This document shows positions 1 through 64,000 of a stretch of 64,000 bases of DNA, piece after piece. The stretch spans positions 413,046 to 477,045 of the forward strand of contig JAQUPP010000001.1 in NCBI GenBank assembly GCA_028716665.1, given 5' to 3'. Made by a program: the position numbers and the translations under genes. Origin of the DNA: Patescibacteria group bacterium (GTDB lineage Bacteria > Patescibacteriota > Patescibacteriia > UBA2591 > JAQUPP01). The notes below the pieces were generated by a model, which saw only the letters and a list, made by a program, of their open reading frames with translations, was not told where the DNA came from and did no database searches. Positions within the stretch are counted from its first letter, which is position 1; the number at the start of each line of letters is the position of its first letter.

Positions 1-2
1 GA

Positions 3-224
3 TTGGGAAAATCTTCCACCAGCGCTATTTCCGATGGTTTTGTTCATGCTTGGACAGCTATTTGTGATAGTAATATTACAACCCTAATTATTTGTTTTAT
101 TCTTTATCAATTAGGTTCAGGCACAGTAAGAGGATTTGGTTTAACTTTGGGCATAGGTATTTTAATCAGTATGTTCACGGCCATTACTGTTACCAGAACA
201 TTCTTAAAATTAGTAACTAAATAA
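3..224 (+). CDS. secD: protein translocase subunit SecD, C-terminal end (gene starts upstream of window)
   Basis: Last membrane helices with an SecD-like C-terminus, directly followed by secF. Confidence 0.5.
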   Translation: MGKSSTSAISDGFVHAWTAICDSNITTLIICFILYQLGSGTVRGFGLTLGIGILISMFTAITVTRTFLKLVTK

Positions 225-231
225 ATTATAT

Positions 232-1119
232 ATGTATAACATTATTGGTCATCGTAAAATTTTCTTTATTATTTCTGGCGTTATTTGCGGTTGTTCAATT
301 TTAGCTTTGATTTTTTGGGGTCTTAAGCCCGGTATTGATTTTACCGGCGGCTCATTAATGGAGATTAAATATTCAACAAACAAACCGGTAAATTCTGAAA
401 TTGTTCAGCAATTATCTCCTCTTAATTTGGGAGAAATTAATATTCAAACCATAGGACAAAATAGTTTTGTTTTAAGATTTAAAGAAATTAATGAGGACAC
501 GCATCAGGCTGTTTTAAGGGCATTAGGCAATAACGCGGAAGAATCTAAATTTGAATCCATTGGTCCGATTATTGGCGGAGAGTTGGTGAGAAAATCTCAA
601 TGGGCTATTATTTTAGCTTTAATGGCAATGTTTCTTTATATTGCTTGGGCTTTTAGAAAGTTGGCTAATTTCTCCCGTCAGGGCGAATATTGGAGATATA
701 GTAGTGGGGCTATAGTTGCTTTGCTGCATAATGTTTTAGTAATGTGTGGTTTTTTTGCTGTTTGGAGTCATTTTAAAGGAGTGGAAATTAATGCTAATTT
801 TATTACCGCTATTTTAACTGTTTTGGGTTATTCTATTAATGATACAATTGTGGTTTTTGACAGAATCAGAGAAAATGTTTTGCTTTATGGCACTCGCAGC
901 ATGGAAGAAACAATCAACAAGAGCATCAATGAAATAATCGTTCGATCTTTAAATACGGGCATGGCTGTAATTTTAGCCTTGATTGCGATTTATTTATTCG
1001 GTGGAGTTTCTCTTCAGGATTTTGCCATTGCAATGATCATCGGTATTAGTGTCGGAACTTATAGCTCCATTGCCATTGCCAGCCCATTTTTACTTTTATT
1101 TAGGAAATCCGCAAAATAA
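232..1119 (+). CDS. secF: protein translocase subunit SecF
   Basis: 295 aa multi-TM protein with the SecF periplasmic region and conserved C-terminal helices (INDTIVVFDRIRE). Confidence 0.75.
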   Translation: MYNIIGHRKIFFIISGVICGCSILALIFWGLKPGIDFTGGSLMEIKYSTNKPVNSEIVQQLSPLNLGEINIQTIGQNSFVLRFKEINEDTHQAVLRALGNNAEESKFESIGPIIGGELVRKSQWAIILALMAMFLYIAWAFRKLANFSRQGEYWRYSSGAIVALLHNVLVMCGFFAVWSHFKGVEINANFITAILTVLGYSINDTIVVFDRIRENVLLYGTRSMEETINKSINEIIVRSLNTGMAVILALIAIYLFGGVSLQDFAIAMIIGISVGTYSSIAIASPFLLLFRKSAK

Positions 1120-1137
1120 TTTTTTAAGAATTTTGGT

Positions 1138-2223
1138 ATGCGCGTAGCTTTGATTCATGATTTTTTAACTCAATATGGAGGCGCGGAAAAAGTTCTGGAA
1201 GTGTTCCATGAAATTTGGCCCGAAGCGCCGGTTTTTACTTTGCTCTATGACAAAGATACGATGGGCAAGCATTTCAAAGATTATGATATTAAAGTTTCAC
1301 CCATTCAAAATTTGCCTTTCGGCGTTAAAAAATACAGATGGTATCTTCCGTTAATGCAGGCGGCGATTGAAAGATTTAATTTGAATAATTTTGATTTGGT
1401 TATTTCCAATACTTCGGCATATTCCAAGGGAGTGATTACCAAACCTCATACCCGTTTTATCTGTTATTGTTTGACTCCAACTCGTTATTTATGGTCAGAT
1501 ACTTATGAATATCTTGAAGGCTTGACCGGAGCAGAGCGATTGGTGAAAAAATTTTTGCCTTCAATATTGACTGATTTGAGAAAATGGGATTTTATTGCCG
1601 CGCAAAGACCGGATTTCATGATCGCTATTTCAAAATTTGTCGCTCAGAGAATTCAAAAATATTATCGCCGTCAACCGGAAACGATAATTTACCCCCCGGT
1701 TGATACGGATAAATTTCATATCTCAAATGAAATAGGCGATTACTTTTTAATGGTTTCGCGATTCAGACCTTATAAAAAAGTTGATTTGGTTATTCAGACT
1801 TTTAATAAATTAAAAATACCTTTAAAACTTATCGGTATTGGCGAAGACAAAGCAATGAGAAAAATCGCCGGTCCGAATATAGAATTTTTGGGTTTTGTTT
1901 CAGAGAAAGAAAAAGCTCATTATTTATCACATTGCAAAGCGTTTATTCATCCACAAGAAGAAGATTTCGGTATTACGGTTGTTGAAGCAATGGCCAGCGG
2001 TCGACCCGTAATCGCTTATAAAGCGGGTGGCGCACTTGAAACCGTGATTGAAGGAGAAACCGGAGAATTTTTTGACGAGCAGAATTGGGAAAATTTAGCC
2101 GAAACCATTATTAAATTCAAACCGGAAAATTATAATCCGGAAAAAATCCGTTCTCATGCTTTGAAATTTAACAAAGAAAGATTTAAAAAAGAATTTTTAG
2201 AATTTATCAATTCCCATGTTTAA
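1138..2223 (+). CDS. glycosyltransferase family 1 (GT4-like)
   Basis: C-terminal EDFGITVVEAMASGRPVIA motif typical of GT4 retaining glycosyltransferases. Confidence 0.6.
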   Translation: MRVALIHDFLTQYGGAEKVLEVFHEIWPEAPVFTLLYDKDTMGKHFKDYDIKVSPIQNLPFGVKKYRWYLPLMQAAIERFNLNNFDLVISNTSAYSKGVITKPHTRFICYCLTPTRYLWSDTYEYLEGLTGAERLVKKFLPSILTDLRKWDFIAAQRPDFMIAISKFVAQRIQKYYRRQPETIIYPPVDTDKFHISNEIGDYFLMVSRFRPYKKVDLVIQTFNKLKIPLKLIGIGEDKAMRKIAGPNIEFLGFVSEKEKAHYLSHCKAFIHPQEEDFGITVVEAMASGRPVIAYKAGGALETVIEGETGEFFDEQNWENLAETIIKFKPENYNPEKIRSHALKFNKERFKKEFLEFINSHV

Positions 2224-3796
2224 AAGATTTTTTAAATTGGAATCAACCGTTGCCGGCGGAGCAATAATTATTGCTCTTTTTTCTATTTTGAGCCGCTTGC
2301 TCGGGCTCTTGAGAGATCGTTTATTAAGCGCTCATTTTGGCGCCGGTAAAATTCTGGACGCTTATTATGCCGCTTTCAGATTGCCGGATTTGGTTTTTAA
2401 TACTTTGGTTTTAGGAGCGCTCTCGGTTGCTTTTATTCCGGTTTTTTTGGAATATTTTGCCAAAGATAAAAAAGAGGCCTTTAAAGTTGCCAATTCCTTA
2501 TTAAATATTTTATTGACAGCCATTTTATTTTTAGTGGTTGTCTTTTTTATTTTTGCTCCCGTTTTGACTAAATTAATGGTGCCGGGTTTTGATTTGGAGA
2601 CCAGATTATTAACCATTAAATTGACAAGAATAATGCTGATTAGTATTTTATTTTTTACAATCAGCAATATCGCCGGCAGTATTTTAAATTCTTTCAAAAA
2701 ATGGTTAGCTTACAGTTTGGCATCAATAATGTATAATTTGGGAATTATTTTCGGTATTGTATTTTTGGTGAAAAAAATGGGATTTGTCGGTTTGGCTTGG
2801 GGCGTGGTTCTGGGCGCGTTTTTACATCTTTTAATTCAAATTCCAAGTCTTTTTAAAACCGGTTATCGGCCACAATTTATTTTCAATTGGCGACATCCGG
2901 CTGTTAAAAAAATCAGTGTTTTAATGTTGCCTCGTTGTTTTGCTTTGGGGATCAGGCAATTTAATTTGATTGCCACCACTTTTATTGCTTCTTCAATTGC
3001 CGTTGGCGCGGTGGCTGTTTACAATTTGGCTTTTAATTTGGTCAGTTTTCCAATCGGTATTTTTGGCGTTTCTTTGGCCTTGGCTGTTTTTCCGGTTTTA
3101 AGCCAAAGTTTTATTGACGGAGATAAAGCTCTTTTTACCCATCAAATTTCTAAAACAATAAGAAGAATTTTATATTTGATAATTCCCGCTACGGCCTTGT
3201 TTATTATTTTAAAAACTCAAATAGTCAGATTGATTTTAGGAACAGGCGCTTTTTCTCAGCAAGACATTATTTTAACCGCTCAAGCTTTGGCTTGGTTTTC
3301 AATTTCTTTATTTTCTGAAAGTTTAATTCCGGTTTTTGCCAGAGCTTTTTATGCCATTCAAGATACGAAAACTCCGACCATTATTGCCGCAGTCAGTTTT
3401 GTGATAAATATTATCGGTTGCATTATTTTTGGACACTTGATGAAAATCAGCGGTTTGGCATTGGCTTTTTCAATTTCTTCCGTTATAAATATCGGCTTGC
3501 TTTATTTTTATCTTAATAAAAAAATCGGCGATTTCGGAAAAAAAGAAATATTTTTATCATTTGGACGAATTATTTTTGTTTCTCTGGCTATGGCGAGTTT
3601 TGTCCAGATTATAAGTCATAAGATGGCATTACTGCTAAATCTACAAACTTTTACCGGCGTTTTAATTCAAAGTACTTGCGCTTTGATCGGCGGTATTTTA
3701 TTTTATTTGATTATTACTTTTATTTTGCAATTTCCGGAAGTGGAAATTGTTCATCAATTTGTTGTTAGAAAATTTAAGTTTCGTTCTAAAAATTAA
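2216..3796 (+). CDS. murJ: lipid II flippase MurJ (MviN family)
   Basis: 526 aa with about 14 TM helices and MurJ/MviN-like architecture and N-terminal region. Confidence 0.7.
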   Translation: MFKRFFKLESTVAGGAIIIALFSILSRLLGLLRDRLLSAHFGAGKILDAYYAAFRLPDLVFNTLVLGALSVAFIPVFLEYFAKDKKEAFKVANSLLNILLTAILFLVVVFFIFAPVLTKLMVPGFDLETRLLTIKLTRIMLISILFFTISNIAGSILNSFKKWLAYSLASIMYNLGIIFGIVFLVKKMGFVGLAWGVVLGAFLHLLIQIPSLFKTGYRPQFIFNWRHPAVKKISVLMLPRCFALGIRQFNLIATTFIASSIAVGAVAVYNLAFNLVSFPIGIFGVSLALAVFPVLSQSFIDGDKALFTHQISKTIRRILYLIIPATALFIILKTQIVRLILGTGAFSQQDIILTAQALAWFSISLFSESLIPVFARAFYAIQDTKTPTIIAAVSFVINIIGCIIFGHLMKISGLALAFSISSVINIGLLYFYLNKKIGDFGKKEIFLSFGRIIFVSLAMASFVQIISHKMALLLNLQTFTGVLIQSTCALIGGILFYLIITFILQFPEVEIVHQFVVRKFKFRSKN

Positions 3797-3797
3797 T

Positions 3798-5615
3798 ATG
3801 GAAACAAAACGGGTGCGCAATTTTTGCATTATCAGTCACGTAGATCACGGCAAATCAACTTTAGCCGATCGTTTTTTGGAATTTACTAATACAATCACCA
3901 AAGACAAAATGAAGCCCCAATATTTGGATTTGATGCCGCTGGAGAGAGAACGAGGCATAACCATTAAGCTTCAGCCCGTAACCATGAAATATTCTTATCA
4001 GGGAGAGGTTTATACTTTTAATTTGATTGATACACCCGGCCATGTTGATTTTTCTTATGAAGTTTCGCGTTCTTTAGCCGCGGTTGAAGGAGCGATTCTG
4101 TTGGTTGATATAAGTCAGGGGATTCAAGCTCAAACTTTGGCAAATCTTCATTTGGCCAAGAAACAAGGATTAACCATTATTCCGGTTGTTAATAAAATTG
4201 ATTTGCCTAATTTTGACTTGGAAGCTGTGAAAGAAGAATTGGCGAATCTTTTAAATATTGATAAATCTGAAATTATTTGCATTTCCGCCAAAAAAGGAAT
4301 CGGCATAGAAAAAGTTTTGGAAGCGGTGATAAAAAAAGTTCCTGAGCCGAAAGATGAATCAAAACAATCTTTTCAAGCTCTTATTTTTGATTCTCATTTT
4401 GACGAATATAAGGGAGTGCTTTTGCATGTCAGAGTGTTTAAAGGAGTTATTAAAATAGATAATAGAATTAAATTATTGGGTAGTGGAGTGATTTTTCCGA
4501 CCCTGGAAGTTGGTATTTTCAGTCCAAGTCTAAAAAAACAGGATAAACTTGAAGCGGGCGACATCGGTTACATAGTGACCGGTCTTAAAGAAATTGAAAA
4601 ATGTCGGGTCGGTGATACGGCCGCTTGTTTTCCATCCCAGATAACCGCGCTTGAAGGTTATAAAGAACCGCAACCAATGGTTTTTGCCAGTATTTATCCA
4701 AAAGAAGGAACCAAAAAAGAATTATTGCGCCAAGCTTTAAGCAAATTAAAATTAAATGATGCCAGTTTGACTTTTGAGCCGATCGGCTCAGTGGCTGATC
4801 AATCTGTCTTTGGAATGGGATTCAGGGTCGGTTTTCTCGGACTTTTGCATTTGGATATTGTAAAAGAAAGATTAAAAAGAGAATATGGACTTGATTTGGT
4901 TATCACTTCGCCGAGCGTATCTTATAATATAAAATTAAAAACAGGAAAAAGTAAACTTATTTATTCACCGACGGAATTTCCAGATCCGAGTCAGGTTGAT
5001 AAAATCGAAGAACCATGGGTTAAGATTGATATTGTCACGCCGATTACCTATATCGGTTCAATTATGGAATTGTTAAGAGGATATTTGGGGATTTTCTTGT
5101 CATTGGAATATATTTCCGGCGAAAAATATGGGAAATTTCAGAGGGCCGTTCTTCATTACGAAATGCCATTAGCTTTGCTTTTGGTTGATTTTTACGACAA
5201 ACTTAAAAGTATAACCAGCGGTTATACTTCTTACAGTTATGATTTTATGGGCTATCGGCCGACCGATGTGGTTAAACTGGACATATTGGTTGCCGGCGAC
5301 GTAATAGAGCAATTATCCAGCATTGTTTATAGAGATTGGGCTCTTCGTTCAGGCCGCAGAATTGTCGGATCCTTGAAAGAAATTCTGCCGCGTCAGCTTT
5401 TCGAAGTTAAACTTCAAGCCGCGGTTGGCGGAAAAATTTTAGCCTCGGAAAAAATATCACCTCTTCGTAAAGACGTGACGGCGAAATTATACGGAGGCGA
5501 CGTGACCCGCAAAAATAAATTATTGGATAAGCAAAAAAAAGGAAAACAAAAAATGGCGCGCTTGGGAAAAGTTGATATTCCACCAGAAGCATACTTGGCT
5601 ATCATAAAAAAATAG
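3798..5615 (+). CDS. lepA: elongation factor 4 (LepA)
   Basis: HVDHGKST G1, DTPGHVDF G3 and NKID G4 motifs plus the LepA C-terminal domain. Start placed at the internal METKRV Met of the track ORF. Confidence 0.9.
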   Translation: METKRVRNFCIISHVDHGKSTLADRFLEFTNTITKDKMKPQYLDLMPLERERGITIKLQPVTMKYSYQGEVYTFNLIDTPGHVDFSYEVSRSLAAVEGAILLVDISQGIQAQTLANLHLAKKQGLTIIPVVNKIDLPNFDLEAVKEELANLLNIDKSEIICISAKKGIGIEKVLEAVIKKVPEPKDESKQSFQALIFDSHFDEYKGVLLHVRVFKGVIKIDNRIKLLGSGVIFPTLEVGIFSPSLKKQDKLEAGDIGYIVTGLKEIEKCRVGDTAACFPSQITALEGYKEPQPMVFASIYPKEGTKKELLRQALSKLKLNDASLTFEPIGSVADQSVFGMGFRVGFLGLLHLDIVKERLKREYGLDLVITSPSVSYNIKLKTGKSKLIYSPTEFPDPSQVDKIEEPWVKIDIVTPITYIGSIMELLRGYLGIFLSLEYISGEKYGKFQRAVLHYEMPLALLLVDFYDKLKSITSGYTSYSYDFMGYRPTDVVKLDILVAGDVIEQLSSIVYRDWALRSGRRIVGSLKEILPRQLFEVKLQAAVGGKILASEKISPLRKDVTAKLYGGDVTRKNKLLDKQKKGKQKMARLGKVDIPPEAYLAIIKK

Positions 5616-5619
5616 ATTT

Positions 5620-6024
5620 ATGATAAAGAAGAAATCAAATTTTAGAAAAATAATTGCTTCCAGAAGTTTGTTTTATTTATTGATATTAGTTTTAATTTTC
5701 AGTTTGATAACGGCGATCCAAGAAATAAATCAGCAGATAAAATTGAAAAAAGAACTTTCAAAATTGGAAGCCCAAAATTCTTTATTGGAAAAAGAGAATA
5801 AAGAAGCCATTGATAAAATAGAGAAAATGCAAACTGATTATTTTCAAGAAAAAGTCGCTCGTGAAAAATTAGGCTTGCAAAAACCGGGAGAGCAGGTAGT
5901 GGTTATAACTTCTCAAAATACTCAAACTGACCAGACAGCAAAATCAATCAACAAAAGTTTTAATGAAAAAATATCTAATTTGAAAAACTGGTTTAATTAT
6001 TTTTTCCCAAATTCTTCCCGCTAA
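5620..6024 (+). CDS. septum formation initiator FtsB/DivIC family
   Basis: N-terminal TM, coiled coil, and the AREKLGLQKPGEQVV signature of the FtsB family. Confidence 0.6.
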   Translation: MIKKKSNFRKIIASRSLFYLLILVLIFSLITAIQEINQQIKLKKELSKLEAQNSLLEKENKEAIDKIEKMQTDYFQEKVAREKLGLQKPGEQVVVITSQNTQTDQTAKSINKSFNEKISNLKNWFNYFFPNSSR

Positions 6025-6235
6025 AAGCGGGACTAGAATTTGGAGAACCCTCACACCAAACTTAACATTAAACTTTTTATTTTAAACTAATAAAGCCGTA
6101 GGCGTTTCGCTCTACGGCTTTATTAGTTTGGATAATATAACGATGAGTTTGGTGTGCGGGGTTTAAATAAAAGTATTATAAATAATAAAATCGGAAGTTA
6201 AACTTCCGATTTTATTATTTTCTAAATTACTGATT

Positions 6236-7591
6236 TTAGTAAAGGTATCCCCAGGTTTGCAATTTGTCCGAATCTTCAGACCATTTTGATCCGATATCAA
6301 CCCGATAAAACATATTGGGCACCATAATATTTTTAATTCTTGAATAAACTTGTTCTCTGGCGTCGTCCATGGTTGTGCCGGAACCGGTAACAACCAACAA
6401 GCATCCTGAATCACCGGCAACTCGCCAAGCGCCCTCTGTCATTTTAACATCTTCTATATGAATGCCGTCCAAGTTGTCTGGTTTTTTGAAAAGTATCGGT
6501 AAGTCTTTATAAGTTTCAATTACTGATTTATCACTGGTAAAATAAGTTGGAAGCATAATTCTTGTTCCAATTTGAAATCCTTTTTTTGTTTTTAATTCAA
6601 AATTTTCTCCTTTGGCCAGTTTTTCCAGCCATTCGCCGGTTGGAGTGGTTATTCCCTCCAATTGAATTTGAAGGATTGGATAACCGAAGCGAGATGTAAA
6701 TTCAAGGGGATAAATACCTCGTCCATTAACTATACAATTTAAATCAATATAACCGCGATAACCGGATTGCGCCAAGGCGGGTTTCATTTTTTCCAAAGTT
6801 GCTTCAAAAATGGGATTGGTTTTAGCCCAAAATACAGCTGTACCCATTTCTCCGGTAAAAGGACCAAGGTCTCCGGGGAATAATCTTTTGTGTTCAAAAT
6901 TGACAATAACCGGTTTAATGAATTCTTGACCGTTGAAAAATGCTCCTACGGCAATTTCTACACCGGAGACGCATTTTTGAAGTTGGAAGACCGGTGCTTT
7001 TTTTTGCCAAACTTCTTTATTTTTTTCAAGCAAAGCTAAAATGTCGCGGCCATCATCCTCTTGTCCTAAAAATAACAATCCCTTGCCGCCGGACGGAGTA
7101 TTACCGGAAGGTTTAAAAACATAAAGGCCGGGATTGGTTTTAATAAAATTAATTGCCTCGTCATAATTTGAAAAATTATAATGAGGCAGAATGTTAATTC
7201 CGTATTTTTTTAATTCTGTTTGTCCGAATTCGCGATCTATTTCCAATTGATCAGTGTAAACAGAGCCGCCGATAACAGGTTTTCCGGCTTGGCGCAATTT
7301 TTCCGCATCAGGTCCGAATTCCACGTCGTCGAAAATAACAACATCGCACCAATCTACATATTTTTTCCAATCATCAATTTTTTCTACGAATCCGTCATAA
7401 GCATCTGCATCTGATTTGGCTTTAATATAGCATTTAACTTCATGTCCTTCTTTTTTTATTTGCCAAGCCAAATCGCCGCTTAAACTTTCCAATGAAATGA
7501 AAAGAAATTTTAATTTTTTCTTTTCTTGACTTCCATTAGTTTCGGAGATTTTTTCAGAACTGTTATTTTGTTTTTTTATTTCTTCTGTCAT
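6236..7591 (-). CDS. purD: phosphoribosylamine--glycine ligase-like ATP-grasp protein (PurD homologue)
   Basis: ATP-grasp core with HKRLFPGDLGPFTGEMG and NCRFGYP-like motifs alignable to PurD. N-terminus is divergent. Confidence 0.5.
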   Translation of the reverse strand: MTEEIKKQNNSSEKISETNGSQEKKKLKFLFISLESLSGDLAWQIKKEGHEVKCYIKAKSDADAYDGFVEKIDDWKKYVDWCDVVIFDDVEFGPDAEKLRQAGKPVIGGSVYTDQLEIDREFGQTELKKYGINILPHYNFSNYDEAINFIKTNPGLYVFKPSGNTPSGGKGLLFLGQEDDGRDILALLEKNKEVWQKKAPVFQLQKCVSGVEIAVGAFFNGQEFIKPVIVNFEHKRLFPGDLGPFTGEMGTAVFWAKTNPIFEATLEKMKPALAQSGYRGYIDLNCIVNGRGIYPLEFTSRFGYPILQIQLEGITTPTGEWLEKLAKGENFELKTKKGFQIGTRIMLPTYFTSDKSVIETYKDLPILFKKPDNLDGIHIEDVKMTEGAWRVAGDSGCLLVVTGSGTTMDDAREQVYSRIKNIMVPNMFYRVDIGSKWSEDSDKLQTWGYLY

Positions 7592-7668
7592 AATATTTTT
7601 AATTGTAAATCTTTTTTAACTATTCGTCAAAATTTTTTATGTGGATAAGTATGAAAAATTTTATTTAA

Positions 7669-7826
7669 CTTGACCCCATCACATTGGAAATTATAAAAAT
7701 TACTGTCTTTCGTTTTTTATATACATGTTAATTTCTAATCTGAATTGGATATTTATTTTAATTTTTACTTTTTAAATCGTAATTTTCAAGAAAGACAATA
7801 ATTTCCTTGTGATGGGGTTGACAAAT
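7669..7826. repeat. MITE-like inverted-repeat element E1 with promoter-bearing right arm (GGGGTTGACA)
   Basis: About 35-bp terminal inverted repeats TTGACCCCATCACA...TGTGATGGGGTTGACA, with inner IR TACTGTCTTTCG/GAAAGACAATAA. Confidence 0.6.
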
Positions 7827-7875
7827 TGAATTTTTTTGCTAACCTTTAAATATAAGATAAAAATAATTTAAACAT

Positions 7876-9024
7876 ATGTTTAAAGAGAAAATATTTTCTG
7901 AAAATCAAACAGAGAAAGAATCAGAAATTTTATTTTTGGGAAAAATTGAAGTTGCTAAAAAATCTTTAGAAAATTCTTTAAAATTAAAACCGGAAGAAAA
8001 AGTTTTATTTCTCAAGGATGAGAAAACCAATCTCGAAGTAGCTTCAATCTTAGAAAAAGCAGTTAGCGAGATAGGTTCTGAATTTCAAGAAATTTTATTG
8101 GATAAACAAACCAGAAGAGAAGAGATAAAAGAACTGCTTAAAAAATTCAAAGTTGTGATTGATGTATCTGAGAAAATGTACCCGGCTATTGATAATCTTT
8201 CAGACAAAGACATTGTAGAATATGGCAACCGCCTTTTGACCATTTTGGATCTGGGGGTTGATGCTTTTAAAAAAGATGGAGCATTAGATGAAAATTTAGA
8301 TGATTTAGAGTATAGGCTTAACAAAATGGAGGCGGTTTTGAAAGATGCCAGAGGTTTTAAGATTACTTCAAATTACGGGACAAATTTAGAAGTAGGATTG
8401 CGTCCATCTCATGAAAGACGGTGGTTTAAAGACGGGGGAGTTTTGGATAAACCTGGTCAATGGGGTAACTTTGTGGGTGGAGAAATTTTCACTACACCCG
8501 ACGAGAGAACAGTGAATGGAATTTTAATTTTACCTGTTTTAGAATCAATTATTACCTCGGATCAAGGAGTTGACGAGTTTGTTAAGATTAATATTAAAAA
8601 TGGATTAATTGCTTCTATCGAAGGCGGTAAATCAGCCGAAAAATTGAAGTCTGATTTAAAAGAGGATATGCAAGATGAGGTTAAAGAGAGCGGTAAACCG
8701 TTAAATGTTTTAAGAGTGGCGGAAATTGCATTTGGAGCAAACAGTAAGGCTCGGAGCACTGTTTCTGACCCCGAACAACCTTATGATTTTCCGGGTGTTT
8801 CAATAATTGAAGCGGAAAAAAGATTTGGAACAATGCATCTTGCTTTTGGTGATTCTAAGCATGGAGAGAAGGGTACTGAAGGATTTGAGACGGCTACTTC
8901 GCATTATGATTTTGTTATTCCAAGAAATGGTTTAACGGTTGAAATGTTTACCAGAGAAGAAGATTGGAAAAAGAAAAATAATGGTAAAAAAATAATTTCA
9001 AACGGCGGTTTAAATTTTTTCTAA
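7876..9024 (+). CDS. putative aminopeptidase (M29 / AmpS-like)
   Basis: Weak resemblance to thermophilic metalloprotease family (HLAFG-like motif, overall size). Uncertain. Confidence 0.3.
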   Translation: MFKEKIFSENQTEKESEILFLGKIEVAKKSLENSLKLKPEEKVLFLKDEKTNLEVASILEKAVSEIGSEFQEILLDKQTRREEIKELLKKFKVVIDVSEKMYPAIDNLSDKDIVEYGNRLLTILDLGVDAFKKDGALDENLDDLEYRLNKMEAVLKDARGFKITSNYGTNLEVGLRPSHERRWFKDGGVLDKPGQWGNFVGGEIFTTPDERTVNGILILPVLESIITSDQGVDEFVKINIKNGLIASIEGGKSAEKLKSDLKEDMQDEVKESGKPLNVLRVAEIAFGANSKARSTVSDPEQPYDFPGVSIIEAEKRFGTMHLAFGDSKHGEKGTEGFETATSHYDFVIPRNGLTVEMFTREEDWKKKNNGKKIISNGGLNFF

Positions 9025-9180
9025 AATAAAAAGTATTGACAAATTTTTATTTTTTTGTTATTATCAAGCGAGTGAGAGAAATGAAAATAATAGATTTTCA
9101 TTTCCGATCCGCCAGTTGGCGGAGCAGATATCAAATGGTTTAATAACCTTTATTATAAAATTAAATAAAAAGGAGGTGAA

Positions 9181-9351
9181 ATGAGTAAGAAAAAGGCAGG
9201 ATCGTCAGGGGGCGACAAAAGGATAAAGGAGTTGAATTATTTTCGCCGCAATCTGGTTAAGGGCGATATTAATCTGCGAAAGACTGATATCTCAAGACCT
9301 GTAAAACGGACATTGCAAAATTATTCACGCAGAAACGGATATTCAAAATAA
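9181..9351 (+). CDS. small basic protein, 56 aa, not in ORF track
   Basis: ATG 7 nt after AAAGGAGGTGAA, a TTGACA-N17-TATTAT promoter about 120 nt upstream, and a GTGCCCCGTATAAAACGGGGCAC-T-rich terminator after the stop. Confidence 0.35.
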   Translation: MSKKKAGSSGGDKRIKELNYFRRNLVKGDINLRKTDISRPVKRTLQNYSRRNGYSK

Positions 9352-9439
9352 TGTGATTGTGCCCCGTATAAAACGGGGCACTTTTTATATAATCAACTTG
9401 TCTACAAACTGATTATCTGATATAATAATTTTAATTGAT

Positions 9440-9967
9440 ATGGACTATTTTTTATTGATAAAAATTAATCATTTGGCCGGCGAGTGGATTGCATTTGATC
9501 AATTTGGCATTATTTGCGCTGATGGGTTGATTTTCTTTATCCCCCTGATTATTCTTTTGGTTTATTATTTATCACCCAGAAGAAAAGAAATCAGTTTAAT
9601 GGTTTTAAAAATAGTCGGAACTATCGCTTGCGGGCTCTTGATAAATAATTTTATTGGTTTATTTTGGCATCGTTTCCGTCCTTTTGTGGACCATAGAGAG
9701 GTTTTTCAGTTGATTAAATTTTTAGCCAGCCCGGAAGATTATTCTTTCCCGTCATATCACACGACTATCAGTTTTATCATGGCTCTGACCGTATTTAAAG
9801 ATTGGAAAAAATTCGGCATAATTTTATTGGTTTTAGCTTTATTGGTTGGCATTAGTAGAATTTTTGTCGGTGTTCATTGGCCAACTGATATTTTAGGAGG
9901 CATTATATCAGCAATTTTAAGCGTATTTATCACTCAAGCTATTTTTAAAAAATTATGGAAACTCTAA
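9440..9967 (+). CDS. PAP2 family phosphatase (undecaprenyl-diphosphatase-like)
   Basis: PSYHT and GVHWPTD motifs of type-2 phosphatidic acid phosphatases; membrane protein. Confidence 0.7.
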   Translation: MDYFLLIKINHLAGEWIAFDQFGIICADGLIFFIPLIILLVYYLSPRRKEISLMVLKIVGTIACGLLINNFIGLFWHRFRPFVDHREVFQLIKFLASPEDYSFPSYHTTISFIMALTVFKDWKKFGIILLVLALLVGISRIFVGVHWPTDILGGIISAILSVFITQAIFKKLWKL

Positions 9968-10860
9968 AAGATTTATTAAAAAAACCGGAACATTTTGCGC
10001 CCGGTCATCGAACTTGCCGCGGATGCGCTATCCCGATTATTGTTCGGTCTGTTTTGCGAGCAACTGATAATCCAGTGGTGGTGGTTAATGCCACGGGATG
10101 CATGGAAGTTACGACCACTCTTTATCCTCAAACTTCCTGGAATATGCCTTATATGCATAATGCTTTTGAAAACGCGCCGGCAACCATGAGCGGTATTTTG
10201 GCGGTTTATCAGCATTTAAAAGAAAAAAAGAAAATTCCTGAAAATGTTAAATTTGTTGTTTTTGGCGGTGACGGTTCCACTTATGATATCGGGCTTCAAT
10301 CACTTTCCGGAGCATGGGAAAGAGGAGATAATTTTTTATATGTTTGTTATGACAATCAAGTTTATAGCAATACCGGAGGACAAAGATCTTCTGCTACGCC
10401 ACTCGGCGCTTCAACTTCAACTACTCCGGCCGGAAAAATAGAATCCAGAAAAGATATTATGAAAATCGCCGCGGCTCATAATTTGCCTTATTTGGCTCAG
10501 GCCGCAATTCATAATTGGTTTGATTTGCACCAAAAAGCAAAAAAGGCCTTTAATACCAATGGCCCGACTTTTTTGAATATTTTATGTCCTTGCGTGGCGA
10601 ATTGGAAATATAATTCCGATTTGACTGTGAAAATGTCGCAACTTGCCACAGAAACTTGTTTTTGGCCGCTTTATGAAATAGAAAATGGCGTTTACAAATT
10701 AAATTATCAACCAAGAGAAAAACTTCCGGTTGAAGAATTTCTAAAATTTCAAGGAAGATTTAAAAATTTATTTTCTTCCAAAGATAAAAATAATTTAATT
10801 AAGATTCAGCAGGAGATTGATAAAAGGTGGCAGGAACTGACAGGGAAGTGTCCAAGGTAA
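9955..10860 (+). CDS. 2-oxoacid:ferredoxin oxidoreductase beta subunit (TPP-binding, PorB/KorB-like)
   Basis: N-terminal CRGCA, GGDGSTYDIG TPP motif, and strong similarity across the PFOR beta fold. Confidence 0.75.
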   Translation: METLKDLLKKPEHFAPGHRTCRGCAIPIIVRSVLRATDNPVVVVNATGCMEVTTTLYPQTSWNMPYMHNAFENAPATMSGILAVYQHLKEKKKIPENVKFVVFGGDGSTYDIGLQSLSGAWERGDNFLYVCYDNQVYSNTGGQRSSATPLGASTSTTPAGKIESRKDIMKIAAAHNLPYLAQAAIHNWFDLHQKAKKAFNTNGPTFLNILCPCVANWKYNSDLTVKMSQLATETCFWPLYEIENGVYKLNYQPREKLPVEEFLKFQGRFKNLFSSKDKNNLIKIQQEIDKRWQELTGKCPR

Positions 10861-10892
10861 AAAAAATATCCGCCGAAAAGGCGGATATTTTT

Positions 10893-11354
10893 TTACTTCG
10901 CGAGTTTTTGACTCGTCTTTTTTTTGAACAAAATTAAAATTAAACAAATCAGAAAAATTATTTGAATGGCGCACAAAAAGACGGGGTTATTTATTTTCTC
11001 CGGACAATGAATAATTTGATGTAAGTTATAAAATCCTTTTAAAAATTTTAAATTTAACCCATAATAAAAAAAAGTAAGTATGTCCGGCAGGGCAGATCCT
11101 AAAATTGCCCAGTAAATTTTTAGAGGATGAGTAGTCCGAGTAAAACGAAAGAAACAAAAGATAAAAATAATTGAAATAAAAATATCTATCAATGCCGCAT
11201 AGTAAAGATATTTTTGGATAAAAATTCCTTCATCAACATGAGTAATTGCGTCGAGTAAAAAATGTGATAAAAATCCAAACAAAAAAGCAAGAAACGGATT
11301 TGACGCGTACTTGCCAATAAAGATGCCAACAGCAGTGTGAACAGTTAAGGTCAT
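10893..11354 (-). CDS. membrane-bound metal-dependent hydrolase (DUF457 / YdjM-like)
   Basis: Small polytopic protein with the HFLLDAITH motif. Confidence 0.45.
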   Translation of the reverse strand: MTLTVHTAVGIFIGKYASNPFLAFLFGFLSHFLLDAITHVDEGIFIQKYLYYAALIDIFISIIFIFCFFRFTRTTHPLKIYWAILGSALPDILTFFYYGLNLKFLKGFYNLHQIIHCPEKINNPVFLCAIQIIFLICLILILFKKKTSQKLAK

Positions 11355-11369
11355 AAATATGATATAAAT

Positions 11370-11440
11370 AGCAGGGGCGGGGATCGAACCCGCGACGGCA
11401 CGCTTATGAAGCGTGTGCTCTACCGCTGAGCTACCCTGCC
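11370..11440 (-). tRNA. tRNA-Met (CAT), elongator type
   Basis: Cloverleaf folds with G1-U72 acceptor, anticodon loop TTCATAA, T-loop GGTTCGATCC. Confidence 0.8.
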
Positions 11441-11473
11441 ATCATTTTGTTAAGACCTGCTTAAAGTTTTAAT

Positions 11474-11544
11474 TGCGGGGGGGGGATTCGAACCCCCAAC
11501 CTCCAGGTTATGGGCCTGGCGAGCTGCCACTGCTCTACCCCGCG
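11474..11544 (-). tRNA. initiator tRNA-fMet (CAT)
   Basis: Begins CGCGGGG and ends CCCCGCA-A (C1:A72 mismatch); alignable base for base with E. coli tRNA-fMet; anticodon CAT. Confidence 0.8.
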
Positions 11545-11795
11545 TCATTAAGAAATCGATTAGTTATTCTTTTCTTTTCCAAATATCCTTTTGTCGATTT
11601 TAGAAAATATTCTCTTTTATAAGCTTCGTTTTTATCGGAATATTCTTCATGATAGACTAACTTCCATGGTCGGCGAAATTTTGTCGCCCAATCTTTGCCA
11701 CGTTGATGTTCACTAAATCTTCTCTGTAAGTTAGATGTGCAACCGATATAAAATTTATTATCTTTTAAACTTTGTAATATATAAACGTAATACAC
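11535..11795 (-). CDS. GIY-YIG nuclease family protein (small, YhbQ/UPF0213-like), copy 1
   Basis: VYIL...KFYIGCT...R..EH motif set. GTG start. The last 10 nt including the stop overlap the 5' end of tRNA-fMet. Confidence 0.8.
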   Translation of the reverse strand: MYYVYILQSLKDNKFYIGCTSNLQRRFSEHQRGKDWATKFRRPWKLVYHEEYSDKNEAYKREYFLKSTKGYLEKKRITNRFLNDAG

Positions 11796-11808
11796 AATAG
11801 ATTTTAAT

Positions 11809-11867
11809 TTATGGGCCTGGCGAGACCCGAAGGGTGGCCCTTGGCCCTGCCACTGCTCTACCCCGCG
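11809..11867 (-). repeat. partial duplicate of tRNA-fMet (positions 1-37) carrying a 22-nt GC-rich double-hairpin insertion
   Basis: CGCGGGGTAGAGCAGTGGCAG-[GGCCAAGGGCCACCCTTCGGGT]-CTCGCCAGGCCCATAA, then divergence from the tRNA. Confidence 0.7.
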
Positions 11868-12118
11868 TCATTAAGAAATCGATTAGTTATTCTTTTCTTT
11901 TCCAAATATCCTTTTGTCGATTTTAGAAAATATTCTCTTTTATAAGCTTCATTTTTATCTGAATATTCTTCATGATAGACTAACTTCCATGGTCGGCGAA
12001 ATTTTGTCGCCCAATCTTTGCCACGTTGATGTTCATTAAATCTTCTCTGCAAATTAGATGTGCAACCGATATAAAATTTATTATCTTTTAAACTTTGTAA
12101 TATATAAACGTAATACAC
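11858..12118 (-). CDS. GIY-YIG nuclease family protein, copy 2 (tandem 323-bp unit)
   Basis: One amino-acid difference from copy 1. Its 3' end overlaps the partial tRNA copy just as copy 1 overlaps the intact tRNA. Confidence 0.8.
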   Translation of the reverse strand: MYYVYILQSLKDNKFYIGCTSNLQRRFNEHQRGKDWATKFRRPWKLVYHEEYSDKNEAYKREYFLKSTKGYLEKKRITNRFLNDAG

Positions 12119-12131
12119 AATAGATTTTAAT

Positions 12132-12190
12132 CTATGGGCCTGGCGAGACCCGAAGGGTGGCCCTTGGCCCTGCCACTGCTCTACCCCGCG
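12132..12190 (-). repeat. second partial tRNA-fMet 5'-half copy with the same 22-nt insertion
   Basis: Same sequence as 11809-11867 apart from one substitution in the anticodon loop; no GIY-YIG gene follows. Confidence 0.7.
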
Positions 12191-12240
12191 TCATTAATCT
12201 ATAATGATACCTTAAATTTAATATTTCAGCAAATTGAATT

Positions 12241-12711
12241 TTAATATCGTGTTTTATTTTTTATTGACTTCCATTTTTTAAAAGGTTCCAAACATTCTTG
12301 TCGATTAACTTGTTTTGTTGTAACTTGTTTTCTTTTTGCCGTACCTTTTATGGCGTCATAAATAAATTTATCATCAAAGCCGATATTCGCCGCATCTTGT
12401 TGAGTGCAGCCATAATATAATTTTTTTATTTTTGCCCAATGAATAGCGGCAAAACACATTGGACAAGGCTCACATGAAGAATATATTTCACAATCAGAGA
12501 GATCAAATCTTTTAAGTTTTTTCGTGGCTTTTCTGATAGCAACAATTTCGGCATGAGCCGTCGGATCATTAGTCTTGATAACCTTGTTGTGACCCCGAGA
12601 TATAATTTTTTTATTGCGTACTATCACTACTCCAAAAGGGCCACCATCTTTTGTTTTTAGCGCTTTCCATGCTTCAAGCACGGCAATGCACATAAATTTA
12701 TTTTTCTCCAT
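12241..12711 (-). CDS. tadA: tRNA-specific adenosine deaminase TadA
   Basis: HAEIVAI and SCEPCPMC zinc-binding motifs. Start set at MEKNKFM; the longer track ORF runs into tRNA-Leu. Confidence 0.75.
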   Translation of the reverse strand: MEKNKFMCIAVLEAWKALKTKDGGPFGVVIVRNKKIISRGHNKVIKTNDPTAHAEIVAIRKATKKLKRFDLSDCEIYSSCEPCPMCFAAIHWAKIKKLYYGCTQQDAANIGFDDKFIYDAIKGTAKRKQVTTKQVNRQECLEPFKKWKSIKNKTRY

Positions 12712-12722
12712 AATTTTTTTTA

Positions 12723-12810
12723 TGGTGCCGCGGGAGGGAGTCGAACCCTCATGGGCGTAAAGCCCATACGATTTTGAGTCGTACGCGTATACCAGTTCCA
12801 CCACCGCGGC
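12723..12810 (-). tRNA. tRNA-Leu (CAA)
   Basis: GCCGCGG acceptor, anticodon loop CTCAAAA, long variable arm, GGTTCGACTCC T-arm, encoded CCA. Confidence 0.8.
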
Positions 12811-12874
12811 ATTCACAATATTTTAACATTTTTTTAAATCTTGTCAAACGTTTTAAAAGTGATAAACTAAACTT

Positions 12875-13633
12875 GTGAAAATTATCAGTGTTGTCAATCA
12901 AAAAGGCGGTACGGCTAAAACCACCACCTTAATAAATTTATCAGCTTATCTTGCCCGATTCGGCAAGAAAGTTTTGATTATTGATTTGGATCCGCAAGCC
13001 AATGCGAGTTCAGGATTGGGCGTGAGCGCGGAAAACAGAGACAAAGGGATTTATGAAATTTTAAGCGGAAAGATTCCTTTGACCGAAGGATTAATAGAAG
13101 TTAGAAAAAATTTTTGGCTTATTCCGGCAAATGAAAATTTAGCCGGAGCGAATATTGAAATAGTCAATTTGGAAGACAGAGAATTCCTTTTAACAAAAGC
13201 GCTTAAGCCTTTGGCAGATGATTTTGATTTTGTATTTTTTGACACTCCGCCTTCACTGGGATTAATGACCATTAACAGTTTAGTTGCTTCAAGTAGCGTT
13301 TTAATTCCAGTTCAAGCTGAATATTTCGCCCTGGAAGGATTGGGACAGCTCTTGAATACCATTAATTTGATAAAAGAAAATTTAAGACCGGATCTCAGTG
13401 TTTTAGGAGCAATCCTGACAATGTATGACACGCGCGGTAAATTGTCAGCTGATGTCTGGGAAGAATTATATAAATTTTTTCCGCATAAAATTTACAGAAC
13501 AGTTATTCCTCGCAATGTTTATTTGGCAGAAGCGCCGAGTTATGGCAAAACAATTTTAGAATATGCTCCTCGATCTCGCGGAGCAAAAGCCTACCATCGT
13601 TTAGCCAGAGAGTTTGTTTTTCACAATAAATAA
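12875..13633 (+). CDS. parA: chromosome partitioning ATPase ParA/Soj
   Basis: Deviant Walker A KGGTAKTTT and ParA family fold. GTG start. Confidence 0.85.
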   Translation: MKIISVVNQKGGTAKTTTLINLSAYLARFGKKVLIIDLDPQANASSGLGVSAENRDKGIYEILSGKIPLTEGLIEVRKNFWLIPANENLAGANIEIVNLEDREFLLTKALKPLADDFDFVFFDTPPSLGLMTINSLVASSSVLIPVQAEYFALEGLGQLLNTINLIKENLRPDLSVLGAILTMYDTRGKLSADVWEELYKFFPHKIYRTVIPRNVYLAEAPSYGKTILEYAPRSRGAKAYHRLAREFVFHNK

Positions 13634-13653
13634 AAATTTTAAATAATTTTACT

Positions 13654-14502
13654 ATGTCATTAGGAAGAGGACTGGGGGCGTTAATTCCTCCAAAAACAAT
13701 TCAAAAAATAACCGAAGAAACGTTAGCCGAAACAGGCGAGCGAGTTTTGGAAATTCCGCTTGAACAAATTGAAGCCAATCCGGATCAGCCGAGAAAAAAT
13801 TTTCCTCATCAAGAAATGGAAGGATTAATCAATTCTCTTCGCGAATACGGAATTATTCAACCTTTGATTTTAACTTCAATTGGTTGGGGAAAATATCAAA
13901 TAGTTGCGGGTGAACGTCGTTTTAGAGCGGCTAAGGTTTTGGAATTTAAAACTGTGCCGGCCATTATCAGATCAGTCAAAGACAGCGAAAAATTTGAAAT
14001 TTCTCTTTTGGAAAATATTCAAAGACAAGATTTAAACCCCATGGAAAGAGCCCGAGCTTACAAGCGATTGACCGATGAATTCAATTTGACTCAGGAAGAT
14101 ATTGCGAGAAAATTAGGAAAAGCCAGAACAAGCGTAGCAAATACTTTGCGCCTTTTAACTCTTGCCGAACCGATTCAGAGGGCGATTGAAGAAGAACAAA
14201 TTACCGAAGGCCATGCCAAGGCCTTGCTTTCCACGGAAGATCAGGAAAAACAAAAAATTTTATTGAAAAGAGTTTTAGGATTAAATTTAACCGTACGGGA
14301 AACGGAAAAAATTGTCGGCGGAAAAAGAGTCAGGAAAACCGTTGAATTGGATTCCATGCTTTTGGAAAACGAAAGGGAACTGGCGAAAATTTTGGACGCG
14401 AAAATAAAAATTATCAAAAAGAAAAAAGGCGGAAAAATCGTAATTGAAACTTTCAGCCAAGAAGATTTGGAAAAAATTATTCAAAAATTATTCAAGTGCT
14501 AA
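13654..14502 (+). CDS. parB: chromosome partitioning protein ParB/Spo0J
   Basis: ParB box GERRFRA and HTH region, directly downstream of parA. Confidence 0.85.
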   Translation: MSLGRGLGALIPPKTIQKITEETLAETGERVLEIPLEQIEANPDQPRKNFPHQEMEGLINSLREYGIIQPLILTSIGWGKYQIVAGERRFRAAKVLEFKTVPAIIRSVKDSEKFEISLLENIQRQDLNPMERARAYKRLTDEFNLTQEDIARKLGKARTSVANTLRLLTLAEPIQRAIEEEQITEGHAKALLSTEDQEKQKILLKRVLGLNLTVRETEKIVGGKRVRKTVELDSMLLENERELAKILDAKIKIIKKKKGGKIVIETFSQEDLEKIIQKLFKC

Positions 14503-14677
14503 AAGTTTAGTTTTAAAAGTCAAAATTTTGTGAATAACAAAGCTTGACTTTTTTATTTTTTTATGATAATTTTTAAAATGTCTTTCTGATACCAATCGGG
14601 GTAAAGGAAAAGTCCCCAATCACCTCGGGCAGAGGTGAAATAAATTTTCGGGCAAACAGCCTGAAAAAGGAGGAACA

Positions 14678-15571
14678 ATGAAATACGGGAACTGGACTAT
14701 GGGTGAGACAGAGGCGCTGATCAATATCTTGGGCGGACAGAGAATAGCCCTGGATATTCTAGGAGGTCAGCTGGAAGTGGAGGTTAGAGAGGCTAGCGTC
14801 AAGCTCTTTGATAAATATGGTCGTCATATTCCACACAGTCTTAAAAGCGATGTTTGCGATTTTGATCGCAATTTTCGACTTAATCAGCCAGAAATAGCAA
14901 CGGAAACTGACTATGCTAATAGAATTTTGCGTCTCCATAGCAATTTGGGAATCAATCCTAATGTTACGTGTTTTGAGTTCAAGCAAGAGACTGAACGTTT
15001 ATTACGTTTGATTAGAAATAACATACGAACAGCTAATATCGTCAATGGAGCTTGGCTTCCAATTATTTTGCCCAAATGGGAAGGTACACGTGGCCTTGGC
15101 ACTGTATTGGGAGAACAGTATCTCAAAGCAATTGGTAAGAGCTATAAAAAAGCTTTTCCCGGGAGGACATTTTGCAATTGTGAAAAATCTTTTGTAAATA
15201 AGGTGTTTATTGCTTCTAATAGTCGTCATAATTGTCTTATTGAGAGGATGGAGCAAGAAGCAGTAATCGGGATTTATTTTCCAACCGCTTTACAAGGATT
15301 TTCTATTGATGCTAGTCAGGAGTGTGTAGCGAAATTACCGAAAGAATTTATCCTCTCTGGACTGGATGCAATTATTGCAATGATTATGTATCCGGATATT
15401 TTGGCTCGAGATAAAGATACTCCCTGTTTGGATTTATCTGCTCTTTTCTGGCAAGACAATCGTTGTTCATTTTACTTTAAAGCTCGTGATGACAGACTTG
15501 AATTCGATATTTCTGGTCGCCAAAGAGATGCGCATACATGGGGTTCAAGTGGACTGCTGTTTATTGGGTAA
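14678..15571 (+). CDS. hypothetical protein on a compositionally foreign (GC-rich) segment
   Basis: Intact 297 aa ORF with SD AAAAAGGAGG; roughly 42-45% GC by eye against a much lower background; no recognised domain. Confidence 0.5.
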   Translation: MKYGNWTMGETEALINILGGQRIALDILGGQLEVEVREASVKLFDKYGRHIPHSLKSDVCDFDRNFRLNQPEIATETDYANRILRLHSNLGINPNVTCFEFKQETERLLRLIRNNIRTANIVNGAWLPIILPKWEGTRGLGTVLGEQYLKAIGKSYKKAFPGRTFCNCEKSFVNKVFIASNSRHNCLIERMEQEAVIGIYFPTALQGFSIDASQECVAKLPKEFILSGLDAIIAMIMYPDILARDKDTPCLDLSALFWQDNRCSFYFKARDDRLEFDISGRQRDAHTWGSSGLLFIG

Positions 15572-15703
15572 AGAAATTTAGTTTTTAAAATTACAGGGCG
15601 TAACATCGTTACGCCCTGCTTTTATTTTTTTATTTAAATAAACATTCTGACATTCTCAAGAATGTCAGAATGTTGTGATATATAATTTTTTTAAACCAAA
15701 GGA

Positions 15704-17938
15704 CTATTTTTGTGATTTGTGAGGATTATGCATGGAACATGCTTTATTACTGCATCTTTCGGGTATGGTTTTAGTTCCTTGCATCATTAAAGATCCGCAA
15801 AGGTCGCAGGTTTTTCCCGTTGGTCTGGATTTTATTATAAATTTGCATTTAGGATAATTGGAGCAGGAAAAAAACGGACCGAATCTTCCGCGGCGTTCCA
15901 CAATTTCCCCTTCGCATTTGGGGCATTTTACTCCGGTTTTTGCTTTGGCTTCTTCTTCAGCGCTTCTTTTAATAAATTTACATTTTGGATAATTGCTGCA
16001 AAAAATAAATTTACCAAAGCGGCCTTCGCGTTCCACAAGTTTACCCGTTGAACATTCAGGACACATTTCGCCGGTTTCTTTCGGACCTTCCATTATAGAG
16101 CCGTCTGCTTTTCTGGCGCCGGCGCATTCCGGAAATTTCGCGCAGCTTAAAAATTTTCCGGTTTTGGATAATTTTATGACCATCGGGCCGTTGCAAACCG
16201 GGCATTTGAATTTTTCATCAGCATCTCCAAGATTGGTTACCTTGTCTATTTTTTCTTTTGATTTAACGTCTTTGGAAAATGGTCCGTAAAAATCTTTTAA
16301 AACTTTTTCATATTTTATTTTTCCTTCAGCTATTTCATCAAGTTCGTTTTCCATTTCCGCGGTAAAGGAATCGCTGATATATTTTGGAAAATTATTTTCA
16401 AGAAAATCACTGACCACTTCGCCGGTGTCGGTGGGGTGGAGCGTTTTGCCGTCTTTAGTCACATATCCGCGGTCATTGATTGTTTTAATAATGTAAGCAT
16501 AAGTGCTCGGTCTTCCGATTTCGCGTTTTTCCAATTCTTTCACCAATCCGGCTTCCGTGTAGCGGCCGGGCGGTTCTGTTTGTTTCCCTTGGCTTTCAAG
16601 ATTCAATAATTCTAATTTTTCATCTTTGGATAATTTTGGTATTTGAACTTCTTCGCCCTGAGCTTCCACGTCTGCCGCGAGCCATCCCGGAAAAACAGTG
16701 ATGCTTCCGACAACGGAAAAATTAGGAATTATTCCTTCTTTATTTATATTGGCGGAAATTTTTGTTCTGAGCATTTTGGCATCAGTCATTTGAGAAGAAA
16801 TCGTTCTCGCCCAAATTAATCCGTATAATCTTTCCTGTTCTTCGTTTATGCCGGCGCTTTTTAATCCGATGTTTGTCGGACGGATGGCTTCGTGCGCTTC
16901 TTGAGCGCTTTTGCTTTTTGTTTTATAAATTCGCGGTTCTAAATATTTTTTACCGAAAGTTTTTTCTATTTCTTGATGGATTACAGGCAAGGCTTCTTTG
17001 CTGATAATCACGCTGTCGGTTCTCATGTATGTAATCAAGCCTTGTTCATAAAGTTTTTGAGCCACCATCATTGTGCGCGAAGGGGAAAATCCGAGTCGGG
17101 AACTGGCTGTTTGTTGAAGCGTTGAAGTGGTAAATGGCGCGCGAGGGGAACGTTTGGCTTCGGTTTGTTTTATTTCAGCTATATGCCAGGGATTGGCGCG
17201 GCCGGCTTCTAAAATTCTATTGGTTTCTTTTTCATCAGCCGGTTCTTTGTCGCAAGTTAAAATAATTTTATCTTGTGCTGAGCTTGCCTGTTCTGAGCTT
17301 GTCGAAGGCGTCGAAGCATCTTTTTTTTCTGTCTGGAATTCTCCGGTTAAAACCCAATAATTTTCCGGTATAAACGCTCTGATTTCGCGTTCTCTTTCCA
17401 TAATAATGCGCAATGCAGGTGATTGAACGCGTCCGGCCGAAAGTCCATAACGGACTTTTTTCCAAATAAGGCCGCTCAAATCATAACCGACAAGACGATC
17501 CAAAACTCGGCGCGCTTCTTGAGCTTGCCGCAAATTTTCGTCAATTTCGCGCGGATGATTTATCGCTTCTTTAATCGCGTTTTCGGTGATTTCATGAAAA
17601 ACAATTCTTTTTGGATTTTTCAAACCGCAAGTTTCTTTCAAATGCCAAGCAATCGCTTCTCCTTCGCGGTCAGGATCTGTCGCGAGCAGCACTTCGCTTG
17701 AGTTTTTGGCGAGACTTTTAATTTTGGAAACAACATCTTCTTTTCCTTTGGTGATTTCATAATGAGGAATAAATCCCGCTTTGATATCAATGGCTTTTTT
17801 ATTGCTTTTCGGAAGATTGCGAATATGTCCGTAAGAAGATTCAATTAAAAATTCATCTCCCAAAAAATGAGAAATGGTTTTTGATTTTGTCGGCGACTCA
17901 ACAATGATTAATTTTTTTTGATTTTTAGTTTTTGACAT
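15704..17938 (-). CDS. topA: DNA topoisomerase I
   Basis: TOPRIM and catalytic Tyr domain with multiple C-terminal C4 zinc ribbons; 744 aa. Confidence 0.9.
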   Translation of the reverse strand: MSKTKNQKKLIIVESPTKSKTISHFLGDEFLIESSYGHIRNLPKSNKKAIDIKAGFIPHYEITKGKEDVVSKIKSLAKNSSEVLLATDPDREGEAIAWHLKETCGLKNPKRIVFHEITENAIKEAINHPREIDENLRQAQEARRVLDRLVGYDLSGLIWKKVRYGLSAGRVQSPALRIIMEREREIRAFIPENYWVLTGEFQTEKKDASTPSTSSEQASSAQDKIILTCDKEPADEKETNRILEAGRANPWHIAEIKQTEAKRSPRAPFTTSTLQQTASSRLGFSPSRTMMVAQKLYEQGLITYMRTDSVIISKEALPVIHQEIEKTFGKKYLEPRIYKTKSKSAQEAHEAIRPTNIGLKSAGINEEQERLYGLIWARTISSQMTDAKMLRTKISANINKEGIIPNFSVVGSITVFPGWLAADVEAQGEEVQIPKLSKDEKLELLNLESQGKQTEPPGRYTEAGLVKELEKREIGRPSTYAYIIKTINDRGYVTKDGKTLHPTDTGEVVSDFLENNFPKYISDSFTAEMENELDEIAEGKIKYEKVLKDFYGPFSKDVKSKEKIDKVTNLGDADEKFKCPVCNGPMVIKLSKTGKFLSCAKFPECAGARKADGSIMEGPKETGEMCPECSTGKLVEREGRFGKFIFCSNYPKCKFIKRSAEEEAKAKTGVKCPKCEGEIVERRGRFGPFFSCSNYPKCKFIIKSRPTGKTCDLCGSLMMQGTKTIPERCSNKACSMHNPHKSQK

Positions 17939-18788
17939 AATTTCCGCCTCCCAGGTTTTTCACTTTGCCGTTTATTTCCATTAATGTCAAGATGGCAATG
18001 GCCTGACTGGTGCTAAATTTACTTGATTTAATTAATTGGTCAATATGCACGGGCTCGTGACTTAAAAATTTCCATAATATTTTTTCTTCCGGCAAAGTCG
18101 GTTCGGGTGTTTCGGAAATTTTTTCCGACAGTTCCAAATTAAAAGCGTCTAAAATATCTTCGGCTTTGGTAACCGCTTTCGCGCCCATTTTAATCAGTTG
18201 ATTGCAGCCGGCTGAATTCGGATTGTAAATGCTGCCTGGCACGGCGAAAACTTCCCGTCCTTGATCCAAAGCTGAATGCGCGGTAATCAATGCTCCGGAT
18301 TTTTCCGGTGCTTCTATCACCAAAGTTCCCAAAGAAAGTCCGGCGATAATTCTGTTTCTGGCTGGAAAAGTCCATCTGGTCGGGGAGGTGGTCGGTTGAT
18401 ATTCAGAAACTATTGCTCCGTTATTTTTAATAATATTTTTTGCCAAGGTTCTGTGAAGCGGCGGATAAATAATATCAGGACTTGAACCCAAAACCGCGAT
18501 TGTTCGGCCGCCATTATCCAAAGTTGTTTGATGAGCCAATCCGTCCACACCCAAAGCCAAACCGCTGACAATGGTTAATCCGGCCTTGACCAAATCTTTG
18601 GTTAAGGAAACGGTAATTTGCTTTCCATAACTTGAAACTTTTCTTGTCCCGACAATTGCCAAGGGATAATTTTCTTCCGCTTTGATTTTGCCGATGGCAT
18701 ACAGATTTTGAGGCGGGTCATAAATTTCTTTCAGCAGTTTCGGATAGTTTTTATCTTTGAGATTAATTTTTAAAACAGGGCTTGACAT
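17925..18788 (-). CDS. dprA: DNA processing protein DprA (Smf)
   Basis: Rossmann-like DprA domain (GLALGVDGLAH, VPGSIYNPNSAGCNQLIKMGA). Confidence 0.8.
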   Translation of the reverse strand: MSSPVLKINLKDKNYPKLLKEIYDPPQNLYAIGKIKAEENYPLAIVGTRKVSSYGKQITVSLTKDLVKAGLTIVSGLALGVDGLAHQTTLDNGGRTIAVLGSSPDIIYPPLHRTLAKNIIKNNGAIVSEYQPTTSPTRWTFPARNRIIAGLSLGTLVIEAPEKSGALITAHSALDQGREVFAVPGSIYNPNSAGCNQLIKMGAKAVTKAEDILDAFNLELSEKISETPEPTLPEEKILWKFLSHEPVHIDQLIKSSKFSTSQAIAILTLMEINGKVKNLGGGNYVKN

Positions 18789-18876
18789 TTTTCAATTTTT
18801 ATGCTAATATTTAATCAGTTCATTTATAACAAAAATAGCAAATAGCAAATTAATTGTCAATTAAAAAGGGGGAAAA

Positions 18877-19272
18877 GTGGAAAAAAAAGTAGATAAAGTT
18901 ATAAAAGATGAAAATAGAGAAATAATTGAAGTAGTAATGATCGTTGGAGGACATACTAAAAAATATAGAAAAATTGACGGAAAAATTACTGAGGTTGAAA
19001 TTGAAAAATCATTTGTTATTCCTCCTGATATTAAGAAGAAAGTTGAACAGCAGGTTTGGGCAATTTTTCATTCTGTTTCGAAGAAAGTTGTAAAAAGTAA
19101 AATGAACTCGTATCAGGTAATATTAAAAGGAAGAACAGAAGAGTTCGATATTAATGTGGGTGCGCCAATTTGTGCTACCAGTCCCGAAGAGGCAATAGAA
19201 AGTGTGAAAGAATATGCAAAACGAATGAAATTACCGATAGAGAGCAGAAAATTAATTGCTGTACAGTTATAG
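18877..19272 (+). CDS. hypothetical small protein
   Basis: GTG start after AAAAGGGGGAAAA; first of three tightly spaced small genes. Confidence 0.4.
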   Translation: MEKKVDKVIKDENREIIEVVMIVGGHTKKYRKIDGKITEVEIEKSFVIPPDIKKKVEQQVWAIFHSVSKKVVKSKMNSYQVILKGRTEEFDINVGAPICATSPEEAIESVKEYAKRMKLPIESRKLIAVQL

Positions 19273-19282
19273 GAGGTGGAAG

Positions 19283-19432
19283 ATGGGAGACAAAAAAATC
19301 CTGCGTGTTAAGGGATACAGTAACATCGATAAAATTTGTTGGAGCAAATTTTCGCCCAACGAATATAAGATAGAAGACGTTTGGTTTATGGGACACTATA
19401 TATGGAAAGTAGTATTAGTCAGAAAAGCCTAA
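19283..19432 (+). CDS. small ORF, 49 aa, not in ORF track
   Basis: ATG 6 nt after AGGAGGTGGAAG; lies between the two flanking small genes. Confidence 0.3.
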   Translation: MGDKKILRVKGYSNIDKICWSKFSPNEYKIEDVWFMGHYIWKVVLVRKA

Positions 19433-19443
19433 AGGAGGCAAAG

Positions 19444-19728
19444 ATGAATAAATATCAAGTGATGGTAGAAGGCGGAAGTGTAACCGTTTGTGGAGATAGA
19501 AAAACACCAAGGTGTGTGCTTAGAAAAAAGGCAAAGAAAACTGGTGGCGAAGATTTTCAACCCGCAGATTATACTTATATAGGAAATGGAGAGTGGATGG
19601 TAAGAGAAAAAGACGTCAAAATAGGCAAACCAATTGAGGTTCAGACTAGTCGAGAAGCGGTGAGAAAAGTGGCCCTCTTAGAAAGGATGTCGCAAACTAA
19701 TTTGTTTGCGGTTAAAGTGCCAAAATAA
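19444..19728 (+). CDS. hypothetical small protein
   Basis: ATG after AAAGGAGGCAAAG; shares an MNxYQV N-terminal motif with the C-terminal half of 18877-19272; terminator hairpin follows. Confidence 0.4.
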   Translation: MNKYQVMVEGGSVTVCGDRKTPRCVLRKKAKKTGGEDFQPADYTYIGNGEWMVREKDVKIGKPIEVQTSREAVRKVALLERMSQTNLFAVKVPK

Positions 19729-19807
19729 AAAAATTTTTAGCGCCCGTTTATAAAAAACGGGCGCTATTTTTTTGGACAAATTTTTTAAAAATAGTATTAT
19801 AAATGGT

Positions 19808-20869
19808 ATGAGAATATTTTTAAGCGGCGGCGGCACAGGCGGTTCGGTCAGTCCGCTTTTAGCCATCAGCCAAGAAATAAAGAAACATAATCCGGAAGCA
19901 AAATTTTTATTTATCGGAACTCGCCAAGGTTTGCCGGAGAGGGAATTGGCTCAATCATACAATATTCCTTATCAACCGATTTTTTCCGGTAAATTGAGCC
20001 GTTATTTTTGTTGGCGCAATTTTGTTTCTCCATTTTTAATTATTGCAGGTTTTTTACAATCTGTTTTTTTAATTTTAAAATTTAAGCCAAAAGCTATTGT
20101 TTCGGCCGGGGGATTTGTCGCCGTGCCATTGGTTTGGGCCGGTTGGTTTTTCAGAACGCCGATTTTTATCCATCAACAAGATGTTATTCCGGGTTTAGCC
20201 AATAAATTAATGGCTCCTTTTGCTAAAATTATCACCGTCAGTTTGGAAAAATCGTTGAATGATTTTCTGAAAGAAAAAACCGTTTTGACCGGTAATCCGG
20301 TTCGCCCGGACATAAAAAATTATTCTCGAGAAAGAGCGATTAAAAGATTTGATTTGGAAACTAATTTGCCGACATTATTGGTTATCGGCGGCGGCACAGG
20401 CGCGGAAAATATCAATAAATTGATTAATAAAATTATTCCCGAATTGGTTAAATTTTGTCAGATAATTCACATAACAGGGAAAAGAAAAATACAAGTTGCG
20501 CAAACTCTAACTCATTATCATCAATACGAATTTTTAAACGAAGCGATGCCAGATGCTTTAACGATTGCCGATTTGATTATCAGCCGAGCCGGAATGGGAT
20601 TTCTAACCGAATTGTCAATTTTGGGAAAACCGGCGATTATAATTCCAATGCCGAATTCGCACCAAGAAATTAATGCTCAATATTTTGCCGAACAAAAGGC
20701 GATTGTTTTAATGGAAGAAAAAAATATCAATCATAAAATTTTATTTGATAAAATTCATCAATTGATTTTTGCCGCCAGCGAACGTTCTGTTTTGAGTTTG
20801 AATATTTCCAAATTGGCCAAGCCTGATGCCGCTTCCAAAATTGCGGAAATTATTTTGAAGAACATTTGA
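19808..20869 (+). CDS. murG: undecaprenyldiphospho-muramoylpentapeptide beta-N-acetylglucosaminyltransferase MurG
   Basis: N-terminal GGTGG motif and GT28 two-domain fold. Start placed at MRIFLSGGG. Confidence 0.8.
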   Translation: MRIFLSGGGTGGSVSPLLAISQEIKKHNPEAKFLFIGTRQGLPERELAQSYNIPYQPIFSGKLSRYFCWRNFVSPFLIIAGFLQSVFLILKFKPKAIVSAGGFVAVPLVWAGWFFRTPIFIHQQDVIPGLANKLMAPFAKIITVSLEKSLNDFLKEKTVLTGNPVRPDIKNYSRERAIKRFDLETNLPTLLVIGGGTGAENINKLINKIIPELVKFCQIIHITGKRKIQVAQTLTHYHQYEFLNEAMPDALTIADLIISRAGMGFLTELSILGKPAIIIPMPNSHQEINAQYFAEQKAIVLMEEKNINHKILFDKIHQLIFAASERSVLSLNISKLAKPDAASKIAEIILKNI

Positions 20870-20943
20870 CAAAAAGTAATAGTAGAATATAATAAGCAAT
20901 AGAAAAATAAAAAGTTTGCTCATTGGCAGACAAGGGGGATAAA

Positions 20944-21543
20944 ATGGCTCTTTTAAATTTTTTAGGTTTTTTAGGTCTTTGGTATGTTAAAGTAGTGATT
21001 TCGTTGTTTATTATTTTCATGATAATTTGTTTTATTCAGTCTATTGGGAATAAAATTTTGAAAAAACGTTTTCCCGATGACGCAGCTTTCATTAAGTACA
21101 TGAGACAATTCTATGGTTTCAAAGTTCTCCTTGATTATGCTGAATCAAAGGGTATAACCGTGAAAATGGGTGGAAGAAGAAATGGAAGTTGGGATATGGA
21201 AAATAAAATTATTACGATTGATATTGATACTGTTTTTAAGGAAAAATATCGGTTAATGGGGATGGCATTTTTCGCTCATCAAATCGGACACATTGAATCG
21301 TTTGATCCGCAAATTTCCGAATGCAGAAATAAATTAAGGGAAAAAAATTCCGATACGTACTTCATCTGTTACTATGAAGAAAAAATGGCATGGGAGGCAG
21401 GAAGTAAAATTTTGGATTGTTTGGAACTATTAATTCCCGAATATTGGCGATATTATGAACGTCAATGTCTAAATAATTTATGCCCTGATTTTCCTTGTCC
21501 CTTTTTCGAAAAGAATAATACCAAAGAGCCTCAAACAACATGA
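20944..21543 (+). CDS. membrane-anchored DUF955 (ImmA/IrrE-like) domain protein, degenerate HQxxH
   Basis: N-terminal TM, KGITVKMG...ITIDIDT...FAHQIGHIE pattern of ImmA/IrrE metallopeptidases, Cys-rich C-terminus. Confidence 0.45.
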   Translation: MALLNFLGFLGLWYVKVVISLFIIFMIICFIQSIGNKILKKRFPDDAAFIKYMRQFYGFKVLLDYAESKGITVKMGGRRNGSWDMENKIITIDIDTVFKEKYRLMGMAFFAHQIGHIESFDPQISECRNKLREKNSDTYFICYYEEKMAWEAGSKILDCLELLIPEYWRYYERQCLNNLCPDFPCPFFEKNNTKEPQTT

Positions 21544-21665
21544 TAACGTGAAATTAAAAAATGCCCTCTGAAATCAGAGGGCATTTTAATATCTTGACAA
21601 AAACCGAAAAATGTGCTTAAATAATAGTAATCCAGACAATAAAGTTTGGAAACCAGGAGGAAATA

Positions 21666-22391
21666 ATGGATCTTTTAAAATCATTTATATTGGCAGTATT
21701 TATTGTTTCAATACCAAAGATATTAGAGGGAATGAGTTGGGTTCTTGCGTATATGGAAGTATTCATGAAATATTGGGTTTTTAGGCCGATTTATTACAAT
21801 CAGGTTTCTCGTCGACTTTATCCCAGACAAAATCGGAAACTGAAAAAATATCTGAGAAATTCACCGGTTTTTTCCAAGCTTTTGGCTTATGCCACATTAA
21901 ATGGGATAAAAGTGGAGAAGGGATGTTCTCGCAATCCTAACTGTGATTGGTCTGCTTGTACTTCAATCAGTACAGTTAAAGTTTACAATGTTAATGATGT
22001 TTATAGATTTAAACGTCAAGAAGAGGGGGTTTATTCTTTCGCGCACGAAATAGGGCATATTGAATTTCACAGAAATAAACCTACTCCAAAATGTTGGGAT
22101 GAGATGGAAAAAATTGAAGATCCTCCGCTCAGTTTTAAAGAAAAACTTGAAGCCTGGATAAAGAAAGATTCTGACAAATCTTGCGGATGTTTTTGGGACG
22201 AGTGGATGGGGTGGATATATGGTTATAATGCTCTCAGATCCGCGGGCGTGCCAATTAATGAAAAAAAATATTGGCGAATTGCTTTGAATTGTATTCCCCA
22301 ACATGAAGTTTGTCCTCTTTGGCCATTCGGATGCGAAAAGTTTAACGCCATTCAAACTCTAGAGAAGAAATATAGAGAAAAATTAAAATAA
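21666..22391 (+). CDS. membrane-anchored ImmA/IrrE family metallopeptidase (HEIGH)
   Basis: Paralogue of the preceding gene with an intact HExxH (FAHEIGHIEFH); Cys-rich C-terminal region. Confidence 0.5.
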   Translation: MDLLKSFILAVFIVSIPKILEGMSWVLAYMEVFMKYWVFRPIYYNQVSRRLYPRQNRKLKKYLRNSPVFSKLLAYATLNGIKVEKGCSRNPNCDWSACTSISTVKVYNVNDVYRFKRQEEGVYSFAHEIGHIEFHRNKPTPKCWDEMEKIEDPPLSFKEKLEAWIKKDSDKSCGCFWDEWMGWIYGYNALRSAGVPINEKKYWRIALNCIPQHEVCPLWPFGCEKFNAIQTLEKKYREKLK

Positions 22392-22553
22392 AAAGCCTCC
22401 TGAATTATAGGGGGCTTTTTTATATTATAATAATGCATTAATTTAAAAATTGGTCTTGACATTTTTGAAAAAATATGCTACAATAATATCAATACTGAGA
22501 AAGTTTTTGGCATAAAGCCAATGATTTAAAACTCGGTATAAATGGGGGAAACG

Positions 22554-23210
22554 ATGGATAAAAAATCTATCGGCGCAGAAACGGCCAAATTGGCTGGTCT
22601 GCATATGGACTGCAATATGAAGATCAAAGATCTTCAACTCGGTTTAGACGAATATGAATGTTTTCTAAACCTGACTTCAGAACAGCGTCAACAAGCCTTA
22701 GCACCTTTCAAAAAGGATTCGCGCTTCAAATTGGCTAATGCGTTTGAAATTGTCGTGCCAAAGGGGTATGACCACGCCACTCGTTTGACTGTTTTCAAAG
22801 CAACACACGGTAAAGAGTTTTATTATTACAATCCTGAAATCACTGACAAGAATTTTGATAAAGCGACGACAAAACTTTTACCCGGTCGGAAATTTAAAGT
22901 AAAAGTTTTTCAGATTACGGAAACAGTAAATTCAGAGGACTGTTTGAAATTTCTCAAAACGCAGAAAGCTGTTTTAACCGGAGCTCAGGGCGCGTCATTG
23001 GTTTATGAACTTGCCAAAAACAAGTTGCCAAAGGGCCATTGGTATATTTCATTTGATAAGAAAGATTCTCTTTGGATTGAATCTGGCGGTGTTCACCGCG
23101 TGCCGGGCGTCTTCCGCCGCTCGGATGGCGACTTCGAGTTCTACCTCGGCAACTTTGAGCATGGCTGGGACGACGACTGCTGCTTGCTCTGCTTCTGCGA
23201 CTGTGATTGA
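22554..23210 (+). CDS. hypothetical protein with GC-rich 3' end encoding a Cys-rich tail
   Basis: SD GGGGGAAACG-ATG. The last ~125 nt is conspicuously GC-rich and encodes ...GWDDDCCLLCFCDCD; terminator hairpin follows. Confidence 0.45.
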   Translation: MDKKSIGAETAKLAGLHMDCNMKIKDLQLGLDEYECFLNLTSEQRQQALAPFKKDSRFKLANAFEIVVPKGYDHATRLTVFKATHGKEFYYYNPEITDKNFDKATTKLLPGRKFKVKVFQITETVNSEDCLKFLKTQKAVLTGAQGASLVYELAKNKLPKGHWYISFDKKDSLWIESGGVHRVPGVFRRSDGDFEFYLGNFEHGWDDDCCLLCFCDCD

Positions 23211-23286
23211 TTAGAAAATTAAATTCAGACCTCCTGTTTCGACAGGAGGTCTTTTTTATTTATAAAAAAAGTGTAGAATATTAATC

Positions 23287-23556
23287 ATGCCCGCCCAAAT
23301 TTTTTATTACGTATACATTTTGCGCAGTTTAAAAGATAGTAAATTTTATATTGGCTTTACAAAAGATTTAAGAAGAAGACTAGAAGAACACAATAATAAA
23401 ATGTCTACATCTACTAAATCAAGAGCGCCATTTACTTTGGTTTATTATGAAGCATATCTTCATTCAGGAGATGCCAAAGAACGAGAAAGATTTTTTAAAT
23501 CTGGGTGGGGTAGAAATTATATTAAAAAATCACTTAAACGTTATTTATGTCAATAA
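23287..23556 (+). CDS. GIY-YIG nuclease family protein, copy 3
   Basis: YYVYILRS...KFYIGFT motif set. The stop overlaps the murC start. Flanked by the two halves of a 34-nt palindrome. Confidence 0.8.
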   Translation: MPAQIFYYVYILRSLKDSKFYIGFTKDLRRRLEEHNNKMSTSTKSRAPFTLVYYEAYLHSGDAKERERFFKSGWGRNYIKKSLKRYLCQ

Positions 23557-25022
23557 AAAATTTAGGCGGGAAAAAAATACATTTTATCGGCTTGGGTGGA
23601 ATCGGGGTAAGCGCTCTGGCAAAAATGATGATTCAACAGGGCAAAAAAGTTTTTGGCTCTGATTTGAATTCTTCCGAAATAATCAAGAAACTGGAAAAAA
23701 TGGGAGTTAAATTTTATCAAGGCCATAAAGCGGAAAATTTGTCAGCTGATATTGATTTGGTTATTTATTCGCCGGCCGTGGAAAAAAATAATCCGGAAAG
23801 AATAAAAGCGAAAAAATTATCCATTCCCGAATTTTCTTATCCGGAATTTTTAGGAGAATTAAGCAAAGAAAAATTCACTATTGCTGTCAGCGGCACGCAT
23901 GGCAAATCAACCACTACGGCGATTTTGGGTTTGATTTTGGAACAAGCCAAATTGGATCCGTTAGTGATTGTCGGAAGTAAGGTGCCTCAATGGAATGGAA
24001 ATTTACGCATATCACGGACTAATACGGACTCAACGCGGACCAACACGGACAGTCAGCGTAAGTCAGTGTCAGGTCAGTGTCAGTCTGTGTTTGTGGTGGA
24101 AGCTTGCGAATGGCGGGCGCATATGTTGAATTTATCGCCCAAAATGATTGTTTTGAATAATTTGGAATTGGATCATACTGATTATTATAAAGACATCGAT
24201 CATTTAATTAGAACTTTTAAAACATATATTAAAAAATTGCCCAAAGACGGAGTTATAATTTTAAACGTTGACGATGTTAATTTGACCAAGCTTAAATCAA
24301 AAAACAAGACCATAACTTTTGGCATTAAAAATCACGCCGAAGTAATGGCGAAAAATATTATTACCAAACACGGCGAGCAAATTTTTGATTTATGTTTTAA
24401 GGGTAAAACTTACAATTTCCGGTTGAAAGTTCCGGGAATTTTTAATGTTTATAATGTTTTGGCGGCAACAGCCGGCGCTTTGGCATTGGGCGTTAAACCC
24501 GAAATAATTAAAAAATCCGTAGAAAATTTCTACGGGATTTGGCGAAGATTTGAGAAAATAGGGGAATATAAAAAAGCGATTATTATTTCCGATTATGCTC
24601 ATCATCCGACTGCTGTTTCCGGCACTATTCAAGCGGCTAAAGAATTTTACCCAGGAAAAAGAATCGTGGCAATATTTCAGCCTCATCATCACAATCGGAC
24701 TAAAAAATTATTTAAGGAGTTTATCAAGTGTTTTAAAGGCGCTGACCTGACAATCATTTCGGAAATTTACGATGTAGCGGGTCGAGAAGAAGAAAAAGAT
24801 CAAGATGTCAGTTCAAAAGATTTGGTTAAAGCAATCCGCGCCAGATATGAAAAAATTCCAAATTCCAAATTCCAAATTCCAAATTCTAAAAATGTTTTAT
24901 ATGCTAAAAATTTAGTAGAAGTTAAACAACTAATATTAAAGAACATAAAGCCAGGTGACGTAATCCTTGTCATGGGCGCAGGGGATATTTATCAAATTGC
25001 CAATGATTTGGTAAAAAGATAA
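23547..25022 (+). CDS. murC: UDP-N-acetylmuramate--L-alanine ligase MurC
   Basis: GIGGIGVSALA and GTHGKSTTT motifs and the Mur ligase C-terminal domain. Contains two odd in-frame repeat insertions (see findings). Confidence 0.85.
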   Translation: MSIKNLGGKKIHFIGLGGIGVSALAKMMIQQGKKVFGSDLNSSEIIKKLEKMGVKFYQGHKAENLSADIDLVIYSPAVEKNNPERIKAKKLSIPEFSYPEFLGELSKEKFTIAVSGTHGKSTTTAILGLILEQAKLDPLVIVGSKVPQWNGNLRISRTNTDSTRTNTDSQRKSVSGQCQSVFVVEACEWRAHMLNLSPKMIVLNNLELDHTDYYKDIDHLIRTFKTYIKKLPKDGVIILNVDDVNLTKLKSKNKTITFGIKNHAEVMAKNIITKHGEQIFDLCFKGKTYNFRLKVPGIFNVYNVLAATAGALALGVKPEIIKKSVENFYGIWRRFEKIGEYKKAIIISDYAHHPTAVSGTIQAAKEFYPGKRIVAIFQPHHHNRTKKLFKEFIKCFKGADLTIISEIYDVAGREEEKDQDVSSKDLVKAIRARYEKIPNSKFQIPNSKNVLYAKNLVEVKQLILKNIKPGDVILVMGAGDIYQIANDLVKR

Positions 25023-25056
25023 TTGGGATTTATTTGAAAAAGTTTTCCACAGATTA

Positions 25057-25083
25057 TTAGCACTCGGACTTGACGAGTGCTAA
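25057..25083. promoter_or_regulatory. CIRCE operator (HrcA binding site) overlapping a TTGACG-N17-TACAAT promoter
   Basis: Perfect TTAGCACTC-N9-GAGTGCTAA inverted repeat upstream of hrcA-grpE-dnaK. Confidence 0.85.
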
Positions 25084-25240
25084 TTTTTAGTCTACAATAT
25101 TTTTTTGTATGCCAGGTAGTGAAAATTTGGTTAATAATCAATAAAGACAAGATTTTTACAAGCTGGCTTTTTAAAGAAATAAATTTATATTTTAAAAATA
25201 AATATAAAATTTAATAAATATCAAATTTCTACTACCTGGT

Positions 25241-25975
25241 ATGTTAACTCAAAGGCAAAATCAATTGCTTAAAACCATTGTCTCTCAATATATTAAAACC
25301 GCGGAGCCGGTTAGTTCAGAGTCATTGGCTGATAAATATAGATTGTCGGCCCAAGGCCGATCCGCCTCGGGCGGAAAAATAAGTCCGGCTACTATTCGCA
25401 ATGAGATGATGGAATTAACCAAAGAAAATTTTTTAATCCAGCCGCATACTTCGGCCGGCCGTATTCCCACTGAGAAGGCCTATCATTATTATATTAAAAA
25501 TTTTTTACAGCAAGAAGAAGTCAGCCAAATTGAAAAAAGAAAATTAAACAGCGCCAGAAAAGAAAATCAGTCTTTGGAAATTTCAGCCAAGAGAATCGGC
25601 GAGAAAATAGCGGAGTTGACCAACGGATTGGTTATTTTGGCTTTTGATAAAGATAATTTTTATTACACCGGCCTTTCTTCCTTGTTTAGCCAACCAGAAT
25701 TCAATCAAATGGAAGTTGTTTATAATGTTTCGCAAATTATAGATCATTTGGATCAAACCGTTGCCAAAATTTTTGACGAAATAGAAAGCAATCACCGCGT
25801 TTTTTTGGGACGAAGCAACCCGTTTGGTGATTTTTGCGGAACAATTTTAATCAAATATCATACACCAAATCAAAAAAGGGGCGTAGTATTGGGTCTTTTG
25901 GGACCGATGAGAATGGATTACAACAGAAATATCGCTTTAATAGAATATGCCAAAGAGATATTGGACAAAGTTTAG
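25241..25975 (+). CDS. hrcA: heat-inducible transcription repressor HrcA
   Basis: N-terminal wHTH alignable to B. subtilis HrcA (SPATIRNEM) with an 11-aa in-frame insertion; CIRCE lies upstream. Confidence 0.85.
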   Translation: MLTQRQNQLLKTIVSQYIKTAEPVSSESLADKYRLSAQGRSASGGKISPATIRNEMMELTKENFLIQPHTSAGRIPTEKAYHYYIKNFLQQEEVSQIEKRKLNSARKENQSLEISAKRIGEKIAELTNGLVILAFDKDNFYYTGLSSLFSQPEFNQMEVVYNVSQIIDHLDQTVAKIFDEIESNHRVFLGRSNPFGDFCGTILIKYHTPNQKRGVVLGLLGPMRMDYNRNIALIEYAKEILDKV

Positions 25976-25992
25976 AAATTAAAAATTTTATT

Positions 25993-26286
25993 ATGCCAGG
26001 TAGTGAAACTTTGATAACGATTATGTTTTATTATGTCTATGTTTTACAAAGTATAAAAAATAATGGCCTTTATGTGGGTTATACTTTAGATTTAAAGAAA
26101 AGATTACAAGAACATAATCGTAAATTAAATTTTTCTACCAAAGCAAATATCCCATGGAAACTTATTCACTATGAAGCCTATCTTAATAAAGACGATGCGC
26201 AACGTCGAGAGAAATATCTCAAAACTTCTCAAGGAGCCAGATTATTAAAGCGCATGCTTAAAGAATATTTTTATAATAATAAATAA
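25993..26286 (+). CDS. GIY-YIG nuclease family protein, copy 4 (between hrcA and grpE)
   Basis: MFYYVYVLQS...LYVGYT motif set; ATG embedded in the left terminal inverted repeat. Confidence 0.7.
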   Translation: MPGSETLITIMFYYVYVLQSIKNNGLYVGYTLDLKKRLQEHNRKLNFSTKANIPWKLIHYEAYLNKDDAQRREKYLKTSQGARLLKRMLKEYFYNNK

Positions 26287-26306
26287 TCAAAGTTCTACTA
26301 CCTGGT

Positions 26307-26837
26307 ATGTCAGATGAAGAAATAAAAAAATTGCAAGAAGAAATCGAATTAATGAAGCAACAAGCGGAAGAATATTTAAACGGCTGGAAAAGAACCAAGG
26401 CCGATTATCTTAATCGCGAAAAAGAAATTGATAAAGAAAAAATTGAATGGATAAAATTCGCCAATTTGGAATTAATTTTGAATTTTTTGCCGATTATGGA
26501 CAGCTTTGATCACTCGGTAAAAAATTTAACGGAAATAGAAAACAGTGGTTTGACAAGCTCACCACGAGATGGTTCGACTTCTTCGACAAGCTCAGGGCAA
26601 GCAAGCTCACCACAAGGCGAGTGGGCAAATGGCGTTTTAAAAATCAAAGACCAATTTGAAAGTTTTTTAAAAGCGCAGGGCGTTGAAAAAATAAAAACTT
26701 TGGGAGAAAAATTCGACCCCATGTTTCACGAAGCAATTGGCAAACAAGGGGAAGAGAATGAAATTGTTGAAGAAATTCAAAGCGGATACGTGATGCACGG
26801 CCGAGTTATCAGACCGGCGAAAGTAATAATTAAGTAA
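26307..26837 (+). CDS. grpE: nucleotide exchange factor GrpE
   Basis: GrpE coiled-coil and beta domain (FLPIMDSFD, FDPMFHEAIG) with a 23-aa in-frame insertion. Confidence 0.85.
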   Translation: MSDEEIKKLQEEIELMKQQAEEYLNGWKRTKADYLNREKEIDKEKIEWIKFANLELILNFLPIMDSFDHSVKNLTEIENSGLTSSPRDGSTSSTSSGQASSPQGEWANGVLKIKDQFESFLKAQGVEKIKTLGEKFDPMFHEAIGKQGEENEIVEEIQSGYVMHGRVIRPAKVIIK

Positions 26838-26868
26838 ATTTAATAATTAATTTGTAAATAATAAATAT

Positions 26869-28809
26869 ATGTCAAAAATTATAGGAATTGACTTAGGAAC
26901 ATCTAACTCAGCTGCTTCTTACATGGAAGCGGGCAAATCAAAAATAATTCCCTCAGCCGAAGGGACAACTTTAGTTGGCGGAAAAGCTTTTCCGTCATAC
27001 GTCGCTTTCACAAAAGAAGGCGAACTTTTAGTCGGTGAACCGGCTCGTCGTCAAGCAGTGGCTAATCCGGAAGGCACAATTTTGGCCGCAAAAAGAAAAA
27101 TGGGCACTGACTTCAAATATAATATTTTCGGCAAAGAATACACGCCTCAGCAAATTTCCGCTTTTATTTTGCAAAAAATAAAAAAAGACGCGGAAATGTA
27201 TTTGGGCGATAAAGTGGAAAAAGCGGTTGTGACCGTGCCGGCTTATTTTAATGACGCGCAAAGACAAGCAACCAAAGATGCCGGAGCGATTGCCGGACTT
27301 GAAATCGTCCGTTTGGTTAATGAACCGACCGCGGCCAGTTTGGCTTACGGTTTGGATAAAGTTCAGGAAAAAGATCAGCAAGTTTTGGTTTTTGATCTCG
27401 GCGGCGGAACATTGGATGTGACGATTATGAATTTCGGCCAAGGCGTTTTTGAAGTTCGTTCCACTTCCGGCGACACCAAACTCGGCGGCACGGATATGGA
27501 TGAATCTTTGATAAATTATATAATTGATGAATTTAAAAAAGAGCAAGGCGTTGATTTGAAAGCTGACAAAATGGTAACCCAGAGAGTCAAGGAAGCGGCT
27601 GAAAAAGCGAAAATTGAATTGTCTTCAGCTCTGGAAACGGAAATTAATTTGCCGTTTATTACCGCCACCAACGAAGGACCGAAACATTTATTGATGAAAA
27701 TCACCCGGGCGAAATTGGAAGAATTGGTTAAACCGATTGTTGATCGCTGTCGTGTTTCAATTGAACAGGCGATTTCAGACGCCAAACTTACCCCCGCTAA
27801 TATTGAAAAAGTTATTTTAGTCGGCGGTCCGACCAGAATGCCGATTGTCCAGAAATTTATTGAAAATATTTTCGGCCCGAAAATCGCTCGAGGCGTTGAC
27901 CCGATGGAATGCGTGGCCATGGGCGCGGCAATTCAAGGCGCGATTTTAGCCGGCGAAACAGAAGTCAAAGACGTTCTATTATTGGACGTCACGCCGCTTA
28001 CTTTAGGCATTGAAACTTTAGGCGGAGTAATGACGCCGATTATTGACCGCAATGCGACTATTCCAACTTCAAAATCTCAGGTTTTTTCTACTGCAGCTGA
28101 CAATCAAACTTCAGTGGAAATTCATGTTTTGCAGGGAGAAAGACCGATGGCCGGCGACAACCGGACTTTAGGTAGATTTATTTTGGACGGCATTCCGCCG
28201 TCTCCAAGAGGCATTCCTCAAGTTGAAGTCGGTTTTGATTTGGACGCAAACGGTATTTTAACCGTCACGGCAAAAGATAAGGCCACTTCAAAATCTCAGC
28301 ATATTACCATTAAAGATACTTCCGCGCTTTCCAAAGAAGAAATTGAAAAAATGAAAAAAGCAGCCGAGCAATTTGCCGCTGAAGACAGAAATAAAAAAGA
28401 AATAATCGAATTGAGAAATCAATCCGACACTTTAATTTATACTTGCGAAAAAAGTTTAAAAGACGGCGGCGATAAAATTCCGGCTGATGTCAAAAAGCAA
28501 GTTGAAGACAAGGTTGCTGAATTGAAAAAAGTCAAAGACGCGAATGATATTGAAGTGATTAAAAAAGCGATTCAAGATTTGGGCGACACGGTTCAAAAAA
28601 TCGGCGCGGCGATGTATGGTTCGACCTCTTCGACAGGCTCAGAGCAAGCAGGCTCACCACAAGATGGTTCGGCCTCTTCGACAGGCTCAGAGCAAGCAGG
28701 CTCACCACAAGCCCCGGGTGCTCAACCAGAAGCCGGTCCGACAGAAGAAAAAAAGAAGGATGAAGGACCGATTGAAGGGGAATATACGGAAGAAAAACCT
28801 AAATCCTAA
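26869..28809 (+). CDS. dnaK: molecular chaperone DnaK (Hsp70)
   Basis: [28 protein letters not shown] signatures; 646 aa with two tandem 16-aa repeats in the C-terminal tail. Confidence 0.95.
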
Positions 28810-28880
28810 TATCTAAAAAATTTTAATGTCTAAACTCAAAAAGTTTAGACATTAAAATTTTGAGTTAATTAATAAAAAAT

Positions 28881-29501
28881 ATGAAGGGAAATAATCAAAT
28901 AGATTTTAATGTAATTGAAAAAGAAATGGATGAATTATGGGAGATGTATAAAAGATGTAAATCTCATCATTCTTATAGGGAGGATAATGTTATAGGATTA
29001 AAATGTATAGAACCAGGAGAATATTATTCTAATAGAAATAAATTTTCTATTTGTTATGATAATCCAATAACACAAGAAGACAAAAAAGAAAATAATAAAA
29101 TTTCAAATTGGATAAATGAAAATTTTATTGTTCGTTTATGTTCTATATTAGATTGCTATCAAATTTGTTCTAATAGACAGAAGATAGATCACAAAATTAA
29201 TAATTGGCAGGATATTAATTTTATAAGACAATTAAGGAATATATTTTGTCATACTACGGAAAGTAATTTTGACAAAAAATATCAAAAAATTATTAAAAAA
29301 ATAGGAGAATATTTAAAATTATCAAAGAATGATTTTGGTTTATCAATTGATAAAGTTATTGAACCATTATTTAATGGTTGTAAAGAATATATTAAAATTT
29401 TAAAAAACCAGAAATTATCGTTTCCATCTCCATTTTTTAATTTTATTCTTAAAATAAAATATCTATGGCAAAAGTTTTTGGACAAAAAAGTAAATATTTA
29501 A
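28881..29501 (+). CDS. hypothetical protein, possibly HEPN/Abi-like (Rx4H motif RNIFCH)
   Basis: Only a motif-level hint (LRNIFCHT); context is next to NERD and a toxin-antitoxin pair. Confidence 0.3.
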   Translation: MKGNNQIDFNVIEKEMDELWEMYKRCKSHHSYREDNVIGLKCIEPGEYYSNRNKFSICYDNPITQEDKKENNKISNWINENFIVRLCSILDCYQICSNRQKIDHKINNWQDINFIRQLRNIFCHTTESNFDKKYQKIIKKIGEYLKLSKNDFGLSIDKVIEPLFNGCKEYIKILKNQKLSFPSPFFNFILKIKYLWQKFLDKKVNI

Positions 29502-30223
29502 TTAAAAAAGATTTTATTCATGGGTGGGGTTATGGCGTTATAATACCTTCAATAGTTATTATTATTGTAGGTATTTTGTTTATACGTTTTGGGTTAATAA
29601 TTAATCCGGTCTTAATTAAAACGGGAGGAATTATTGGTTTGATTCTAATGACTGTGCCGCTTATAATTTTAGTAAATCTAGGCAATAAGTTGGATGATTT
29701 TTCCCTTAAGCATAATCATATTTCTAATCAATTTTATCGCGGACGATGGGGCGAAAAAGATGTTTTGGATGAGCTTAAAAAATTGCCCAATGAATACACT
29801 ATTTTTCAAGACGTTCAATTTCCTGAGAGTAGAGGGAATATAGATTTTGTTTTAATCGGCCCGACCGGTATTTTTGCCCTTGAAGTTAAAAGTCATATAG
29901 GATTTGTTGGTTATCATAACGATGAATTAACTCTTAATAATTGGATTTTTAAAGAAAAAAATATTTTAAAACAAGCTTTTTCCGGCGCTATGCAACTTCA
30001 TGATTATCTTAAATTTAAAATCGGCAAAGATATTTTTGTTAATGCTGCTCTGGTTTTTTCTCACCGTTTAGCCAAAATGCGCTTTGGCTTCAATCCGGTT
30101 GACAATGTTTTTGTCGTGCAAAAAGCATTTTTACTTCAATTGATTACCCAACAACCGCCAAGACTTGATCCGCAAACCATCTTAATTCTTGTAGAAAATC
30201 TCAAACCTTTGGTAAAAATTTAA
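29465..30223 (+). CDS. NERD (nuclease-related domain) protein with N-terminal TM helices
   Basis: GNIDFVLIGPTGIFALEVKSH matches the NERD core. Confidence 0.65.
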   Translation: MAKVFGQKSKYLIKKDFIHGWGYGVIIPSIVIIIVGILFIRFGLIINPVLIKTGGIIGLILMTVPLIILVNLGNKLDDFSLKHNHISNQFYRGRWGEKDVLDELKKLPNEYTIFQDVQFPESRGNIDFVLIGPTGIFALEVKSHIGFVGYHNDELTLNNWIFKEKNILKQAFSGAMQLHDYLKFKIGKDIFVNAALVFSHRLAKMRFGFNPVDNVFVVQKAFLLQLITQQPPRLDPQTILILVENLKPLVKI

Positions 30224-30361
30224 GAAATTATTTATATTTTTAACGAGCCTTGTACTCGTTTTTTTATTTGATTTAATTTATATATTTGTTATAATTAATA
30301 CTTAATAAGTTTTAATAAATAAAAAGTTATCCACAATATATAATATTGACACATATCATAT

Positions 30362-30739
30362 ATGATATATACTAATAATAGTGAATATAAAGTTAAATTC
30401 TATAAAGATAGTCGAACCGGAGATAGTCCAGTGTTAGAATATATTGATAATTTATCAGAAAAAGAAAGGACAAAGGTTTTTAAATATATTGAATTCTTGC
30501 GAGAACATCAAGGGGTTTTAGATGAACCTTATTCTAAACACATTAAAAGTAAAATTAGAGAATTGCGGGTTGATTTCGCTCGTCAAAGGCATAGAATTTT
30601 TTACTTTACATTTATAAAAAAGACCATAATTTTGCTTCATGCTTTTTTAAAGACAACAGCCAAAACTCCTCAATCAGAAATAAAAATGGCAGAAGAAAAT
30701 TATAATGATGTTTTAAATAATGAAGAAATATATGAATAA
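30362..30739 (+). CDS. type II toxin, HigB-like (phage Gp49 / DUF891 family)
   Basis: KVKFYKD...VLEYIDNL...ELRVDF...RIFYF pattern of Gp49-like RelE/ParE toxins; overlaps the downstream HTH gene. Confidence 0.6.
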   Translation: MIYTNNSEYKVKFYKDSRTGDSPVLEYIDNLSEKERTKVFKYIEFLREHQGVLDEPYSKHIKSKIRELRVDFARQRHRIFYFTFIKKTIILLHAFLKTTAKTPQSEIKMAEENYNDVLNNEEIYE

Positions 30740-31034
30740 AATTAAAAAATCACAAAAGGCGGTAGATTTTCAAGAATATCTCGCCGAACAATTAAAAAAT
30801 CGCAAATTTAAAAAATACTATGATGAATATGGTAAACAATTAGAAATTGCTTATCAAATTTTGCAATTGCGCAAACAAAGAGGAATATCCCAGGCTGAGT
30901 TAGCGAAAAAAATAGGGACAAAGCAAAGCAATATTGCCAGAATGGAAACCGGCCAACAGAATTTAACCATCAGCATGCTTCAAGAAGTTGCCAAAGCATT
31001 AAATCGAGATTTTAAGATTGTATTTATTAGATAA
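30720..31034 (+). CDS. HTH XRE-family antitoxin (HigA-like)
   Basis: LRKQRGISQAELAKKIGTKQSNIARMETG helix-turn-helix. Confidence 0.7.
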   Translation: MKKYMNKIKKSQKAVDFQEYLAEQLKNRKFKKYYDEYGKQLEIAYQILQLRKQRGISQAELAKKIGTKQSNIARMETGQQNLTISMLQEVAKALNRDFKIVFIR

Positions 31035-31174
31035 AATAAAATTTAATTGTCCGACAAAAAATCGAGTCTAGTGCTCGGTTTTTATTATCTCTTGACAAAA
31101 AGTGATTTTTGCGCTATGATGTTAATAATTCTGAGCGATTAGGTTTGGAATTAAAAAAAAGAAAGGAGGGGGAA

Positions 31175-31465
31175 ATGGAGGGTCAAAATATCTATACAAT
31201 CAATTTTTGCAATACTGATGACGATAGTATTCGAAGTCAAGTCATACTTTGCCATCAGAAAAAAATTTCGCAGAAAGTATTTGCAACGAAAATCGGTTTA
31301 ATCATAGAGAAGTTTAAAGCCAGTCCCGATTTTAATGATCAGGAATTTCGTCCTCACAAAGGAACTCGGATTCTTGACCAAAAATGGAGCAATATAATTA
31401 CAGACGGTCTGTGTAAACAAGGATTTTCTGTAATTTCACCGATTGGAAGTTATAAAACGTATTGA
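31175..31465 (+). CDS. hypothetical protein
   Basis: ATG after AAAGGAGGGGGAA, own TTGACA promoter; start placed at internal MEGQN of the track ORF. Confidence 0.35.
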   Translation: MEGQNIYTINFCNTDDDSIRSQVILCHQKKISQKVFATKIGLIIEKFKASPDFNDQEFRPHKGTRILDQKWSNIITDGLCKQGFSVISPIGSYKTY

Positions 31466-31587
31466 ATATAAATTAAGGGGTGTTTAAAAACCGCCCCTTT
31501 TTTAATTGACAAATCATAATTTTTTTACTCTTGACATTTTCTGAAAAAATGCTATAATATAAATAATTAAAAAAAAGGGGGTGAAAA

Positions 31588-31962
31588 ATGGGAAAAGGAG
31601 TTAAGAGGCCATATTCGCTTTTAGAAACAATAATAGATGTCACTGAATTTTTCGGAGCTAAACCCGAAAAATGGCTACAAATACCAAATAGTTCTTGGGA
31701 AGGAGGAGCACGAGTAAAATTTGAAGCCGATGGAAATAAAATAGAAGTAAGATTGTTTCCGGATAAAGTTGGTTTTTTTAGAGTCAAAAAGGCATTAGAT
31801 CACAATGATTCTGATAAATCAGACATAGATATTCTTTTCAGGGATATCTGGTACGTTGCGTATATTAACGTAGCGGGAATTGGAGAGAGTGTCCGATTTG
31901 TCAATACAAAAGATCAGACCCTAACAATCAATAAAAAGGGCAATTGTATTTTAGAAATTTAA
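31588..31962 (+). CDS. hypothetical protein
   Basis: TTGACA-N17-TATAAT promoter, SD AAAGGGGGTGAAAA, and terminator hairpin after the stop. Confidence 0.4.
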   Translation: MGKGVKRPYSLLETIIDVTEFFGAKPEKWLQIPNSSWEGGARVKFEADGNKIEVRLFPDKVGFFRVKKALDHNDSDKSDIDILFRDIWYVAYINVAGIGESVRFVNTKDQTLTINKKGNCILEI

Positions 31963-32018
31963 GTTTATAGGGGTTAAATAAAAAATATTTAACCCCTATT
32001 TTTTTTCTCTTGACCCCC

Positions 32019-32144
32019 TCACCAAAACGTTGATATTTATTAATAATAAGTCCGTCTTTATTAAAATTTATTTTATTATGTAAAAATTAAAAAATACAGA
32101 TATTAATTATTTTCATCAGCGTTATAGGTGAGGGGGTTGACAAA
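32019..32144. repeat. MITE-like element E5 (TTGACCCCCTCACC...GGTGAGGGGGTTGACA)
   Basis: Same terminal structure as E1; right arm forms the -35 of the promoter for 32256-33134. Confidence 0.55.
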
Positions 32145-32255
32145 ACACGAAAAATATGCTTAAATAATAGCAATATTTTAGAAATAGTTCTTTAAATATA
32201 TGCGGTAAAATTGCCGCATAAATAAAGTTGTCCCTAAAAGGGAAGGGGGTTTCAT

Positions 32256-33134
32256 ATGGAAACGAGGAAAATTGCTCTTGCTTGTTTTATCGGCGGAGCG
32301 CTTTGCTGCGCAGTTGCGTTATTTGCCGCACCAATGTATTGGTGGTTGGGTCTTCTGGCGGGATTTGCCGGCGGTTATCTCAGTTATGAGTTTCGCGGAG
32401 TTTGCAAAGCAGCACCAGTTGCTTTGAGGATTGCCACAAAAGAAAGCCGTAAAATTTATCAAAGTGAAATTGTCAGAACAAAAGAGTGGTTTTCTAAGAA
32501 CCACCCATTTGCTTATCTCAATATAATTTTGGCTGTGATATTCGGTCTTTATCTTATTCCTTATGATTGGATTATCGCAGATACATATCCGAACATATCA
32601 CACTATATGCGAGCTTTAATTACGTATTTTTCGATACAGGCGTTGGCTGTTTTTGGCGCGCCATTCCTTTTTTCTTTTTGGGGCGCAAGATTTGTTGATA
32701 AATGTTATTGGATATCAAAAGGGGAAGATGCATATTTAAAGGAAGCGAATAATCCGGATATATGGAGATACAAACTTAAACAAAAACCGCTGACTTATTT
32801 AAACGTTCTGCGTTGGATGGTATTAGGTGCTGGATTTTTTATTTGGACACCATGCAAATTTTGTCTTAAAATAGTTTGGACAATACTTTGTTTCTTGGGC
32901 CGTTTTGCCTGGCATCTCTTTCGGTTGATTCATTCAAACAAGAGGGTGCTTTGCGCAATTGACGGAACACTTGGCGGACTTATCAGTTATTTTTATTTTA
33001 TTTCCATGCCAATGCCATTTGGAAGCAAAATAATGTTCATTATTTTTGGAGGACTTTTGGGAGGAGTATTCGGCATTATAAGTTACGAGATAATCTCAAA
33101 AAGAATTCTTCACCTGAATGCGGCGACAACTTAG
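32256..33134 (+). CDS. hypothetical multi-TM membrane protein
   Basis: Promoter supplied by MITE-like element E5, SD GGGAAGGGGG, 292 aa with about 8 TM segments. Confidence 0.45.
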   Translation: METRKIALACFIGGALCCAVALFAAPMYWWLGLLAGFAGGYLSYEFRGVCKAAPVALRIATKESRKIYQSEIVRTKEWFSKNHPFAYLNIILAVIFGLYLIPYDWIIADTYPNISHYMRALITYFSIQALAVFGAPFLFSFWGARFVDKCYWISKGEDAYLKEANNPDIWRYKLKQKPLTYLNVLRWMVLGAGFFIWTPCKFCLKIVWTILCFLGRFAWHLFRLIHSNKRVLCAIDGTLGGLISYFYFISMPMPFGSKIMFIIFGGLLGGVFGIISYEIISKRILHLNAATT

Positions 33135-33303
33135 TAAAATAAATATACTGGCGGTTAGATAAATATCTTCCCGCCAGTTTTTTTACTCTTGGCCCACTTT
33201 CATAATTTACCATTAGGGGTTGACATTTTGGCAAAAATATGCTATTTTAAAGACAATTAGAGTTCGTTTAAAAAGCTTGTTTATTAACAAACAAGGAGGT
33301 AAG

Positions 33304-34104
33304 ATGCCGAAAAAGAATAAAGAAATTATTCGTTTACGGGGTCATCATTTAGATCTTTTAATGACTTTATTTAAGCGACCTAAAATCGGAGCAGGCATGA
33401 TCAAAAACGCCATTATATCTGAAAAAGATTATGGTTTTAAACAGCAAAGAATAGTGTTGGCCGAAAGAATAATTCAAGTTCTAAAGGAAATTCTTCGAGG
33501 ACAAACAAGGGTTAAGCTCATCGACGGAATAGATGATATCTGTCAGAAATGCAAGAGAAAAAGAACAAAGGAATGCAGTTGTTGTTATGCGGGAAGCGCG
33601 GAGGATAGACGAATAGTTGGACGTTATGGATTAGAAATGGATAAAATTTATCCAGCTGCTGAAATTATAAATGCTTTAGCAATGGCTCGAAATGGTATTC
33701 GCTTGAGAGGAACTCATTTAAGACTGTTGGATTTTTTTATTCGCCATCCCAAAACTGCAGTTGAAACAATTAAAACTCTTAAAGAGTTCGGCAAGAAACA
33801 TATTGAAGAGACTCTTAAGATTTTAGAGATGGCTAAAAAGAAGGGTGTTTACATTCAGATTATTTGGGAAATAGATGATATTTGTCGAAATTGTAAAGAA
33901 AGGGTAAATTTTAACAGGAATGCGGATTGTATTGATGGTTGGAGAGTTTGCTGGTATCAAAATTTTTTATTAGAATATTCTTCTTACCAGCCACCGGATG
34001 ATTCAAATGTGACTCAATTGTTGGGTTTAAAGAGAAATAAATTTTATCCGGCTGATAAAATTGTCGAAAAATTAAAGGAATATAAAAATAAATTGAGGGG
34101 TTAA
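33304..34104 (+). CDS. hypothetical Cys-rich protein with an internal two-fold repeat
   Basis: Repeated LRG(H/T)HL.LL...DDIC..CK modules; conserved cassette leader upstream. Confidence 0.45.
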   Translation: MPKKNKEIIRLRGHHLDLLMTLFKRPKIGAGMIKNAIISEKDYGFKQQRIVLAERIIQVLKEILRGQTRVKLIDGIDDICQKCKRKRTKECSCCYAGSAEDRRIVGRYGLEMDKIYPAAEIINALAMARNGIRLRGTHLRLLDFFIRHPKTAVETIKTLKEFGKKHIEETLKILEMAKKKGVYIQIIWEIDDICRNCKERVNFNRNADCIDGWRVCWYQNFLLEYSSYQPPDDSNVTQLLGLKRNKFYPADKIVEKLKEYKNKLRG

Positions 34105-34143
34105 ATAACCCCTCAATTTTTAATTTTTGTTATTGGCAAAAAC

Positions 34144-35361
34144 CTACCCCATTTTTATTTCTAATTTTTTTCTTTTATATCTTACCGAAAAATAAATTAA
34201 CGGTAGGGCTAAAATTAAAAATCCGGCAAGCAGAAAACCTTGCCTTGCCGTTATAAAACCAAGCATAAAACCGGCAACAGGCGCGCCGATTATTGACGCA
34301 AGAGATTCAAACATTGATTTGATTGATAAAATCGCAGCTCGATTTTCGCTTTTAACAAATTCGTTCGTCAGGGCTTCTTCAAGTGGTAAAAATATTTCGT
34401 CTATTGAACTGAATAAAGTGAATAATATAACGGTAAATAATATTAAACTTGTTTTTGCGGCCGCGAATAATAAAATTGCATAGCCGAGCGCCAAGAAAAA
34501 TAAAATAAATAATTTACTTTTTTTCTTAAGAAAAAATTCCGCGACAAGAGGCAAAATTATTCCAAGTCCCGCGATTATTGAAAAAAGATAGCCGATCATT
34601 GGAAGGCTTAAACCTATTTTTTCAAGATGAGGCGTCCAAATTAAAGAGGTGATTTCATCAACAAAAAAGAAAACAAATATTCCTGAAAATAACAAGATGA
34701 TGATTTTGTGGCTTAGGGCGGTTTTTATGGCTGTTTTTGAATCTTGAAAAATATTACAGAATTTTTTTTGCGCAATTGGTTTATCTTGCTCATGTTTTCT
34801 TATTTCTTTTCCAAAAAAGAGAATTAAGGTTGAAACAAAAATTCCGGCGGCAAAAACGAACCAAAGATTTCTCATATTTGAGGTCGCGACGATATAGCCG
34901 CCAATTAACGGAGCTGCGACCATCCCGATATTTCTGAACATTCTGGTTTTTAAAAAATATTTATCAACCAATGACTTGTCCGTGTTTTCCATGAGATCCA
35001 CTGCCCAAGCGCGATCAGCGCCACTAACAAGTGTTTCAAAGAGCGCGTCAAAAGCAAAAATTATCGCCACAATATAAAATTTATCCCAAACAGGGATAAG
35101 CGCTAAAGAAATAGCGGTTAACAAATATCCCAGGATTACGCTATTTTTTCGTCCATACTTGTCGGCTATAACTCCGGTTGGTATTTCAAAAATAAGCGTA
35201 ACAACGCTTCGGATACTGCTTATTAACGCGATTTGGAAAAAATTAAATCCGATATGCAAAAAATACAAGACATAAAACGGCATTATGACTTTAGATAAAT
35301 TGAAAATCAGAGAATGGGCGTAAAACGGAAAAAGTAATTTTATTTCATTTTTCTTAAACAT
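34144..35361 (-). CDS. MFS transporter
   Basis: 12-TM protein with an MFS-like GxxADKYGRK loop-2 motif. Confidence 0.65.
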   Translation of the reverse strand: MFKKNEIKLLFPFYAHSLIFNLSKVIMPFYVLYFLHIGFNFFQIALISSIRSVVTLIFEIPTGVIADKYGRKNSVILGYLLTAISLALIPVWDKFYIVAIIFAFDALFETLVSGADRAWAVDLMENTDKSLVDKYFLKTRMFRNIGMVAAPLIGGYIVATSNMRNLWFVFAAGIFVSTLILFFGKEIRKHEQDKPIAQKKFCNIFQDSKTAIKTALSHKIIILLFSGIFVFFFVDEITSLIWTPHLEKIGLSLPMIGYLFSIIAGLGIILPLVAEFFLKKKSKLFILFFLALGYAILLFAAAKTSLILFTVILFTLFSSIDEIFLPLEEALTNEFVKSENRAAILSIKSMFESLASIIGAPVAGFMLGFITARQGFLLAGFLILALPLIYFSVRYKRKKLEIKMG

Positions 35362-35540
35362 ATCGAAGCAAAATTTAAGGCAGTTAGTGAATTAATTATA
35401 ACACAGAAGAAAAATAGAAAGAAGTGCAGAGGATTATTTTAAGTTTTTTTGCAAGGTTGACAAAAATAATTTTTTTTGATACATTTAAAATAATTAAAGT
35501 TCTTTTAAAAAGCCTGCTTATCGGCAGACAGGGAGGAGAA

Positions 35541-35792
35541 ATGAGAAATGCAATAGTGTCTTTTATAGCTCTTTTTATTCTTTGGGGAGTTGGCTGGTTG
35601 GAAAATTATTTCGGCCTTATTGACGTTAATCAGCTGGTGAGTCAAAAACATTTTTATTGCGCTTTTTCCGCCTATTTTGTTTGCGGCGGATTAACCGTAA
35701 TTTTAGCTGTAACGATGTTATTTGCATTTATTTGTTTTCTCGGTTTTTTCTGTGCGCTCTTGGATGGTACTATAGACGATCACTGTTGGTAA
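35541..35792 (+). CDS. small membrane protein
   Basis: Conserved cassette leader and GGGAGG SD in front of the ATG; two TM helices. Confidence 0.4.
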   Translation: MRNAIVSFIALFILWGVGWLENYFGLIDVNQLVSQKHFYCAFSAYFVCGGLTVILAVTMLFAFICFLGFFCALLDGTIDDHCW

Positions 35793-35827
35793 AAATTTGA
35801 TATATTTAAAATAAAAGGGGGCATGTC

Positions 35828-36316
35828 ATGAGCAGAAAAGAATTTAAAGATCAGCATGAAATAGGCGCAGTTTTGAACATTTTTCCATTTATGAAAGAAA
35901 TTGTTGATGAGATTAAAATTTCTCGTCAACGAATCCATCTTATTTGGATTGAACCGGGTGAAGAAGTAGTTAAAGAAAGCACGATTTGCGCGCAGGGGTT
36001 CAATTATACCGGTTGGATTTACACGATAAAGGACGGGAAGATTTACAAAAAAGCTACATGGGAAGAAATTCGCAAACAGAGAAAAGATCTTCATCTTCCG
36101 GATGCGTCTGACAATAACGCTCAAACGTTGTTGGACGGCAGCGAAAACGCCTGCATCTTTATTCACCAACACGGAGAACATGACCAAGGAGAAGGACCGA
36201 CAAGATTTTCCATTACCATGTTTAATTGTCGAGGGCACAGTTTATTCAGAGATTATGATAACGTGATGATTTGGCTAAAGGAAGTAAAGGTTTATCAAGA
36301 ACTTCAAAAATTTTAA
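35828..36316 (+). CDS. hypothetical protein
   Basis: SD AAAGGGGGC before the ATG; terminator AAAAGGGGCAAAAAATATTGCCCCTTTT follows. Confidence 0.4.
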   Translation: MSRKEFKDQHEIGAVLNIFPFMKEIVDEIKISRQRIHLIWIEPGEEVVKESTICAQGFNYTGWIYTIKDGKIYKKATWEEIRKQRKDLHLPDASDNNAQTLLDGSENACIFIHQHGEHDQGEGPTRFSITMFNCRGHSLFRDYDNVMIWLKEVKVYQELQKF

Positions 36317-36409
36317 AAAAATAAAAGGGGCAAAAAATATTGCCCCTTTTTTTTATTTGACAAAATTTCAGTTTGTGATAAATTATAAATAATTGAAAAG
36401 GAGGTGAAA

Positions 36410-36583
36410 ATGTTTAACAATCAGTATAAGATAAAAATAAAACATCCGCTGATTCGTTCCGGAATTACAATAGAAACAAACGTTTCGGAAAAGTATTTGG
36501 TGCCTGTACTGATGAAGGCGATGGAAAAAGTCAGAGAGTTTAATAAAAAGCAGGCAGAATTGGAAGAAAAAAATAGTCAATAA
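36410..36583 (+). CDS. small protein, 57 aa, not in ORF track
   Basis: TTGACA-N17-TAAATTATAAAT promoter, SD AAAAGGAGGTGAAA, terminator GGGCGGCTTTTAAAGCCGCCC. Confidence 0.35.
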   Translation: MFNNQYKIKIKHPLIRSGITIETNVSEKYLVPVLMKAMEKVREFNKKQAELEEKNSQ

Positions 36584-36739
36584 TTTAAGGGCGGCTTTTA
36601 AAGCCGCCCTTTTTTTATTTGATTGACGTTTATTGAGGGACGGAGTATAATTATATAAATCATATGATGATTCAAGTTAAGAATCTGACAAAAAAATTTA
36701 ATGGTTTAATTATTTATAATTAATTTAAATATTATTTTT

Positions 36740-37504
36740 ATGGAAACAACAACAAATGTAAAATTTATTCCTCAGCCGCCTAAATTCGCCATTATATTGT
36801 GTGGCGTTTTAGCTCTTTTTTGGGTCGTTTTGTCAGTCGATAAAATTGTGGATATTAAAAATGGGTTAGAGGTAAATACTATTACTGTCAGCGGTGAAGG
36901 AAAGGTCATTAGTATTCCTGATGTAGCTTCTATTAGTTTTTCAGTCATTTCCGATAAAATGACTGCCAAAGAAGCAATGAGCGACAATTCGCAAAAAATG
37001 AACGCGGTTATCAAATCTATTAAAGATTTAGGCGTTGCAAGTAAAGATTTAAAAACAACAGGCTATAATTTGGCTCCGCTTTATGATTGGCCAAGAGGTC
37101 AAAGAATTTTTAAAGGTTATGAATTGACTTCTACCTTATCTGTTAAAATCAGAGATTTTGATAAAATCAGCGATATTATTGATGGCGCGATTATGCAAGG
37201 AGCAAATCAGGCCGGCGATATCCAATTTGTAGTTGATAAACCTGAGATATTGCAAGCCGAAGCGAGAGACAAGGCTATTCAACAAGCCAAGGACAAGGCC
37301 GCGGCAATCGCCAAGGCATCCGGTTTTAAGCTCGGCAAAGTTGTTTCTTTTTCAGAATCAGGCACAGACAGATATTATCCGCAACCAATGTATGCGGAAA
37401 AAAGTTTAGGCGCAGGGGATTCTGCTATGATTTCAGCTCCGGCTATTGAAAGCGGCAGTCAAGAAATTCAAACCACAGTTTCTTTGGTTTTCAGAATCAG
37501 ATAA
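36740..37504 (+). CDS. SIMPL / DUF541 family periplasmic protein (YggE-like)
   Basis: N-terminal TM then the SIMPL domain pattern (VSGEG...GYEL...IDGAI). Confidence 0.6.
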   Translation: METTTNVKFIPQPPKFAIILCGVLALFWVVLSVDKIVDIKNGLEVNTITVSGEGKVISIPDVASISFSVISDKMTAKEAMSDNSQKMNAVIKSIKDLGVASKDLKTTGYNLAPLYDWPRGQRIFKGYELTSTLSVKIRDFDKISDIIDGAIMQGANQAGDIQFVVDKPEILQAEARDKAIQQAKDKAAAIAKASGFKLGKVVSFSESGTDRYYPQPMYAEKSLGAGDSAMISAPAIESGSQEIQTTVSLVFRIR

Positions 37505-37718
37505 AAATTATTAAAGTTGAATCATCAAAAGAGGAGTGTTTTTTTTGAAAGATACTCCTCTTTGTCATCCCTTGACATTTCATCAAAAATTTGATATTAT
37601 AAAGATAATAAAAGTTCGTTAAAAAGTCTGTCCATTGGCAGGCAGGGAGGAAAAATGAAATTACCATTAAAAGATAAATTTCCATTGGAGAGAGAGGATT
37701 TTATAGAAATTATTCCAT

Positions 37719-38114
37719 TTGTTGAATTTTTTGTTTGAGATTCTTGGTTTTAAACCCGGTTATGGCGGAAGAGGTATAGCAATTTTCCCAACAGATCCAA
37801 CTCATTTTCCGGAAAAACAAATTGTGAAGGCCAGTTGGCTACAACAAGCCAGTTATGAATTAGGAGAATTTATGTGTCGAAGCATTCCGGAAACAGTAGA
37901 TAAAAAATTCCTTGTCATGGCTTCTCAATTTAAAATCAGAAAAGTTGTTTCTCAGTTCAATTCTATTTTTCTTATTGCCATTGTAAAAATGAATAAAGGT
38001 TTTACTCATGGCAAAGTTACAATAGAGGGCCGTATTAATGATAAGGATTTGGATCTGGCGCTTGAAGGAGAATTTACTTTTTGTCTAAAAGATAAGGATG
38101 TTGTTTCGTCCTAG
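37719..38114 (+). pseudogene. hypothetical protein, probably frameshifted from a 27-codon leader ORF (about 37655-37738) at a T6 run
   Basis: Consensus cassette leader and SD sit before ATG ~37655 in another frame; a 1-nt indel in TTTTTT would fuse the two ORFs. Confidence 0.35.
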
Positions 38115-38122
38115 GGGGAAAA

Positions 38123-38290
38123 ATGATTCCTGATTTAATTTGGAAAATTTGGGTAGTTGGCGCTGTAATTATTTGTTCCGGACTAATGTGTATATGGTGG
38201 CCGCCACACTCACACAAGAAAATCGGCAAAGGATTGATTAAGATTGGCCTATTTGTCATCCTCGTAGGGATTATAAAAATGATAAGTTAA
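38123..38290 (+). CDS. small membrane protein, 55 aa, not in ORF track
   Basis: SD TAGGGGGAAAA before the ATG; two hydrophobic helices. Confidence 0.3.
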   Translation: MIPDLIWKIWVVGAVIICSGLMCIWWPPHSHKKIGKGLIKIGLFVILVGIIKMIS

Positions 38291-38318
38291 AGAAAGATTT
38301 TGCCTTAAAGGAGGAAAA

Positions 38319-38600
38319 ATGGGTAAAAGTTTTTGGGTAAAGTTTTCTGTCATATGGATAGTAATGTGGGTAATTTGGTTCTTTTTAATTTGGGGTAGTG
38401 TCAAATTGGATTTATTTTTTAACCCATGGTTAAAAGGAGTACTTTTTCACTGGTATCAATTTTTTACCACACATCATTATCTGACGATTCTGTATCAAAG
38501 TAATTTTAAAAACTTTCTGGTAGCGATAGGCATATTCAGTTTTATTATAAGTTTTTTCTTTTCATTGTTCGTTGCATTAAAGTTTGAAGAGAATAATTAA
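38319..38600 (+). CDS. small membrane protein
   Basis: SD AAAGGAGGAAAA-ATG; terminator AGCCGAGAGAAAAATCTCTCGGCT follows. Confidence 0.35.
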   Translation: MGKSFWVKFSVIWIVMWVIWFFLIWGSVKLDLFFNPWLKGVLFHWYQFFTTHHYLTILYQSNFKNFLVAIGIFSFIISFFFSLFVALKFEENN

Positions 38601-38708
38601 AAATCAGCCGAGAGAAAAATCTCTCGGCTTTTTATTTTATTCGCCCATGGACAGATTTATAAATTTGAAATAATATGATATGATAAATTATAATTTAATT
38701 TTTATTTT

Positions 38709-39386
38709 ATGACTGTTAAAGAAATCATCGCTTATTTTAAAAAACATTCTTGCCTTCGCGATAAAGAGGGAATGGCGAGATTTGGCATTAATCCGCAATA
38801 TGCTCTGGGAGTGAGAATTCCGGTTTTAAGAAGTTTGGCGAGAAAAATCGGTAAAAATCATAAACTGGCCATTGATTTGTGGAAAACCAAGATTCACGAA
38901 GCGAGAATCTTTGCCACCATGATTGACGAGCCGCAAAAATTAACCGAGAAACAAATGGAACAATGGGTGAGAGGATTTAATTCGTGGGATTTGTGCGACC
39001 AGTGCTGTTCCAATTTATTTTGCAGAATACCCGTTGCTTGGAAAAAAGCAGAAAAGTGGGCCGATAAAAAAGAAGAATTCGTGAGAAGAGCAGGGTTTGC
39101 TTTAATGGCGTATTTGGCCTGCCACGATAAAAAAGCCAAAAACAAAGATTTTGAAAAATTTTTTCCGCTTATCAAAAAATATTCCACTGATAAAAGAAAT
39201 TTTGTCAGAAAAGCGGTTAATTGGGCGTTAAGGCAAATTGGAAAAAGAAATTTGAATTTGAATAAAAAGGCGATTATCATTGCCAAAGAAATTAAAAAAA
39301 TAAATTCTCCTGTCGCGCATTGGATCGCGATTGACGCAATCAGGGAATTAACCGATAAAAAGATTCAAAAAAGATTATTGAAATAA
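38709..39386 (+). CDS. DNA alkylation repair enzyme (AlkD/AlkC-like HEAT-repeat glycosylase)
   Basis: Family-typical N-terminus (IIAYFKKHS...KEGMARFGIN) and WDLCDQ motif. Confidence 0.6.
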   Translation: MTVKEIIAYFKKHSCLRDKEGMARFGINPQYALGVRIPVLRSLARKIGKNHKLAIDLWKTKIHEARIFATMIDEPQKLTEKQMEQWVRGFNSWDLCDQCCSNLFCRIPVAWKKAEKWADKKEEFVRRAGFALMAYLACHDKKAKNKDFEKFFPLIKKYSTDKRNFVRKAVNWALRQIGKRNLNLNKKAIIIAKEIKKINSPVAHWIAIDAIRELTDKKIQKRLLK

Positions 39387-39466
39387 TTTTTCTGATTATT
39401 GACAAAAATTGAAAATACGATATATTTTTATATAAGATCAGATCTTTATAAACAAGGAGGAAAAAA

Positions 39467-39612
39467 TGGAAATATTTTGGCCGGGCATAGGGGTTGGCCT
39501 AATAGTAATGTGGATAGGATTTTATTATCATTGTAATAAAAAAAGAGAAATTGGTGATTCTTTAATGTTTTTGGGCCTGGTTCTTGCAGTAATTTCTGTT
39601 TGGTCTATTTAA
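39467..39612 (+). CDS. small membrane protein, 48 aa, not in ORF track
   Basis: SD ACAAGGAGGAAAAA-ATG; terminator hairpin follows. Confidence 0.25.
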
Positions 39613-39703
39613 GATTTAATTTTAAGCTCCGGGAGACAAAGTCTTCCGGAGCTGTTTATTTCCATATTGTCTTTTAATTGGAAATTGTCTATAATTACTA
39701 TAT

Positions 39704-40570
39704 ATGTCAGAACCGTTGTATATCATTAATTTAACCGGAGAGAAAGAGTTATTCTCTCCTAAAAAAGTTTTTCGCAGCGCCCAGCGATCAGGCGCTTCAA
39801 ATCTTTTAGCCGAGAAAATAGCCAAAATTATCACCAAGGAAGTTTATCCTGATATGCCGACCAAGCGTATTTTCAGCCGGATCAAAACTTTACTTAAACA
39901 AGATGACCCGCAAGCTGCTTTAAAATTCAGTTTAAAAGAAGCTTTAAGAAAATTAGGGCCAAGCGGTTTTCCGTTTGAAAAATATATTGCTTCCATTTTA
40001 ACGAGAAACGGCTACGAAGTGAAAATTAATCAAATTGTCGGCGGGCGATGCGTAAACTACGAAATTGATTTTTTGGCAAAAAGAAACGGAACGGTTTTTA
40101 TCGGCGAATGCAAATATCATCATTTGCCGGGCACGACACTTGATTTAAAAGTGGCTTTGGCGAATTATGCCAGATTCTTGGATTTATCAGCCGGCAGTTT
40201 TTTTAAGAAGAAAGAATATCAAAATTTTAAACTTCAAAGTATTTTAGTGACTAACACGAAATTTACCAGCCAAGCCATTCAATATTCCGAATGCGTCGGG
40301 GTTGATTTATTGGGTTGGCATTATCCGGTAAAAAAAGGACTCGAGTATTTTATTGAAAATCAAAAATTATATCCCATCACCATTTTGCCGTCCATGAAAG
40401 ATTATTTGCTGCAAATTTTTGTTTCGAAAGGTTTAATGCTGGTGGAAGATATTTTAAATTTAGATTTAGCGAAATTTACCGAATGCACGGGCGTAAAACC
40501 AAATCAAATTTCAGCTTTAATCAAAGAGGCAGGACTTTTGTTTAAAAATAATTCATTAACAAAAAATTAA
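39704..40570 (+). CDS. ATP-cone plus restriction-endonuclease-like (Mrr-type) domain protein
   Basis: N-terminal ATP-cone-like region; central IDFLAKRNGTVFIGECKYH resembles a PD-(D/E)xK nuclease core. Confidence 0.4.
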   Translation: MSEPLYIINLTGEKELFSPKKVFRSAQRSGASNLLAEKIAKIITKEVYPDMPTKRIFSRIKTLLKQDDPQAALKFSLKEALRKLGPSGFPFEKYIASILTRNGYEVKINQIVGGRCVNYEIDFLAKRNGTVFIGECKYHHLPGTTLDLKVALANYARFLDLSAGSFFKKKEYQNFKLQSILVTNTKFTSQAIQYSECVGVDLLGWHYPVKKGLEYFIENQKLYPITILPSMKDYLLQIFVSKGLMLVEDILNLDLAKFTECTGVKPNQISALIKEAGLLFKNNSLTKN

Positions 40571-40577
40571 TTATTAT

Positions 40578-41645
40578 ATGAAAATTGACAAAAAACAGAT
40601 CAAAATCTTGGCTTCCGCTTTTTTAGTGTTTATTACCGCTATTCTTTTTTGGCAGCAATTATTTTCGTTGTTTTCCAATAATGATATTAAGCCCCGTCAT
40701 TTTCTCAGTTTGGGAATATTTTCTGTTATTTTCATTTCTTTTATTTTATTATTTTTCATTTTGATTAAAGATCGCAAAATTATTTATTTAACAATAATTA
40801 TTTCGTCCGGATTTTTCTTTATCTTTCCCAAATTTAATTATATTTATTTATTCGGGATTTTAATTTTTATTTTATTCTTAATTTCCGCTTATGAAAGAAT
40901 ACGGAGAGAAAAAGAAGATCGACTCAAGCTTTCACTCAGGATGATTTTATCCAGAGGTTTGTGTTTTATCGTCATTGGCATAGCTTTAATAACCTCAATA
41001 ACTTATTATTTTAATCCGTGGCTTAAATTCGGTCAGAATGAAACAATTATAGACCCCGGAATAATCAAATCTTTAATAAAACCATTAACCGGCATTTTTG
41101 CTCAATCAATACCTTTTTACAGTCCGGAGATGACAATTGATCAAATTATAACCGTTCAAGTAATGATTTCTGATCCGTCTTTAAAATCATTAAATTTACC
41201 GCAGGATTTAATGGCAAATTTAAAATCAAAAATAAAAATTGATAAAAATGGGAAAACCGATATTAACACCTTAATTAAAGATCCAGATGCAAGTTCTCTG
41301 ATGAAAGAGATATTTAACAGTCAGAAAATTGACCAGAAATTACTTGTTCAACAAAGAACGGCAATGGCTAAAACATTCGGAGGGGTTGAATTAAAAGGAG
41401 ACGAAACCTTAGATACAATTTTTGTTAAATTAATAAATTCCAAGCTTAGTCAATTTATCGGTCCTTATGTCGAACAAATTTCCATCGCGATTGCTGCGAG
41501 TTTATTTTTCTTTTTATGGTTTATAGAATATATCCTTGCTTTTATGGCGGTAATTTTGTCTCAAATTATTTTTCTTATCCTCAAACTTTGCAAAGTTGTC
41601 AGTATTGAGAAGGTGATGAAAGAAGGGCAAGAGGTTGCGTTTTAG
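40578..41645 (+). CDS. hypothetical membrane protein
   Basis: Multiple TM helices; no recognised domain. Confidence 0.4.
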   Translation: MKIDKKQIKILASAFLVFITAILFWQQLFSLFSNNDIKPRHFLSLGIFSVIFISFILLFFILIKDRKIIYLTIIISSGFFFIFPKFNYIYLFGILIFILFLISAYERIRREKEDRLKLSLRMILSRGLCFIVIGIALITSITYYFNPWLKFGQNETIIDPGIIKSLIKPLTGIFAQSIPFYSPEMTIDQIITVQVMISDPSLKSLNLPQDLMANLKSKIKIDKNGKTDINTLIKDPDASSLMKEIFNSQKIDQKLLVQQRTAMAKTFGGVELKGDETLDTIFVKLINSKLSQFIGPYVEQISIAIAASLFFFLWFIEYILAFMAVILSQIIFLILKLCKVVSIEKVMKEGQEVAF

Positions 41646-41795
41646 GGATTTGTCCGCCCAAGTTTTTTGCAGAAAAATTTAGGCGGATTGACAAATTTTT
41701 TAAACTTGTTAAAATAATCATTACTTAATTAATTTTATATTTCAGCCCTGAGATAGAGATATTACTTCCTATCGAGGGTGTTTATCAATTTTTTT

Positions 41796-42365
41796 ATGCC
41801 AACTAAAACAAAAACAACGCCAAAAAAAGAAAAAGTTATCGGTGAAAAACCAAAAAAGAAAGTTATTAAAAAAACCGCTCCATCTCATAAAAAAGAAGAA
41901 GTTCAAGAAGTAACTCCTGAAATTATCAAAGAACCGGTTAAAATTCACAAAGCAATAGAGCATAAACCTGTTAAAGACGCAGGTATTTGGTCAACCGGAA
42001 AACGCAAAACAGCTATTGCCAGAATACAGCTTTTCAAAAATGGTAATGGAGAAATAACCGTTAATAACAAAACATTTAAAGATTATTTCCCATATTTTGA
42101 ATTGCAAAATATAGTTTTGTCTCCGCTCTGTCTAACGAATCAGGAAAAAAGTTTTAATTTCAGAATAATGATCAAAGGAGGCGGATTCAAGAGTCAAGCC
42201 GAAGCGGTCAGACTCGGAATTTCTCAGGCCTTGGTTGAATTGGACCCTGAATGCCGTAAAGCTTTAAAAACAGTTAAATTTTTAACTCGCGATTCCAGAG
42301 TAAAAGAAAGAAAGAAACCTGGTTTGAAAAGAGCTCGTCGCGCTCCACAATGGAACAAGAGATAG
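41796..42365 (+). CDS. rpsI: 30S ribosomal protein S9 with Lys-rich N-terminal extension
   Basis: C-terminal GGGFKSQAEAVRLGISQAL...LTRDSRVKERKKPGLKRARRAPQWNKR is canonical uS9. Confidence 0.85.
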   Translation: MPTKTKTTPKKEKVIGEKPKKKVIKKTAPSHKKEEVQEVTPEIIKEPVKIHKAIEHKPVKDAGIWSTGKRKTAIARIQLFKNGNGEITVNNKTFKDYFPYFELQNIVLSPLCLTNQEKSFNFRIMIKGGGFKSQAEAVRLGISQALVELDPECRKALKTVKFLTRDSRVKERKKPGLKRARRAPQWNKR

Positions 42366-42491
42366 TTTCTGATTAAAAAAATAACAGTTCATTTTGTCCG
42401 AAAAATATGCCAGAGCAAAGCTTATCCTTGAGAAAAATATAAATTTTTCGGTATGTTTTGTTCTGGCATATTTGTTTTAAAGAATTAAAAT

Positions 42492-43817
42492 ATGGATAAA
42501 AAATCATTGGAAATTGTAATGTTCAATATGTCGAGCTTTTCAGAATGGGAAGGCGGCATTGTGAATCGCAATTATCATATTTTCAATAAATTATCGCAAG
42601 ATGAAAAAGTAAAACGGATAATTGCCGTTGATTTTTTGCCTTTTACTTTCAGAAGAGCTTTGAGAAATTATTTGGAAAATATTTTGAAAACCACAAATTA
42701 CAAATCTAATGCAGACATAAAAGTTACAAATATTTATCGGGATTTTACCACTAAATGCGTGAAAATTGTTGGATTGGCGCCGGCTGAAATTTATGTTTTT
42801 TCAACCATTGATTCAATATTTACCCGCCCAAATTTTTTGAAGAAAAATTTAGGCGGTTTTTCTTCTCATCAAATAGTTTTAAAAAAATTAAACAAGATAT
42901 TGATTAAAATCAACAAGAATCAGCCGGAAAAAACCAAGAGAGTTATTTGGTCATATTTTCCGATGTTTGTTGACTATTTCTCGGCCCAAGGCCGATCCGC
43001 CTCGGGCGGAAATGGCATACCCGCTGATTTGACGGTTTTCGACGCAGTGGACAATTGGATTGAACATCCTTCTTTCGCGCGCTATAAAAAATTATTAGAG
43101 AAAAATTATAAAATAATTTCCCAAAAAAGCGATTTAATTTTCACCGTAGCGGAAAATTTGGTGGAATTTTTTAAAAATTTAGGCAGGAACAAAGATGTCT
43201 ATTGGATCGCCAACGGCGTTGAACCCAAGCATTTTGCCAAGGAACAGTCTGTGCTTAAAAATGATCCCATTTTAATGATTTCTCGTCCGATTATCGGTTA
43301 TGTCGGGACAATTCAAAACAGGGTTGATTTTAATCTTTTGGAATATTTGGCTCAGCAAAATCCTGATAAATCTTTTGTCTTGATTGGTCCGCTTTGGCCG
43401 GTCTTTTTGAGAAAATTGCGCCGACCGACTACGGAAATAAAAAAATTGAAAAAATACAAAAATATTCATTTATTGGGCCGCCGACCATATGATTTGACAC
43501 CGGCTTATATTAAATTTTTTGACGTGGCGATTAATCCTCATAAACTCGATGAATTTATAAAATACACAGATTCTTTAAAGGTTTTGGAATATTTGGCTTG
43601 CGGTATGCCAGTGGTAACTACGCCGCCCTCGGGCGTGGAAAAATTTTCTCACCTTCTTTATATTGCCGCAGATTACCAAGATTTTAATAAAAATATTGAG
43701 ACAGCTCTTGCCGAAAATCAGCCGGAATTAAAAGAGAAAAGATTAATAAGAATAAAAGAAGAGGATTGGGACAATAAACTTTTAGAAATGATGAATATTT
43801 TAAAAACTAAGATTTAA
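42492..43817 (+). CDS. glycosyltransferase family 1 (GT4-like)
   Basis: C-terminal LEYLACGMPVVTTP. Contains the 34-nt palindrome and the 32-nt double-hairpin insert, both in frame. Confidence 0.55.
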   Translation: MDKKSLEIVMFNMSSFSEWEGGIVNRNYHIFNKLSQDEKVKRIIAVDFLPFTFRRALRNYLENILKTTNYKSNADIKVTNIYRDFTTKCVKIVGLAPAEIYVFSTIDSIFTRPNFLKKNLGGFSSHQIVLKKLNKILIKINKNQPEKTKRVIWSYFPMFVDYFSAQGRSASGGNGIPADLTVFDAVDNWIEHPSFARYKKLLEKNYKIISQKSDLIFTVAENLVEFFKNLGRNKDVYWIANGVEPKHFAKEQSVLKNDPILMISRPIIGYVGTIQNRVDFNLLEYLAQQNPDKSFVLIGPLWPVFLRKLRRPTTEIKKLKKYKNIHLLGRRPYDLTPAYIKFFDVAINPHKLDEFIKYTDSLKVLEYLACGMPVVTTPPSGVEKFSHLLYIAADYQDFNKNIETALAENQPELKEKRLIRIKEEDWDNKLLEMMNILKTKI

Positions 43818-43840
43818 TTTTTAATTTTAGTGAAGCGCTT

Positions 43841-44713
43841 ATGATACTTTCTATTATTATCGTCAGTTGGAATGTTAAAAAATTATTGGAGAAATGTTTG
43901 AATTCCATTTTTAAAAATGTTGACGGTTTGGATTATGAAGTTTGGGTGATTGATAATAATTCGGCAGACGGTTCAAGGGAATATTTAAAAAGCTTGATCG
44001 GTCAAAATCAAAACTTAAAAGTGATTTTCAATGAGCAAAATATCGGTTTTGCCAAAGCAAATAATCAAGCTCTCAAAGAAGCTAGTGGAGAATTTATTTT
44101 ACTTTTAAATCCGGATACGGAAATTATCGGTGATACTTTGCAAAAAACGATTCAATTCATGCAATATAATCAGGAGTGCGGCATTTTGGGCAGTAAAATA
44201 ATCGGTCCGGACGATAAAATACAAAATTCCGTCAGAAGTTTCCCGACAATTATTTCGCAGGCAATGATTTTTTTAAAACTTCATCGTCTTTTCCCCGGAA
44301 CGAAAATTTTAAAAGATTATTTTCAAGCTGATTTCAATTACGAAAAAATAAGCGAAGTTGATCAGGTAATGGGTGCTTTTTTAATGACTAAAAGAGAAGT
44401 TTTGGAAAAAGTCGGTTTATTGGACGAAAAATTTTGGTTATGGTTTGAGGAAGTTGATTTTTGCAAAAGAGTGAAAGAGGAGGGTTATAAAATAATTTAT
44501 TATCCCAATGCCGCGATATTCCATTACGGCGCGCAAAGTTTCCGCCAAATGTTGTCTTGTCCAAAGCAGAGCACTTATAATCGAAGCACTATTTATTATT
44601 TTAAAAAACATTCTCACTTTGTTTTATATTGGCCGCTTTTGATTTTAAATCCAATCAGCTTATTTTTAGCTTGTTTAGTTCAAATTTTTTCTTTTCGCCA
44701 TGAAAGTCGTTAA
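43841..44713 (+). CDS. glycosyltransferase family 2
   Basis: LSIIIVSWN...DNNSADGS...LLLNPD GT2 N-terminal motifs. Confidence 0.65.
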   Translation: MILSIIIVSWNVKKLLEKCLNSIFKNVDGLDYEVWVIDNNSADGSREYLKSLIGQNQNLKVIFNEQNIGFAKANNQALKEASGEFILLLNPDTEIIGDTLQKTIQFMQYNQECGILGSKIIGPDDKIQNSVRSFPTIISQAMIFLKLHRLFPGTKILKDYFQADFNYEKISEVDQVMGAFLMTKREVLEKVGLLDEKFWLWFEEVDFCKRVKEEGYKIIYYPNAAIFHYGAQSFRQMLSCPKQSTYNRSTIYYFKKHSHFVLYWPLLILNPISLFLACLVQIFSFRHESR

Positions 44714-46130
44714 TTTAGATAAAAAAATTTTATTTGTTGTTTTGGGTTTTTTTCTTTTTCAAATTTTGTCATTTTTGGGTTATTTATGGCCTATTTTGGC
44801 AAATATTATTTTTTTATTGATTGTTTTGTCGGCAATTTTTCTGTCCGTATATAAAATAGAATACGGATTTTTTATTCTGGCTTTTGAATTTTTGTCCGGC
44901 CATGGCGGACTTTTATTTGAATTTAAAGGAATTTCTTTGCGGCTTGCCTTATTTATAGTAGTGATGCTCGTTTGGGTAATCAAAAAATTCTTTTCGGAAA
45001 AATGGGAAAATCTGTTTTTTCAAAAAAAATCTCCATTTTGTATTTTATTTTTAGTTTTTATAATTTTAATTTTATTCGGCTTGATTCAGGGAATTGCCAG
45101 GAATGACAGTATCTTGGCCATTAAAGATTTTATCAATTATTCTTATTTTCTTTTATTTTTTCCTCTAACAGATATTTTAAAAAAGGATAAATCCGATCAA
45201 AAAATTTTCAGTTTGGCTCAAGGCGCGACTATCGGTATTGGGATTTCAACCATTATTGTTTTGATTTTATTCGGTTCCGGACTGGTCCAAGTCCATGACA
45301 GTTTTTATTGGTGGTGGCGGAACGTGGTGGTGGGCAAAGCGACTTTTATGAGTGGAAATTTTTTCCGTATTGTTACGCCGGCCCATTTGATAATTTTGCC
45401 TTTATTCCTGGTTTATTTAAGCTTGTTGTTTGAGACAAAATTAAAATTAAAAAAACAATTCTTTTTTTTCTGGTTGGCGGCGTTAAGCAGTTTGGCGATT
45501 TTGATTAATTTCTCCCGCGCTTATTTGTTGGGATTTTTTGTCGGATTGATATTTTTGGCCAAAGAATTAAACAAGAAAAAATGGCTGATTTTTTCTTTAT
45601 CAATGATTTTAATTTTAATTTTTGAATTTTGTTTCATTTACACTCTTTTTGGCGGCGAAGGGATGTTGAATGGATTCGGTTTTTTCAAAAATCGTTTAGG
45701 CACGATAATTTCACCGGAAGAAGAAACCAGCTCTCTGACGCGAATGGTGATTTTGCCGATTTTAACTCAAAAAATAAAACTTGATCCGATTTTCGGTTCA
45801 GGACTTGGCGGCGTAGTTTCTTATTTGGATCCGGTTACAAAACAAATTCAAAGCACTTTTCATCTGGATTGGGGATATTTGGAAATTTGGTCTGAGCTTG
45901 GATTGATCGGACTTTTGATTTTTTTATCACTGTTTGGATTTGTTTTTTATCAGGGTTTTAAAATGATAAAGATTTTTTCTCAAGATATTTTTAAAAAAAG
46001 GATTATCATAGGATTGATGGGTGGTCTGGCCGCTTTAATGGTTGCCAGTTTGACCGGTCCGTTTATTTTTCATCCTTTGGGTATTTTTTATTTTACTTTT
46101 ACCGCCGCTTATTTAATAAAGGGTATTTAA
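44700..46130 (+). CDS. O-antigen ligase / Wzy-like polymerase family membrane protein
   Basis: About 12 TM helices with a large loop; sits between glycosyltransferases. Confidence 0.4.
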   Translation: MKVVNLDKKILFVVLGFFLFQILSFLGYLWPILANIIFLLIVLSAIFLSVYKIEYGFFILAFEFLSGHGGLLFEFKGISLRLALFIVVMLVWVIKKFFSEKWENLFFQKKSPFCILFLVFIILILFGLIQGIARNDSILAIKDFINYSYFLLFFPLTDILKKDKSDQKIFSLAQGATIGIGISTIIVLILFGSGLVQVHDSFYWWWRNVVVGKATFMSGNFFRIVTPAHLIILPLFLVYLSLLFETKLKLKKQFFFFWLAALSSLAILINFSRAYLLGFFVGLIFLAKELNKKKWLIFSLSMILILIFEFCFIYTLFGGEGMLNGFGFFKNRLGTIISPEEETSSLTRMVILPILTQKIKLDPIFGSGLGGVVSYLDPVTKQIQSTFHLDWGYLEIWSELGLIGLLIFLSLFGFVFYQGFKMIKIFSQDIFKKRIIIGLMGGLAALMVASLTGPFIFHPLGIFYFTFTAAYLIKGI

Positions 46131-46211
46131 ACCCTTTTTTGCCTGCCCTCGCTCGGAAAAGAAAATAAATTTTCTTTTCCCTCGCTCGCTTGGCAATAAA
46201 TTTAAATCAAG

Positions 46212-47282
46212 ATGAAAGAACAAATTCCTAAAATTTCCATTCAAATTGTTACTTGGAACAGCAGGCGATATATCAAGGAATGTCTTGATTCTGTCCTGGC
46301 GCAAACTTATAAGAATTTTTCCGTTTTAATTATTGATAATGCTTCTTGCGACAGCACGGTTGAATTTGTGGAAAGAAATTATCCAAACCCAACCGGCTCA
46401 TTGGCCAAAGCTAAAAAAATATTAAATTCCAGACCTTCTATTTTTATTTTTAGAAATATTAAAAATTTGGGATTTTCCGGAGCTCATAATTTAGGACTAA
46501 CTTTGGGTCAAGCGGATTTTGTTTTAGTGATGAATCCGGATATAATTTTGGAACCTGATTTTTTGGAAAAAATAATAAAAACCGCTCAGGAAAATGAATC
46601 AACGGCCAGTTTCGGGGGAAAAATGCTTAAAATTAAATTTGATCAAGAGGAACTGGCGGAAAAAATAAAAACAAATATTTTAGACAGCACCGGACTTTTA
46701 TTTTTAAAAAACAGCCGTATAATTGACAGGGGAGAAAACGAAGAAGATAATGGACAATATGACAGAAAAGAAGAAGTTTTTGGCATTTCCGGCGCTTGTG
46801 TTTTATACAGAAAAAGCGCTTTGGAAGAAATTAAAATTAAAACCGATTTTTCAAAGGCGGAAAATGAATATTTTGACGAACAATTTTTCGCTTATAAAGA
46901 AGATGTGGACCTGGCTTGGCGATTGCGCTTGGCCGGATTTGGGGCGATTTACGAACCAAAAGCAAAAGCTTACCATTTTCGCCAAGGAGCGCCGAAAGAC
47001 AGGCGTTTTTACCAGTCGCAAACGGTTAATTTTTTCTCATACAGAAATCATTTGTGGATGGTTTTAAAAAATATTTATTGGAAAAATTTTTTCTCCCAAT
47101 TTTTATTTATTTTGTGGTATCAGCTTTTAAAAACATTTTATTTATTTTTTCGCCAACCCAGGAATTTATTTTTATCCAAACTGTCTTTCTTTAGAGGATT
47201 ATCGGAAATGTTTAGAAAAAGAAAATATATTATTAAAATGGCGAAAGTCGGGCCGGAAGAAATCAAAAAATGGACAAAATAA
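46212..47282 (+). CDS. glycosyltransferase family 2
   Basis: ISIQIVTWNS...DNASCD...VMNPD motifs. Confidence 0.6.
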   Translation: MKEQIPKISIQIVTWNSRRYIKECLDSVLAQTYKNFSVLIIDNASCDSTVEFVERNYPNPTGSLAKAKKILNSRPSIFIFRNIKNLGFSGAHNLGLTLGQADFVLVMNPDIILEPDFLEKIIKTAQENESTASFGGKMLKIKFDQEELAEKIKTNILDSTGLLFLKNSRIIDRGENEEDNGQYDRKEEVFGISGACVLYRKSALEEIKIKTDFSKAENEYFDEQFFAYKEDVDLAWRLRLAGFGAIYEPKAKAYHFRQGAPKDRRFYQSQTVNFFSYRNHLWMVLKNIYWKNFFSQFLFILWYQLLKTFYLFFRQPRNLFLSKLSFFRGLSEMFRKRKYIIKMAKVGPEEIKKWTK

Positions 47283-47291
47283 TTATATTAT

Positions 47292-48092
47292 ATGTTATCC
47301 ATAATCATTGTTAATCACAATCATCGAAATTATTTAAAGCAATGTTTGAAAAATATTGTTGAGGCCAATATCAATCTTGATTTTGAGGTGATTATTATTG
47401 ATAATAATTCAAAAGATACAAGCAAAAAGTTTTTGTCAGAATTTAATATGCCGTCTCTAAAATTCAGAGTTATTTTAAATAATAAGAATTATGGTTTTGC
47501 CAAGGCTAATAATCAGGGGATTAAATTGGCTCAAGGAAAATATGTTTTAGTTTTAAATCCGGACGTGATTGTTTTAAAAGATTCAGTGGAAAAACTTTAT
47601 AAATTTTTAGGAGAAAATAATGAAGCGGCAATGGTTGGTCCCAAGCTTTTAAATCCCAACGGAACGATTCAGTATTCTTGTTGTAAATTTCCTTACTGGT
47701 ATATGCCGATTCTCCGCCGAACTTTTTTAGGGAAGCTTCCTTTTTTGAAAAATAAATTGGGTAAATATTTAATGTCAGATTGGAAACACAATGAAGCAAG
47801 AGAAGTGGATTGGCTTTTGGGCGCGGCCTTGATGATTAAAAAAGAAGTTTTGGAAAAAATCAATTATTTTGATGAAAGATTTTTTCTTTATTTCGAAGAC
47901 ACTGATTTAGCGAGACGGATTTGGAAATTCGGCAAGAAAGTTTATTACTTGCCAGAAGCTCAAATGTATCATTTTCATCAGCGGCTCTCGGCGGAACGCA
48001 GCGCCAGTCCGACTTTATTGTCCAGAATTACCTGGATTCATATTGCCAGCGGAATCAAATATTTTTGTAAATGGCTTAACCCTCGGCTGTAG
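47292..48092 (+). CDS. glycosyltransferase family 2
   Basis: LSIIIVNHN...DNNSKD...LVLNPD motifs; a GC-rich hairpin lies at its 3' end. Confidence 0.65.
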   Translation: MLSIIIVNHNHRNYLKQCLKNIVEANINLDFEVIIIDNNSKDTSKKFLSEFNMPSLKFRVILNNKNYGFAKANNQGIKLAQGKYVLVLNPDVIVLKDSVEKLYKFLGENNEAAMVGPKLLNPNGTIQYSCCKFPYWYMPILRRTFLGKLPFLKNKLGKYLMSDWKHNEAREVDWLLGAALMIKKEVLEKINYFDERFFLYFEDTDLARRIWKFGKKVYYLPEAQMYHFHQRLSAERSASPTLLSRITWIHIASGIKYFCKWLNPRL

Positions 48093-48207
48093 CCTTACGG
48101 GCGAAGAAAATAATTTGCCAAATTTTGAAAATTTGTTATAATAATTTTAATATTGCGGGATCGTCCCTCGGCCGTAGCCAGTAGGCTACTGCCTACGGGC
48201 GAGGCTA

Positions 48208-48462
48208 ATGGTAAATAAAACAATGCATACAATTTATGTTTTAAGAAGTCTGAAAGATGATAATTTATATATAGGCTGTACTTCTGATTTACAGAAGAGA
48301 TTAAGAGAACATAGAAATAAAAAAGTTTTTTCTACTCGCAATAGGTTGCCAATGAAGTTAATTTATTTTGAAAATTACCCTGATAAATATGAAGCTTATA
48401 GAATGGAAAGATTTTATAAAACCGCTAAAGGTAAAAAAATAATTAAAAACAAAATAATATAA
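48208..48462 (+). CDS. GIY-YIG nuclease family protein, copy 5 (immediately 5' of tRNA-Gln)
   Basis: IYVLRS...LYIGCT motif set; flanked by 12-nt direct repeats TGCGGGATCGTC. Confidence 0.75.
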   Translation: MVNKTMHTIYVLRSLKDDNLYIGCTSDLQKRLREHRNKKVFSTRNRLPMKLIYFENYPDKYEAYRMERFYKTAKGKKIIKNKII

Positions 48463-48469
48463 TAAATAA

Positions 48470-48545
48470 TGCGGGATCGTCTAATGGTAGGACTCCAGCC
48501 TTTGGAGCTGGCTATGATGGTTCGAATCCATCTCCCGCAGCCAAA
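48470..48545 (+). tRNA. tRNA-Gln (TTG)
   Basis: U1-A72 acceptor typical of bacterial tRNA-Gln, anticodon loop CTTTGGA, GGTTCGAATCC T-arm, encoded CCA. Confidence 0.8.
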
Positions 48546-48695
48546 AAAATAACCCTTTATTTAAGAGGTTATTTTTTTATGCCCCATCATGGATTAGTAG
48601 AATTTTTTTAAAAAAGGGGAGTAGTCTAACGAAAATTTACTTTTGATTTTTTTATAAATATGGTACTTTTGAATAAAAAATGATATTATAAGAAT

Positions 48696-49286
48696 ATGGA
48701 AATTAAAAATACACTTTACGTAATCAATAGAAATAATTGGCGAAAATGGCTGATAAAAAATCATAAAAATCAGAAAGAAGTTTGGCTTATATATTATCGC
48801 AAAGAAACCGGAAAACCTCGTATTTCATATGACAATGCGGTCCTGGAAGCTCTTTGTTATGGGTGGATTGACAGTACTGTCAAAAAGATTGATAAAGAGC
48901 GTTTCGCGCAACGTTTTTCACCGCGTCAACCAAAAAGCGGTCTTTCGCAAATGAATAGAGAACGCATATACGAACTCATAAAAGAAAAAAAGATGACAAA
49001 ATGGGGATTCAAGGCCATTGCGCATGCATTCAATCCGAAAATAGATGAATCCAATAAATTCGTAATTTCCAAAGATATTTATAAGGCATTGCGGGCAAAC
49101 AAGAATGCTTGGAAATATTTTCAAAAATTTCCGCTTTCTTATCGGCGCATCAGAATTGCGTACATTGAGGATCGCAAAGGGTACGATATGGATGTGTACA
49201 AAAAAACACTCGCTCATTTTATAAAAATGACAGCGCAAAATAAGCGGATAGGATTTGTAAAAGAGAGAAGAGATGCTATGATATAA
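48696..49286 (+). CDS. YdeI/OmpD-associated family protein (DUF1801-like)
   Basis: Family-like N-terminus (WRKWL...EVWLIYYRKETGKP...CYGWIDS). Confidence 0.45.
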   Translation: MEIKNTLYVINRNNWRKWLIKNHKNQKEVWLIYYRKETGKPRISYDNAVLEALCYGWIDSTVKKIDKERFAQRFSPRQPKSGLSQMNRERIYELIKEKKMTKWGFKAIAHAFNPKIDESNKFVISKDIYKALRANKNAWKYFQKFPLSYRRIRIAYIEDRKGYDMDVYKKTLAHFIKMTAQNKRIGFVKERRDAMI

Positions 49287-49379
49287 ATATAATAATGGAT
49301 ATTTTTTTAAAAATGTCTTGACGGAATTGTAAAATTATGATATATTTTAAATAATTAAAAAAAAAGGGGGGGGATTAAA

Positions 49380-49802
49380 ATGAAAGAAAAAGTTCTTTAC
49401 CAAAAAGAATGGGAACAAGTCAAGGAGATTTTAAAAAAAGAACAGGATACACTGAGATTAGCCAAAGAAGATGGCACTTTCTATGCCGTACAAGTTCAAG
49501 AGAACACCCTGGAACAAATATTCAAGGCTCTGCAAGCGGTTAAGTATTCGGATCAACCTGCCAAGATAGATGGGTTAGTAATGAGTTGTAAGTTAGGGCT
49601 TCAGGACTACCTGTGGGAGCTTGAGAAAGTAAAGAAAGATGAAATATCGCGCCGAAGTCTGATTCGTAGTATTTTCAGTATTTTAGAAGTAATGGTTCAA
49701 GAAGAGAAACCGTTCCGGTTGGTGGCAGTGGATTTTCAATGCCGCGTCATTAAATCAATCATAGAATCATTGTTCCCCAATGTGAAGATTAGAATTTTAT
49801 AA
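49380..49802 (+). CDS. hypothetical protein
   Basis: SD AAAGGGGGGGATTAAA-ATG; terminator after the stop. Confidence 0.4.
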   Translation: MKEKVLYQKEWEQVKEILKKEQDTLRLAKEDGTFYAVQVQENTLEQIFKALQAVKYSDQPAKIDGLVMSCKLGLQDYLWELEKVKKDEISRRSLIRSIFSILEVMVQEEKPFRLVAVDFQCRVIKSIIESLFPNVKIRIL

Positions 49803-49906
49803 AAAATAAATGAGGAAAGGCAAAAGCTTTTCCTCATTTTAAATTTATTCAGAGCAAGCTGCTGTATTTTTTCTTTAAATTTGTTATACTAAAAGTATAA
49901 AATATT

Positions 49907-50239
49907 ATGGAAAACAAAAATATAAAAATTAAAGTTCTTGGTTCCGGCTGTCCCAATTGTAAAAGATTGGAAGCTAATGCGCAAAAAGCAGTGGAGGAAT
50001 TAAATTTGGGAGCCGTAATTGAGAAAGTAACTGACATGGATTTAATTATGAGTTATGGGATAATAAGCACTCCGGCTTTGGTAATTAATGAACAAGTGGT
50101 AAGTTATGGCCGTATTCCTGATGTTGCCGAAATTAAAGCGATGTTGGTCAACCCGGAAATAATTAAACCTTTCGATAATAATTCCGCATCAAAAACAGGT
50201 GGTTGCAATTGCGGGTGTAAATGCGGAGGCAAATGTTAA
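49907..50239 (+). CDS. thioredoxin-like redox-active disulfide protein 2 family
   Basis: KVLGSGCPNC active site at the N-terminus; Cys/Gly-rich C-terminal tail. Confidence 0.6.
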   Translation: MENKNIKIKVLGSGCPNCKRLEANAQKAVEELNLGAVIEKVTDMDLIMSYGIISTPALVINEQVVSYGRIPDVAEIKAMLVNPEIIKPFDNNSASKTGGCNCGCKCGGKC

Positions 50240-51212
50240 TTATATGAGTATATTTTATCCGATACAATTATTGGCCGATTGGCTAACTTATGATATTTTT
50301 GGCATCACACCGAAAACATTATTGGCCGGAGCGGTTAATTTTTTTATTTTTGATACGATTAAAATTTTTATTTTGCTAACAATAATTATTTTTGTTGTTT
50401 CAATAATCAGATCTTTCTTACCACCTGAAAAAATTCGCAATATTTTATCTCACAAACATAAATTTGTCGGTAATATTTTAGCCGCATTATTCGGTATTAT
50501 CACTCCATTTTGTTCTTGCTCGGCTGTGCCTTTGTTTTTGGGTTTTGTGGAAGCAGGAGTGCCGCTTGGAGTTACTTTTTCTTTTTTAGTGTCATCACCT
50601 ATGATTAACGAGGTTGCTTTAGTTTTATTGCTCGGTATGTTTGGCTGGAAAATCGCCGGTATTTATGTAGTCAGCGGTCTTGCAATTGCCGTTATCTCAG
50701 GTTTAGTGATAAGCAAGCTGCCGGTTGAACATTTACTCGCCGATTTTGTGCGTAAAAATCAGGCCAAAAACAATTTGCAATTGCCGAAAATGAATTGGTC
50801 TCAAAGATGTAATTATGCCAAGAGTTATACTAGGGACATAGTTAAAAAAGTTTGGCTGTATATTTTAATTGGGGTTGGTGTCGGCTCTTGGATCCATGGT
50901 TATGTGCCGGCTGATTTTTTGGCAAAATATGCCGGAGCGGATAAATGGTACGCCGTACCCTTGGCTGTAATTATTGGTATTCCTTTATATTCTAATGCCG
51001 CCGGTGTTATTCCTTTGGTAAGTGCTTTAACCGAAAAAGGCGTGGCCATTGGCACAACACTGGCCTTTATGATGGCTGTAACCGCCTTATCATTGCCTGA
51101 ATTTATGATTTTAAAAAAGGTGATGAAAACAAAATTGATAATTATTTTTGCCTCAATTGTTGGTATGGGTATTATTTTTACCGGGTATTTATTTAATGCT
51201 ATTTTGAAATAA
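50199..51212 (+). CDS. ArsP/DUF318-family permease (TPFCSCS motif)
   Basis: IITPFCSCSAVPLF motif and 8-TM permease architecture; commonly partnered with redox-active disulfide protein 2. Confidence 0.5.
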   Translation: MVAIAGVNAEANVNYMSIFYPIQLLADWLTYDIFGITPKTLLAGAVNFFIFDTIKIFILLTIIIFVVSIIRSFLPPEKIRNILSHKHKFVGNILAALFGIITPFCSCSAVPLFLGFVEAGVPLGVTFSFLVSSPMINEVALVLLLGMFGWKIAGIYVVSGLAIAVISGLVISKLPVEHLLADFVRKNQAKNNLQLPKMNWSQRCNYAKSYTRDIVKKVWLYILIGVGVGSWIHGYVPADFLAKYAGADKWYAVPLAVIIGIPLYSNAAGVIPLVSALTEKGVAIGTTLAFMMAVTALSLPEFMILKKVMKTKLIIIFASIVGMGIIFTGYLFNAILK

Positions 51213-51218
51213 TAATTT

Positions 51219-51680
51219 ATGAATAAAAAGATTGTTATTGGATTATTAATTACTTTTGGAATAATAATAGTTTTATGGGTTGTTAGTTTGGGCTCACCTA
51301 AATCAAAAACTGTTTCAGTTATTCAAAATCAACCGCAAAAACAATCAGCTGATAAGGTTGAAGTTTTTCTTTTTCATACAACTCGACGTTGTGCGACTTG
51401 TATTGCGATTGGTCAATTGGCGGGCGAAACGGTTAACGAGTATTTTCAGCCGGAACTTAGAGACGGCAAAATTGAATTTAGAGAGATCAATATTGATTTG
51501 CCGGAAAACAAAGAATTGGCGCAAAAATTTCAGGCCAGTGGTTCATCGTTATTTATTAATGTTATTTCTAATGGAGGAAATAACATTACCGAAGATGTGA
51601 ATGTTTGGCGTTTAACCCAGAATGAAGTTCAATTTAAAAGTTATTTAAAAGACAAAATAAATAATTTCTTGGGAAAATAA
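51219..51680 (+). CDS. exported CxxC (thioredoxin-like) protein
   Basis: Signal/anchor peptide then RRCATCIAIG CxxC motif. Confidence 0.4.
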   Translation: MNKKIVIGLLITFGIIIVLWVVSLGSPKSKTVSVIQNQPQKQSADKVEVFLFHTTRRCATCIAIGQLAGETVNEYFQPELRDGKIEFREINIDLPENKELAQKFQASGSSLFINVISNGGNNITEDVNVWRLTQNEVQFKSYLKDKINNFLGK

Positions 51681-51681
51681 T

Positions 51682-52380
51682 ATGGATTGGATTAATAGTT
51701 TAATTGATAATTATAATATTCCGCTTTTAACTGCTTTTTTATTGGGCATTCTGACTTCTATCAGCCCTTGCCCATTGGCTACCAATATTACCGCTATTGC
51801 TTACATTTCTCGTGAACTGAAAACCGTCAAAAATACTCTTTTGAATGGTTTATTTTATACCATGGGTCGAGGGATCAGTTATACACTTTTAGGATTACTT
51901 ATATATTTTGGTTTATCATCTTTCCAAATATCAAAAATTTTTCAAGGTTGGGGAGATAAAGTTTTGGGTCCGATTTTGATAATTATCGGCCTTATTATGT
52001 TCGGAATAATTAAGATAAATTTCGTAGGTCAGAATAAAAAAACAGAAAAATTAGAACAGTGGCTTTCCAGTAAAGGTTATTTAGGCTCTCTACTTTTGGG
52101 CGTATTATTTGCTTTGGCTTTTTGTCCATACAGCGGAGTATTGTTTTTTGGCGCGTTAATACCGCTGGTTCTTAAATCAACCGGCGGAATATTTTTGCCT
52201 TTGTTATTTGCTCTTGGCACAGGTTTGCCGGTGATAATTTTTTCTTTTTTTATCGCTTTTGGCGTACAAAAAGTAGCAAAGGCATTTAAAATTGTGCAGA
52301 AAATTGAGAAGATAATGCGTTACAGCGTGGCATCAATATTTATTTTAACCGGGATTTATTATATTATATACAATATTTGA
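51682..52380 (+). CDS. cytochrome c biogenesis CcdA/DsbD-like thiol-disulfide transporter
   Basis: Six TM helices with SPCPLA and AFCPYSG cysteines in TM1 and TM4. Confidence 0.6.
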   Translation: MDWINSLIDNYNIPLLTAFLLGILTSISPCPLATNITAIAYISRELKTVKNTLLNGLFYTMGRGISYTLLGLLIYFGLSSFQISKIFQGWGDKVLGPILIIIGLIMFGIIKINFVGQNKKTEKLEQWLSSKGYLGSLLLGVLFALAFCPYSGVLFFGALIPLVLKSTGGIFLPLLFALGTGLPVIIFSFFIAFGVQKVAKAFKIVQKIEKIMRYSVASIFILTGIYYIIYNI

Positions 52381-52395
52381 TTTATAATTTAAATT

Positions 52396-53076
52396 ATGTT
52401 GATTTTAATTTTGTGGATTATCGGAATAACGAGTTTTACGCTATTGGGCAGTTGGTATGTCAAAAAATACAATAAGCCCGATTTGTTAATCGCGCTTTAC
52501 GTGACCTTTATTTTGGTCGCCCAGATATTGGCGGTAAAAATTTCCGCTTTTGATTTGGGATTCAAGACATTTTTTGCGCCAAGCGGAATTCTTGTTTTTT
52601 CCATCACTTATCTTTTGACGGATATCGTGAATGAAAAATTCGGCAGAAGGGAAGTCCAAAAAATGATTTTAATCGCTTTTATTTCTCAGGTGGCGATGGT
52701 GTTTTTCTTTTGGCTGGGAGTGATATTTCCGGCCGCGCCTTTTTGGCAGATGCAAGATGTTTGGAAACAGATATTCGGATTGGTACCGCGGATCGTGGCG
52801 GCAAGCTGGATTGCCTTTTTAATTAGTGAAAATATTGATGCCATTATTTTTTCATATTTTAAAGCAAAAACAAAAGGAAAATATTTGTGGATGAGAAACG
52901 CATTCAGTTCTTTGCCGGCACTCGCCTTGGACTCAATTCTTTTTATAACCATCGCTTTTCTGGGAGTTTCGCCGATTTGGCCGTTAATCTTGGGTCAGAT
53001 CGTAGTTAAATGGCTGGTGGGGTTGGTTAATATACCTTTTATGTATTTCAATAAATGGGTGATGGGAAATAAATAA
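52396..53076 (+). CDS. queuosine precursor transporter-like (YhhQ/DUF165, VUT family)
   Basis: About 220 aa, six TM helices, conserved DIVNEKFGRR loop. Confidence 0.5.
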   Translation: MLILILWIIGITSFTLLGSWYVKKYNKPDLLIALYVTFILVAQILAVKISAFDLGFKTFFAPSGILVFSITYLLTDIVNEKFGRREVQKMILIAFISQVAMVFFFWLGVIFPAAPFWQMQDVWKQIFGLVPRIVAASWIAFLISENIDAIIFSYFKAKTKGKYLWMRNAFSSLPALALDSILFITIAFLGVSPIWPLILGQIVVKWLVGLVNIPFMYFNKWVMGNK

Positions 53077-53147
53077 AATATTTTGGATAAAATAAAATAG
53101 GGTTTGATTGTTCTCAATCAAACCCTATTATTTTGAAAAAATTATCA

Positions 53148-53603
53148 TCAGAAGTAAGCGAAAAATCCGCCGAGAATTATCCAAGGAGAATTCTCATAAG
53201 TGTTGTACGGATTTACCAACTTTGATCCTGGTGTATCTCCTGCAAGTCGATGGCCTAGTCCCACTTCAAATTTTAAATGGGCACAGATATCACTGCCACC
53301 ACCAAATGAGGCAAAGACCCCTGTAGGACCACCGTCTATATTGGATTTACCAATACCTCCAAAGAGATAACTGATATTTTTATCAGTTCCAGAATTAATG
53401 AGGTATACCGCCTCCCACCTGTTTTGCCACAGTATTTTGCTGTGATTAGCAGGCTGCGGAAGTCCGCTTAAGGTATATTGGCAACCCCATGGACCGTTTG
53501 TTAATACGATCTTTCCTCCAAGGAAATCCGGCCCCCCCGTTAGTCCACATTGCATATTTAGGTTTAAAGGAGCAGCCACCAACATCATTAAAAATGTAAA
53601 CAT
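53148..53603 (-). CDS. secreted Gly-rich hypothetical protein
   Basis: Signal peptide; promoter provided by the inverted MITE-like element E2; SD GGAGGTGAAGT-ATG. Confidence 0.45.
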   Translation of the reverse strand: MFTFLMMLVAAPLNLNMQCGLTGGPDFLGGKIVLTNGPWGCQYTLSGLPQPANHSKILWQNRWEAVYLINSGTDKNISYLFGGIGKSNIDGGPTGVFASFGGGSDICAHLKFEVGLGHRLAGDTPGSKLVNPYNTYENSPWIILGGFFAYF

Positions 53604-53688
53604 ACTTCACCTCCTTCCTTCTTTCTACTTTTTTTGGTTTTTAAATTATCAATTTACTATACATCTAAAATATCACATTTTTCGATTT

Positions 53689-53843
53689 TTGTCAAGCCCC
53701 CCACATGGGGATTATTGTCTTTCTTAAAAATTATGATTTAATAAGGTTGACTAAAATAAATGTTTAATTAAGATAAAATTAGAGTGGATATAAGAAACGA
53801 AAGACAGTAATTTTAATAATCCCTCTATGTGGGGGGCTCAAGT
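53689..53843. repeat. MITE-like element E2, opposite orientation (promoter fires leftward into 53148-53603)
   Basis: CAAGCCCCCCACATGGGGATTATTGTCTTTC ... GAAAGACAGTAATTTTAATAATCCCTCTATGTGGGGGGCTCAAG, same family as E1. Confidence 0.6.
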
Positions 53844-53877
53844 GGATAAAAATGTGTTATTATTTTGAATAATCAAT

Positions 53878-54447
53878 ATGAATATAATTTTAGGTTCAGC
53901 TTCAAAATCACGAAAACGAGTCATGGAAAGGGCTGGTTGGAAATTTACCATAATAACCGCTGATATTGACGAAAAGGCGATTCGTTTTGATGACCCCAAA
54001 GATTTGGTGATGGCTCTTGCTAGTGCCAAAGCCGATGCGATTCTGCCGAAAATTAAAGAAAAAGCTTTTTTAATAACCGCGGATCAAGTGGTGGTTTGCA
54101 ATAATGAAATCAGAGAAAAACCCATTGATGAAAAACAAGCCAGAGAATATTTGCGAAGCTATGCTGATTATCCGGCCGAGGCGGTTAACGGAATCGCGAT
54201 TGTGAATACTGAGACAAAAGAGAGAATGGTAAAATTGGAAATATCCAAGATAAAATTCAAACAGATTCCGGAAACAATCATTGATCAATTGATTTCCAAG
54301 GGAGATATTTTTTCACAAGCCGGATCATTTTCCGCGGAAGATCCTTTATTAATTCCGTATATTGATTATATAGAAGGAACATTAGACAGCGTCGAGGGAT
54401 TGCCAATAGAATTAATTGAAGATTTGATCAATAAAATGAATAAATAA
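53878..54447 (+). CDS. maf: Maf-like nucleoside triphosphate pyrophosphatase
   Basis: ILGSASKSR N-terminus and Maf fold, 189 aa. Confidence 0.75.
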   Translation: MNIILGSASKSRKRVMERAGWKFTIITADIDEKAIRFDDPKDLVMALASAKADAILPKIKEKAFLITADQVVVCNNEIREKPIDEKQAREYLRSYADYPAEAVNGIAIVNTETKERMVKLEISKIKFKQIPETIIDQLISKGDIFSQAGSFSAEDPLLIPYIDYIEGTLDSVEGLPIELIEDLINKMNK

Positions 54448-54501
54448 ATTATCAATTATAAAGTAAAAGAGGCGGAAATTATATCCGCCTCTTTTTTATT
54501 T

Positions 54502-54948
54502 TTATCTTAATGGCCAGGACTGGGTGATAGATCCGATTGTTGATCTTAATCCTTCTCTGATAAACTCCTGAGACATTATGTGCTCAGAAGTGATAATAGC
54601 AACTATTGTCAGAGAATTCGATTTCGGCGTTAATCCCATCACCAGGGTTTGTTTGTCTTTGATTTTAAAAATCGGACTTCTACTTTTATCAGGATTGTTT
54701 ATTTTTTCGAACCTTTCCTTCAAGATTTCTTCATTTATTTTTTCACTCAGAGATTTAATTTTATATTTGAAATCAACATATACCTTGCGAGGATTGACCA
54801 CGAAAGTAGCTTTCAAATTAAAATTGTTTTTACCGGTTTTTAGTGGAATAGTAGTCCTTATTTCTCCACTATTATAAATGATTTTTCTATCCCTGTAGCC
54901 CAGTTCTTCGAGTGCCTTAAGCAATCGATTGTTGTACTTTTTACTCAT
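54502..54948 (-). CDS. hypothetical protein
   Basis: SD GGAGGAG-ATG on the minus strand, TTGACA promoter upstream, terminator after the stop. Confidence 0.4.
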   Translation of the reverse strand: MSKKYNNRLLKALEELGYRDRKIIYNSGEIRTTIPLKTGKNNFNLKATFVVNPRKVYVDFKYKIKSLSEKINEEILKERFEKINNPDKSRSPIFKIKDKQTLVMGLTPKSNSLTIVAIITSEHIMSQEFIREGLRSTIGSITQSWPLR

Positions 54949-55125
54949 TTCTCCTCCTTTTTAAGATGCGTTAAACCTTTATGGTTTAAATTTATATATA
55001 TTTAAGCATATCTGTGTTTTTTGTCAAGTCCCTCGCAAGACCCTCTCGTTGAATAATAAATTTAATGGAATTTACCTATTGACTTTTTCTAATTTTTATG
55101 CTATGCTTTTAATAAGGAGGCAACA

Positions 55126-55344
55126 ATGGATGCAATAAATAATGTAGGTCATCAAGGCTATCAGCAAATTGCGACCAATCCCAATAAAGTGATTGAAACT
55201 GACGAAATTGATAAGACAATAAAAGAGATTGAACAAGCCAAAAAGAGACTGGAGACTCAGCCGATAGAACCGATTTCCGCTTGTTCCAGCGCGGATAAAC
55301 CAAAAGAAGAAAAGACGGGAACTAATATTGACTTGTATGGATAA
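55126..55344 (+). CDS. hypothetical small protein
   Basis: SD AATAAGGAGGCAACA-ATG; terminator GGCGCGATTATTACGCC on the other side. Confidence 0.3.
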   Translation: MDAINNVGHQGYQQIATNPNKVIETDEIDKTIKEIEQAKKRLETQPIEPISACSSADKPKEEKTGTNIDLYG

Positions 55345-55478
55345 GAAGGCGTAATAATCGCGCCTTCTTTTTATATTGACAAAATTCAGAAATATGCTAT
55401 TATTAAAACATATAAAGGATATAGTTCATTCAAATAAAAAGAAAAAAGTCTTGCTTATCGGCAGACAGGGAGGAAAAA

Positions 55479-55988
55479 ATGGAAATAAAGAAAGATCGGA
55501 TAATCGCCGGATGCAGTCCTAGCTTTGAGGATACCGACGAAGAAGTTGAAGTAAAGGCAATTTGGGAAATTTTACCGCTTGTTCTTGATATCAATCTTTC
55601 TGAAGATATCAATATTTTGAAAAAAGTAGATATATGGAGTTTGATTATTCATCGCATTTCCGATGATACGAATATTGATTTACCGGTTTTAGAGGTGAAT
55701 AGAGAAGAAGACGAAGAAGTGTTTCTAAGAGATGGAAGATTTTGCGCGTATTCTTTTAAAGATAACAAGCTTTGCACGAATGCGATTTTCAGGAATATTA
55801 AAGATCTTGATATAAAACTTTTTAACGGCAACGAGCACGTATGCGTCTTAATTTTTCCGGAATTGGATCTCGCTCTCGAATATACGAATATTATCATTAT
55901 TCGTTGTCCATGGGGGAAAACTTTCATGGATTTTCCGAATGTTTGCGAATCCATTGAAAAATGGATTAAACAATTTGGTAAGAAATAA
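55479..55988 (+). CDS. hypothetical acidic protein
   Basis: Conserved cassette leader and SD; terminator GGGGCGACAAAAAGTCGCCCC after the stop. Confidence 0.45.
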   Translation: MEIKKDRIIAGCSPSFEDTDEEVEVKAIWEILPLVLDINLSEDINILKKVDIWSLIIHRISDDTNIDLPVLEVNREEDEEVFLRDGRFCAYSFKDNKLCTNAIFRNIKDLDIKLFNGNEHVCVLIFPELDLALEYTNIIIIRCPWGKTFMDFPNVCESIEKWIKQFGKK

Positions 55989-56063
55989 GCCAATAATAGG
56001 GGGCGACAAAAAGTCGCCCCTTTAACTTATCCCCAAAAAGGGGGTTGACCCCCTCACAAGGAA

Positions 56064-56216
56064 AACCATTGTCTTCCTTAGAAATTACAGTTTAATAGGC
56101 ATAAAGTTAAAAATAATCATTTAGATAAGATAAAATCATTGTATATATAAAAAAATGAAAGACAGTATACCCTTTATGGTTTTCCACATGTGAGGGGGTT
56201 GACAAATTTCAAAAAT
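56064..56216. repeat. MITE-like element E3 (TTGACCCCCTCACAAGGAAAACCATTGTCTTCC ... GGGGGTTGACA)
   Basis: Same family; right arm is the -35 for 56328-56777. Confidence 0.6.
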
Positions 56217-56327
56217 ATGCTATTATATATAACACAATAGTTCTTTACATAGCTAAAGCGATCCGGGCTAGATCTCTCAAAAGATCAAAAATGGATCGCA
56301 TAATAGTAGAAAGAAAAAGGGGGAAAA

Positions 56328-56777
56328 ATGAAAAAACTAAACAAAATTTTTGTTGTAGCCGTATTAATGACATTATTTGCCGAAGCGTATGGCGAACCGC
56401 CAACCTTGGAAAACAAGTTTGTACCGGTTCAAAAAACCGTAGTGGTTATGCCGGAAAATCAGGTCAACATATTGTCAGTTAATCCGGCAGAAGAGATAAA
56501 TACGGCAAATGAATTTGTAAAAAGATCTGCAATTATATTGATCGCACAGAACCTTGTGCCACCGGTAAAAAAAGTTCAAGATCAAATTGACTTGGGATTA
56601 CCCAAGATAAAAAATACTGCGATACGCAGCGAAAAGGTTTTTTCAAATTACCAAGTTCTGTCTCTACAAAAAGTAGGGATTGAGAATAATGGAGATACTG
56701 CCGTTTCTCGAGCCAAGAAAGAGCTCGACAAAAGAAACAAAGAAATGGCCAAGCCGATAGAATTGGCTTGCAAATAA
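56328..56777 (+). CDS. secreted hypothetical protein
   Basis: Signal peptide, SD AAAAAGGGGGAAAA-ATG, promoter from element E3. Confidence 0.45.
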   Translation: MKKLNKIFVVAVLMTLFAEAYGEPPTLENKFVPVQKTVVVMPENQVNILSVNPAEEINTANEFVKRSAIILIAQNLVPPVKKVQDQIDLGLPKIKNTAIRSEKVFSNYQVLSLQKVGIENNGDTAVSRAKKELDKRNKEMAKPIELACK

Positions 56778-56828
56778 GAATTATTGAGGGCGCGGAAAAA
56801 TCCGCGCCCATTTTTTTATTATTTATTT

Positions 56829-56976
56829 CTTGACCCCACCACCTTGAAATTATAATGCTCAATTTTATATTTTCTGATTTAAAAATATTTTTTAATCAGA
56901 AAGGTTTAATAAATTATAAATTTAATTTTATACCTCGCATTTTTAAAATATAATTTCTAGGTGGTGGGGTTGACAG
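56829..56976. repeat. MITE-like element E4 (TTGACCCCACCACC...GGTGGTGGGGTTGACA)
   Basis: Same terminal family with a different inner hairpin; right arm is the -35 for 57064-57468. Confidence 0.55.
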
Positions 56977-57063
56977 ATTTTATTTTTTTGTTATAATCAA
57001 AAACAGACTTAAGGGCATGGTACCTTAAAAAAAGTCTGTCTATTGGCAGACAAGGAGGAGAAA

Positions 57064-57468
57064 ATGAGAAATTTTTTGAAGCTGGGAGTGTTGGTTGTCT
57101 TGGGATTTATCTTTTGCAGTATTTTTCTGACCAATCAAGTCAGAGCAGAAGTAAATGTCCCAAATGCAATGACTATAACACAGTCAACCAATATTGATTC
57201 CATAACAAGCCCGAAATGTTGTATTATCGCTGACAGCATAATATTCAATATTACGGAAAAGAAAGTAATTATTAAAAATGGCATCCTTACATATTTTAAT
57301 TCTAAGGATGAAAAAAGCTTGAACATAGTGATGAAAGAGGGTGTTTTTAATTTAGATAACACGTGGAATACGATATACTCGATTAAAAATTTTTCGGATA
57401 TAGAAGTATTTACCGTTATTAACGGTAAATATAAAAAGATTATCGACGATAAGTTAGAAAATTATTAA
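57064..57468 (+). CDS. secreted hypothetical protein
   Basis: Conserved cassette leader; signal peptide (LGVLVVLGFIFCSIFLTNQVRA). Confidence 0.45.
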   Translation: MRNFLKLGVLVVLGFIFCSIFLTNQVRAEVNVPNAMTITQSTNIDSITSPKCCIIADSIIFNITEKKVIIKNGILTYFNSKDEKSLNIVMKEGVFNLDNTWNTIYSIKNFSDIEVFTVINGKYKKIIDDKLENY

Positions 57469-57742
57469 AAATCAGGCTGAGAGAAAATTCTCTCAGCCTT
57501 TTTGTTTTTAAGTATTGACTGATATTTTGATATCAGTTATCATATACTCTATAGTTTAAAAATTTTAGTTTATGTTTTACAGGCGGAAGAAAAAATTTAT
57601 TTTCATTCAAAGCTCTGATTAATAAAAAAGAGACGGGTTAAAACCCGCCTCTTTTTCTTTTAGGATAATTTAATTAATTTAAAATTTAAAATTATGGAAG
57701 ACTTTATTTTGAAGTACGACACCGCCAAATACACGGAGAGAG

Positions 57743-58567
57743 GTGGTGCCGGTGAACACTCTCCAGCTTTTTATCACCAACCGATGCAACCTTCGTTGCA
57801 AAGGATGTTTCTACGCCCATAAATTAGGCGCCAAGGAAATGAGTTTAAGAGAGTATCAGGATTACATTTTGAAATATTTGCCAGAAATTCAAAAAGTAAT
57901 TCTTTTAGGAGGAGAGCCGACGATGCATAAAAATCTGCCGCAAATGCTTAAGTTTAACAATCAATATGGCCTGAAAACCACGATTTATTCCAATGGTTTT
58001 AATTTAGAGCAATTCAAGGGTAAGAATTTTGATAATGTTCAAATCAGGGTCGGAGTTTACGGATCTTATTCCAGTGAAAAACCGTTGTCTAAAATAGATA
58101 AAATTGATTTGCCAATGACCATTGTTTATATGTTAAGAAAAGACAATATTAATGAATTAATGGAAACGGCCGAAATGGCGGAAAAAAATTTCAATTGCGA
58201 TAATTTTTATATTTCCAGCATCAGAGATATTGCCGTTACCGATGATTTTTGGAAAGATACTCCGGAAACGATTCCTATGGACGAATATGCTGAAATTATT
58301 CAGGAGTTTGTCAATAAATATTCAGGCAATATCAAAAAACTTCATTTGGCGACAAGAGGCGTTGTTGTAACAAAAAAACAGAATTTTATGAAATTTCATA
58401 AATGCCGTTTTGGAAATATTTTCCCCGATAAAGAAAAAATCATTTGCCCTTTTGATATTTCAAAAAAGATTTTAACCAAGGATTTATTATTTAATCAGCG
58501 GAATTGCACTAAGCATCGCAAATGCATTTTGCAAAAAATTGTTTTGGAAAAGGTGCCGGGAAAATAA
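57743..58567 (+). CDS. radical SAM protein with C-terminal Cys cluster (possible auxiliary Fe-S / SPASM-twitch-like)
   Basis: CNLRCKGC (Cx3Cx2C) and GGEP motifs; C-terminal C..C......C...C pattern. GTG start after GGAGAGAGG. Confidence 0.6.
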   Translation: MVPVNTLQLFITNRCNLRCKGCFYAHKLGAKEMSLREYQDYILKYLPEIQKVILLGGEPTMHKNLPQMLKFNNQYGLKTTIYSNGFNLEQFKGKNFDNVQIRVGVYGSYSSEKPLSKIDKIDLPMTIVYMLRKDNINELMETAEMAEKNFNCDNFYISSIRDIAVTDDFWKDTPETIPMDEYAEIIQEFVNKYSGNIKKLHLATRGVVVTKKQNFMKFHKCRFGNIFPDKEKIICPFDISKKILTKDLLFNQRNCTKHRKCILQKIVLEKVPGK

Positions 58568-58969
58568 TCCACAATAAAAGACTTGACAAATTCTGAAAAT
58601 ATGCTATTATTTATTACATAATAAAGGGGGTGGTTTTTATGTATGAAAGCACTGGCTGTGAGCGCTAGCCAGATCCTGAAAATGGATTAAATTTGAGCGC
58701 TATCCCTAAAATTGCCAATAAAGGAGGTTAAATGTCCCACACGGGCTTACCGCCTTAAAATAACAAATAGGACTTCAGGCCGAGAGCAATCTCGGCCATT
58801 TTATTTATTATTTTACTCTTGACAATTTTCTAAAATTTGCTATATTTATTCACATAAACCAGGAGGTGATTAAGTAATGGTTCTTTAAAATGGCTTAAGC
58901 GATCCCGGCCAAATCCCGAGGAAGGATTAGAGCGGATTTGCAAATTAAAACAAGAAAAGGAGGTATCAG

Positions 58970-59938
58970 ATGTTGGGTCTTCTGAAATTTTTGATTTTTT
59001 TGGCGGTATTCGTATTCTGTATCTTTTTAAGTGTCAAATTTAACTTTAAGGAAAATAAAAAATTTGGCACAAAAGAGTTTGAGGGTGTCGGAATAAAGCC
59101 AAAAGGATTAATTTTGGGAATAGCTTTGTTCTTTTTAGCTCTTATCATATTGCCGGCGATTGGAGCGATTCCGGCCGGATACAGAGGCGTAGTACTGAAA
59201 TTCGGAGCTGTTACCGGTCGTGTTTTAGGTGAAGGAATTTATACGGTTCATCCTTTTACAGAGACGGTAAAATTAATGTCCGTGAAAGTAGAAGCATACG
59301 AGGTGCAAGTAGAAGCTGCCTCAAAAGACCTTCAAGATGTCAATGCCAAAATTACTTTGAATTATTTTCTTGAATCAAGAGTAGTGGGCAGGACATATCA
59401 AACTCTGGGATATGATTATCAGACTCGTATTATTTCACCCGCTATTCAAGAAGCCGTGAAATCTTCAACTGCTCAGTTTGACGCGACTGAATTAATTACC
59501 AAAAGACCGCTTGTAAAAGAAAAAATTGAATCATTTTTAAAAGAAAGAATCGCTATTCATGGGATAATAATGGATGCTGTTTCAATCACGGATTTTAAAT
59601 TTTCGCCTAAATTTTCCGAAAGTATTGAAAATAAGGTAAGAGCCGCGCAAGATGTTTTAACCGCCCAAAATAATTTAGAAAAAATAAAAATAGAGGCGGA
59701 TCAAAAAGTGGCGCAAGCACAAGCAGAAGCAGAAGCACTAAGACTTCAGAAACAACAAGTGACGCCGGAATTAATCGCATTGCGTAAAATTGAAGTTCAG
59801 CGTTTGGCCATTGAAGTTCAACTTGCAGCTGTAGGAAAATGGAATGGACAATTGCCGAATGTAACAGGCGGGGTTATACCATTTCTCGATGTTAACCAAC
59901 AGAGTGTTAAAGCAGACGTTAAAACAGATACTAAATAA
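58970..59938 (+). CDS. SPFH / band-7 (prohibitin/HflK-like) domain protein
   Basis: N-terminal TM, SPFH core (GYRGVVLKFG...TVHPF) and C-terminal coiled coil. Confidence 0.7.
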   Translation: MLGLLKFLIFLAVFVFCIFLSVKFNFKENKKFGTKEFEGVGIKPKGLILGIALFFLALIILPAIGAIPAGYRGVVLKFGAVTGRVLGEGIYTVHPFTETVKLMSVKVEAYEVQVEAASKDLQDVNAKITLNYFLESRVVGRTYQTLGYDYQTRIISPAIQEAVKSSTAQFDATELITKRPLVKEKIESFLKERIAIHGIIMDAVSITDFKFSPKFSESIENKVRAAQDVLTAQNNLEKIKIEADQKVAQAQAEAEALRLQKQQVTPELIALRKIEVQRLAIEVQLAAVGKWNGQLPNVTGGVIPFLDVNQQSVKADVKTDTK

Positions 59939-60073
59939 GTAATGAAATATTTTTTGAAACTATAAAAAAGGAGGTGATTAGAATGTCTCGAAATAAGGGA
60001 ACGCCACCTTAAAAACAAAAAAATAATGGGGCCGAGAGAAATTACTCTCGGCCATTTTATTTGTTTTAACGGG

Positions 60074-60197
60074 GTTGACCCCGTCAGAAGTTTGGCGCAA
60101 GTCTTTATATTTTAAATAGTCATAACCGCAAAGCGGCTTCGCCTTAAGCTTTTCTATATCAATAATTTATAGATGAACTTTTAACGGGGTTGACAAA
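60074..60197. repeat. MITE-like element E6 (AACGGGGTTGACCCCGTCAG...AACGGGGTTGACA)
   Basis: Terminal repeats around GGGGTTGAC; right arm is the -35 for 60255-60905. Confidence 0.5.
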
Positions 60198-60254
60198 AAT
60201 AGATTTTTTTGATTAAATTATAAATAAGATATAGTTCTTTAAAAGGAGGTCTTA

Positions 60255-60905
60255 ATGAAAAATTCAAGAAGGGTAAAAGATTTAAAAAGAGTGAAAGATT
60301 TTGAGCCCAAGTATGTATATCCGGCTGTAGCACGCGAGATTATGAAGAGAAATATTTTCGGCATTGAAGAGGTGATAAAACATTTCCATCTTCATCCAAC
60401 CGACGAAGATCTTGCGATTTTATCGCAAGTACCATATTCAGAAAAAGTATTAAGAGTTTTTAAAGATAGCCATATTCTGGTTGTTAATTATGGCGAATCA
60501 ATTATTGATCAGAGAGATTTAAGTCCACAATTTTTTTATGGCAGCAAAAACGCCTGGTATAATTCCGAAGAATTTGCCAAAAACCCGGGAAAGATAGGAT
60601 GGAATTTAATAAGGAAGACAGAAATTCCGGGTTCTATCAATAAATCTTGGAGCGATCAAATGTCATTGCTTCGCGAAAATGAGAAAGTGCCGACAGCGCA
60701 AGAATTCGTAAATGCCATAGTGGCATTCAGTATTTTAGGGGAAAGACTGTTTAAGCATCGGCTTCTGAGGGTCTACGATATAGACAGATATGGCAATTGC
60801 GTTTACATCGGTAATCCCAGACCGACAAATATTCGGATATATAAATATGAAAAGAGTGTTCGTTTAGAGGGAGTAGGCCTGGCAAGCCAGATAATACCAA
60901 CATGA
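60255..60905 (+). CDS. hypothetical protein
   Basis: Promoter from element E6, SD AAAAGGAGGTCTTA-ATG, terminator after the stop. Confidence 0.4.
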   Translation: MKNSRRVKDLKRVKDFEPKYVYPAVAREIMKRNIFGIEEVIKHFHLHPTDEDLAILSQVPYSEKVLRVFKDSHILVVNYGESIIDQRDLSPQFFYGSKNAWYNSEEFAKNPGKIGWNLIRKTEIPGSINKSWSDQMSLLRENEKVPTAQEFVNAIVAFSILGERLFKHRLLRVYDIDRYGNCVYIGNPRPTNIRIYKYEKSVRLEGVGLASQIIPT

Positions 60906-61046
60906 TAAATATTCAGAGTCCTTGTTTATAATAAAACAAGGACTCTTTTTTATTCACCCCCTAACTTCTTGACGAAGATTATGGATGGATTATAATATGA
61001 TTTGTATGAAATATCATATAAATCATATTATTTTAAAGAAAAATTT

Positions 61047-61283
61047 ATGAAAAAAGATTTTTTTGAAAGCATAATTTGTTTTGATACTGCCACGGTTGGC
61101 GAGCGGGGACAGATTGTAGTCCCGGCCGAAATCCGCAAAAAATTAAAAATGAAAAGCGGCGATAAAATGGTGGCTTTTTTAACTCCGGCAGAAACAATAA
61201 TTCTTATTCCGAGCAATAAATTCGGCAAGATTGTTTCCGTGTTCCATAAAAAACTTGATAAATTAACAGAATTAATTAAATAA
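61047..61283 (+). CDS. AbrB/MazE (SpoVT-AbrB) family DNA-binding protein
   Basis: GQIVVPAEIRKKLKMKSGDKM swapped-hairpin motif. Confidence 0.6.
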   Translation: MKKDFFESIICFDTATVGERGQIVVPAEIRKKLKMKSGDKMVAFLTPAETIILIPSNKFGKIVSVFHKKLDKLTELIK

Positions 61284-61297
61284 TAAATAAATAAAAT

Positions 61298-62932
61298 ATG
61301 CGTTTACCCAAATTTAACAAAAAATTAATCATTTTGATAATCATTATTATTTTGGCGATCGGCGGTTTTATTATTTCTCGTCGGCCGCAAAAATTACAGT
61401 TTGAATCCATAACACTGAGCAAGCGAAATATTATCCAAGAAGTCAGTGTCACCGGTCATATCAAGCCCGTGGAAACAGTTGATCTGGCTTTTGAAAAAAA
61501 TGGCAAAGTGACTGAAGTTAATGTGAAAATCGGCGATAAGATAGAAAAAGGAAAAGTATTGGTTAAACTTGACAATACGGAAGTTTTAACAGAGCTTCGT
61601 CAAAATCAAGCTAATTTGGAAAGCGCCAAGGCTCAGCTTAATCAATATCAAGCCGCGCTTGACTCTCAAAAATCAAAACTGACTGAAATGGAAAGCGGCA
61701 CGAGAATAGAAGAAATTCAGGTTCAAGAAATCAAAGTGGCAAATGCCAAGATATCTTTAACAAACGCCAAAAACGACTTGATTGATAAATTGAAAGATGC
61801 TTACACAAAATCAGATGATTCGATTAAAAATAAAATCGATCAAATGTTTAATAATCCAACTTCCGCGGATCCGCAATTTAATTTTTCATTGAATAATTTC
61901 AGTTTGGAAATAGAGCTTGAACAAGACAGAATGTCAATTGAAAGTATGCTGGCCGATTGGAATAATTCTTTGAGTAAAATTTCCGCTTCAAGCGATTTAA
62001 ATATTTATTCATCTCAGGCTGAAAAAAATTTAGACCAAATTAATTCTTTTTTGGAACAAATCGCCAATGTGGTCAACGGTTTAATGCCGACGATGTCGGG
62101 TCTCTCTCAGACGACGATTGACACTCATAAATCAAATACTTCAATTGCCAGAACAAATATGAATACGGCGGTTGTCAATTTGAGCGCCGCGGAGGAAGGA
62201 ATTAAAACCGCTCAATCAAATCTCAGTTTGGTAGAACAAGAACTTATTTTGAGCAAGGCGGGGACAGTCAAGGAACAAATTGATTCTCAAAAATTTCAAA
62301 TAAAACAAGCCGAGGCCAATGTTGTTTCGCAGCAAGCAAAAATTAATCAAGCCGAAGCGAGTGTGGAAAACACCAGAGTTCAAATGGAAAAATTGATTTT
62401 GCGTTCGCCGATTTCCGGCGTTGTCACCAAACAAGAAGCCAAAGTGGGAGAATTTGTTACCGCCAATACGATAATGGTCGGAATAATGAGCGATAAAAAT
62501 TTTGAGATGGAAACAAATATTCCCGAAGCGGATATTGCCAAAGTTAAAATCGGAAATCTGGCCAATGTAACTCTTGATGCTTATGGTTCAAGCGTTGTTT
62601 GGCAAGCTGAATTGGTAAAAATTGATCCGTCGGAAACAATGATTGAGGGAGTTTCAACTTACAAAACAACTTTTCAATTTAAAAATGAAGATGAAAGAAT
62701 TAAATCCGGGATGACGGCCAATATTGATATTATTGCCGCCCAGCATGATAATGTGATTTCTGTTCCTCAAAGAGCGATTACTGATAAAGACGGCAAGAGA
62801 ATGGTGAAAATTGTTGACGGCGACGGATTTAAAGAAGTGGAAGTGGAAACCGGAATGCGCGGTTCGGAAGGAGAAATAGAAATTCTCAAAGGACTTAATG
62901 AAGGAGATAAAGTCATTACTTCTAAGAAGTAG
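61298..62932 (+). CDS. HlyD/MacA-family periplasmic adaptor (membrane fusion protein) with long coiled coil
   Basis: N-terminal anchor, biotinyl-like lipoyl hairpin (KIGDKIEKGKVLVKLD), long coiled coil, C-terminal beta-barrel. Confidence 0.7.
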   Translation: MRLPKFNKKLIILIIIIILAIGGFIISRRPQKLQFESITLSKRNIIQEVSVTGHIKPVETVDLAFEKNGKVTEVNVKIGDKIEKGKVLVKLDNTEVLTELRQNQANLESAKAQLNQYQAALDSQKSKLTEMESGTRIEEIQVQEIKVANAKISLTNAKNDLIDKLKDAYTKSDDSIKNKIDQMFNNPTSADPQFNFSLNNFSLEIELEQDRMSIESMLADWNNSLSKISASSDLNIYSSQAEKNLDQINSFLEQIANVVNGLMPTMSGLSQTTIDTHKSNTSIARTNMNTAVVNLSAAEEGIKTAQSNLSLVEQELILSKAGTVKEQIDSQKFQIKQAEANVVSQQAKINQAEASVENTRVQMEKLILRSPISGVVTKQEAKVGEFVTANTIMVGIMSDKNFEMETNIPEADIAKVKIGNLANVTLDAYGSSVVWQAELVKIDPSETMIEGVSTYKTTFQFKNEDERIKSGMTANIDIIAAQHDNVISVPQRAITDKDGKRMVKIVDGDGFKEVEVETGMRGSEGEIEILKGLNEGDKVITSKK

Positions 62933-63069
62933 AAGTAATTAAAATCAAAATTAAAAAATCAAAATGCAAAATGACAATGTAAAATTCAAAATTAAAATTA
63001 ATTTTTTTAAACATTTTAACATTTTGAAATGTCATTTTAATTTTTGATATTTACATTTTAAATTTCATT
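62933..63069. repeat. ~130-nt intergenic repeat, copy A, immediately 5' of the ABC ATPase start codon
   Basis: Near-identical to 63788-63912; contains three TGTAAAAT/ATTTTACA half-sites and an AAAATGACA...TGTCATTTT inverted repeat. Confidence 0.6.
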
Positions 63070-63789
63070 ATGGCTTTAATTGAAGTTAAAAATTTGGAAA
63101 AAATTTATCATACGGACAGCGTGGAAACGCCTGCCTTGATTGATACTTCTTTTAAGATAGAAAAAGGAGAATTTGTGGCAATCATGGGGCCGTCAGGTTC
63201 CGGGAAATCAACCTTGCTTCATATTTTGGGATTTTTGGATGAACCGACCGGCGGCGAATATTATTTTGACGGGAAATCACTCAGTGATTATTCACAAAAA
63301 GAAATAGCTATGGTCAGAAATAAAAAAATGGGATTTATTTTTCAGACTTTTAATTTACTCAGCCGAACTAGTGTTTTGGAAAATGTAAAATTGCCGCTTC
63401 TTTATTCTGATATTAAAGAATCGCTTTGGAATGAAATGGCGAAAAAGGCGATTGAGTCAGTCGGACTTTCGCATAGAATCAATCATTTGCCTTCGCAGCT
63501 TTCCGGCGGAGAAAAACAAAGAGTGGCCATTGCCAGAGCTTTGATTAATAATCCGCAAGTTATTTTTGCCGATGAACCGACCGGTAATCTTGATTCAAAA
63601 TCAGGACAAATTATCATGGAAATCATTCAGCGATTAAACGAGAAAGAAGGCAAAACAATTATTTTAATCACTCATGAAACCAATACGGCTGAACATGCTC
63701 AAAGAATTATTCATATGTTGGACGGACAAATTGACAGCGACAGAAATGTAGAAAATCGCAGGACAGCCCAAGATAGTTTTATTAAGTAA
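63070..63789 (+). CDS. ABC transporter ATP-binding protein (MacB/LolD-like)
   Basis: Walker [10 protein letters not shown], signature [15 protein letters not shown], Walker [13 protein letters not shown]. Confidence 0.85.
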
Positions 63790-63912
63790 TTTAAAATTCA
63801 AAAATCAAAGTGTAAAATGACAATGTAAAATTTAAAATTTTAATTTTCAAAAACATTTTAACATTTTGATTTGTCATTTTAATTTTTGATATTTACATTT
63901 TACATTTTTAAT
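63788..63912. repeat. ~125-nt intergenic repeat, copy B, immediately 5' of the FtsX-like permease start codon
   Basis: Same sequence family as copy A. Confidence 0.6.
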
Positions 63913-63913
63913 C

Positions 63914-64000
63914 ATGAACATAAAATACAGCATTAAAACATCTTTAACCGGATTGAAAACAAATAAATCAAGATCATTCTTGACTATTTTGGGTATTGTT
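63914..64000 (+). CDS. ABC transporter permease (FtsX/MacB-like), N-terminal fragment
   Basis: MNIKYSIKTSLTGLKTNKSRSFLTILGIV is the typical FtsX-family N-terminus; continues beyond the window. Confidence 0.5.
   Translation, partial: MNIKYSIKTSLTGLKTNKSRSFLTILGIV

Follow-up and report, generated by a model that had tools for sequence, protein, structure and literature searches.

Short inverted-repeat sequences recur in the 64,000-nucleotide stretch of DNA from an uncultured Patescibacteria (CPR) bacterium analysed here (the window), and six of the seven copies adjoin a TTGACA box that is followed by a gene. An earlier note had taken those six for mobile modules that carry an outward promoter. 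The question raised by this locus is whether the repeats deliver promoters to genes or have themselves landed in promoters, and what moves them. The explanation that we regard as likely is that they are non-autonomous DNA transposons (MITEs) inserted in the TTGA of host -35 boxes with a 4-bp target site duplication (TSD), and that they are mobilised, we infer, by a GIY-YIG nuclease.

Inverted-repeat elements in the window

All six elements described earlier are present in the window, and a seventh copy was added. The 64 kb thus contain seven copies of 111-150 bp with AT-rich cores, and the positions of copies 2 and 4 were corrected by 10-20 nt.

c1: 7674-7817, 144 bp, ORF-less hairpin (MITE); arms CCCCATCACATTGGAAATTAT / ATAATTTCCTTGTGATGGGG; TSD TTGA at 7670-7673 and 7818-7821; predicted host promoter with -35 TTGACA at 7818-7823, driving an aminopeptidase gene at 7876-9024
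c2: 32014-32136, 123 bp; arms CCCCCTCACCAAAACGTTGAT / ATCAGCGTTATAGGTGAGGGGG; TSD TTGA at 32010-32013 and 32137-32140; predicted host promoter at 32137-32165, gene at 32256-33134; terminator of the upstream gene at ~31970-32005
c3: 53696-53837, 142 bp, core homologous to c1; TSD TCAA at 53692-53695 and 53838-53841; predicted minus-strand host promoter (-35 at 53695-53690) for the gene at 53603-53148
c4: 56049-56198, 150 bp, core homologous to that of c1/c3 but in reverse orientation to the promoter; TSD TTGA at 56045-56048 and 56199-56202; predicted host promoter at 56199-56226 (TTGACA-16-TATTAT), gene at 56328-56777
c5: 56834-56969, 136 bp; arms of 22 nt, 95% complementary; TSD TTGA at 56830-56833 and 56970-56973; predicted host promoter at 56970-56997 (TTGACA-16-TATAAT), gene at 57064-57468
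c6: 60079-60189, 111 bp, more degenerate; arms CCCCGTCAGAAGTT / AACTTTTAACGGGG; TSD TTGA at 60075-60078 and 60190-60193; predicted host promoter starting at 60190, gene at 60255-60905
c7: 6048-6161, 114 bp; arms CCCTCACACCAAAC / GTTTGGTGTGCGGGG, which match the CPR-wide consensus

The copies end in terminal inverted repeats of the form CCCC..CAC / GTG..GGGG, with arms of 14-27 nt that are 85-95% complementary. The arm tip is GC-rich and conserved (consensus CCCCC[A/T]CACC[T/A]A), and the core between the arms is short, variable and AT-rich. The inverted repeat of the earlier description stands, but TTGA, which had been counted as part of the arms, does not belong to it: the reverse complement of GGGGTTGA is TCAACCCC, not TTGACCCC, so TTGA is repeated directly at both ends. 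With up to one mismatch, GGGGTTGACA occurs 11 times in the window against 1.7 expected, and none of 100 shuffles contained 11 or more. Two sites (GGGGTTGACA at 33216 and GGGCTTGACA at 18778, the latter overlapping the dprA start codon) are ordinary promoters with no clear element.

All of c1-c6 fold into long hairpins, with energies between -29 and -45 kcal/mol and z values between -3.5 and -8.3, and c7 into one of -56 kcal/mol (z = -10.4). The inner second inverted repeat reported for several copies (ACTGTCTTTC/GAAAGACA) was found in c1, c3 and c4, which are also the only copies with homologous cores when the cores are compared within the window. The cores of c2, c5 and c6 bear no resemblance above shuffles to anything else in the window. 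An Rfam scan of the window at gathering thresholds returned only four tRNAs and no match at the elements, and no tRNA lies within c1-c6. Judging by its sequence, the left flank of c4 (CCCCaaaaaGGGGG) may be the remnant of an older adjacent copy. Similarly, the left flank of c6, ttaaCGGGG, repeats the right end of c6 itself and may be the solo end of a neighbouring copy. The seventh member, c7, lies between convergent divIC-like and purD-like genes; no TTGACA adjoins it and no recognisable TSD was found at its ends.

Target duplications, empty sites and orientation

The repeats are real mobile elements of the MITE type, as supported by their terminal inverted repeats, the 4-bp TSD (six of seven window copies), precise empty sites in relatives and the large number of copies. 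Their size, the lack of a transposase ORF, the fixed length of the duplication and the dispersal of the copies are all those of MITEs. Empty sites in relatives had been suggested as a check, and precise ones were found for two copies. At c1, the related locus L156 reads ...TTATTTAAC-TTGA-CAAATT... at the exact position of TTGA[144 bp]TTGA in the window, and the flanks are ~97% identical. At c3, the TCAA[142 bp]TCAA of the window corresponds to tttttgTCAAgtggataaaaatg in locus L020, and removal of the element and one TCAA restores collinearity. By comparison, c4, c5 and c6 are retained at orthologous sites in L020, which is from a different species (1522-1671, 2259-2391 and ~3509-3625, respectively). 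The spacer orthologous to that of c7 in L156 is so diverged in sequence that neither an empty nor an occupied state is readable. No clean pair was obtained between L020 4581-4695 and the window at ~60960, owing to ~310 bp, with a mini-gene among them, that are additional in L020. The same-population assemblies (L001, L148-L155) match the window with an identity of at least 99.98% and showed no polymorphism. Assembly contigs break at copies of the element, and Logan contigs break inside c2 at 32117.

The cores are found in either orientation. That of c4 matches c1 and c3 only when flipped (scores of 46.5 and 43.5 vs 13±3 in shuffles, maximum 23). Likewise, the orthologue of c5 in L020 is flipped relative to the window copy (53.0 vs 20±2.7 in shuffles), whilst the downstream promoter, leader and gene are orthologues.

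Metagenomes were scanned with a pattern that specified the arms only and left the flanks free, and at least 120 loci were recovered. Among the matches listed, identical 4-bp flanks were found in 60 of 110 unique copies, against 7.2±2.5 (maximum 16) under a permutation null; repeats of 2, 3, 5 and 6 bp were found in 5, 7, 2 and 0 copies. The most frequent duplicated tetramers among these matches were TAAA/TTTA (24), TTGA/TCAA (12) and CTTG/CAAG (10). Flanks were mismatched in 49 of the 109 listed copies whose flanks were long enough, which may reflect decay, recombination between copies or assembly chimeras. Minimal copies of 27-62 bp consist of the arms alone and still show duplications.

Insertion into predicted host promoters

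As described earlier, all six listed copies are followed by TTGACA, a -10-like box and a gene, although the -10 of c1 is weak (TAACCT). The element adds nothing to the -35 hexamer: TTGA is the duplicated target, and the CA and the -10 are host sequence. Read from their consensus, the promoters beside c1-c6 are host promoters that survived insertion and not cargo, because the right-hand TTGA together with the host CA rebuilds the -35 in front of an unchanged -10 and gene. Insertion duplicates exactly 4 bp, and in the lineage of the source genome the target is almost always the TTGA of a TTGACA -35 box. The left TTGA then abuts the element to give TTGACC, and the right one restores an intact -35; the only change to the promoter region is the replacement of the DNA upstream of the -35 by GGGG and a hairpin. 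In a compact genome, the -35 would be among the few sites at which an insertion breaks nothing.

The window contains ~21 intergenic TTGACA sites with a -10, most of them free of elements, and element-free near-consensus promoters (TTGACA-N16/17-TATAAT) are common. Such promoters make up only 18% of the intergenic TTGA sites in the window, compared with six of the six elements (P ~4e-5), and copies in relatives that were picked independently of the search patterns also sit between TTGA and CA. The association with promoters is probably a target preference that goes beyond TTGA.

Were the repeats modules that deliver an outward promoter, formed by the TTGACA at the right end and its -10, a box of this kind 16-18 nt downstream and then a gene would be expected, and all six listed copies have them. 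However, the orthologous empty sites of c1 and c3 keep the promoter intact (TTGACA and -10 are both present in L156), the core flips relative to the promoter both in c4 against c1/c3 and in c5 against its orthologue, and the TTGA belongs to the target. Moreover, the sequence 3′ of TTGACA is orthologous across genomes at each locus, and between copies only the generic consensus is common. Finally, c7 and ~70% of the duplication-bearing copies in an unbiased sample of the listed metagenome matches are not at promoters. We consider delivery of a promoter very improbable; of the earlier reading, mobility is retained and the carried promoter is not.

The hairpins could also have been co-opted as cis-regulatory structures at promoters, through insulation, factor binding or a cruciform or supercoiling effect, and kept by selection. 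Their high stability, the persistence of c4, c5 and c6 in a different species and a -35 enrichment that exceeds tetramer availability speak for this, as does the left junction of c1 and c5, where TTGACC is accompanied by TATAAA/TATAAT 15-16 nt inside the arm. The TTGACC of every left junction is read as the relic of a promoter and not as a promoter itself. Against co-option, the cores are unconserved between subfamilies and can be flipped, presence varies between close relatives, the upstream genes are already terminated and no Rfam family matches. Co-option is improbable on this evidence; it is also compatible with a transposon origin and not an alternative to it.

Two further proposals about the surroundings of the elements were not borne out. 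An intrinsic terminator is not supported, as the right arm runs into TTGACA with no T-run, and the genes upstream of c2, c4, c5 and c6 have GC-hairpin/T-run terminators of their own directly before the element. Most of the downstream genes had been called accessory or secreted; that of c1 encodes an M29-type aminopeptidase, and those of c2-c6 are small ORFs to which Pfam gave no match and of which some encode a hydrophobic N-terminus.

Distribution in Patescibacteria

A 24-base pattern of both arms matched 26 loci among GTDB species representatives, all of them Patescibacteria and from several distant lineages, where ~0.1 matches would be expected by chance with equal base frequencies assumed. 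Copies matching this strict pattern occur five times in STD1_195 and four times in LW4_32. The c2 subfamily was found in both orientations in L002, L005, L011, L013, L023 and L026, and in L005 a c6-type copy lies in tandem with a c2-type copy. On these sequence matches, the superfamily that includes c1-c7 is spread widely across the Patescibacteria. Other insertion contexts were also encountered. Some related copies lie inside tRNA genes, as in L068 and L107, and copies of this MITE family were seen inside 23S rRNA genes in L071, L100 and L127. In some relatives, tRNA-Gly, tRNA-Arg and tRNA-Pro genes are carried as cargo between the same arms.

Related elements encoding a GIY-YIG nuclease

Elements of ~0.3 kb with c1-c7-like termini and 4-bp duplications have a single ORF, which encodes an 84-93-aa, single-domain GIY-YIG nuclease (UPF0213/SLX1-like). 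They were found in L061 (two copies), L101, L133, L160/L166, L170/L172, L173, L179 and L182, with arms CCCCCACACC, CTCCCACACC or CCCCTCAC and inverted-repeat z values of 9-16. Their targets include TTGACA and TTATCCACA, and the L160/L166 element sits between the TTGA and CA of a box upstream of rplJ. The ORFs score 55-69 bits against Pfam GIY-YIG (PF01541) and show the conserved Y, Y-x-G, R, H/Y and E of the superfamily; in the numbering of the L101 protein, Y5, Y16, G18, R26, H30 and E62 are invariant, catalytic-type residues. The nearest solved structures are those of UPF0213 proteins and SLX1. The protein is represented by 598 protein clusters, almost all of exactly 84 aa, of which those with several contigs are mostly one locus resampled and give no evidence of multiple copies. 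Among 14 testable GIY-YIG genes in the CPR DNA examined, inverted repeats bracket only 6. No GIY-YIG gene with c1-c7-type termini was found in the 64-kb window, and the five GIY-YIG proteins resident there share no more than 41-48% identity with the protein of family A.

The window does hold two sister families with other termini, B and C.

Family B, ORF-less: 25112-25239, 128 bp; arms CCAGGTAGTGAAAATTTGG / CAAATTTCTACTACCTGG; TSD TATG at 25108-25111 and 25240-25243
Family B, ORF-bearing: 25996-26305 (+), 310 bp; 97-aa GIY-YIG protein (PF01541, 59 bits); TSD TATG at 25992-25995 and 26306-26309
Family C, ORF-bearing: 23290-23570 (+), 281 bp; arms CCCGCCCAAATTTTTT / AAAAAATTTAGGCGGG; 89-aa GIY-YIG ORF (55 bits); z = 8.2

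The two family B copies have identical termini. The right-hand ATG of the ORF-less copy is the hrcA start codon and that of the ORF-bearing copy the grpE start codon; the former has an empty site in L183 and the latter clean empty sites in L183 and L184. Family B does for the start codon (T/ATG) what c1-c6 do for the -35, in that the motif is rebuilt. The family C copy lies directly after the murC ATG, is present in L183 and absent in L184, and shows no clean 4-bp duplication; a 32-bp mini-copy of the same family occurs in L156 at 11453-11484 with a TSD of CTTG. Both families pair ORF-bearing with ORF-less forms, as found for c1-c7-type termini.

What moves the elements

We somewhat favour the view that the 84-93-aa GIY-YIG nuclease mobilises the MITEs in trans. 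This is suggested by the ~0.3-kb elements, whose termini and 4-bp duplications are those of the MITEs and whose only product is a GIY-YIG protein. The nuclease would probably make cuts with a 4-nt stagger, both in the target and where the hairpin or cruciform has its GC-clamped base, and host ligation and fill-in would finish the insertion. SLX1 is a structure-specific endonuclease that cuts branched and hairpin DNA, and cutting of this type would suit a cruciform-forming element. Nevertheless, GIY-YIG enzymes are hydrolytic nucleases, and we know of none that catalyses transposition; the ORF could be cargo, like the tRNA genes between the same arms. Furthermore, a simple sticky-end cut-and-ligate model disallows orientation flips with the non-palindromic TTGA, and a separate inversion step would therefore be needed.

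Alternatively, the same MITEs, with the same preference for the -35, could be moved by a conventional transposase encoded elsewhere in the genome, such as a DDE enzyme that cuts with a 4-bp stagger, with the GIY-YIG ORFs and tRNA genes as passengers. Terminal inverted repeats with 4-bp duplications are the classic signature of DDE transposases, of which 4-bp duplications are classically the product, and the IS1380/piggyBac group has CC... ends and duplications of 4-5 bp. The cargo is also variable, with three kinds of tRNA gene between the same arms, and some GIY-YIG genes lack inverted repeats. Against this, no transposase-sized copy was present among >200 copies in ~1 Mb of CPR DNA. End pairs 0.5-5 kb apart in the CPR DNA examined all resolved into separate short elements, and the unpaired ends there yielded minimal and 0.3-kb forms and no transposase. 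No transposase was found among the annotated genes of the window or of syntenic loci either, and in each of three unrelated terminus families there is a form in which a GIY-YIG ORF takes up the element from one end to the other. A conventional transposase is thus rather unlikely, though it deserves serious consideration. More improbable than any reading above is spread as REP/REPIN-like hairpin doublets by a single-copy RAYT (HUH Y1) via single-stranded DNA. Like established REPINs, the elements are intergenic hairpins that are numerous in a genome and whose tips are conserved across the clade, but the clear 4-bp duplication is unexpected for HUH/Y1 single-strand transposition, there is no GTAG-type REP head, and no RAYT-like gene was found in the annotated loci.

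Several other classes were considered and rejected. An inverton would need a promoter between the inverted repeats and an invertase close by, whereas the promoter is external to the repeats and no such gene adjoins them; an attC/integron site would have an RYYYAAC/GTTRRRY core, which is absent; and target duplication with long-range inverted repeats speaks against an IS200/IS605-type element. The 0.3-kb forms were not classed as homing endonuclease genes, given their inverted repeats, 4-bp duplications (TATG, TTAT, TTGA) and diverse targets, nor the MITEs as Correia elements, given a 4-bp TSD (TTGA here) in place of TA and CCCC..CAC termini in place of the Correia 26-bp inverted repeat.

Comparison with known systems

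A close parallel to c1-c7 is the Correia element of Neisseria (CREE/NEMIS), a hairpin MITE of ~100-160 bp with terminal inverted repeats that is abundant between genes. Correia elements also interact with promoters, form RNA hairpins when transcribed and have no identified cognate transposase. They differ in duplicating 2 bp (TA) rather than 4 bp, in their unrelated terminal sequences and in being confined to one genus, whereas the CPR termini span the superphylum. Moreover, Correia ends supply -35/-10-like boxes, whereas in the CPR elements the -35 is rebuilt from duplicated host sequence. Rickettsia palindromic elements are likewise short, palindromic, selfish, tolerated in functional genes including RNA genes and without a known transposase. 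However, their sequence and host are unrelated and they insert in frame into proteins; we know of no GIY-YIG partner or defined 4-bp duplication described for them.

For the 0.3-kb forms, the free-standing or intron-borne GIY-YIG homing genes (I-TevI, Seg proteins) are similarly selfish, have a GIY-YIG nuclease as their sole gene and often lie near or in tRNA and rRNA genes. Homing enzymes reach 200-250 aa, include a DNA-binding domain, recognise long targets and spread by double-strand-break repair with neither inverted repeats nor duplication; the 0.3-kb forms have an 84-aa protein, targets of 4-9 bp and duplications. The ORF of the 0.3-kb forms is a single GIY-YIG domain, with the stand-alone UPF0213 proteins (1ywl, 1zg2) and SLX1 as its nearest counterparts of solved structure. 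To our knowledge, neither of these has been reported as the only gene of an element that has terminal inverted repeats and duplicates its target, and no such case was found in the open-access literature searched. Nor did that literature yield an account of MITEs in CPR bacteria, or of GIY-YIG elements that combine inverted repeats with duplications.

The copies within 23S rRNA genes are comparable to the intervening-sequence (IVS) hairpins of 23S rRNA that are excised by RNase III. GIY-YIG ORFs have been reported in non-intron insertions of CPR rRNA genes, together with ORF-less insertions of <200 bp (PMC11270868). That paper makes no mention of inverted repeats (0 occurrences), of duplicated targets, of copies elsewhere than in rRNA genes or of promoters as targets. 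The insertions are probably the same elements as this family, which would explain both puzzling kinds, the short ORF-less and the GIY-YIG-encoding.

Implications

More tentatively, and with some doubt, we propose that the 0.3-kb elements are a new class of autonomous DNA transposon with an 84-aa GIY-YIG enzyme as sole protein, of which c1-c7 are the MITEs, spread radiation-wide by motif-regenerating insertion and occasionally ferrying tRNA genes. Sites at which a motif would be regenerated are the -35 (TTGA/CA), start codons (T/ATG), TTAT/CCACA boxes, tRNA anticodon loops and rRNA helices. If true, these would be among the smallest self-mobilising elements, with a catalytic fold new to transposition with inverted repeats and target duplications. 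Should GIY-YIG be the mobility enzyme, it would be a new type of transposase and form a very small, programmable-looking nuclease/element pair.

The GGGG-TTGACA 'promoter elements' of Patescibacteria metagenome-assembled genomes are copies of transposons, as are their short orphan hairpins and many of the points at which contigs break. Copies that have a tRNA gene as cargo and insert in tRNA genes point to an unusual way for tRNA genes to turn over in reduced genomes. Lastly, insertion between TTGA and CA, which rebuilds the -35, would let a parasite multiply in a gene-dense genome of ~0.6 Mb.

Element copies and their termini

All six elements claimed in the earlier note are present in the sequence (c1-c6), and a sensitive census added a seventh, c7, which folds at -56 kcal/mol and lies between convergent genes without an adjoining promoter.

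Copies of the hairpin element in the window
c1, 7674-7817
c2, 32014-32136
c3, 53696-53837
c4, 56049-56198
c5, 56834-56969
c6, 60079-60189
c7, 6048-6161

With up to one mismatch, GGGGTTGACA occurs 11 times in the window against 1.7 expected, and a long hairpin is predicted for each of c1-c6 (-29 to -45 kcal/mol, z = -3.5 to -8.3). The arms described earlier stand as far as CCCC..CAC / GTG..GGGG, which is the only inverted part of the termini; TTGA, previously counted in the inverted arm, is a direct repeat at both sides. Homologous cores were found only in c1, c3 and c4, and the cores of c2, c5 and c6 showed no similarity above shuffles to any other copy. The family has all the structural characters of MITEs. 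The window itself is 30-40% G+C (mostly 32-37%) and ~86% coding, with housekeeping genes (lepA, topA, dprA, dnaK, grpE, murC, maf) and many small ORFs, and is matched by two Patescibacteria MAGs (GCA_028690995.1, GCA_028713475.1). A gene at 63070-63789 is flanked by two AT-rich inverted-repeat structures of 50 nt (62936-63070 and 63788-63906), which share the motifs AAAATCAAAATG.AAAATGACAATGTAAAAT and have no relation to the CCCC...GGGG family.

The promoter is the target

The family is best read as Patescibacteria-wide hairpin MITEs that target -35 boxes and, by a 4-bp duplication, regenerate the box. That it is mobile, as the earlier note held, is supported by the TTGA duplication and by empty sites, which had been proposed as a check and were found in relatives for two copies. 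The c1 locus is fully syntenic in L156, with an 84% identical aminopeptidase and flanks ~97% identical, and has TTATTTAAC-TTGA-CAAATT... at the position of TTGA[144 bp]TTGA in the window. For c3, the MAG STD1_195 (L020), syntenic with 53.5-63.7 kb of the window, has tttttgTCAAgtggataaaaatg in place of TCAA[142 bp]TCAA, and deleting the element plus one TCAA regains collinearity. TTGACA and the -10 are intact in both empty alleles; therefore TTGA was duplicated by insertion, and its right copy together with the host CA rebuilt the -35 box.

The proposal that the element carries the promoter is thus contradicted by the empty alleles, and also by cores that flip relative to TTGACA. The c4 core is homologous to those of c1 and c3 only as the reverse complement (46.5 and 43.5 vs 13±3 for shuffles), despite which TTGACA is on the same side in all three. 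Similarly, the c5 orthologue in STD1_195 is flipped (53.0 vs 20±2.7), and the promoter, leader and gene downstream of the site are orthologous. Near-consensus TTGACA-N16/17-TATAAT promoters are common in the window, mostly without an element, and TGC often precedes their -10. A role as terminator was not borne out either, the genes upstream of c2, c4, c5 and c6 having their own GC-hairpin/T-run terminators directly before the element.

Distribution and target choice

A two-arm pattern with TTGAC flanks was searched in 185,579 species-representative genomes and matched 26 loci (~0.1 expected by chance, assuming equal base frequencies). All were from Patescibacteria, spanning Kaiser-, Wolfe-, Yonath-, Lipton-, Magasanik- and Berkelbacteria, Saccharibacteria and Paceibacterota. 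The outer ~12 nt (CCCCC[A/T]CACC[T/A]A) recur across these lineages, and the inner arm varies from copy to copy with complementarity kept.

A metagenome scan specifying the arms alone, without flanks, returned at least 120 loci. Among the matches listed, 60 of 110 unique copies had identical 4-bp flanks (permutation null 7.2±2.5, maximum 16), and repeats of 2, 3, 5 and 6 bp were found at 5, 7, 2 and 0 of the same copies. The duplicated tetramers in these matches were chiefly TAAA/TTTA (24), TTGA/TCAA (12) and CTTG/CAAG (10), and 17 of the 60 duplication-bearing copies listed lay in a TTGACA-like hexamer (at least 5/6) with a -10. In the window's own lineage, copies found outside the pattern selection are nearly all at TTGA|CA. 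Only 18% of intergenic TTGA in the window belong to a TTGACA with a -10, giving P ~4e-5 for six copies out of six, which suggests that target recognition is extended, that selection favours harmless sites, or both. Tandem junctions of the form ...GGGGG-TTGA-CCCCC... occur in L005 and L011, and such junctions account for the GGGGTTGACCCC on the left side of c4 and c6. Copies without a duplication in metagenome loci L028-L147 show recurrent non-identical flank pairs (TTCA...TAAA, TTTA...TGAA, TTCA...TGAA); recombination or inversion between copies might explain these, as might chimeric assembly at the repeat.

Copies in tRNA and rRNA genes

Some members with c1-c7-type termini hold complete tRNA genes between the arms (Gly-CCC, Arg-GCG, Arg-CCU, Pro-UGG, Pro-CGG), called by ARAGORN and scoring 48-72 bits against Rfam tRNA.

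tRNA-carrying members and copies in 23S rRNA genes
tRNA-carrying: L052 1144-1268; L053 6764-6891; L063 2677-2807; L068 2155-2282; L104 2507-2609; L107 1694-1823; L114 7243-7347; L118 12594-12701
tRNA-carrying, inside chromosomal tRNA genes: L068 2155-2282; L107 1694-1823 (= L110); L052 1087-1268; L063 2677-2807
inside 23S rRNA genes: L071 1350-1486; L100 1367-1503; L127 3773-3907 and 5525-5660

In L068 and L107, the latter a nested case, the insertion point is CAAG in the anticodon loop; with the element and one copy of the duplication taken out, tRNA-Glu(CUC) is restored in L068 and tRNA-Gly(CCC) in L107. The cargo tRNA of L107 and L052 has the anticodon of the host tRNA that is disrupted, which suggests replacement. 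The 23S copy of L071 adjoins group I introns. In CPR (Patescibacteria) rRNA genes, non-intron insertions with GIY-YIG ORFs and uncharacterised insertions of <200 bp without an ORF have been reported, with no mention of inverted repeats or duplications (PMC11270868). Because copies lie inside 23S genes at three of our loci, those insertions are probably the same elements.

Size classes and a likely GIY-YIG partner

In about 1 Mb of CPR DNA searched, copies fell into classes of 27-62 bp, 111-160 bp (including c1-c7) and 287-331 bp. The smallest consist of arms alone with the duplications still present, and from this the termini alone would appear sufficient for mobility.

Minimal copies of 32-62 bp and their duplications
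L134 8472-8513, CTTG
L133 12412-12451, TTTT
L081 11470-11513, TAAA
L023 1285-1346, TTGA
L156 11453-11484, CTTG

In copies of 287-331 bp, one ORF of 84-93 aa takes up the whole length. It is a single GIY-YIG domain (PF01541, 55-69 bits) with invariant Y, Y-x-G, R, H and E, and the solved structures nearest to it are those of UPF0213 proteins and SLX1. Its family comprises 598 clusters, nearly all of exactly 84 aa, and arms (z = 9-16) plus a 4-bp duplication were found in every independent context examined.

Insertion sites of GIY-YIG elements
L160/L166, in a TTGA|CA box upstream of rplJ
L101, L133, L170, L173, L179 and L182, at TTAT|CCACA
TTAT|CCACA-clade loci: L101 1404-1720; L133 3520-3835; L103 2190-2324; L170; L173; L179; L182

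TTAT|CCACA, a DnaA-box-like 9-mer, is the constant insertion site of one clade; in the window the same motif (TGTGGATAA, 7641-7649; GTGGATAAA, 53843-53851) adjoins the divergent promoters harbouring c1 and c3.

The 0.3-kb mini-elements are likely the partners of the c1-c7-type MITEs, and we infer, with moderate confidence, that the GIY-YIG nuclease itself catalyses mobility. The main rival is that a DDE transposase not seen so far moves the elements, with the GIY-YIG and tRNA genes as cargo; against it, no transposase-sized copy was found in the DNA searched.

Sister families and other GIY-YIG genes

Two sister families in the window, B and C, have other ends and follow the same scheme.

Family B and C elements
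25112-25239 (25108-25243 with duplications), B, ORF-less, CCAGGTAGTGAAA ends, TATG duplication, right ATG is the hrcA start codon
25996-26305 (25992-26309 with duplications), B, 97-aa GIY-YIG ORF, CCAGGTAGTGAAA ends, TATG duplication, right ATG is the grpE start codon
23290-23570 (locus 23287-23570), C, GIY-YIG ORF, CCCGCCCAAATTTT / AAAATTTAGGCGGG ends, directly after the murC ATG

The family B elements lie exactly at start codons with a TATG duplication, and the host ATG is therefore regenerated while the left ATG heads the element. The grpE site is empty, cleanly, in L183 and L184, and the hrcA site in L183. In family C the ORF starts at the murC ATG, murC itself seems to start anew at an ATG that overlaps the end of that ORF, and no clean duplication is visible; L183 has this element and L184 lacks it. 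Empty sites in relatives therefore prove that the GIY-YIG elements which carry the ORF between terminal inverted repeats are insertions; these elements pair with ORF-less derivatives. In L183 the hrcA leader (~3690-3780) contains an additional hairpin-like insert of ~80 nt (GGAAAAGTAATC...GATTACTTTTCC) that the window lacks and that may be another small mobile hairpin.

The 64-kb window contains five GIY-YIG mini-genes. At 48154-48481, a 304-bp insert with an 84-aa GIY-YIG gene follows nt 12 of tRNA-Gln; with copies of TGCGGGATCGTC at both 48154-48165 and 48470-48481, a complete tRNA is regenerated downstream. This insert has a left-end hairpin and no long-range inverted repeats, an insertion style different from that of c1-c7. 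Two 86-aa GIY-YIG genes, almost identical in sequence and with the same flanks, stand in tandem at 11535-12118, directly upstream of a pair of tRNA-Met genes, and overlap the 5' end of the first tRNA.

Relation to known elements

The elements differ in at least one tested feature from each of Correia elements, REPINs, intrinsic terminators, homing endonucleases and a 'promoter module'. The open-access literature searched yielded no account of MITEs in CPR, nor of GIY-YIG elements that combine inverted repeats with duplications. MITEs are an already known kind, of which this family is an unusual variant by its targeting, its breadth and its putative GIY-YIG engine, and it is potentially a new class of transposon.

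Follow-up and report, generated by a model that had tools for sequence, protein, structure and literature searches.

[quoted passage not shown] SegB is the closest precedent for the array described here, with which it shares the physical linkage of a GIY-YIG gene to tRNA genes of many isotypes. SegB carries DNA-binding modules, is larger and phage-borne, and amplifies full-length tRNA genes, whereas the array protein has 86 aa, all predicted catalytic domain of the UPF0213/Slx1 clade, and does not show the Seg-type layout of a catalytic domain joined to sequence-reading DNA-binding modules. The array is also chromosomal, without relatives in viral contigs, and its extra tRNA copies are truncated and bear GC-rich palindromes.

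Other selfish elements share single features with the array. Group I introns with homing endonuclease genes in the anticodon loops of bacterial tRNA genes (e.g. PMC13011429) are likewise selfish nuclease genes in tRNA genes, and both they and the cassette are common in Patescibacteria. In contrast to these introns, the array has no ribozyme (no intron match in Rfam), its 257-bp insert is almost all ORF, and duplication of DNA takes the place of splicing in restoring its tRNA; the cassette design goes unmentioned in the paper on patescibacterial tRNA introns (PMC13011429). In tRNA-targeting integrative elements, too, the insert is bordered by a directly repeated tRNA segment and the tRNA is left intact. 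Such elements extend over kilobases and bring their own integrase, and the part of the tRNA gene that they duplicate is usually the 3' one, whereas the array unit of 0.3 kb contains no integrase or recombinase gene and duplicates the 5' part. In the atp6 gene of Allomyces (fungal mitochondria), a mobile GIY-YIG ORF reportedly occupies an essential gene whose function is kept by a duplicated segment, the displaced piece being a pseudo-fragment; that case is said to be organellar, with a protein-coding target and a duplicated 3' end, whereas the array involves a tRNA, its 5' part and a hairpin in the spare copy. GC-rich double-hairpin elements have spread in an AT-rich mitochondrial genome, although to our knowledge no link between hairpin and nuclease has been established in fungal mitochondria. 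Rickettsia palindromic elements and miniature palindromic repeats are likewise short palindromic inserts that can sit in frame in coding genes, but the inserts reported here (22–30 nt) are much shorter, stand out by their GC content from an AT-rich genome, and cluster in the spare tRNA copies that accompany GIY-YIG genes.

In the window (the whole stretch of DNA analysed, 64,000 nucleotides), the minus strand carries, in this order, a partial tRNA-fMet, a GIY-YIG ORF, a second partial tRNA-fMet, a second GIY-YIG ORF, an intact tRNA-fMet and a tRNA-Met, with every element located where a previous inspection of the DNA, hereafter the sequence-only reading, had placed it. Partial copy A (12132–12190) consists of tRNA nt 1–21 (12190–12170), a 22-nt double hairpin (12169–12148) and nt 22–37 (12147–12132); copy B (11809–11867) likewise consists of nt 1–21, a hairpin (11846–11825) and nt 22–37. 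The tRNA segments of both are identical to the intact tRNA. As had been proposed, they end in the anticodon loop; tRNA-derived sequence stops at nt 37 and the cassette begins after nt 37/38. ORF1 (11858–12118) and ORF2 (11535–11795) each encode 86 aa from a GTG start and have no stop codon of their own, TAG being nt 8–10 of the next tRNA copy, i.e. of copy B for ORF1 and of the intact tRNA-fMet for ORF2. The intact initiator tRNA-fMet (CAT; 11473–11544) is the only functional copy, and the elongator tRNA-Met (11368–11441) follows it in filled and empty alleles alike; both were recognized by ARAGORN and by Rfam (62.8 and 67 bits, respectively). The tRNA-fMet is preserved because the intact copy stands downstream of the cassette, while the upstream tRNA-fMet copy is a truncated left-over.

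Tandem Repeats Finder reported a period of 323 bp (2.1 copies, 98% matches), as had been read by eye. Six differences separate the two units: one is the base after CAUA and five lie in the ORF (4 synonymous, 1 Asn/Ser). The sole ORF within the unit is the GIY-YIG gene. The description of the unit was extended by a 7-nt leader, TTAATGA, upstream of the tRNA (12191–12197, minus strand), which forms the left edge of the duplicated segment and recurs at 11868–11874 and 11545–11551. The 22-mer GGCCAAGGGCCACCCTTCGGGT occurs exactly twice in the window (0 expected), in the two partial copies and not in the intact tRNA. Its position in the D-stem could be made precise: it separates nt 21, which is the first base of the D-stem 3' strand, from nt 22, and is not inside the loop. 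The best reading of the insert is a pair of 4-bp stems closed by loops of 3 nt (AAG and TTC), in place of the TTCG tetraloop given by the sequence-only reading. A 9-mer common to the native leader and the junction after copy A (ATAGATTAA) hinted at insertion at TTAA in the duplicated leader; since this pattern is absent from three other tRNA-fMet loci (L086, L088, and L096), it was taken as a local coincidence.

The same two-unit array is present in two other MAG assemblies (GCA_028690995.1 and GCA_028713475.1), with 0–1 mismatch over 2 kb, which shows that it is no assembly artefact, a concern that the sequence-only reading had raised. Relatives without the array were located by means of a DNA pattern for the intact tRNA-fMet. 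In two of them, L101 and L090, the window locus exists as an empty allele, with the same upstream flank, flanks that are 90–94% identical, no cassette, and a tRNA-fMet identical to the window's intact copy at 72/72 bases; adding two units of 323 bp to this empty site therefore yields the locus seen in the window. What each unit contributes beyond the empty allele is a cassette of ~257 bp, a duplicate of the segment from leader nt -7 to tRNA nt +37, and the 22-nt GC palindrome. A second filled/empty pair at tRNA-fMet, involving another GIY-YIG lineage, is formed by L086 (filled) and L104 (empty), with flanks 98.5–99.1% identical and a 340-bp insertion as the difference. In both pairs the nuclease gene is thus free-standing, located between genes and present or absent among close relatives. 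Among 31 metagenomic copies of this type of tRNA-fMet, about 9 are occupied, and the ORFs in them belong to at least 3 lineages. The deaminase gene neighbouring the array was also tried as a route to the empty site, and its closest homologues (P0044 and P0045) were found in other contexts; this deaminase gene family is spread across archaea and Clostridia.

Two 98%-identical units between short repeats are the expected product of unequal crossing-over, and the array could be viewed as an ordinary local tandem duplication of a gene that happens to precede a tRNA, or as an artefact of assembly. This explanation, which we find scarcely credible, is contradicted by the two further assemblies, by the empty alleles in relatives, and by dozens of genomes in which the same architecture recurs, at 15 or more tRNA identities. 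The arrangement also occurs beyond the window's genome, and the earlier interpretation needs to be extended in this respect.

The family was explored by a locus scan of genome contigs using a profile built from 9 closer sequences, and at least 424 relatives were confirmed among 600 candidate stretches from species-representative genomes. Among 80 related loci, a same-strand tRNA lies within 250 nt of the small GIY-YIG ORF in 61 (1.4 expected), with 70 same-strand tRNAs and no opposite-strand tRNA within this distance. The ORF stops between -37 and +30 nt relative to tRNA nt +1. In 42 of 60 loci the ORF is flanked on its opposite side by a second, partial copy of the same tRNA, and at least 23 of these 42 partial copies contain an internal GC-rich insert at nt 9–21 or nt 32–35; the partial copies are usually interrupted by GC-rich perfect palindromes, in the D arm or the anticodon loop. 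The hairpin is a regular component of the design and no accident of the fMet locus. The extent of the duplication differs from locus to locus, and tandem arrays were also found in L003, L031, L052, and L064. The design is spread over Patescibacteria, Omnitrophota, Bacteroidota, Planctomycetota and others. The window itself contains 5 GIY-YIG ORFs and a second instance of the design on the plus strand, in which a partial tRNA-Gln (48154–48213; nt 1–12, a 39-nt GC-rich hairpin at 48166–48204, and nt 12–20) precedes a GIY-YIG ORF of 79 aa (48223–48462) that is 50% identical to the array ORF and ends 7 nt before an intact tRNA-Gln (TTG; 48470–48543; found by tRNA finder and Rfam). The 39-nt hairpin is nearly identical to that in the tRNA-Gln partial copy of L080.

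The array protein matched the Pfam GIY-YIG family (PF01541) above the curated cut-off (E=9.9e-18, residues 1–70 of 86). Profile searches of PDB gave matches to 1zg2 (UPF0213, 5e-16), 1ywl (1e-12), Slx1 (4e-6 to 2e-4) and I-TevI (0.02), and Foldseek reproduced this ranking with 1zg2, Slx1 (TM 0.6–0.66, about 30% identity) and, weakly, I-TevI. The AlphaFold model of ORF2 (pLDDT 93.4), with strands at residues 2–9, 15–20 and 44–52 and helices at 23–32, 36–39, 55–66 and 71–85, has the beta-beta-alpha-alpha-beta-alpha GIY-YIG fold. Residues Y16, G18, H30, R61, and E62, in and around the GIY and YIG motifs, are invariant in 28 homologues, and Y2, V4, Y5, and R26 are nearly so. Both array copies in the window retain these residues, and putative catalytic residues were assigned from the family-motif positions. 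No auxiliary or DNA-binding domain was detected in the 86-aa protein, the whole length of which is catalytic domain, and the NCBIfam model for group-I-intron endonucleases covers residues 4–32 only, below its cut-off. On the basis of sequence and model, the protein is a predicted nuclease of the UPF0213/Slx1 clade consisting of the catalytic domain only.

Its best match in both sequence and fold is UPF0213 (BH0048, EF2693), which is, like the array protein, a minimal GIY-YIG domain; the survey of the UPF0213 proteins names no mobile behaviour, tRNA-gene linkage or hairpin companion (PMC1564403). Slx1 is a eukaryotic repair nuclease acting with Slx4 on branched DNA. The array protein lacks a DNA-binding domain and relatives such as Slx1 recognize DNA structure rather than sequence, so that the fold by itself gives no reason to expect sequence-specific homing.

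The cassette sits within the tRNA-fMet transcription unit in the same orientation as the tRNA. A candidate native tRNA-fMet promoter (TTGCTG-17 nt-TATCAT; 12204–12232, minus strand) was read from the sequence upstream of the first partial copy, and this flank is also directly upstream of the intact tRNA-fMet in L101 and L090; as it scores below the threshold of the consensus scan, we treat it as a candidate only. An alternative candidate promoter position is 12820–12847. The same scan gave no terminator or strong promoter match between the ORFs and the tRNA, suggesting that the array ORFs are co-transcribed with the essential tRNA. Rfam scans of the region (E<=10) and of the whole window (gathering threshold) returned only the four tRNAs, which rules out a group I intron or a known leader RNA; the partial copies also lack a 3' exon.

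It is conceivable, though quite improbable in our judgment, that the cassette is mainly an expression device at the RNA level, which relies on the promoter of the tRNA and on processing by RNase P; partial tRNA and hairpins together would then make up a structured 5' leader (or 3' trailer) that keeps the nuclease mRNA stable, regulates it, or keeps the tRNA precursor from misfolding. The strict co-orientation, the ORF stop within the tRNA, the uninterrupted path from ORF to tRNA in the consensus scan, and the left edge of the duplication (-7), which in both the window and L086 is about at the expected transcript start, are consistent with such a device. So are the orientation of the hairpins, which is constant relative to the tRNA sense strand, and the compensating changes in their stems, the double hairpin being formally strongly covarying (14 instances), a result that was discounted because 10 of the 14 instances came from a finder demanding perfect stems. 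However, the 59-nt and 81-nt partial-tRNA leaders fold no better than shuffled sequences (z 0.05 to -1.2) and thus give no support for RNA structure beyond the two mini-hairpins, no Rfam family was matched, and no signature of an RNA strand is evident, as the sense strand shows no excess of G-U pairs (11, versus 19 on the antisense strand) and stability is equal on both strands. Hairpins of the same kind also lie in frame inside coding genes.

These are an identical 30-mer double hairpin at 25346–25375 and 42981–43010 of the window, located in hrcA and a glycosyltransferase gene, far from any cassette. As in miniature palindromic repeats, the short palindromic units are present in multiple copies at unrelated sites. 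Identical hairpin sequences recur across different tRNAs and different genomes: the 22-mer type was found in at least 15 loci, one 20-mer is common to L047, L063, and L066, and related ORFs with the same 22-nt hairpin are associated with fMet, Asn, Ser, Tyr, Val, and Ala tRNAs. The stems are pure Watson-Crick on both strands. No target-site duplication is visible around the 22-nt inserts, and the sole candidate for an enzyme that might mobilize them is the GIY-YIG protein. The tRNA sequence flanking the hairpin matches the local tRNA, including lineage-specific anticodon-stem bases, so that the hairpin looks like a separate insertion into the local copy and not like DNA from a donor. In one ORF subfamily (L029, L036, L039, L054, L055, and L077) there is no tRNA, and the ORF is bracketed by 13–15-bp GC-rich inverted repeats, which places it in the loop of a long hairpin.

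A rival explanation is a transposon-like system acting on DNA structure, in which the GC-rich perfect palindromes are the real mobile units. An Slx1-like nuclease would cut extruded hairpins or tRNA-gene DNA folded into a cloverleaf, the ORF copies being autonomous and the bare hairpins non-autonomous; tRNA genes would be preferred because they fold into branched DNA, and the partial tRNA duplication would be a long target-site duplication arising from staggered cuts. The grouping of the protein, by fold and sequence, with the structure-specific Slx1 and not with I-TevI or the Seg enzymes, the Watson-Crick stems lacking an RNA-strand signature, the tRNA-less ORFs between inverted repeats, the in-frame hairpins in two coding genes, the sharing of hairpins among tRNAs and genomes, and the variable extent of the duplication all point in this direction. 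Nevertheless, terminal inverted repeats are missing from the tRNA-linked cassettes, the hairpins lack a short target-site duplication on their flanks, and the constant orientation of the hairpins is not predicted by purely symmetric recognition of structure. We know of no GIY-YIG transposase in bacteria. On balance we regard this explanation as unlikely. In a broader form, which we put forward tentatively as possible though doubtful, the data would represent a new class of bacterial mobile element that combines GC-rich perfect palindromes with a minimal GIY-YIG nuclease, Slx1-like and specific for DNA structure, with inverted-repeat-bracketed ORFs as autonomous members and with bare hairpins, which plug spare tRNA copies and invade coding genes in frame, as non-autonomous ones. 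If tRNA-gene DNA were recognized by its fold, as a cloverleaf or cruciform, and not by its sequence, the presence of close relatives at more than 15 tRNA identities would be explained.

The reading that we favour, with a probability of roughly 0.55, is that the array consists of a selfish mobile mini-cassette present twice in tandem, and that such a cassette resides in tRNA genes and re-establishes them through duplication instead of splicing. A selfish GIY-YIG cassette invading or duplicating at the 5' side of the tRNA had already been suggested by the sequence-only reading, and the empty alleles, the family-wide linkage to tRNAs and hairpin-bearing partial copies, and the recurrent arrays lend support to it. 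The cutting step and the role of the hairpin may be envisaged as follows. The nuclease would break an unoccupied tRNA gene, in tRNA-fMet probably near nt 21/22; an indirect hint for this position is the recurrent hairpin site at nt 21/22 of tRNA-fMet (the window, L086, L088, and L096) together with the truncation of the L003 partial copy at nt 21. Repair would then copy from the occupied allele, homology being provided on the left by the tRNA's 5' part and on the right by its remainder. The palindrome at the break site of the spare copy may block re-cutting and also keep the repeats from annealing with each other and so deleting the cassette. The intact copy would remain a target and the flanking repeats would invite unequal exchange, either route leading to tandem arrays.

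Several observations sit less easily with homing. Since the presumed target is kept in the intact tRNA copy, the occupied allele would not be immune, unlike in classical homing. The protein is devoid of a DNA-binding domain and its Slx1 relatives read structure, and similar in-frame hairpins occur in two protein-coding genes far from the cassettes. The match of the sequence around the hairpin to the local tRNA, which makes the hairpin look like a separate insertion, also speaks against a donor origin. ORF clades track tRNA identity, but this could partly reflect vertical descent. In addition, no relatives were found in viral contigs and there is hence no candidate transfer vector.

A selfish cassette was also weighed against a module that serves or addicts the host, either a nuclease whose substrate is tRNA or RNA and for which the pseudo-tRNA with its hairpin would serve as decoy or antidote (cf. 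repeat-RNA antitoxins), or an amplifier of tRNA dosage. Tandem repeats beside a nuclease gene resemble type III toxin-antitoxin layouts, and the ORFs are kept intact in ~77 of 80 loci. Amplification of tRNA genes driven by SegB benefits the phage (PMC13096335). The amplified tRNA copies are, however, truncated and disrupted, so that tRNA dosage is not raised, and no RNase activity is known for the UPF0213/Slx1-type clade; presence or absence between near-identical genomes and the five copies in 64 kb fit a parasite better. We consider such a module very improbable.

The sequence-only reading did not know the arrangement from what is described of tRNA introns or integrative elements. In a full-text literature search we found no description of small GIY-YIG genes flanked by hairpin-bearing partial tRNA copies, which in itself is no proof that the design is undescribed, whereas a functional precedent does exist in phages, where SegB is associated with tRNA genes (PMC13096335). 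The genes are annotated merely as 'GIY-YIG nuclease family protein', and the partial tRNA copies escape tRNA finders.

If the selfish-cassette reading holds, a selfish gene of ~260 bp has an intron-free life inside essential, highly transcribed tRNA genes, which are rebuilt by duplication of their 5' part, the left-over copy being marked by a palindrome. Chromosomal biology would thereby be tied to the SegB-tRNA amplification recently shown in phages, and the uncharacterized bacterial nucleases of the UPF0213/Slx1 type gain a testable substrate hypothesis, namely tRNA-gene DNA and GC hairpins. The in-frame hairpins in hrcA and the glycosyltransferase gene suggest a wider biology of palindromic elements in Patescibacteria. 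The design may explain contig breaks at tRNA loci and the occurrence of tRNA-gene fragments, and tandem amplification in reduced genomes may in part originate from it.

On the minus strand of the window (35% G+C), which comes from a patescibacterium, the array starts with a 59-nt partial tRNA-fMet (12190–12132), followed by a GIY-YIG ORF (12118–11858; 86 aa, GTG start), a second partial tRNA-fMet (11867–11809), a second ORF (11795–11535), the intact initiator tRNA-fMet (11544–11473; CAT anticodon by ARAGORN, 62.8 bits against the Rfam tRNA model) and an elongator tRNA-Met (11441–11368). All elements of the order proposed in the sequence-only reading were thus located, and its 323-bp period was recovered by Tandem Repeats Finder (2.1 copies, 98% matches). 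Each partial copy comprises tRNA nt 1–21, the 22-mer GGCCAAGGGCCACCCTTCGGGT and nt 22–37; in its tRNA-derived parts it does not differ from the intact gene, confirming the proposed derivation from tRNA-fMet, and the 22-mer, which had been described as common to both partial copies, occurs in the window only at these two places (0 occurrences expected). The repeat unit also takes in the 7 nt TTAATGA ahead of the tRNA, and each ORF ends, as had been noted, at a TAG in the downstream tRNA copy, made by tRNA nt 8–10. The two units differ at 6 positions, 5 of them within the ORF (4 synonymous, 1 Asn/Ser). Since the same two-unit array is present in two other MAG assemblies with 0–1 mismatch over 2 kb, a collapsed or expanded repeat, which the earlier reading had named as a possible artefact, was ruled out.

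Metagenomes were scanned with the sequence of the intact tRNA-fMet, yielding 31 loci (loci of related sequences from other genomes or metagenomes carry L-numbers). The search for related genomes with and without the array, which had been suggested, was productive: in L101 and L090, closely related to the window organism (90–94% identity in the flanking genes), the upstream flank is as in the window (...TTGCTGAAATAT.AAATTTAAGGTAT.ATTATAGATTAATGA) and is joined straight to a tRNA-fMet identical to that of the window at 72/72 bases. The tRNA-Met and the membrane-protein gene come next, as in the window, and the locus lacks a GIY-YIG ORF. The window locus therefore corresponds to the empty site extended by 2 x 323 bp. 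Similarly, L086 is occupied by a GIY-YIG ORF from a different lineage (53% identity), and L104, with flanks 98.5–99.1% identical to it, lacks a 340-bp segment; in this comparison positions -7 to +21 align at two places. Of the 31 tRNA-fMet loci, about 9 are occupied, by at least 3 ORF lineages, and exactly one extra tRNA 5' copy, 340–366 nt upstream, was found in all occupied loci and in no empty one. Each unit extends the empty allele by i) a cassette of about 257 bp (14-nt leader and 81 codons), ii) a second copy of the segment from leader nt -7 to tRNA nt +37, and iii) a palindrome in the upstream tRNA copy. Plain duplication is an improbable reading. The intact tRNA is left downstream of the cassette, so that its function is kept without splicing.

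The L086 partial copy has two substitutions (CGCGAGATAG vs CGCGGGGTAG), although its flanks are 99% identical to the empty L104, and its G5-to-A change is also present in ORF-adjacent copies of L003; these changes may be donor-derived or reflect selected inactivation of the acceptor strand. A nucleoside (guanine-type) deaminase gene (12241–12711, minus strand) lies between tRNA-Leu and the array. Since it is absent from L090 and its nearest homologues are scattered across archaea, Clostridia and CPR bacteria, the tRNA-Leu/tRNA-fMet interval looks like a hotspot for acquired DNA.

Relatives were sought in one genome per species, and at least 424 were confirmed among 600 candidate stretches examined; 80 of their loci were fetched for comparison. 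In 61/80 loci, the GIY-YIG ORF has a tRNA no more than 250 nt away, and all 70 tRNAs at this distance are on the same strand as the ORF (0 opposite), compared with 1.4 expected from the background density of the same loci. These tRNAs have at least 15 identities, and the ORF stop typically lies in the interval from 30 nt ahead of tRNA nt +1 to 37 nt into the tRNA. An intact tRNA is directly upstream of the ORF in 19/80 loci, being the sole adjacent intact tRNA in 15 of them. Among the 60 loci with an adjacent intact tRNA, 42 have a second, partial copy of the same tRNA across the ORF, which in at least 23 is broken by a 19–63-nt insert forming a perfect hairpin (43–86% G+C, most >60%) after tRNA nt 9–21 (D arm) or nt 32–35 (anticodon loop); in many further loci, the partial copy ends in a hairpin or a palindrome takes the place of a tRNA arm. 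The window itself, with 5 GIY-YIG genes, contains a second instance, consisting of a partial tRNA-Gln with a 39-nt hairpin (48154–48213), a 79-aa ORF (48223–48462) and the intact tRNA-Gln (48470–48543). Two more small GIY-YIG ORFs (23287–23556 and 26023–26286, plus strand), which share 44–49% identity with the array ORF, lack a nearby tRNA, and one of them shares 10 nt with the beginning of the gene that follows. Many of the fetched contigs end inside the adjacent tRNA or a few hundred bases from the ORF (L001, L014, L016, L020, L025, L027, L044, L047, L049 and L060), which suggests that these modules are repeats that break short-read assemblies.

Tandem arrays were also found in L003, L052, L031 and L064. 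The tRNA-fMet/tRNA-Met pair of the window is also found in L003 (448–1300), where it is accompanied by two ORFs and four partial fMet copies with hairpins, each made of nt 1–14, a 22-nt hairpin and nt 15–21. Two of these four are ORF-less 88-nt units, which also duplicate a promoter-like TTGAAA...AATTAT segment. In L052 (1784–3320), from a Bacteroidales MAG, an intact tRNA-Pro is followed by at least 3 units of 363 bp, each with an ORF and a full-length tRNA-Pro copy in which the palindrome CCCCGCCGTTGGCGGGG replaces the D arm; the last copy has its T arm replaced too, and the altered copies are still called tRNA-Pro by ARAGORN. L099 and L113 carry a tandem 30-nt unit (CGCGTAGCGAAGCGAAGTGGTAGCTTGCGG) about 130 nt upstream of tRNA-fMet and downstream of a distant GIY-YIG ORF (35% identity); these units look like degenerate copies of the tRNA-fMet 5' part.

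The array ORF matches the Pfam GIY-YIG family over residues 1–70 (E=1e-17), placing it in this superfamily. Among solved structures, a profile of 28 homologues best matched the UPF0213 proteins BH0048 (5e-16) and EF2693, followed by Slx1, and reached only 0.02 with I-TevI. The AlphaFold model (pLDDT 93.4) likewise had UPF0213 and the Slx1 nuclease domain as its top structural matches (TM 0.6–0.66, rmsd about 2.1–2.4 A over 72 residues), with I-TevI far lower. Across homologues, the GIY and YIG tyrosines and conserved Arg, His and Glu residues are invariant or nearly so, and the protein has no DNA-binding module. Together, these results assign it as a predicted catalytic-domain-only nuclease of the structure-specific Slx1/UPF0213 clade. 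In a neighbor-joining tree of short GIY-YIG proteins, of low resolution, the groups follow tRNA identity and side.

The window-type 22-nt double hairpin has two 4-bp stems, with a purine-rich triloop followed by a TTC or TTT loop. This type is carried in the D arm by spare tRNA-Asn, Ser, Tyr, Val, Ala, Met and fMet copies. Almost every instance in the fetched sequence (about 440 kb) is within a tRNA copy beside an ORF, mostly 13–62 nt upstream of the GIY-YIG start, and the purine loop invariably comes first. Compensating changes occur in the stems and were given little weight because most instances had been selected for perfect stems. In the window, L086, L088 and L096, hairpins of unrelated sequence occupy one and the same position, between nt 21 and 22, and the L003 partial copy ends at nt 21. 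The stems are purely Watson-Crick on both strands, and no G-U excess was found on the sense strand, which argues for a role at the DNA level; an RNA-level expression device is an improbable reading. Since the tRNA sequence flanking the hairpin matches the local tRNA on either side, the hairpin looks like a separate insertion event.

An identical 30-nt GC-rich double hairpin (TCGGCCCAAGGCCGATCCGCCTCGGGCGGA) is present at 25346–25375 and 42981–43010 (plus strand), adding 10 codons (SAQGRSASGG) in frame to hrcA and a glycosyltransferase gene. In HrcA, it lies in the winged-helix domain and fits an exact 10-residue gap relative to the T. maritima protein (1stz); its modules also occur in the spare tRNA-Ser copy of L023. 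In a subfamily of tRNA-less ORFs (L029, L036, L039, L054, L055 and L077), 13–15-bp GC-rich inverted repeats, e.g. CCCCCACACCTTT ... AAAGGTGTGGGGG, bracket the ORF, which therefore lies in the loop of a long hairpin. Such repeats, the in-frame hairpins, the Watson-Crick stems, the apparent separate insertion of the hairpin, the lack of immunity of the occupied allele and the structure-specific cutting suggested by the Slx1-type fold together support a transposon-like, structure-guided system of palindromes and nuclease, with bare hairpins as non-autonomous derivatives. We consider this, the main rival reading, unlikely overall.

We favor, at a probability of roughly 0.55, a homing-like GIY-YIG cassette in a tRNA gene, even though the modeled fold points to structure-specific rather than sequence-specific cutting and the occupied allele is not immune. 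Empty alleles, family-wide tRNA linkage and recurrent arrays uphold the original proposal of a selfish cassette invading or duplicating at the tRNA 5' side; a host-serving module appears less probable than even the transposon-like system. These readings are not fully exclusive and may overlap. In the homing-like process, the nuclease would break a tRNA gene and the break would be repaired by copying an occupied allele, with the two portions of the tRNA, its 5' part and the remainder, as homology arms. In the spare copy, the palindrome would mark and block the site of the break; were it absent, repair of a break at that site could proceed by annealing to the downstream repeat, precisely deleting the cassette. 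The intact tRNA copy would stay cleavable and the repeats would favor unequal exchange, both leading to arrays.

The cassette does not bring its own stop codon, and since no promoter or terminator match was found between cassette and tRNA, we infer that it is transcribed together with the essential tRNA. The left edge of the duplicated segment (-7) is about 7 nt past a -10-like hexamer in the window (TTGCTG-17-TATCAT, region 12191–12232, minus strand) and in L086 (TTGATA-17-TAATAT, upstream of the partial copy). Since this edge approximates the predicted transcription start, the duplication may represent the first ~40 nt of the primary transcript.

A precedent is SegB of phage T6, also a GIY-YIG enzyme, which cuts inside tRNA genes (PMC13096335; PMC2330249) and is needed for a 718-bp tRNA-Tyr and segB unit to be amplified in tandem through recombination; segB-tRNA linkage is widespread in phages (PMC13096335). 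By domain architecture, the array protein falls outside the Seg-type homing endonucleases. The array fits neither the group I intron model nor the integrative-element model. Full-text searches of incomplete coverage, and hence not proof, found no published description of the design, which is described neither in a GIY-YIG phylogenomic survey (PMC1564403) nor in a study of patescibacterial tRNA introns (PMC13011429). We class the design with the nuclease genes known to parasitise tRNA loci; it is widespread, unannotated and open to direct testing.

What the first reader, a model, noticed from the sequence alone, without database searches (positions are those of the whole stretch)
20860..20947. 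Conserved promoter plus 45-nt leader cassette reused in front of at least six unrelated genes
Upstream of 20944, 33304, 35541, ~37655, 55479 and 57064 there is the same module: TTGACA-N17-TATAAT-like promoter; then AGTTC(T/G)TT(T)AAAAAG; then a hairpin CTGTCT-ATTGGC-AGACAG (variants CTGCTT-ATCGGC-AGACAG and CTTGTTT-ATTAAC-AAACAAG) that ends exactly at the Shine-Dalgarno GGAGG; then 4-6 nt; then ATG. The downstream genes are unrelated: a DUF955 peptidase, a Cys-rich repeat protein, small membrane proteins, an acidic protein and a secreted protein. A shorter version without the hairpin (ATAGTTCTTTAAA + GGAGG) precedes 60255 and 32256. A conserved stem-loop abutting the SD suggests a shared translational operator or a target for an RNA-binding protein or sRNA. 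This would be a regulon of accessory genes, or the 5' boundary of a cassette-type mobile unit.
Basis: seen in the sequence. Interest (0 to 1): 0.7.

Follow-up and report, generated by a model that had tools for sequence, protein, structure and literature searches.

The report
Reused hairpin fused to ribosome-binding sites
Six unrelated genes of an uncultivated Patescibacteria genome carry the same small RNA hairpin directly against their ribosome-binding site, the same hairpin occurs in Omnitrophota, it is in no RNA database, and its function is still only inferred.

Summary
Six + strand copies of one hairpin-plus-Shine-Dalgarno (SD) module lie between a promoter and a start codon; 0.01 are expected by chance. 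Three details need correcting.

- The promoter is this genome's generic consensus.
- The AGTTC box is clear in only 4 of the 6 leaders, and it also heads leaders that lack the hairpin.
- The supported stem is not CTGTCT/AGACAG. It is a 7-bp stem G(Y)CTGYY/RRCAG(R)C with a YATY tetraloop ("H1"), abutting A(A/G)GGAGG.

H1 plus SD also precedes unrelated genes in Omnitrophota, other Patescibacteria and 39-52% GC metagenome contigs, sometimes inside operons. Rfam 15 and the literature hold no match.

Orthologues at syntenic positions carry H1, a different hairpin, or none. H1 is therefore not a cassette boundary.

U·G wobbles and a few compensatory changes favour an RNA structure. My best reading (about 0.4) is a cis-acting hairpin coupled to the ribosome-binding site that acts on translation initiation or mRNA stability. 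A protein operator is the main rival. The AGTTC box matches the Nus-factor BoxA consensus, but this is untested.

The parts
20914..20931 (+). H1 hairpin copy 1 (GTTTGCT-CATT-GGCAGAC). SD AAGGGGG at 20932-20938, ATG at 20944. No AGTTC box.
33275..33292 (+). H1 copy 2 (GCTTGTT-TATT-AACAAAC), the copy with compensatory C-G to U-A changes. SD at 33293-33299, ATG at 33304 (double DUF1284 protein).
35512..35529 (+). H1 copy 3 (GCCTGCT-TATC-GGCAGAC). SD at 35530-35536, ATG at 35541 (83-aa membrane protein).
37626..37643 (+). H1 copy 4 (GTCTGTC-CATT-GGCAGGC). SD at 37644-37650, ATG at 37655 (frameshifted orthologue of 146-150-aa proteins).
55448..55466 (+). H1 copy 5 (GTCTTGCT-TATC-GGCAGAC, one bulged T). 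SD at 55467-55473, ATG at 55479 (169-aa acidic protein).
57034..57051 (+). H1 copy 6 (GTCTGTC-TATT-GGCAGAC, -9.3 kcal/mol). SD at 57052-57058, ATG at 57064 (134-aa protein with a signal-peptide-like N-terminus).
33261..33272 (+). AGTTC box (AGTTCGTTTAAA) of the 33304 leader.
35498..35509 (+). AGTTC box (AGTTCTTTTAAA) of the 35541 leader.
37613..37624 (+). AGTTC box (AGTTCGTTAAAA) of the 37655 leader.
55423..55434 (+). AGTTC box (AGTTCATTCAAA) of the 55479 leader.
60233..60249 (+). Hairpin-less version: AGTTCTTTAAAA fused to GGAGG. It is an exact match to GYTCTTTAANA. ATG at 60255.
32186..32197 (+). AGTTC box (AGTTCTTTAAAT) of the 32256 leader. It is followed by two unrelated hairpins, the second (TCCCT-AAA-AGGGA) abutting AGGGGG.
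58879..58890 (+). GGTTCTTTAAAA box (exact GYTCTTTAANA) that heads a different, longer structured leader of 58970.
56239..56250 (+). AGTTCTTTACAT box that heads the homologous structured leader of 56328.
20866..20893 (+). Promoter-like site TTGACA-N16-TATAAT of the 20944 leader, inside the finding's coordinates. Equivalent sites lie at 33220-33248, 35457-35485, 37572-37600, 55376-55403 and 56970-56997. This is the generic genome-wide consensus.

Best explanation
H1 is a small RNA stem-loop in the 5' untranslated leader, 18 nt long with a 7-bp stem and a YAUY tetraloop. Its last base pair sits directly against the SD sequence A(A/G)GGAGG. I read it as a cis-acting extension of the ribosome-binding site.

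Shown: it is transcribed with the mRNA, because it lies between the -10 element and the start codon, or between two cistrons. It folds on its own and leaves the SD single-stranded.

Inferred: it acts through the ribosome or the RNA-decay machinery, not through a gene-specific regulator. Two mechanisms are possible. The hairpin could stack end-to-end on the SD/anti-SD helix and fix the geometry of 30S binding. Or, together with the bound 30S subunit, it could act as a 5' barrier that protects an otherwise A/U-rich leader.

Shown: the six copies in the window belong to six separate transcription units with generic promoters.

Inferred: they arose by copying a roughly 20-nt unit between the stereotyped leaders of this lineage and have since been kept by selection on the RNA fold.

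The AGTTC box is a second, separable leader module.
For: Position and orientation: all 22 distinct copies are in sense orientation, with 0 nt between the stem and A(A/G)GGAGG and a start codon 4-7 nt after the SD. Four copies lie in tight intercistronic gaps, 5-17 nt after an upstream stop codon (L004, L020, L022, L026). The element therefore goes with the ribosome-binding site, not with a promoter.

RNA-level constraint: 92% of cells are paired, against 18-48% when partners are slid. Four of 7 pairs show double changes. The covariation score is reached by 5/500 shuffles. In the inner 5 pairs there are 14 U·G and 1 C·A. The hairpins fold at -1.9 to -14.1 kcal/mol with z-scores of -2.6 to -5.7.

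Selection: outside H1 and the SD the six leaders are only 65-79% alike, no more than they are to leaders without H1. In the window/L043 orthologue pair the transcribed leader differs at about 4 of 55 positions, while the CDS is 82% identical and the DNA upstream of the -35 is 56% identical.

Arbitrary targets: downstream genes elsewhere include a CxxC zinc-ribbon protein, an isopropylmalate/homocitrate-synthase-like enzyme, CobT-like, YqeY-like and KdpC-like proteins, and unknowns.

General design: a hairpin just 5' of the SD recurs in this lineage with other sequences. Examples are the L031 orthologue of 20944, the L040 orthologue of 35541, and window leaders 14678 and 32256.
Against: A purely structural element does not explain why positions left free in the collection scans always carried the same bases in different phyla and at 36-52% GC. 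It also does not explain why the loop stays YAUY.

Thermodynamic modelling shows no consistent gain in SD accessibility from H1: native against hairpin-deleted values are 0.16/0.16, 0.65/0.37, 0.08/0.07, 0.59/0.55, 0.64/0.80 and 0.94/0.89.

The zero spacing and part of the sequence conservation outside the window were imposed by my search patterns. Covariation rests on few independent events, and with the six window copies alone it is not significant.

No expression data exist.
Confidence: 0.4

Rival explanations
1. H1 is the operator of a trans-acting RNA-binding protein, or less likely an sRNA. The bound factor would occlude the adjacent SD, so the six genes would form a translational regulon.
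For: The sequence, not only the pairing, is conserved, including the YAUY loop and the 3' arm GGCAG(A/G)C. The architecture equals known operators: the T4 gene 43 operator is an 18-base hairpin with a UAAC loop next to the ribosome-binding site (PMC3014915). Six ORFan-like genes share it. An RRM-type 'RNA-binding regulator' gene lies 7.5 kb beyond the window.
Against: No factor was identified. No complementary RNA occurs in the window or loci. Elsewhere H1 is single-copy per genome in front of different genes in different lineages, and is missing from many orthologues. That is odd for a dedicated regulator. No CxxC-x17-CxxC protein occurs in the window or in the Patescibacteria loci.
Confidence: 0.22
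2. H1 is mainly a tiny self-propagating or recombination-spread palindromic insertion of about 18-21 nt. It tolerates, or targets, the A-tract/SD junction and has little function of its own.
For: Presence/absence is polymorphic with clean junctions. Examples are AACTAAAA[21 nt]GGAGG against AACTAAAAGGAGG in Omnitrophota CxxC-gene leaders, and AGTTCTTTAAAAGGAGG against AGTTCTTTTAAAAAG[H1]... in the window. The window's lineage has 4 copies in the syntenic block where relatives have 0-1. The same genome copied another 30-nt double hairpin in frame into hrcA. L041 shows leader swapping by recombination at SD regions.
Against: The strict sense orientation and strict position next to an SD in 22 of 22 copies are not expected of REP- or MITE-like DNA. 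The copies are old: flanks have diverged to background level while pairing is kept. H1 is retained in orthologous leaders across several Omnitrophota species and across 57-60% identical Patescibacteria orthologues. There is no transposase, no terminal inverted repeats beyond the stem, and no clear target duplication.
Confidence: 0.15
3. The AGTTC box is a Nus-factor BoxA. Box plus H1 would then be a nut-like (boxA-boxB) site that recruits NusB/NusE to these mRNAs. The effect would be either protection from Rho or, as in E. coli suhB, repression of translation when the box lies next to the SD.
For: GTTCTTTAAAA at 58880 and 60234 matches the published consensus GYTCTTTAANA exactly. One-mismatch versions lie at 32187, 35499 and 37614 (consensus and the suhB precedent, where BoxA lies 6 nt from the SD, from PMC5725501). 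Eight of 11 RGTTCNTTNA matches lie in + strand leaders, which make up about 1% of the sequence.
Against: Overall counts are near chance in this AT-rich DNA: 36 observed against 27 expected with one mismatch. Orthologous leaders of relatives have T at the C4 position (AGTTTG, AGTTTT). C4 is one of the two positions changed in the C4T/T6C double mutant that abolished BoxA function in E. coli. H1 occurs without any box in 2 window copies and in all other lineages. The H1 loop is unlike a boxB loop. No rRNA leader of this organism could be inspected.
Confidence: 0.12
4. The A-tract plus H1 is the mirror image of an intrinsic terminator and serves to stop antisense (minus-strand) transcription at the 5' end of these genes.
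For: On the - strand H1 is followed by a T-run. The scan flags it as terminator-like at 35529-35512 and 57051-57034. A near-identical stem (GCCTGCC-TGTG-GGCAGGC, with a T-run on the opposite strand) lies between dnaJ and mokC in E. coli.
Against: Only 2 of 6 copies pass the scan. In the higher-GC genomes the A-tract is only AAA. Copies sit inside co-directional operons. No - strand gene ends at any window copy. U·G pairs in the sense strand become A·C mismatches in the antisense RNA.
Confidence: 0.04
5. H1 is a recognition and cleavage site for a Cas6f/Csy4-like hairpin endoribonuclease. Cleavage would trim the leader to a few nucleotides before the SD.
For: The inner 5 bp CUGCC/GGCAG are identical to the stem of the type I-F repeat hairpin CUGCCGUAUAGGCAG. 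Csy4 binds that hairpin and cuts at its 3' base (PMC4604432). Both loops share UAU.
Against: The loop has 4 nt, not 5. There is no repeat-spacer array: copies are 1.6-17.8 kb apart. No Rfam CRISPR-DR family scores at H1. No cas gene was seen in the window. A 5-bp match could be chance.
Confidence: 0.03

Closest known systems
Translational operators made of a hairpin next to the ribosome-binding site (T4 gene 43 operator; also, from my own knowledge, the MS2 coat-protein operator and the thrS operator)
   Same: An 18-nt hairpin with a conserved tetraloop lies immediately 5' of, or overlapping, the SD (PMC3014915). The loop sequence is conserved.
   Different: Those operators are gene-specific and autoregulatory, each with a known protein. 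H1 precedes unrelated genes in several phyla, and no binder is known.
5' stabiliser stem-loops and SD-type stabilisers of Gram-positive mRNAs (aprE and ermC leaders, cryIIIA STAB-SD; from my own knowledge)
   Same: A stable hairpin and a strong SD lie in a short leader. The element is modular and transferable between genes.
   Different: Those stabilisers need no particular sequence and no fixed spacing to the SD. H1 is sequence-conserved across phyla and abuts the SD.
Putative mobile promoters / promoter reuse (PMC3488235, PMC3575422)
   Same: Homologous upstream sequence lies in front of non-homologous CDSs within one genome, and some families are shared between taxa.
   Different: The published threshold (at least 80% identity over at least 50 nt) is not reached here. 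The conserved core is the 25-45-nt leader, not the promoter.
BoxA / nut sites of the Nus-factor complex (PMC5725501, PMC7665894)
   Same: The AGTTC box fits GYTCTTTAANA and lies within 50 nt of start codons, in some cases followed by a hairpin, as in lambda nut sites.
   Different: The box is not linked to H1 outside this lineage. Relatives vary the C4 position, one of the two positions changed in the C4T/T6C double mutant that abolished BoxA function in E. coli. There are many copies per 64 kb, against 0-7 per gamma-proteobacterial genome. Binding is untested.
Synthetic ribosome-binding-site insulators (a Csy4 hairpin or RiboJ placed between promoter and ribosome-binding site; PMC4604432 for the Csy4 hairpin, the rest from my own knowledge)
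   Same: A defined hairpin is placed directly 5' of the SD to standardise expression, and the stem is identical to the Csy4 substrate stem.
   Different: H1 is a natural element. No nuclease is known, and the loop length differs.

Membership tests
Any Rfam 15 family | Score at or above the family's gathering threshold | tested here: not met
   Only 4 tRNAs in the window and nothing in 9 H1-bearing loci. Permissive E-value scans of 55350-57100, 35440-35560 and L010 5690-5830 gave only far sub-threshold matches to unrelated families, none fitting the hairpin structure.
Putative mobile promoters (PMC3488235) | At least 80% identity over at least 50 nt between upstream regions of one genome | tested here: not met
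   Pairs are 65-79% identical over 67-106 nt. Identity of 80% or more is reached only over 34-36 nt.
Putative mobile promoters (PMC3488235) | Downstream CDSs are non-homologous | tested here: met
   All-against-all BLASTP: no pair of the six proteins has E<0.1.
BoxA (NusB/NusE site) | Match to GYTCTTTAANA within 50 nt of a start codon | tested here: met
   Exact matches at 58880 and 60234. One-mismatch matches at 32187, 35499 and 37614 (criterion from PMC5725501).
BoxA (NusB/NusE site) | Same motif in the organism's rRNA leader, and NusB/NusE binding | not testable with these tools
   No rRNA gene lies in the window or in any fetched locus.
BoxA (NusB/NusE site) | Conservation of the functionally critical positions (C4, T6) | tested here: inconclusive
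   GTTC is invariant in the window's 9 boxes, but orthologous leaders in L041 and L043 read AGTTTG/AGTTTT.
Lambda-type nut site | boxB hairpin with a purine-rich GNRA-like pentaloop downstream of boxA | tested here: not met
   The H1 loop is YAUY, 4 nt. The boxB loop rule is from my own knowledge.
Intrinsic terminator (minus strand) | GC-rich hairpin followed by a T-run at the 3' end of a gene on that strand | tested here: not met
   Hairpin plus T-run is flagged for 2 of 6 copies. No - strand gene ends there, and copies occur inside co-directional operons.
SD-sequestering thermometer / anti-SD leader | An upstream pyrimidine stretch pairs with the SD | tested here: inconclusive
   Duplex energies between the upstream 30 nt and the SD run from +0.8 to -6 kcal/mol, with z-scores from +2.1 to -2.9. 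Only L029 is strong at -17.4. Predicted SD accessibility is inconsistent.
Type I-F CRISPR repeat / Csy4 substrate | Stem CUGCC/GGCAG | tested here: met
   The inner five pairs of the H1 consensus are identical to it (substrate sequence in PMC4604432).
Type I-F CRISPR repeat / Csy4 substrate | 28-nt repeats in an array with about 32-nt spacers, and a GUAUA pentaloop | tested here: not met
   Copies are 1.6-17.8 kb apart. The loop has 4 nt.
REP/REPIN or MITE | Extragenic copies in either orientation, often paired; terminal repeats or target duplication | tested here: not met
   All 22 copies are in sense orientation directly 5' of an SD and start codon. No stand-alone hairpin copy was found elsewhere in the window or loci. 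The searches were biased towards SD-linked copies.
Integron-type gene cassette boundary | The repeat travels with the gene and marks its end | tested here: not met
   Orthologues of 35541 and 37655 sit at syntenic positions in L040, L041 and L043 with H1, another hairpin, or none.

The most novel reading that the evidence does not exclude
H1 is a new kind of portable RNA element. It would be a roughly 20-nt hairpin that becomes inserted exactly at the A-tract/SD junction of arbitrary genes. It would be recognised by something universal, either the 30S subunit or a widely conserved RNA-binding protein, and would therefore keep the same sequence in Patescibacteria, Omnitrophota and other phyla. 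In short, it would be a mobile module of the ribosome-binding site that rewires translation instead of transcription.
Probability: 0.2. Interest if true: 0.8.

Novelty: new variant of a known kind. Interest (0 to 1): 0.55.

Why it matters
Almost nothing is known about gene-expression signals in Patescibacteria (CPR) and Omnitrophota, which are largely uncultivated. H1 is a compact element that can be tested directly. It is sequence-conserved across phyla, fused to the SD, present or absent between orthologues, and absent from Rfam.

If it enhances or gates translation, it would be a natural, transferable ribosome-binding-site module. It would also help to predict expression in these genomes.

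If it is a protein operator, it defines a regulon of lineage-specific small proteins.

The modular leader architecture found here runs: generic promoter, TAAATAATTAA, optional BoxA-like box, optional hairpin, SD. It also shows how leaders are shuffled between genes in a streamlined genome.

Tried and rejected
- **Rfam.** Gathering and permissive thresholds gave nothing at H1 or at the box.
- **Literature.** Full-text search for the hairpin sequence found 0 papers. Searches on Patescibacteria leaders and on CxxC-x17-CxxC found nothing relevant.
- **Viral contigs.** 0 matches.
- **Plasmids and phages.** BLAST gave only chance-level hits with E of 0.5 or more. The best is the hairpin between dnaJ and mokC of E. 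coli, which is unrelated.
No covariation support.
- **H1 as an insulator that frees the SD.** Predicted SD accessibility is unchanged or inconsistent when H1 is deleted or scrambled.
- **AGTTC box or other upstream pyrimidines as an anti-SD with H1 as an apical clamp.** This works for L029 and weakly for 35541 and 37655, but it is not general.
- **Autoregulation by a CxxC zinc-ribbon protein.** No such protein occurs in the window or in the Patescibacteria loci. Many Omnitrophota orthologues of that gene lack H1.
- **Cassette boundary.** Rejected by synteny.
- **Recent duplication of whole promoter-leader units.** Rejected, because the flanks are no more alike than unrelated leaders.
- **Homologues of the 20944 and 35541 proteins.** Only 2 and 3 clusters among 5.8 billion proteins, so few orthologous leaders could be sampled.
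Full report
**What the window is**

The 64-kb window has 35% GC. It carries housekeeping genes: murJ, lepA, topA, murG, murC, hrcA-grpE-dnaK, rpsI and O-antigen/glycosyltransferase genes. Between them lie many small genes without family assignment. Its proteins are identical to those of the NCBI MAG GCA_028713475.1, named 'Patescibacteria group bacterium'. Nearly every gene has its own near-consensus promoter, TTGACA-N16-18-(TG)nTAnnnT. A stereotyped short leader follows, often TAAATAATTAA, then an A-tract, then GGAGG.

**The observation**

A degenerate pattern for the hairpin plus SD matches six times, all on the + strand at the reported sites. Shuffles give 0.01 matches. The six leaders form the largest direct-repeat family of window 18000-64000. 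A covariance model built from 15 copies finds these six and nothing else in the window or in the 10 kb beyond its right end. The downstream proteins are unrelated to each other. Two of them have almost no homologues among 5.8 billion proteins.

The AGTTC box is clear in four of the six leaders, degenerate in one and absent in one. It also heads at least five leaders that lack the hairpin: 18817, 32186, 56239, 58879 and 60233. Eight of 11 exact RGTTCNTTNA matches lie in + strand leaders.

**The hairpin register**

Related copies from other genomes show that the stem is G-Y-C-U-G-Y-Y / R-R-C-A-G-R-C with a YAUY tetraloop (I call it H1), followed at once by A(A/G)GGAGG. On 22 distinct copies:

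| Register | Cells paired | Shuffles reaching % paired | Shuffles reaching covariation score |
|---|---|---|---|
| H1 (7-bp stem, tetraloop) | 92.2% (18-48% when partners are slid) | 12/500 | 5/500 |

Four of the 7 pairs of the H1 register show double changes. The inner five pairs show 14 U·G and one C·A. The second pair from the base is often C·A. This asymmetry is what an RNA helix in the sense strand predicts, not a DNA palindrome. With the six window copies alone the test has no power. The hairpins fold alone at -1.9 to -14.1 kcal/mol.

**Distribution**

One scan of 185,579 species genomes left six stem and loop positions free. It gave 17 stretches. Nine of them have a fully paired stem and a start codon at the right distance:
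- four Omnitrophota;
- three MAGs labelled Planctomycetia, which share the same genes with the Omnitrophota;
- two Patescibacteria.

One scan of JGI metagenomes left eight stem positions free and gave ten hits. All had the canonical GCCTGCC...GGCAG(G/A)C sequence, in contigs of 36-52% GC. Viral contigs gave none.

Downstream genes are:
- a 55-60-aa CxxC-x17-CxxC protein (TIGR04272);
- an isopropylmalate/homocitrate-synthase-like enzyme;
- a 352-aa protein I read as CobT-like from its sequence (not scanned against any family library);
- a YqeY/GatB-like protein;
- a KdpC-like protein;
- a 240-aa protein of unknown function;
- the orthologue of window gene 35541.

In L004, L020, L022 and L026 the hairpin starts 5-17 nt after the stop codon of an upstream gene, so it lies inside operons. 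Each of those genomes gave one exact-pattern copy, whereas the window has five. These searches fixed AAAG, TG, AT, CA, CA and the adjacent SD. The zero spacing and part of the conservation outside the window are therefore partly ascertained.

**Known families**

Rfam 15 has no family at H1 or at the box, at either gathering or permissive thresholds. The sequence occurs in no paper of the library. BLAST against plasmids and phages gives only chance-level hits. The best hit is an unrelated GC hairpin between dnaJ and mokC of E. coli.

**H1 varies between orthologues**

| Gene | Window | Relatives |
|---|---|---|
| 83-aa gene (35541) | box + H1 | L043/L025 (70% identity): box + H1. L040 (62%): a different small hairpin, GCCC-ACA-GGGC. 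L041 (62%): no hairpin; driven by the promoter and leader that in the window serve gene 31175 |
| 146-150-aa gene (37655) | box + H1 | L041, L043: only a box-like AGTTTTTTAAAAA. L040: another leader |
| 20944 | H1, no box | L031 (50%): an unrelated hairpin, TTCGTC-TTGATT-GACGAA, then five A, then AGGAGG |
| Omnitrophota CxxC gene | not in the window | Six contigs from four species-level variants have AACTAAAAAG[H1]CAAGGAGG. L034-L039 have AACTAAAAGGAGG or similar, without a hairpin |

H1 therefore behaves as an insertion/deletion of about 18-21 nt exactly at the A-tract/SD junction. It is not the boundary of a gene cassette.

The six window leaders are 65-79% alike outside H1 and the SD. That is no more than they are to leaders without H1, so the copies are not recent duplicates. 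In the window/L043 pair the transcribed leader differs at about 4 of 55 positions. The CDS is 82% identical and the upstream DNA 56%. The leader is under purifying selection.

**Mechanism**

Shown:
- H1 is within the transcript.
- It pairs as RNA.
- It leaves the SD free.
- It is tied to the ribosome-binding site, not to a promoter.
- It precedes arbitrary genes.

Inferred: H1 acts in cis through the translation or decay machinery, either by stacking on the SD/anti-SD helix or as a 5' barrier together with the bound 30S subunit. I give this about 0.4.

Weaknesses of this reading:
- In-silico SD accessibility is not improved by H1.
- The conserved loop and stem sequence across phyla hint at sequence-specific recognition. 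That keeps a protein operator in play at about 0.22. The T4 gene 43 operator, an 18-base hairpin with a UAAC loop next to the ribosome-binding site, is the closest precedent.

A mostly selfish mini-palindrome (about 0.15) is favoured by the indel pattern. It is also favoured by a second tiny palindromic element that this lineage copied in frame into hrcA. It is disfavoured by the strict orientation and position.

On the minus strand H1 plus the A-tract reads as hairpin plus T-run. I rate an antisense-terminator role at about 0.04.

The inner stem equals that of the Csy4 substrate. There is no array, the loop differs, and I treat the match as a curiosity (about 0.03).

**The AGTTC box**

The box is a separate module. 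GTTCTTTAAAA matches the Nus-factor BoxA consensus GYTCTTTAANA exactly at 58880 and 60234 and with one mismatch at three more leaders. In E. coli suhB a BoxA 6 nt from the SD represses translation. Against this reading:
- overall counts are near chance in AT-rich DNA;
- relatives vary position C4;
- no rRNA leader could be checked.

An alternative is that the U-rich box pairs with the purine-rich SD region. Folding predicts this for 60255, 35541, 37655, 56328 and 58970, but the energies are weak and inconsistent. I give BoxA about 0.12.

**Verdict**

The repeated leader is real and non-random, but several details of the description were wrong. H1 is an undescribed hairpin linked to the SD and found in several phyla. 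Its function is inferred, not shown.

Noticed in passing
window 25346-25375 and 42981-43010; also L040 17800, L043 18208, L023 3055 (-): A 30-nt GC-rich double hairpin (TCGGCCcaaGGCCGA + TCCGCCtcgGGCGGA) lies in frame inside two unrelated genes, hrcA and a glycosyltransferase, giving the peptide SAQGRSASGG. Three relatives have hrcA 91-92% identical but without these 10 codons. The glycosyltransferase copy is DNA-identical in relatives although flanking synonymous sites differ. It looks like a tiny in-frame insertion element, comparable to Rickettsia palindromic elements.
   Followed up: partly
window 26554-26616 (grpE) and 28601-28711 (dnaK 3' end): A 48-63-nt repeat is shared by grpE and the dnaK 3' end, where it is tandem. 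It encodes Ser/Gly/Gln-rich inserts that are absent from GrpE and DnaK of L043.
   Followed up: partly
window 56239-56320 and 58879-58960: A second shared leader of about 80 nt precedes 56328 (unknown protein) and 58970 (SPFH/Band 7). It starts with the AGTTC/GGTTC box, then GCT.AAGCGATCC.GGC..., and has a predicted long stem. It has no Rfam match and may be another structured cis-regulatory RNA.
   Followed up: partly
window 58861-58888: In the 58970 leader the box is part of a three-codon mini-ORF with its own SD: AGGAGG at 58861-58866, then ATG GTT CTT TAA at 58877-58888. The same codons (ATG G[CT]T CTT TTA AA) start the 20944 protein, its orthologue in L031, and the orthologue of its paralogue 21666 in L040.
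   Followed up: no
window 38606-38629, 57474-57499, 60030-60053 (similar: 58778-58797): Stereotyped intrinsic terminators with nearly the same stem (GCCGAGAG...CTCTCGGC) follow unrelated genes. Terminators are therefore reused as well as leaders.
   Followed up: no
window 37655-38114: The gene behind H1 copy 4 is split into a 27-aa ORF and an overlapping 131-aa ORF in another frame. Orthologues in L040, L041 and L043 are single ORFs of 146-150 aa. This is a frameshift, a pseudogene or an assembly error.
   Followed up: partly
window 31092-35540 compared with L041 9853-10001: In L041 the 83-aa gene is driven by the promoter and leader that in the window drive gene 31175. The 4.4-kb block between them (31175-35440, including 32256, 33304 and the MFS gene) is absent. 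This points to recombination between SD regions of stereotyped leaders.
   Followed up: partly
window 25056-25084: A perfect CIRCE-type inverted repeat (ATTAGCACTCG-N7-CGAGTGCTAAT) lies upstream of hrcA.
   Followed up: no
L029 6165-6240: In this 42% GC metagenome contig H1 sits at the tip of a longer helix in which CCCCCUCCUC pairs with the SD GGGAGGGG (duplex -17.4 kcal/mol). A degenerate second copy of H1 lies upstream. This looks like an SD-sequestering switch built around H1.
   Followed up: partly
L032 7460-7813 (about 7.5 kb beyond the window's right end): A 117-aa RRM-domain protein matches NCBIfam NF058537 'RNA-binding regulator'. It is the only obvious RNA-binding regulator near the H1 genes.
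   Followed up: no
window 30362-31034; 29465-30223; 61002-61283: A HigB/Gp49-like gene with an HTH antitoxin pair, a NERD nuclease-domain protein and a MazE/AbrB-like small protein lie among the small unknown genes. The H1 genes sit in accessory-looking stretches.
   Followed up: no
window 62942-63065 and 63788-63907: AT-rich repeats of 58-68 nt, 86-91% identical, flank the ABC-transporter ATPase gene 63070-63789.
   Followed up: no
window 9108-9123; L040 upstream of 1695 and 12882: Another recurrent GC hairpin (A)TCCGCC-N4-5-GGCGGA(T) appears in several leaders of this lineage, including the L040 orthologue of the 37655 gene. Small hairpins turn over in these leaders.
   Followed up: no
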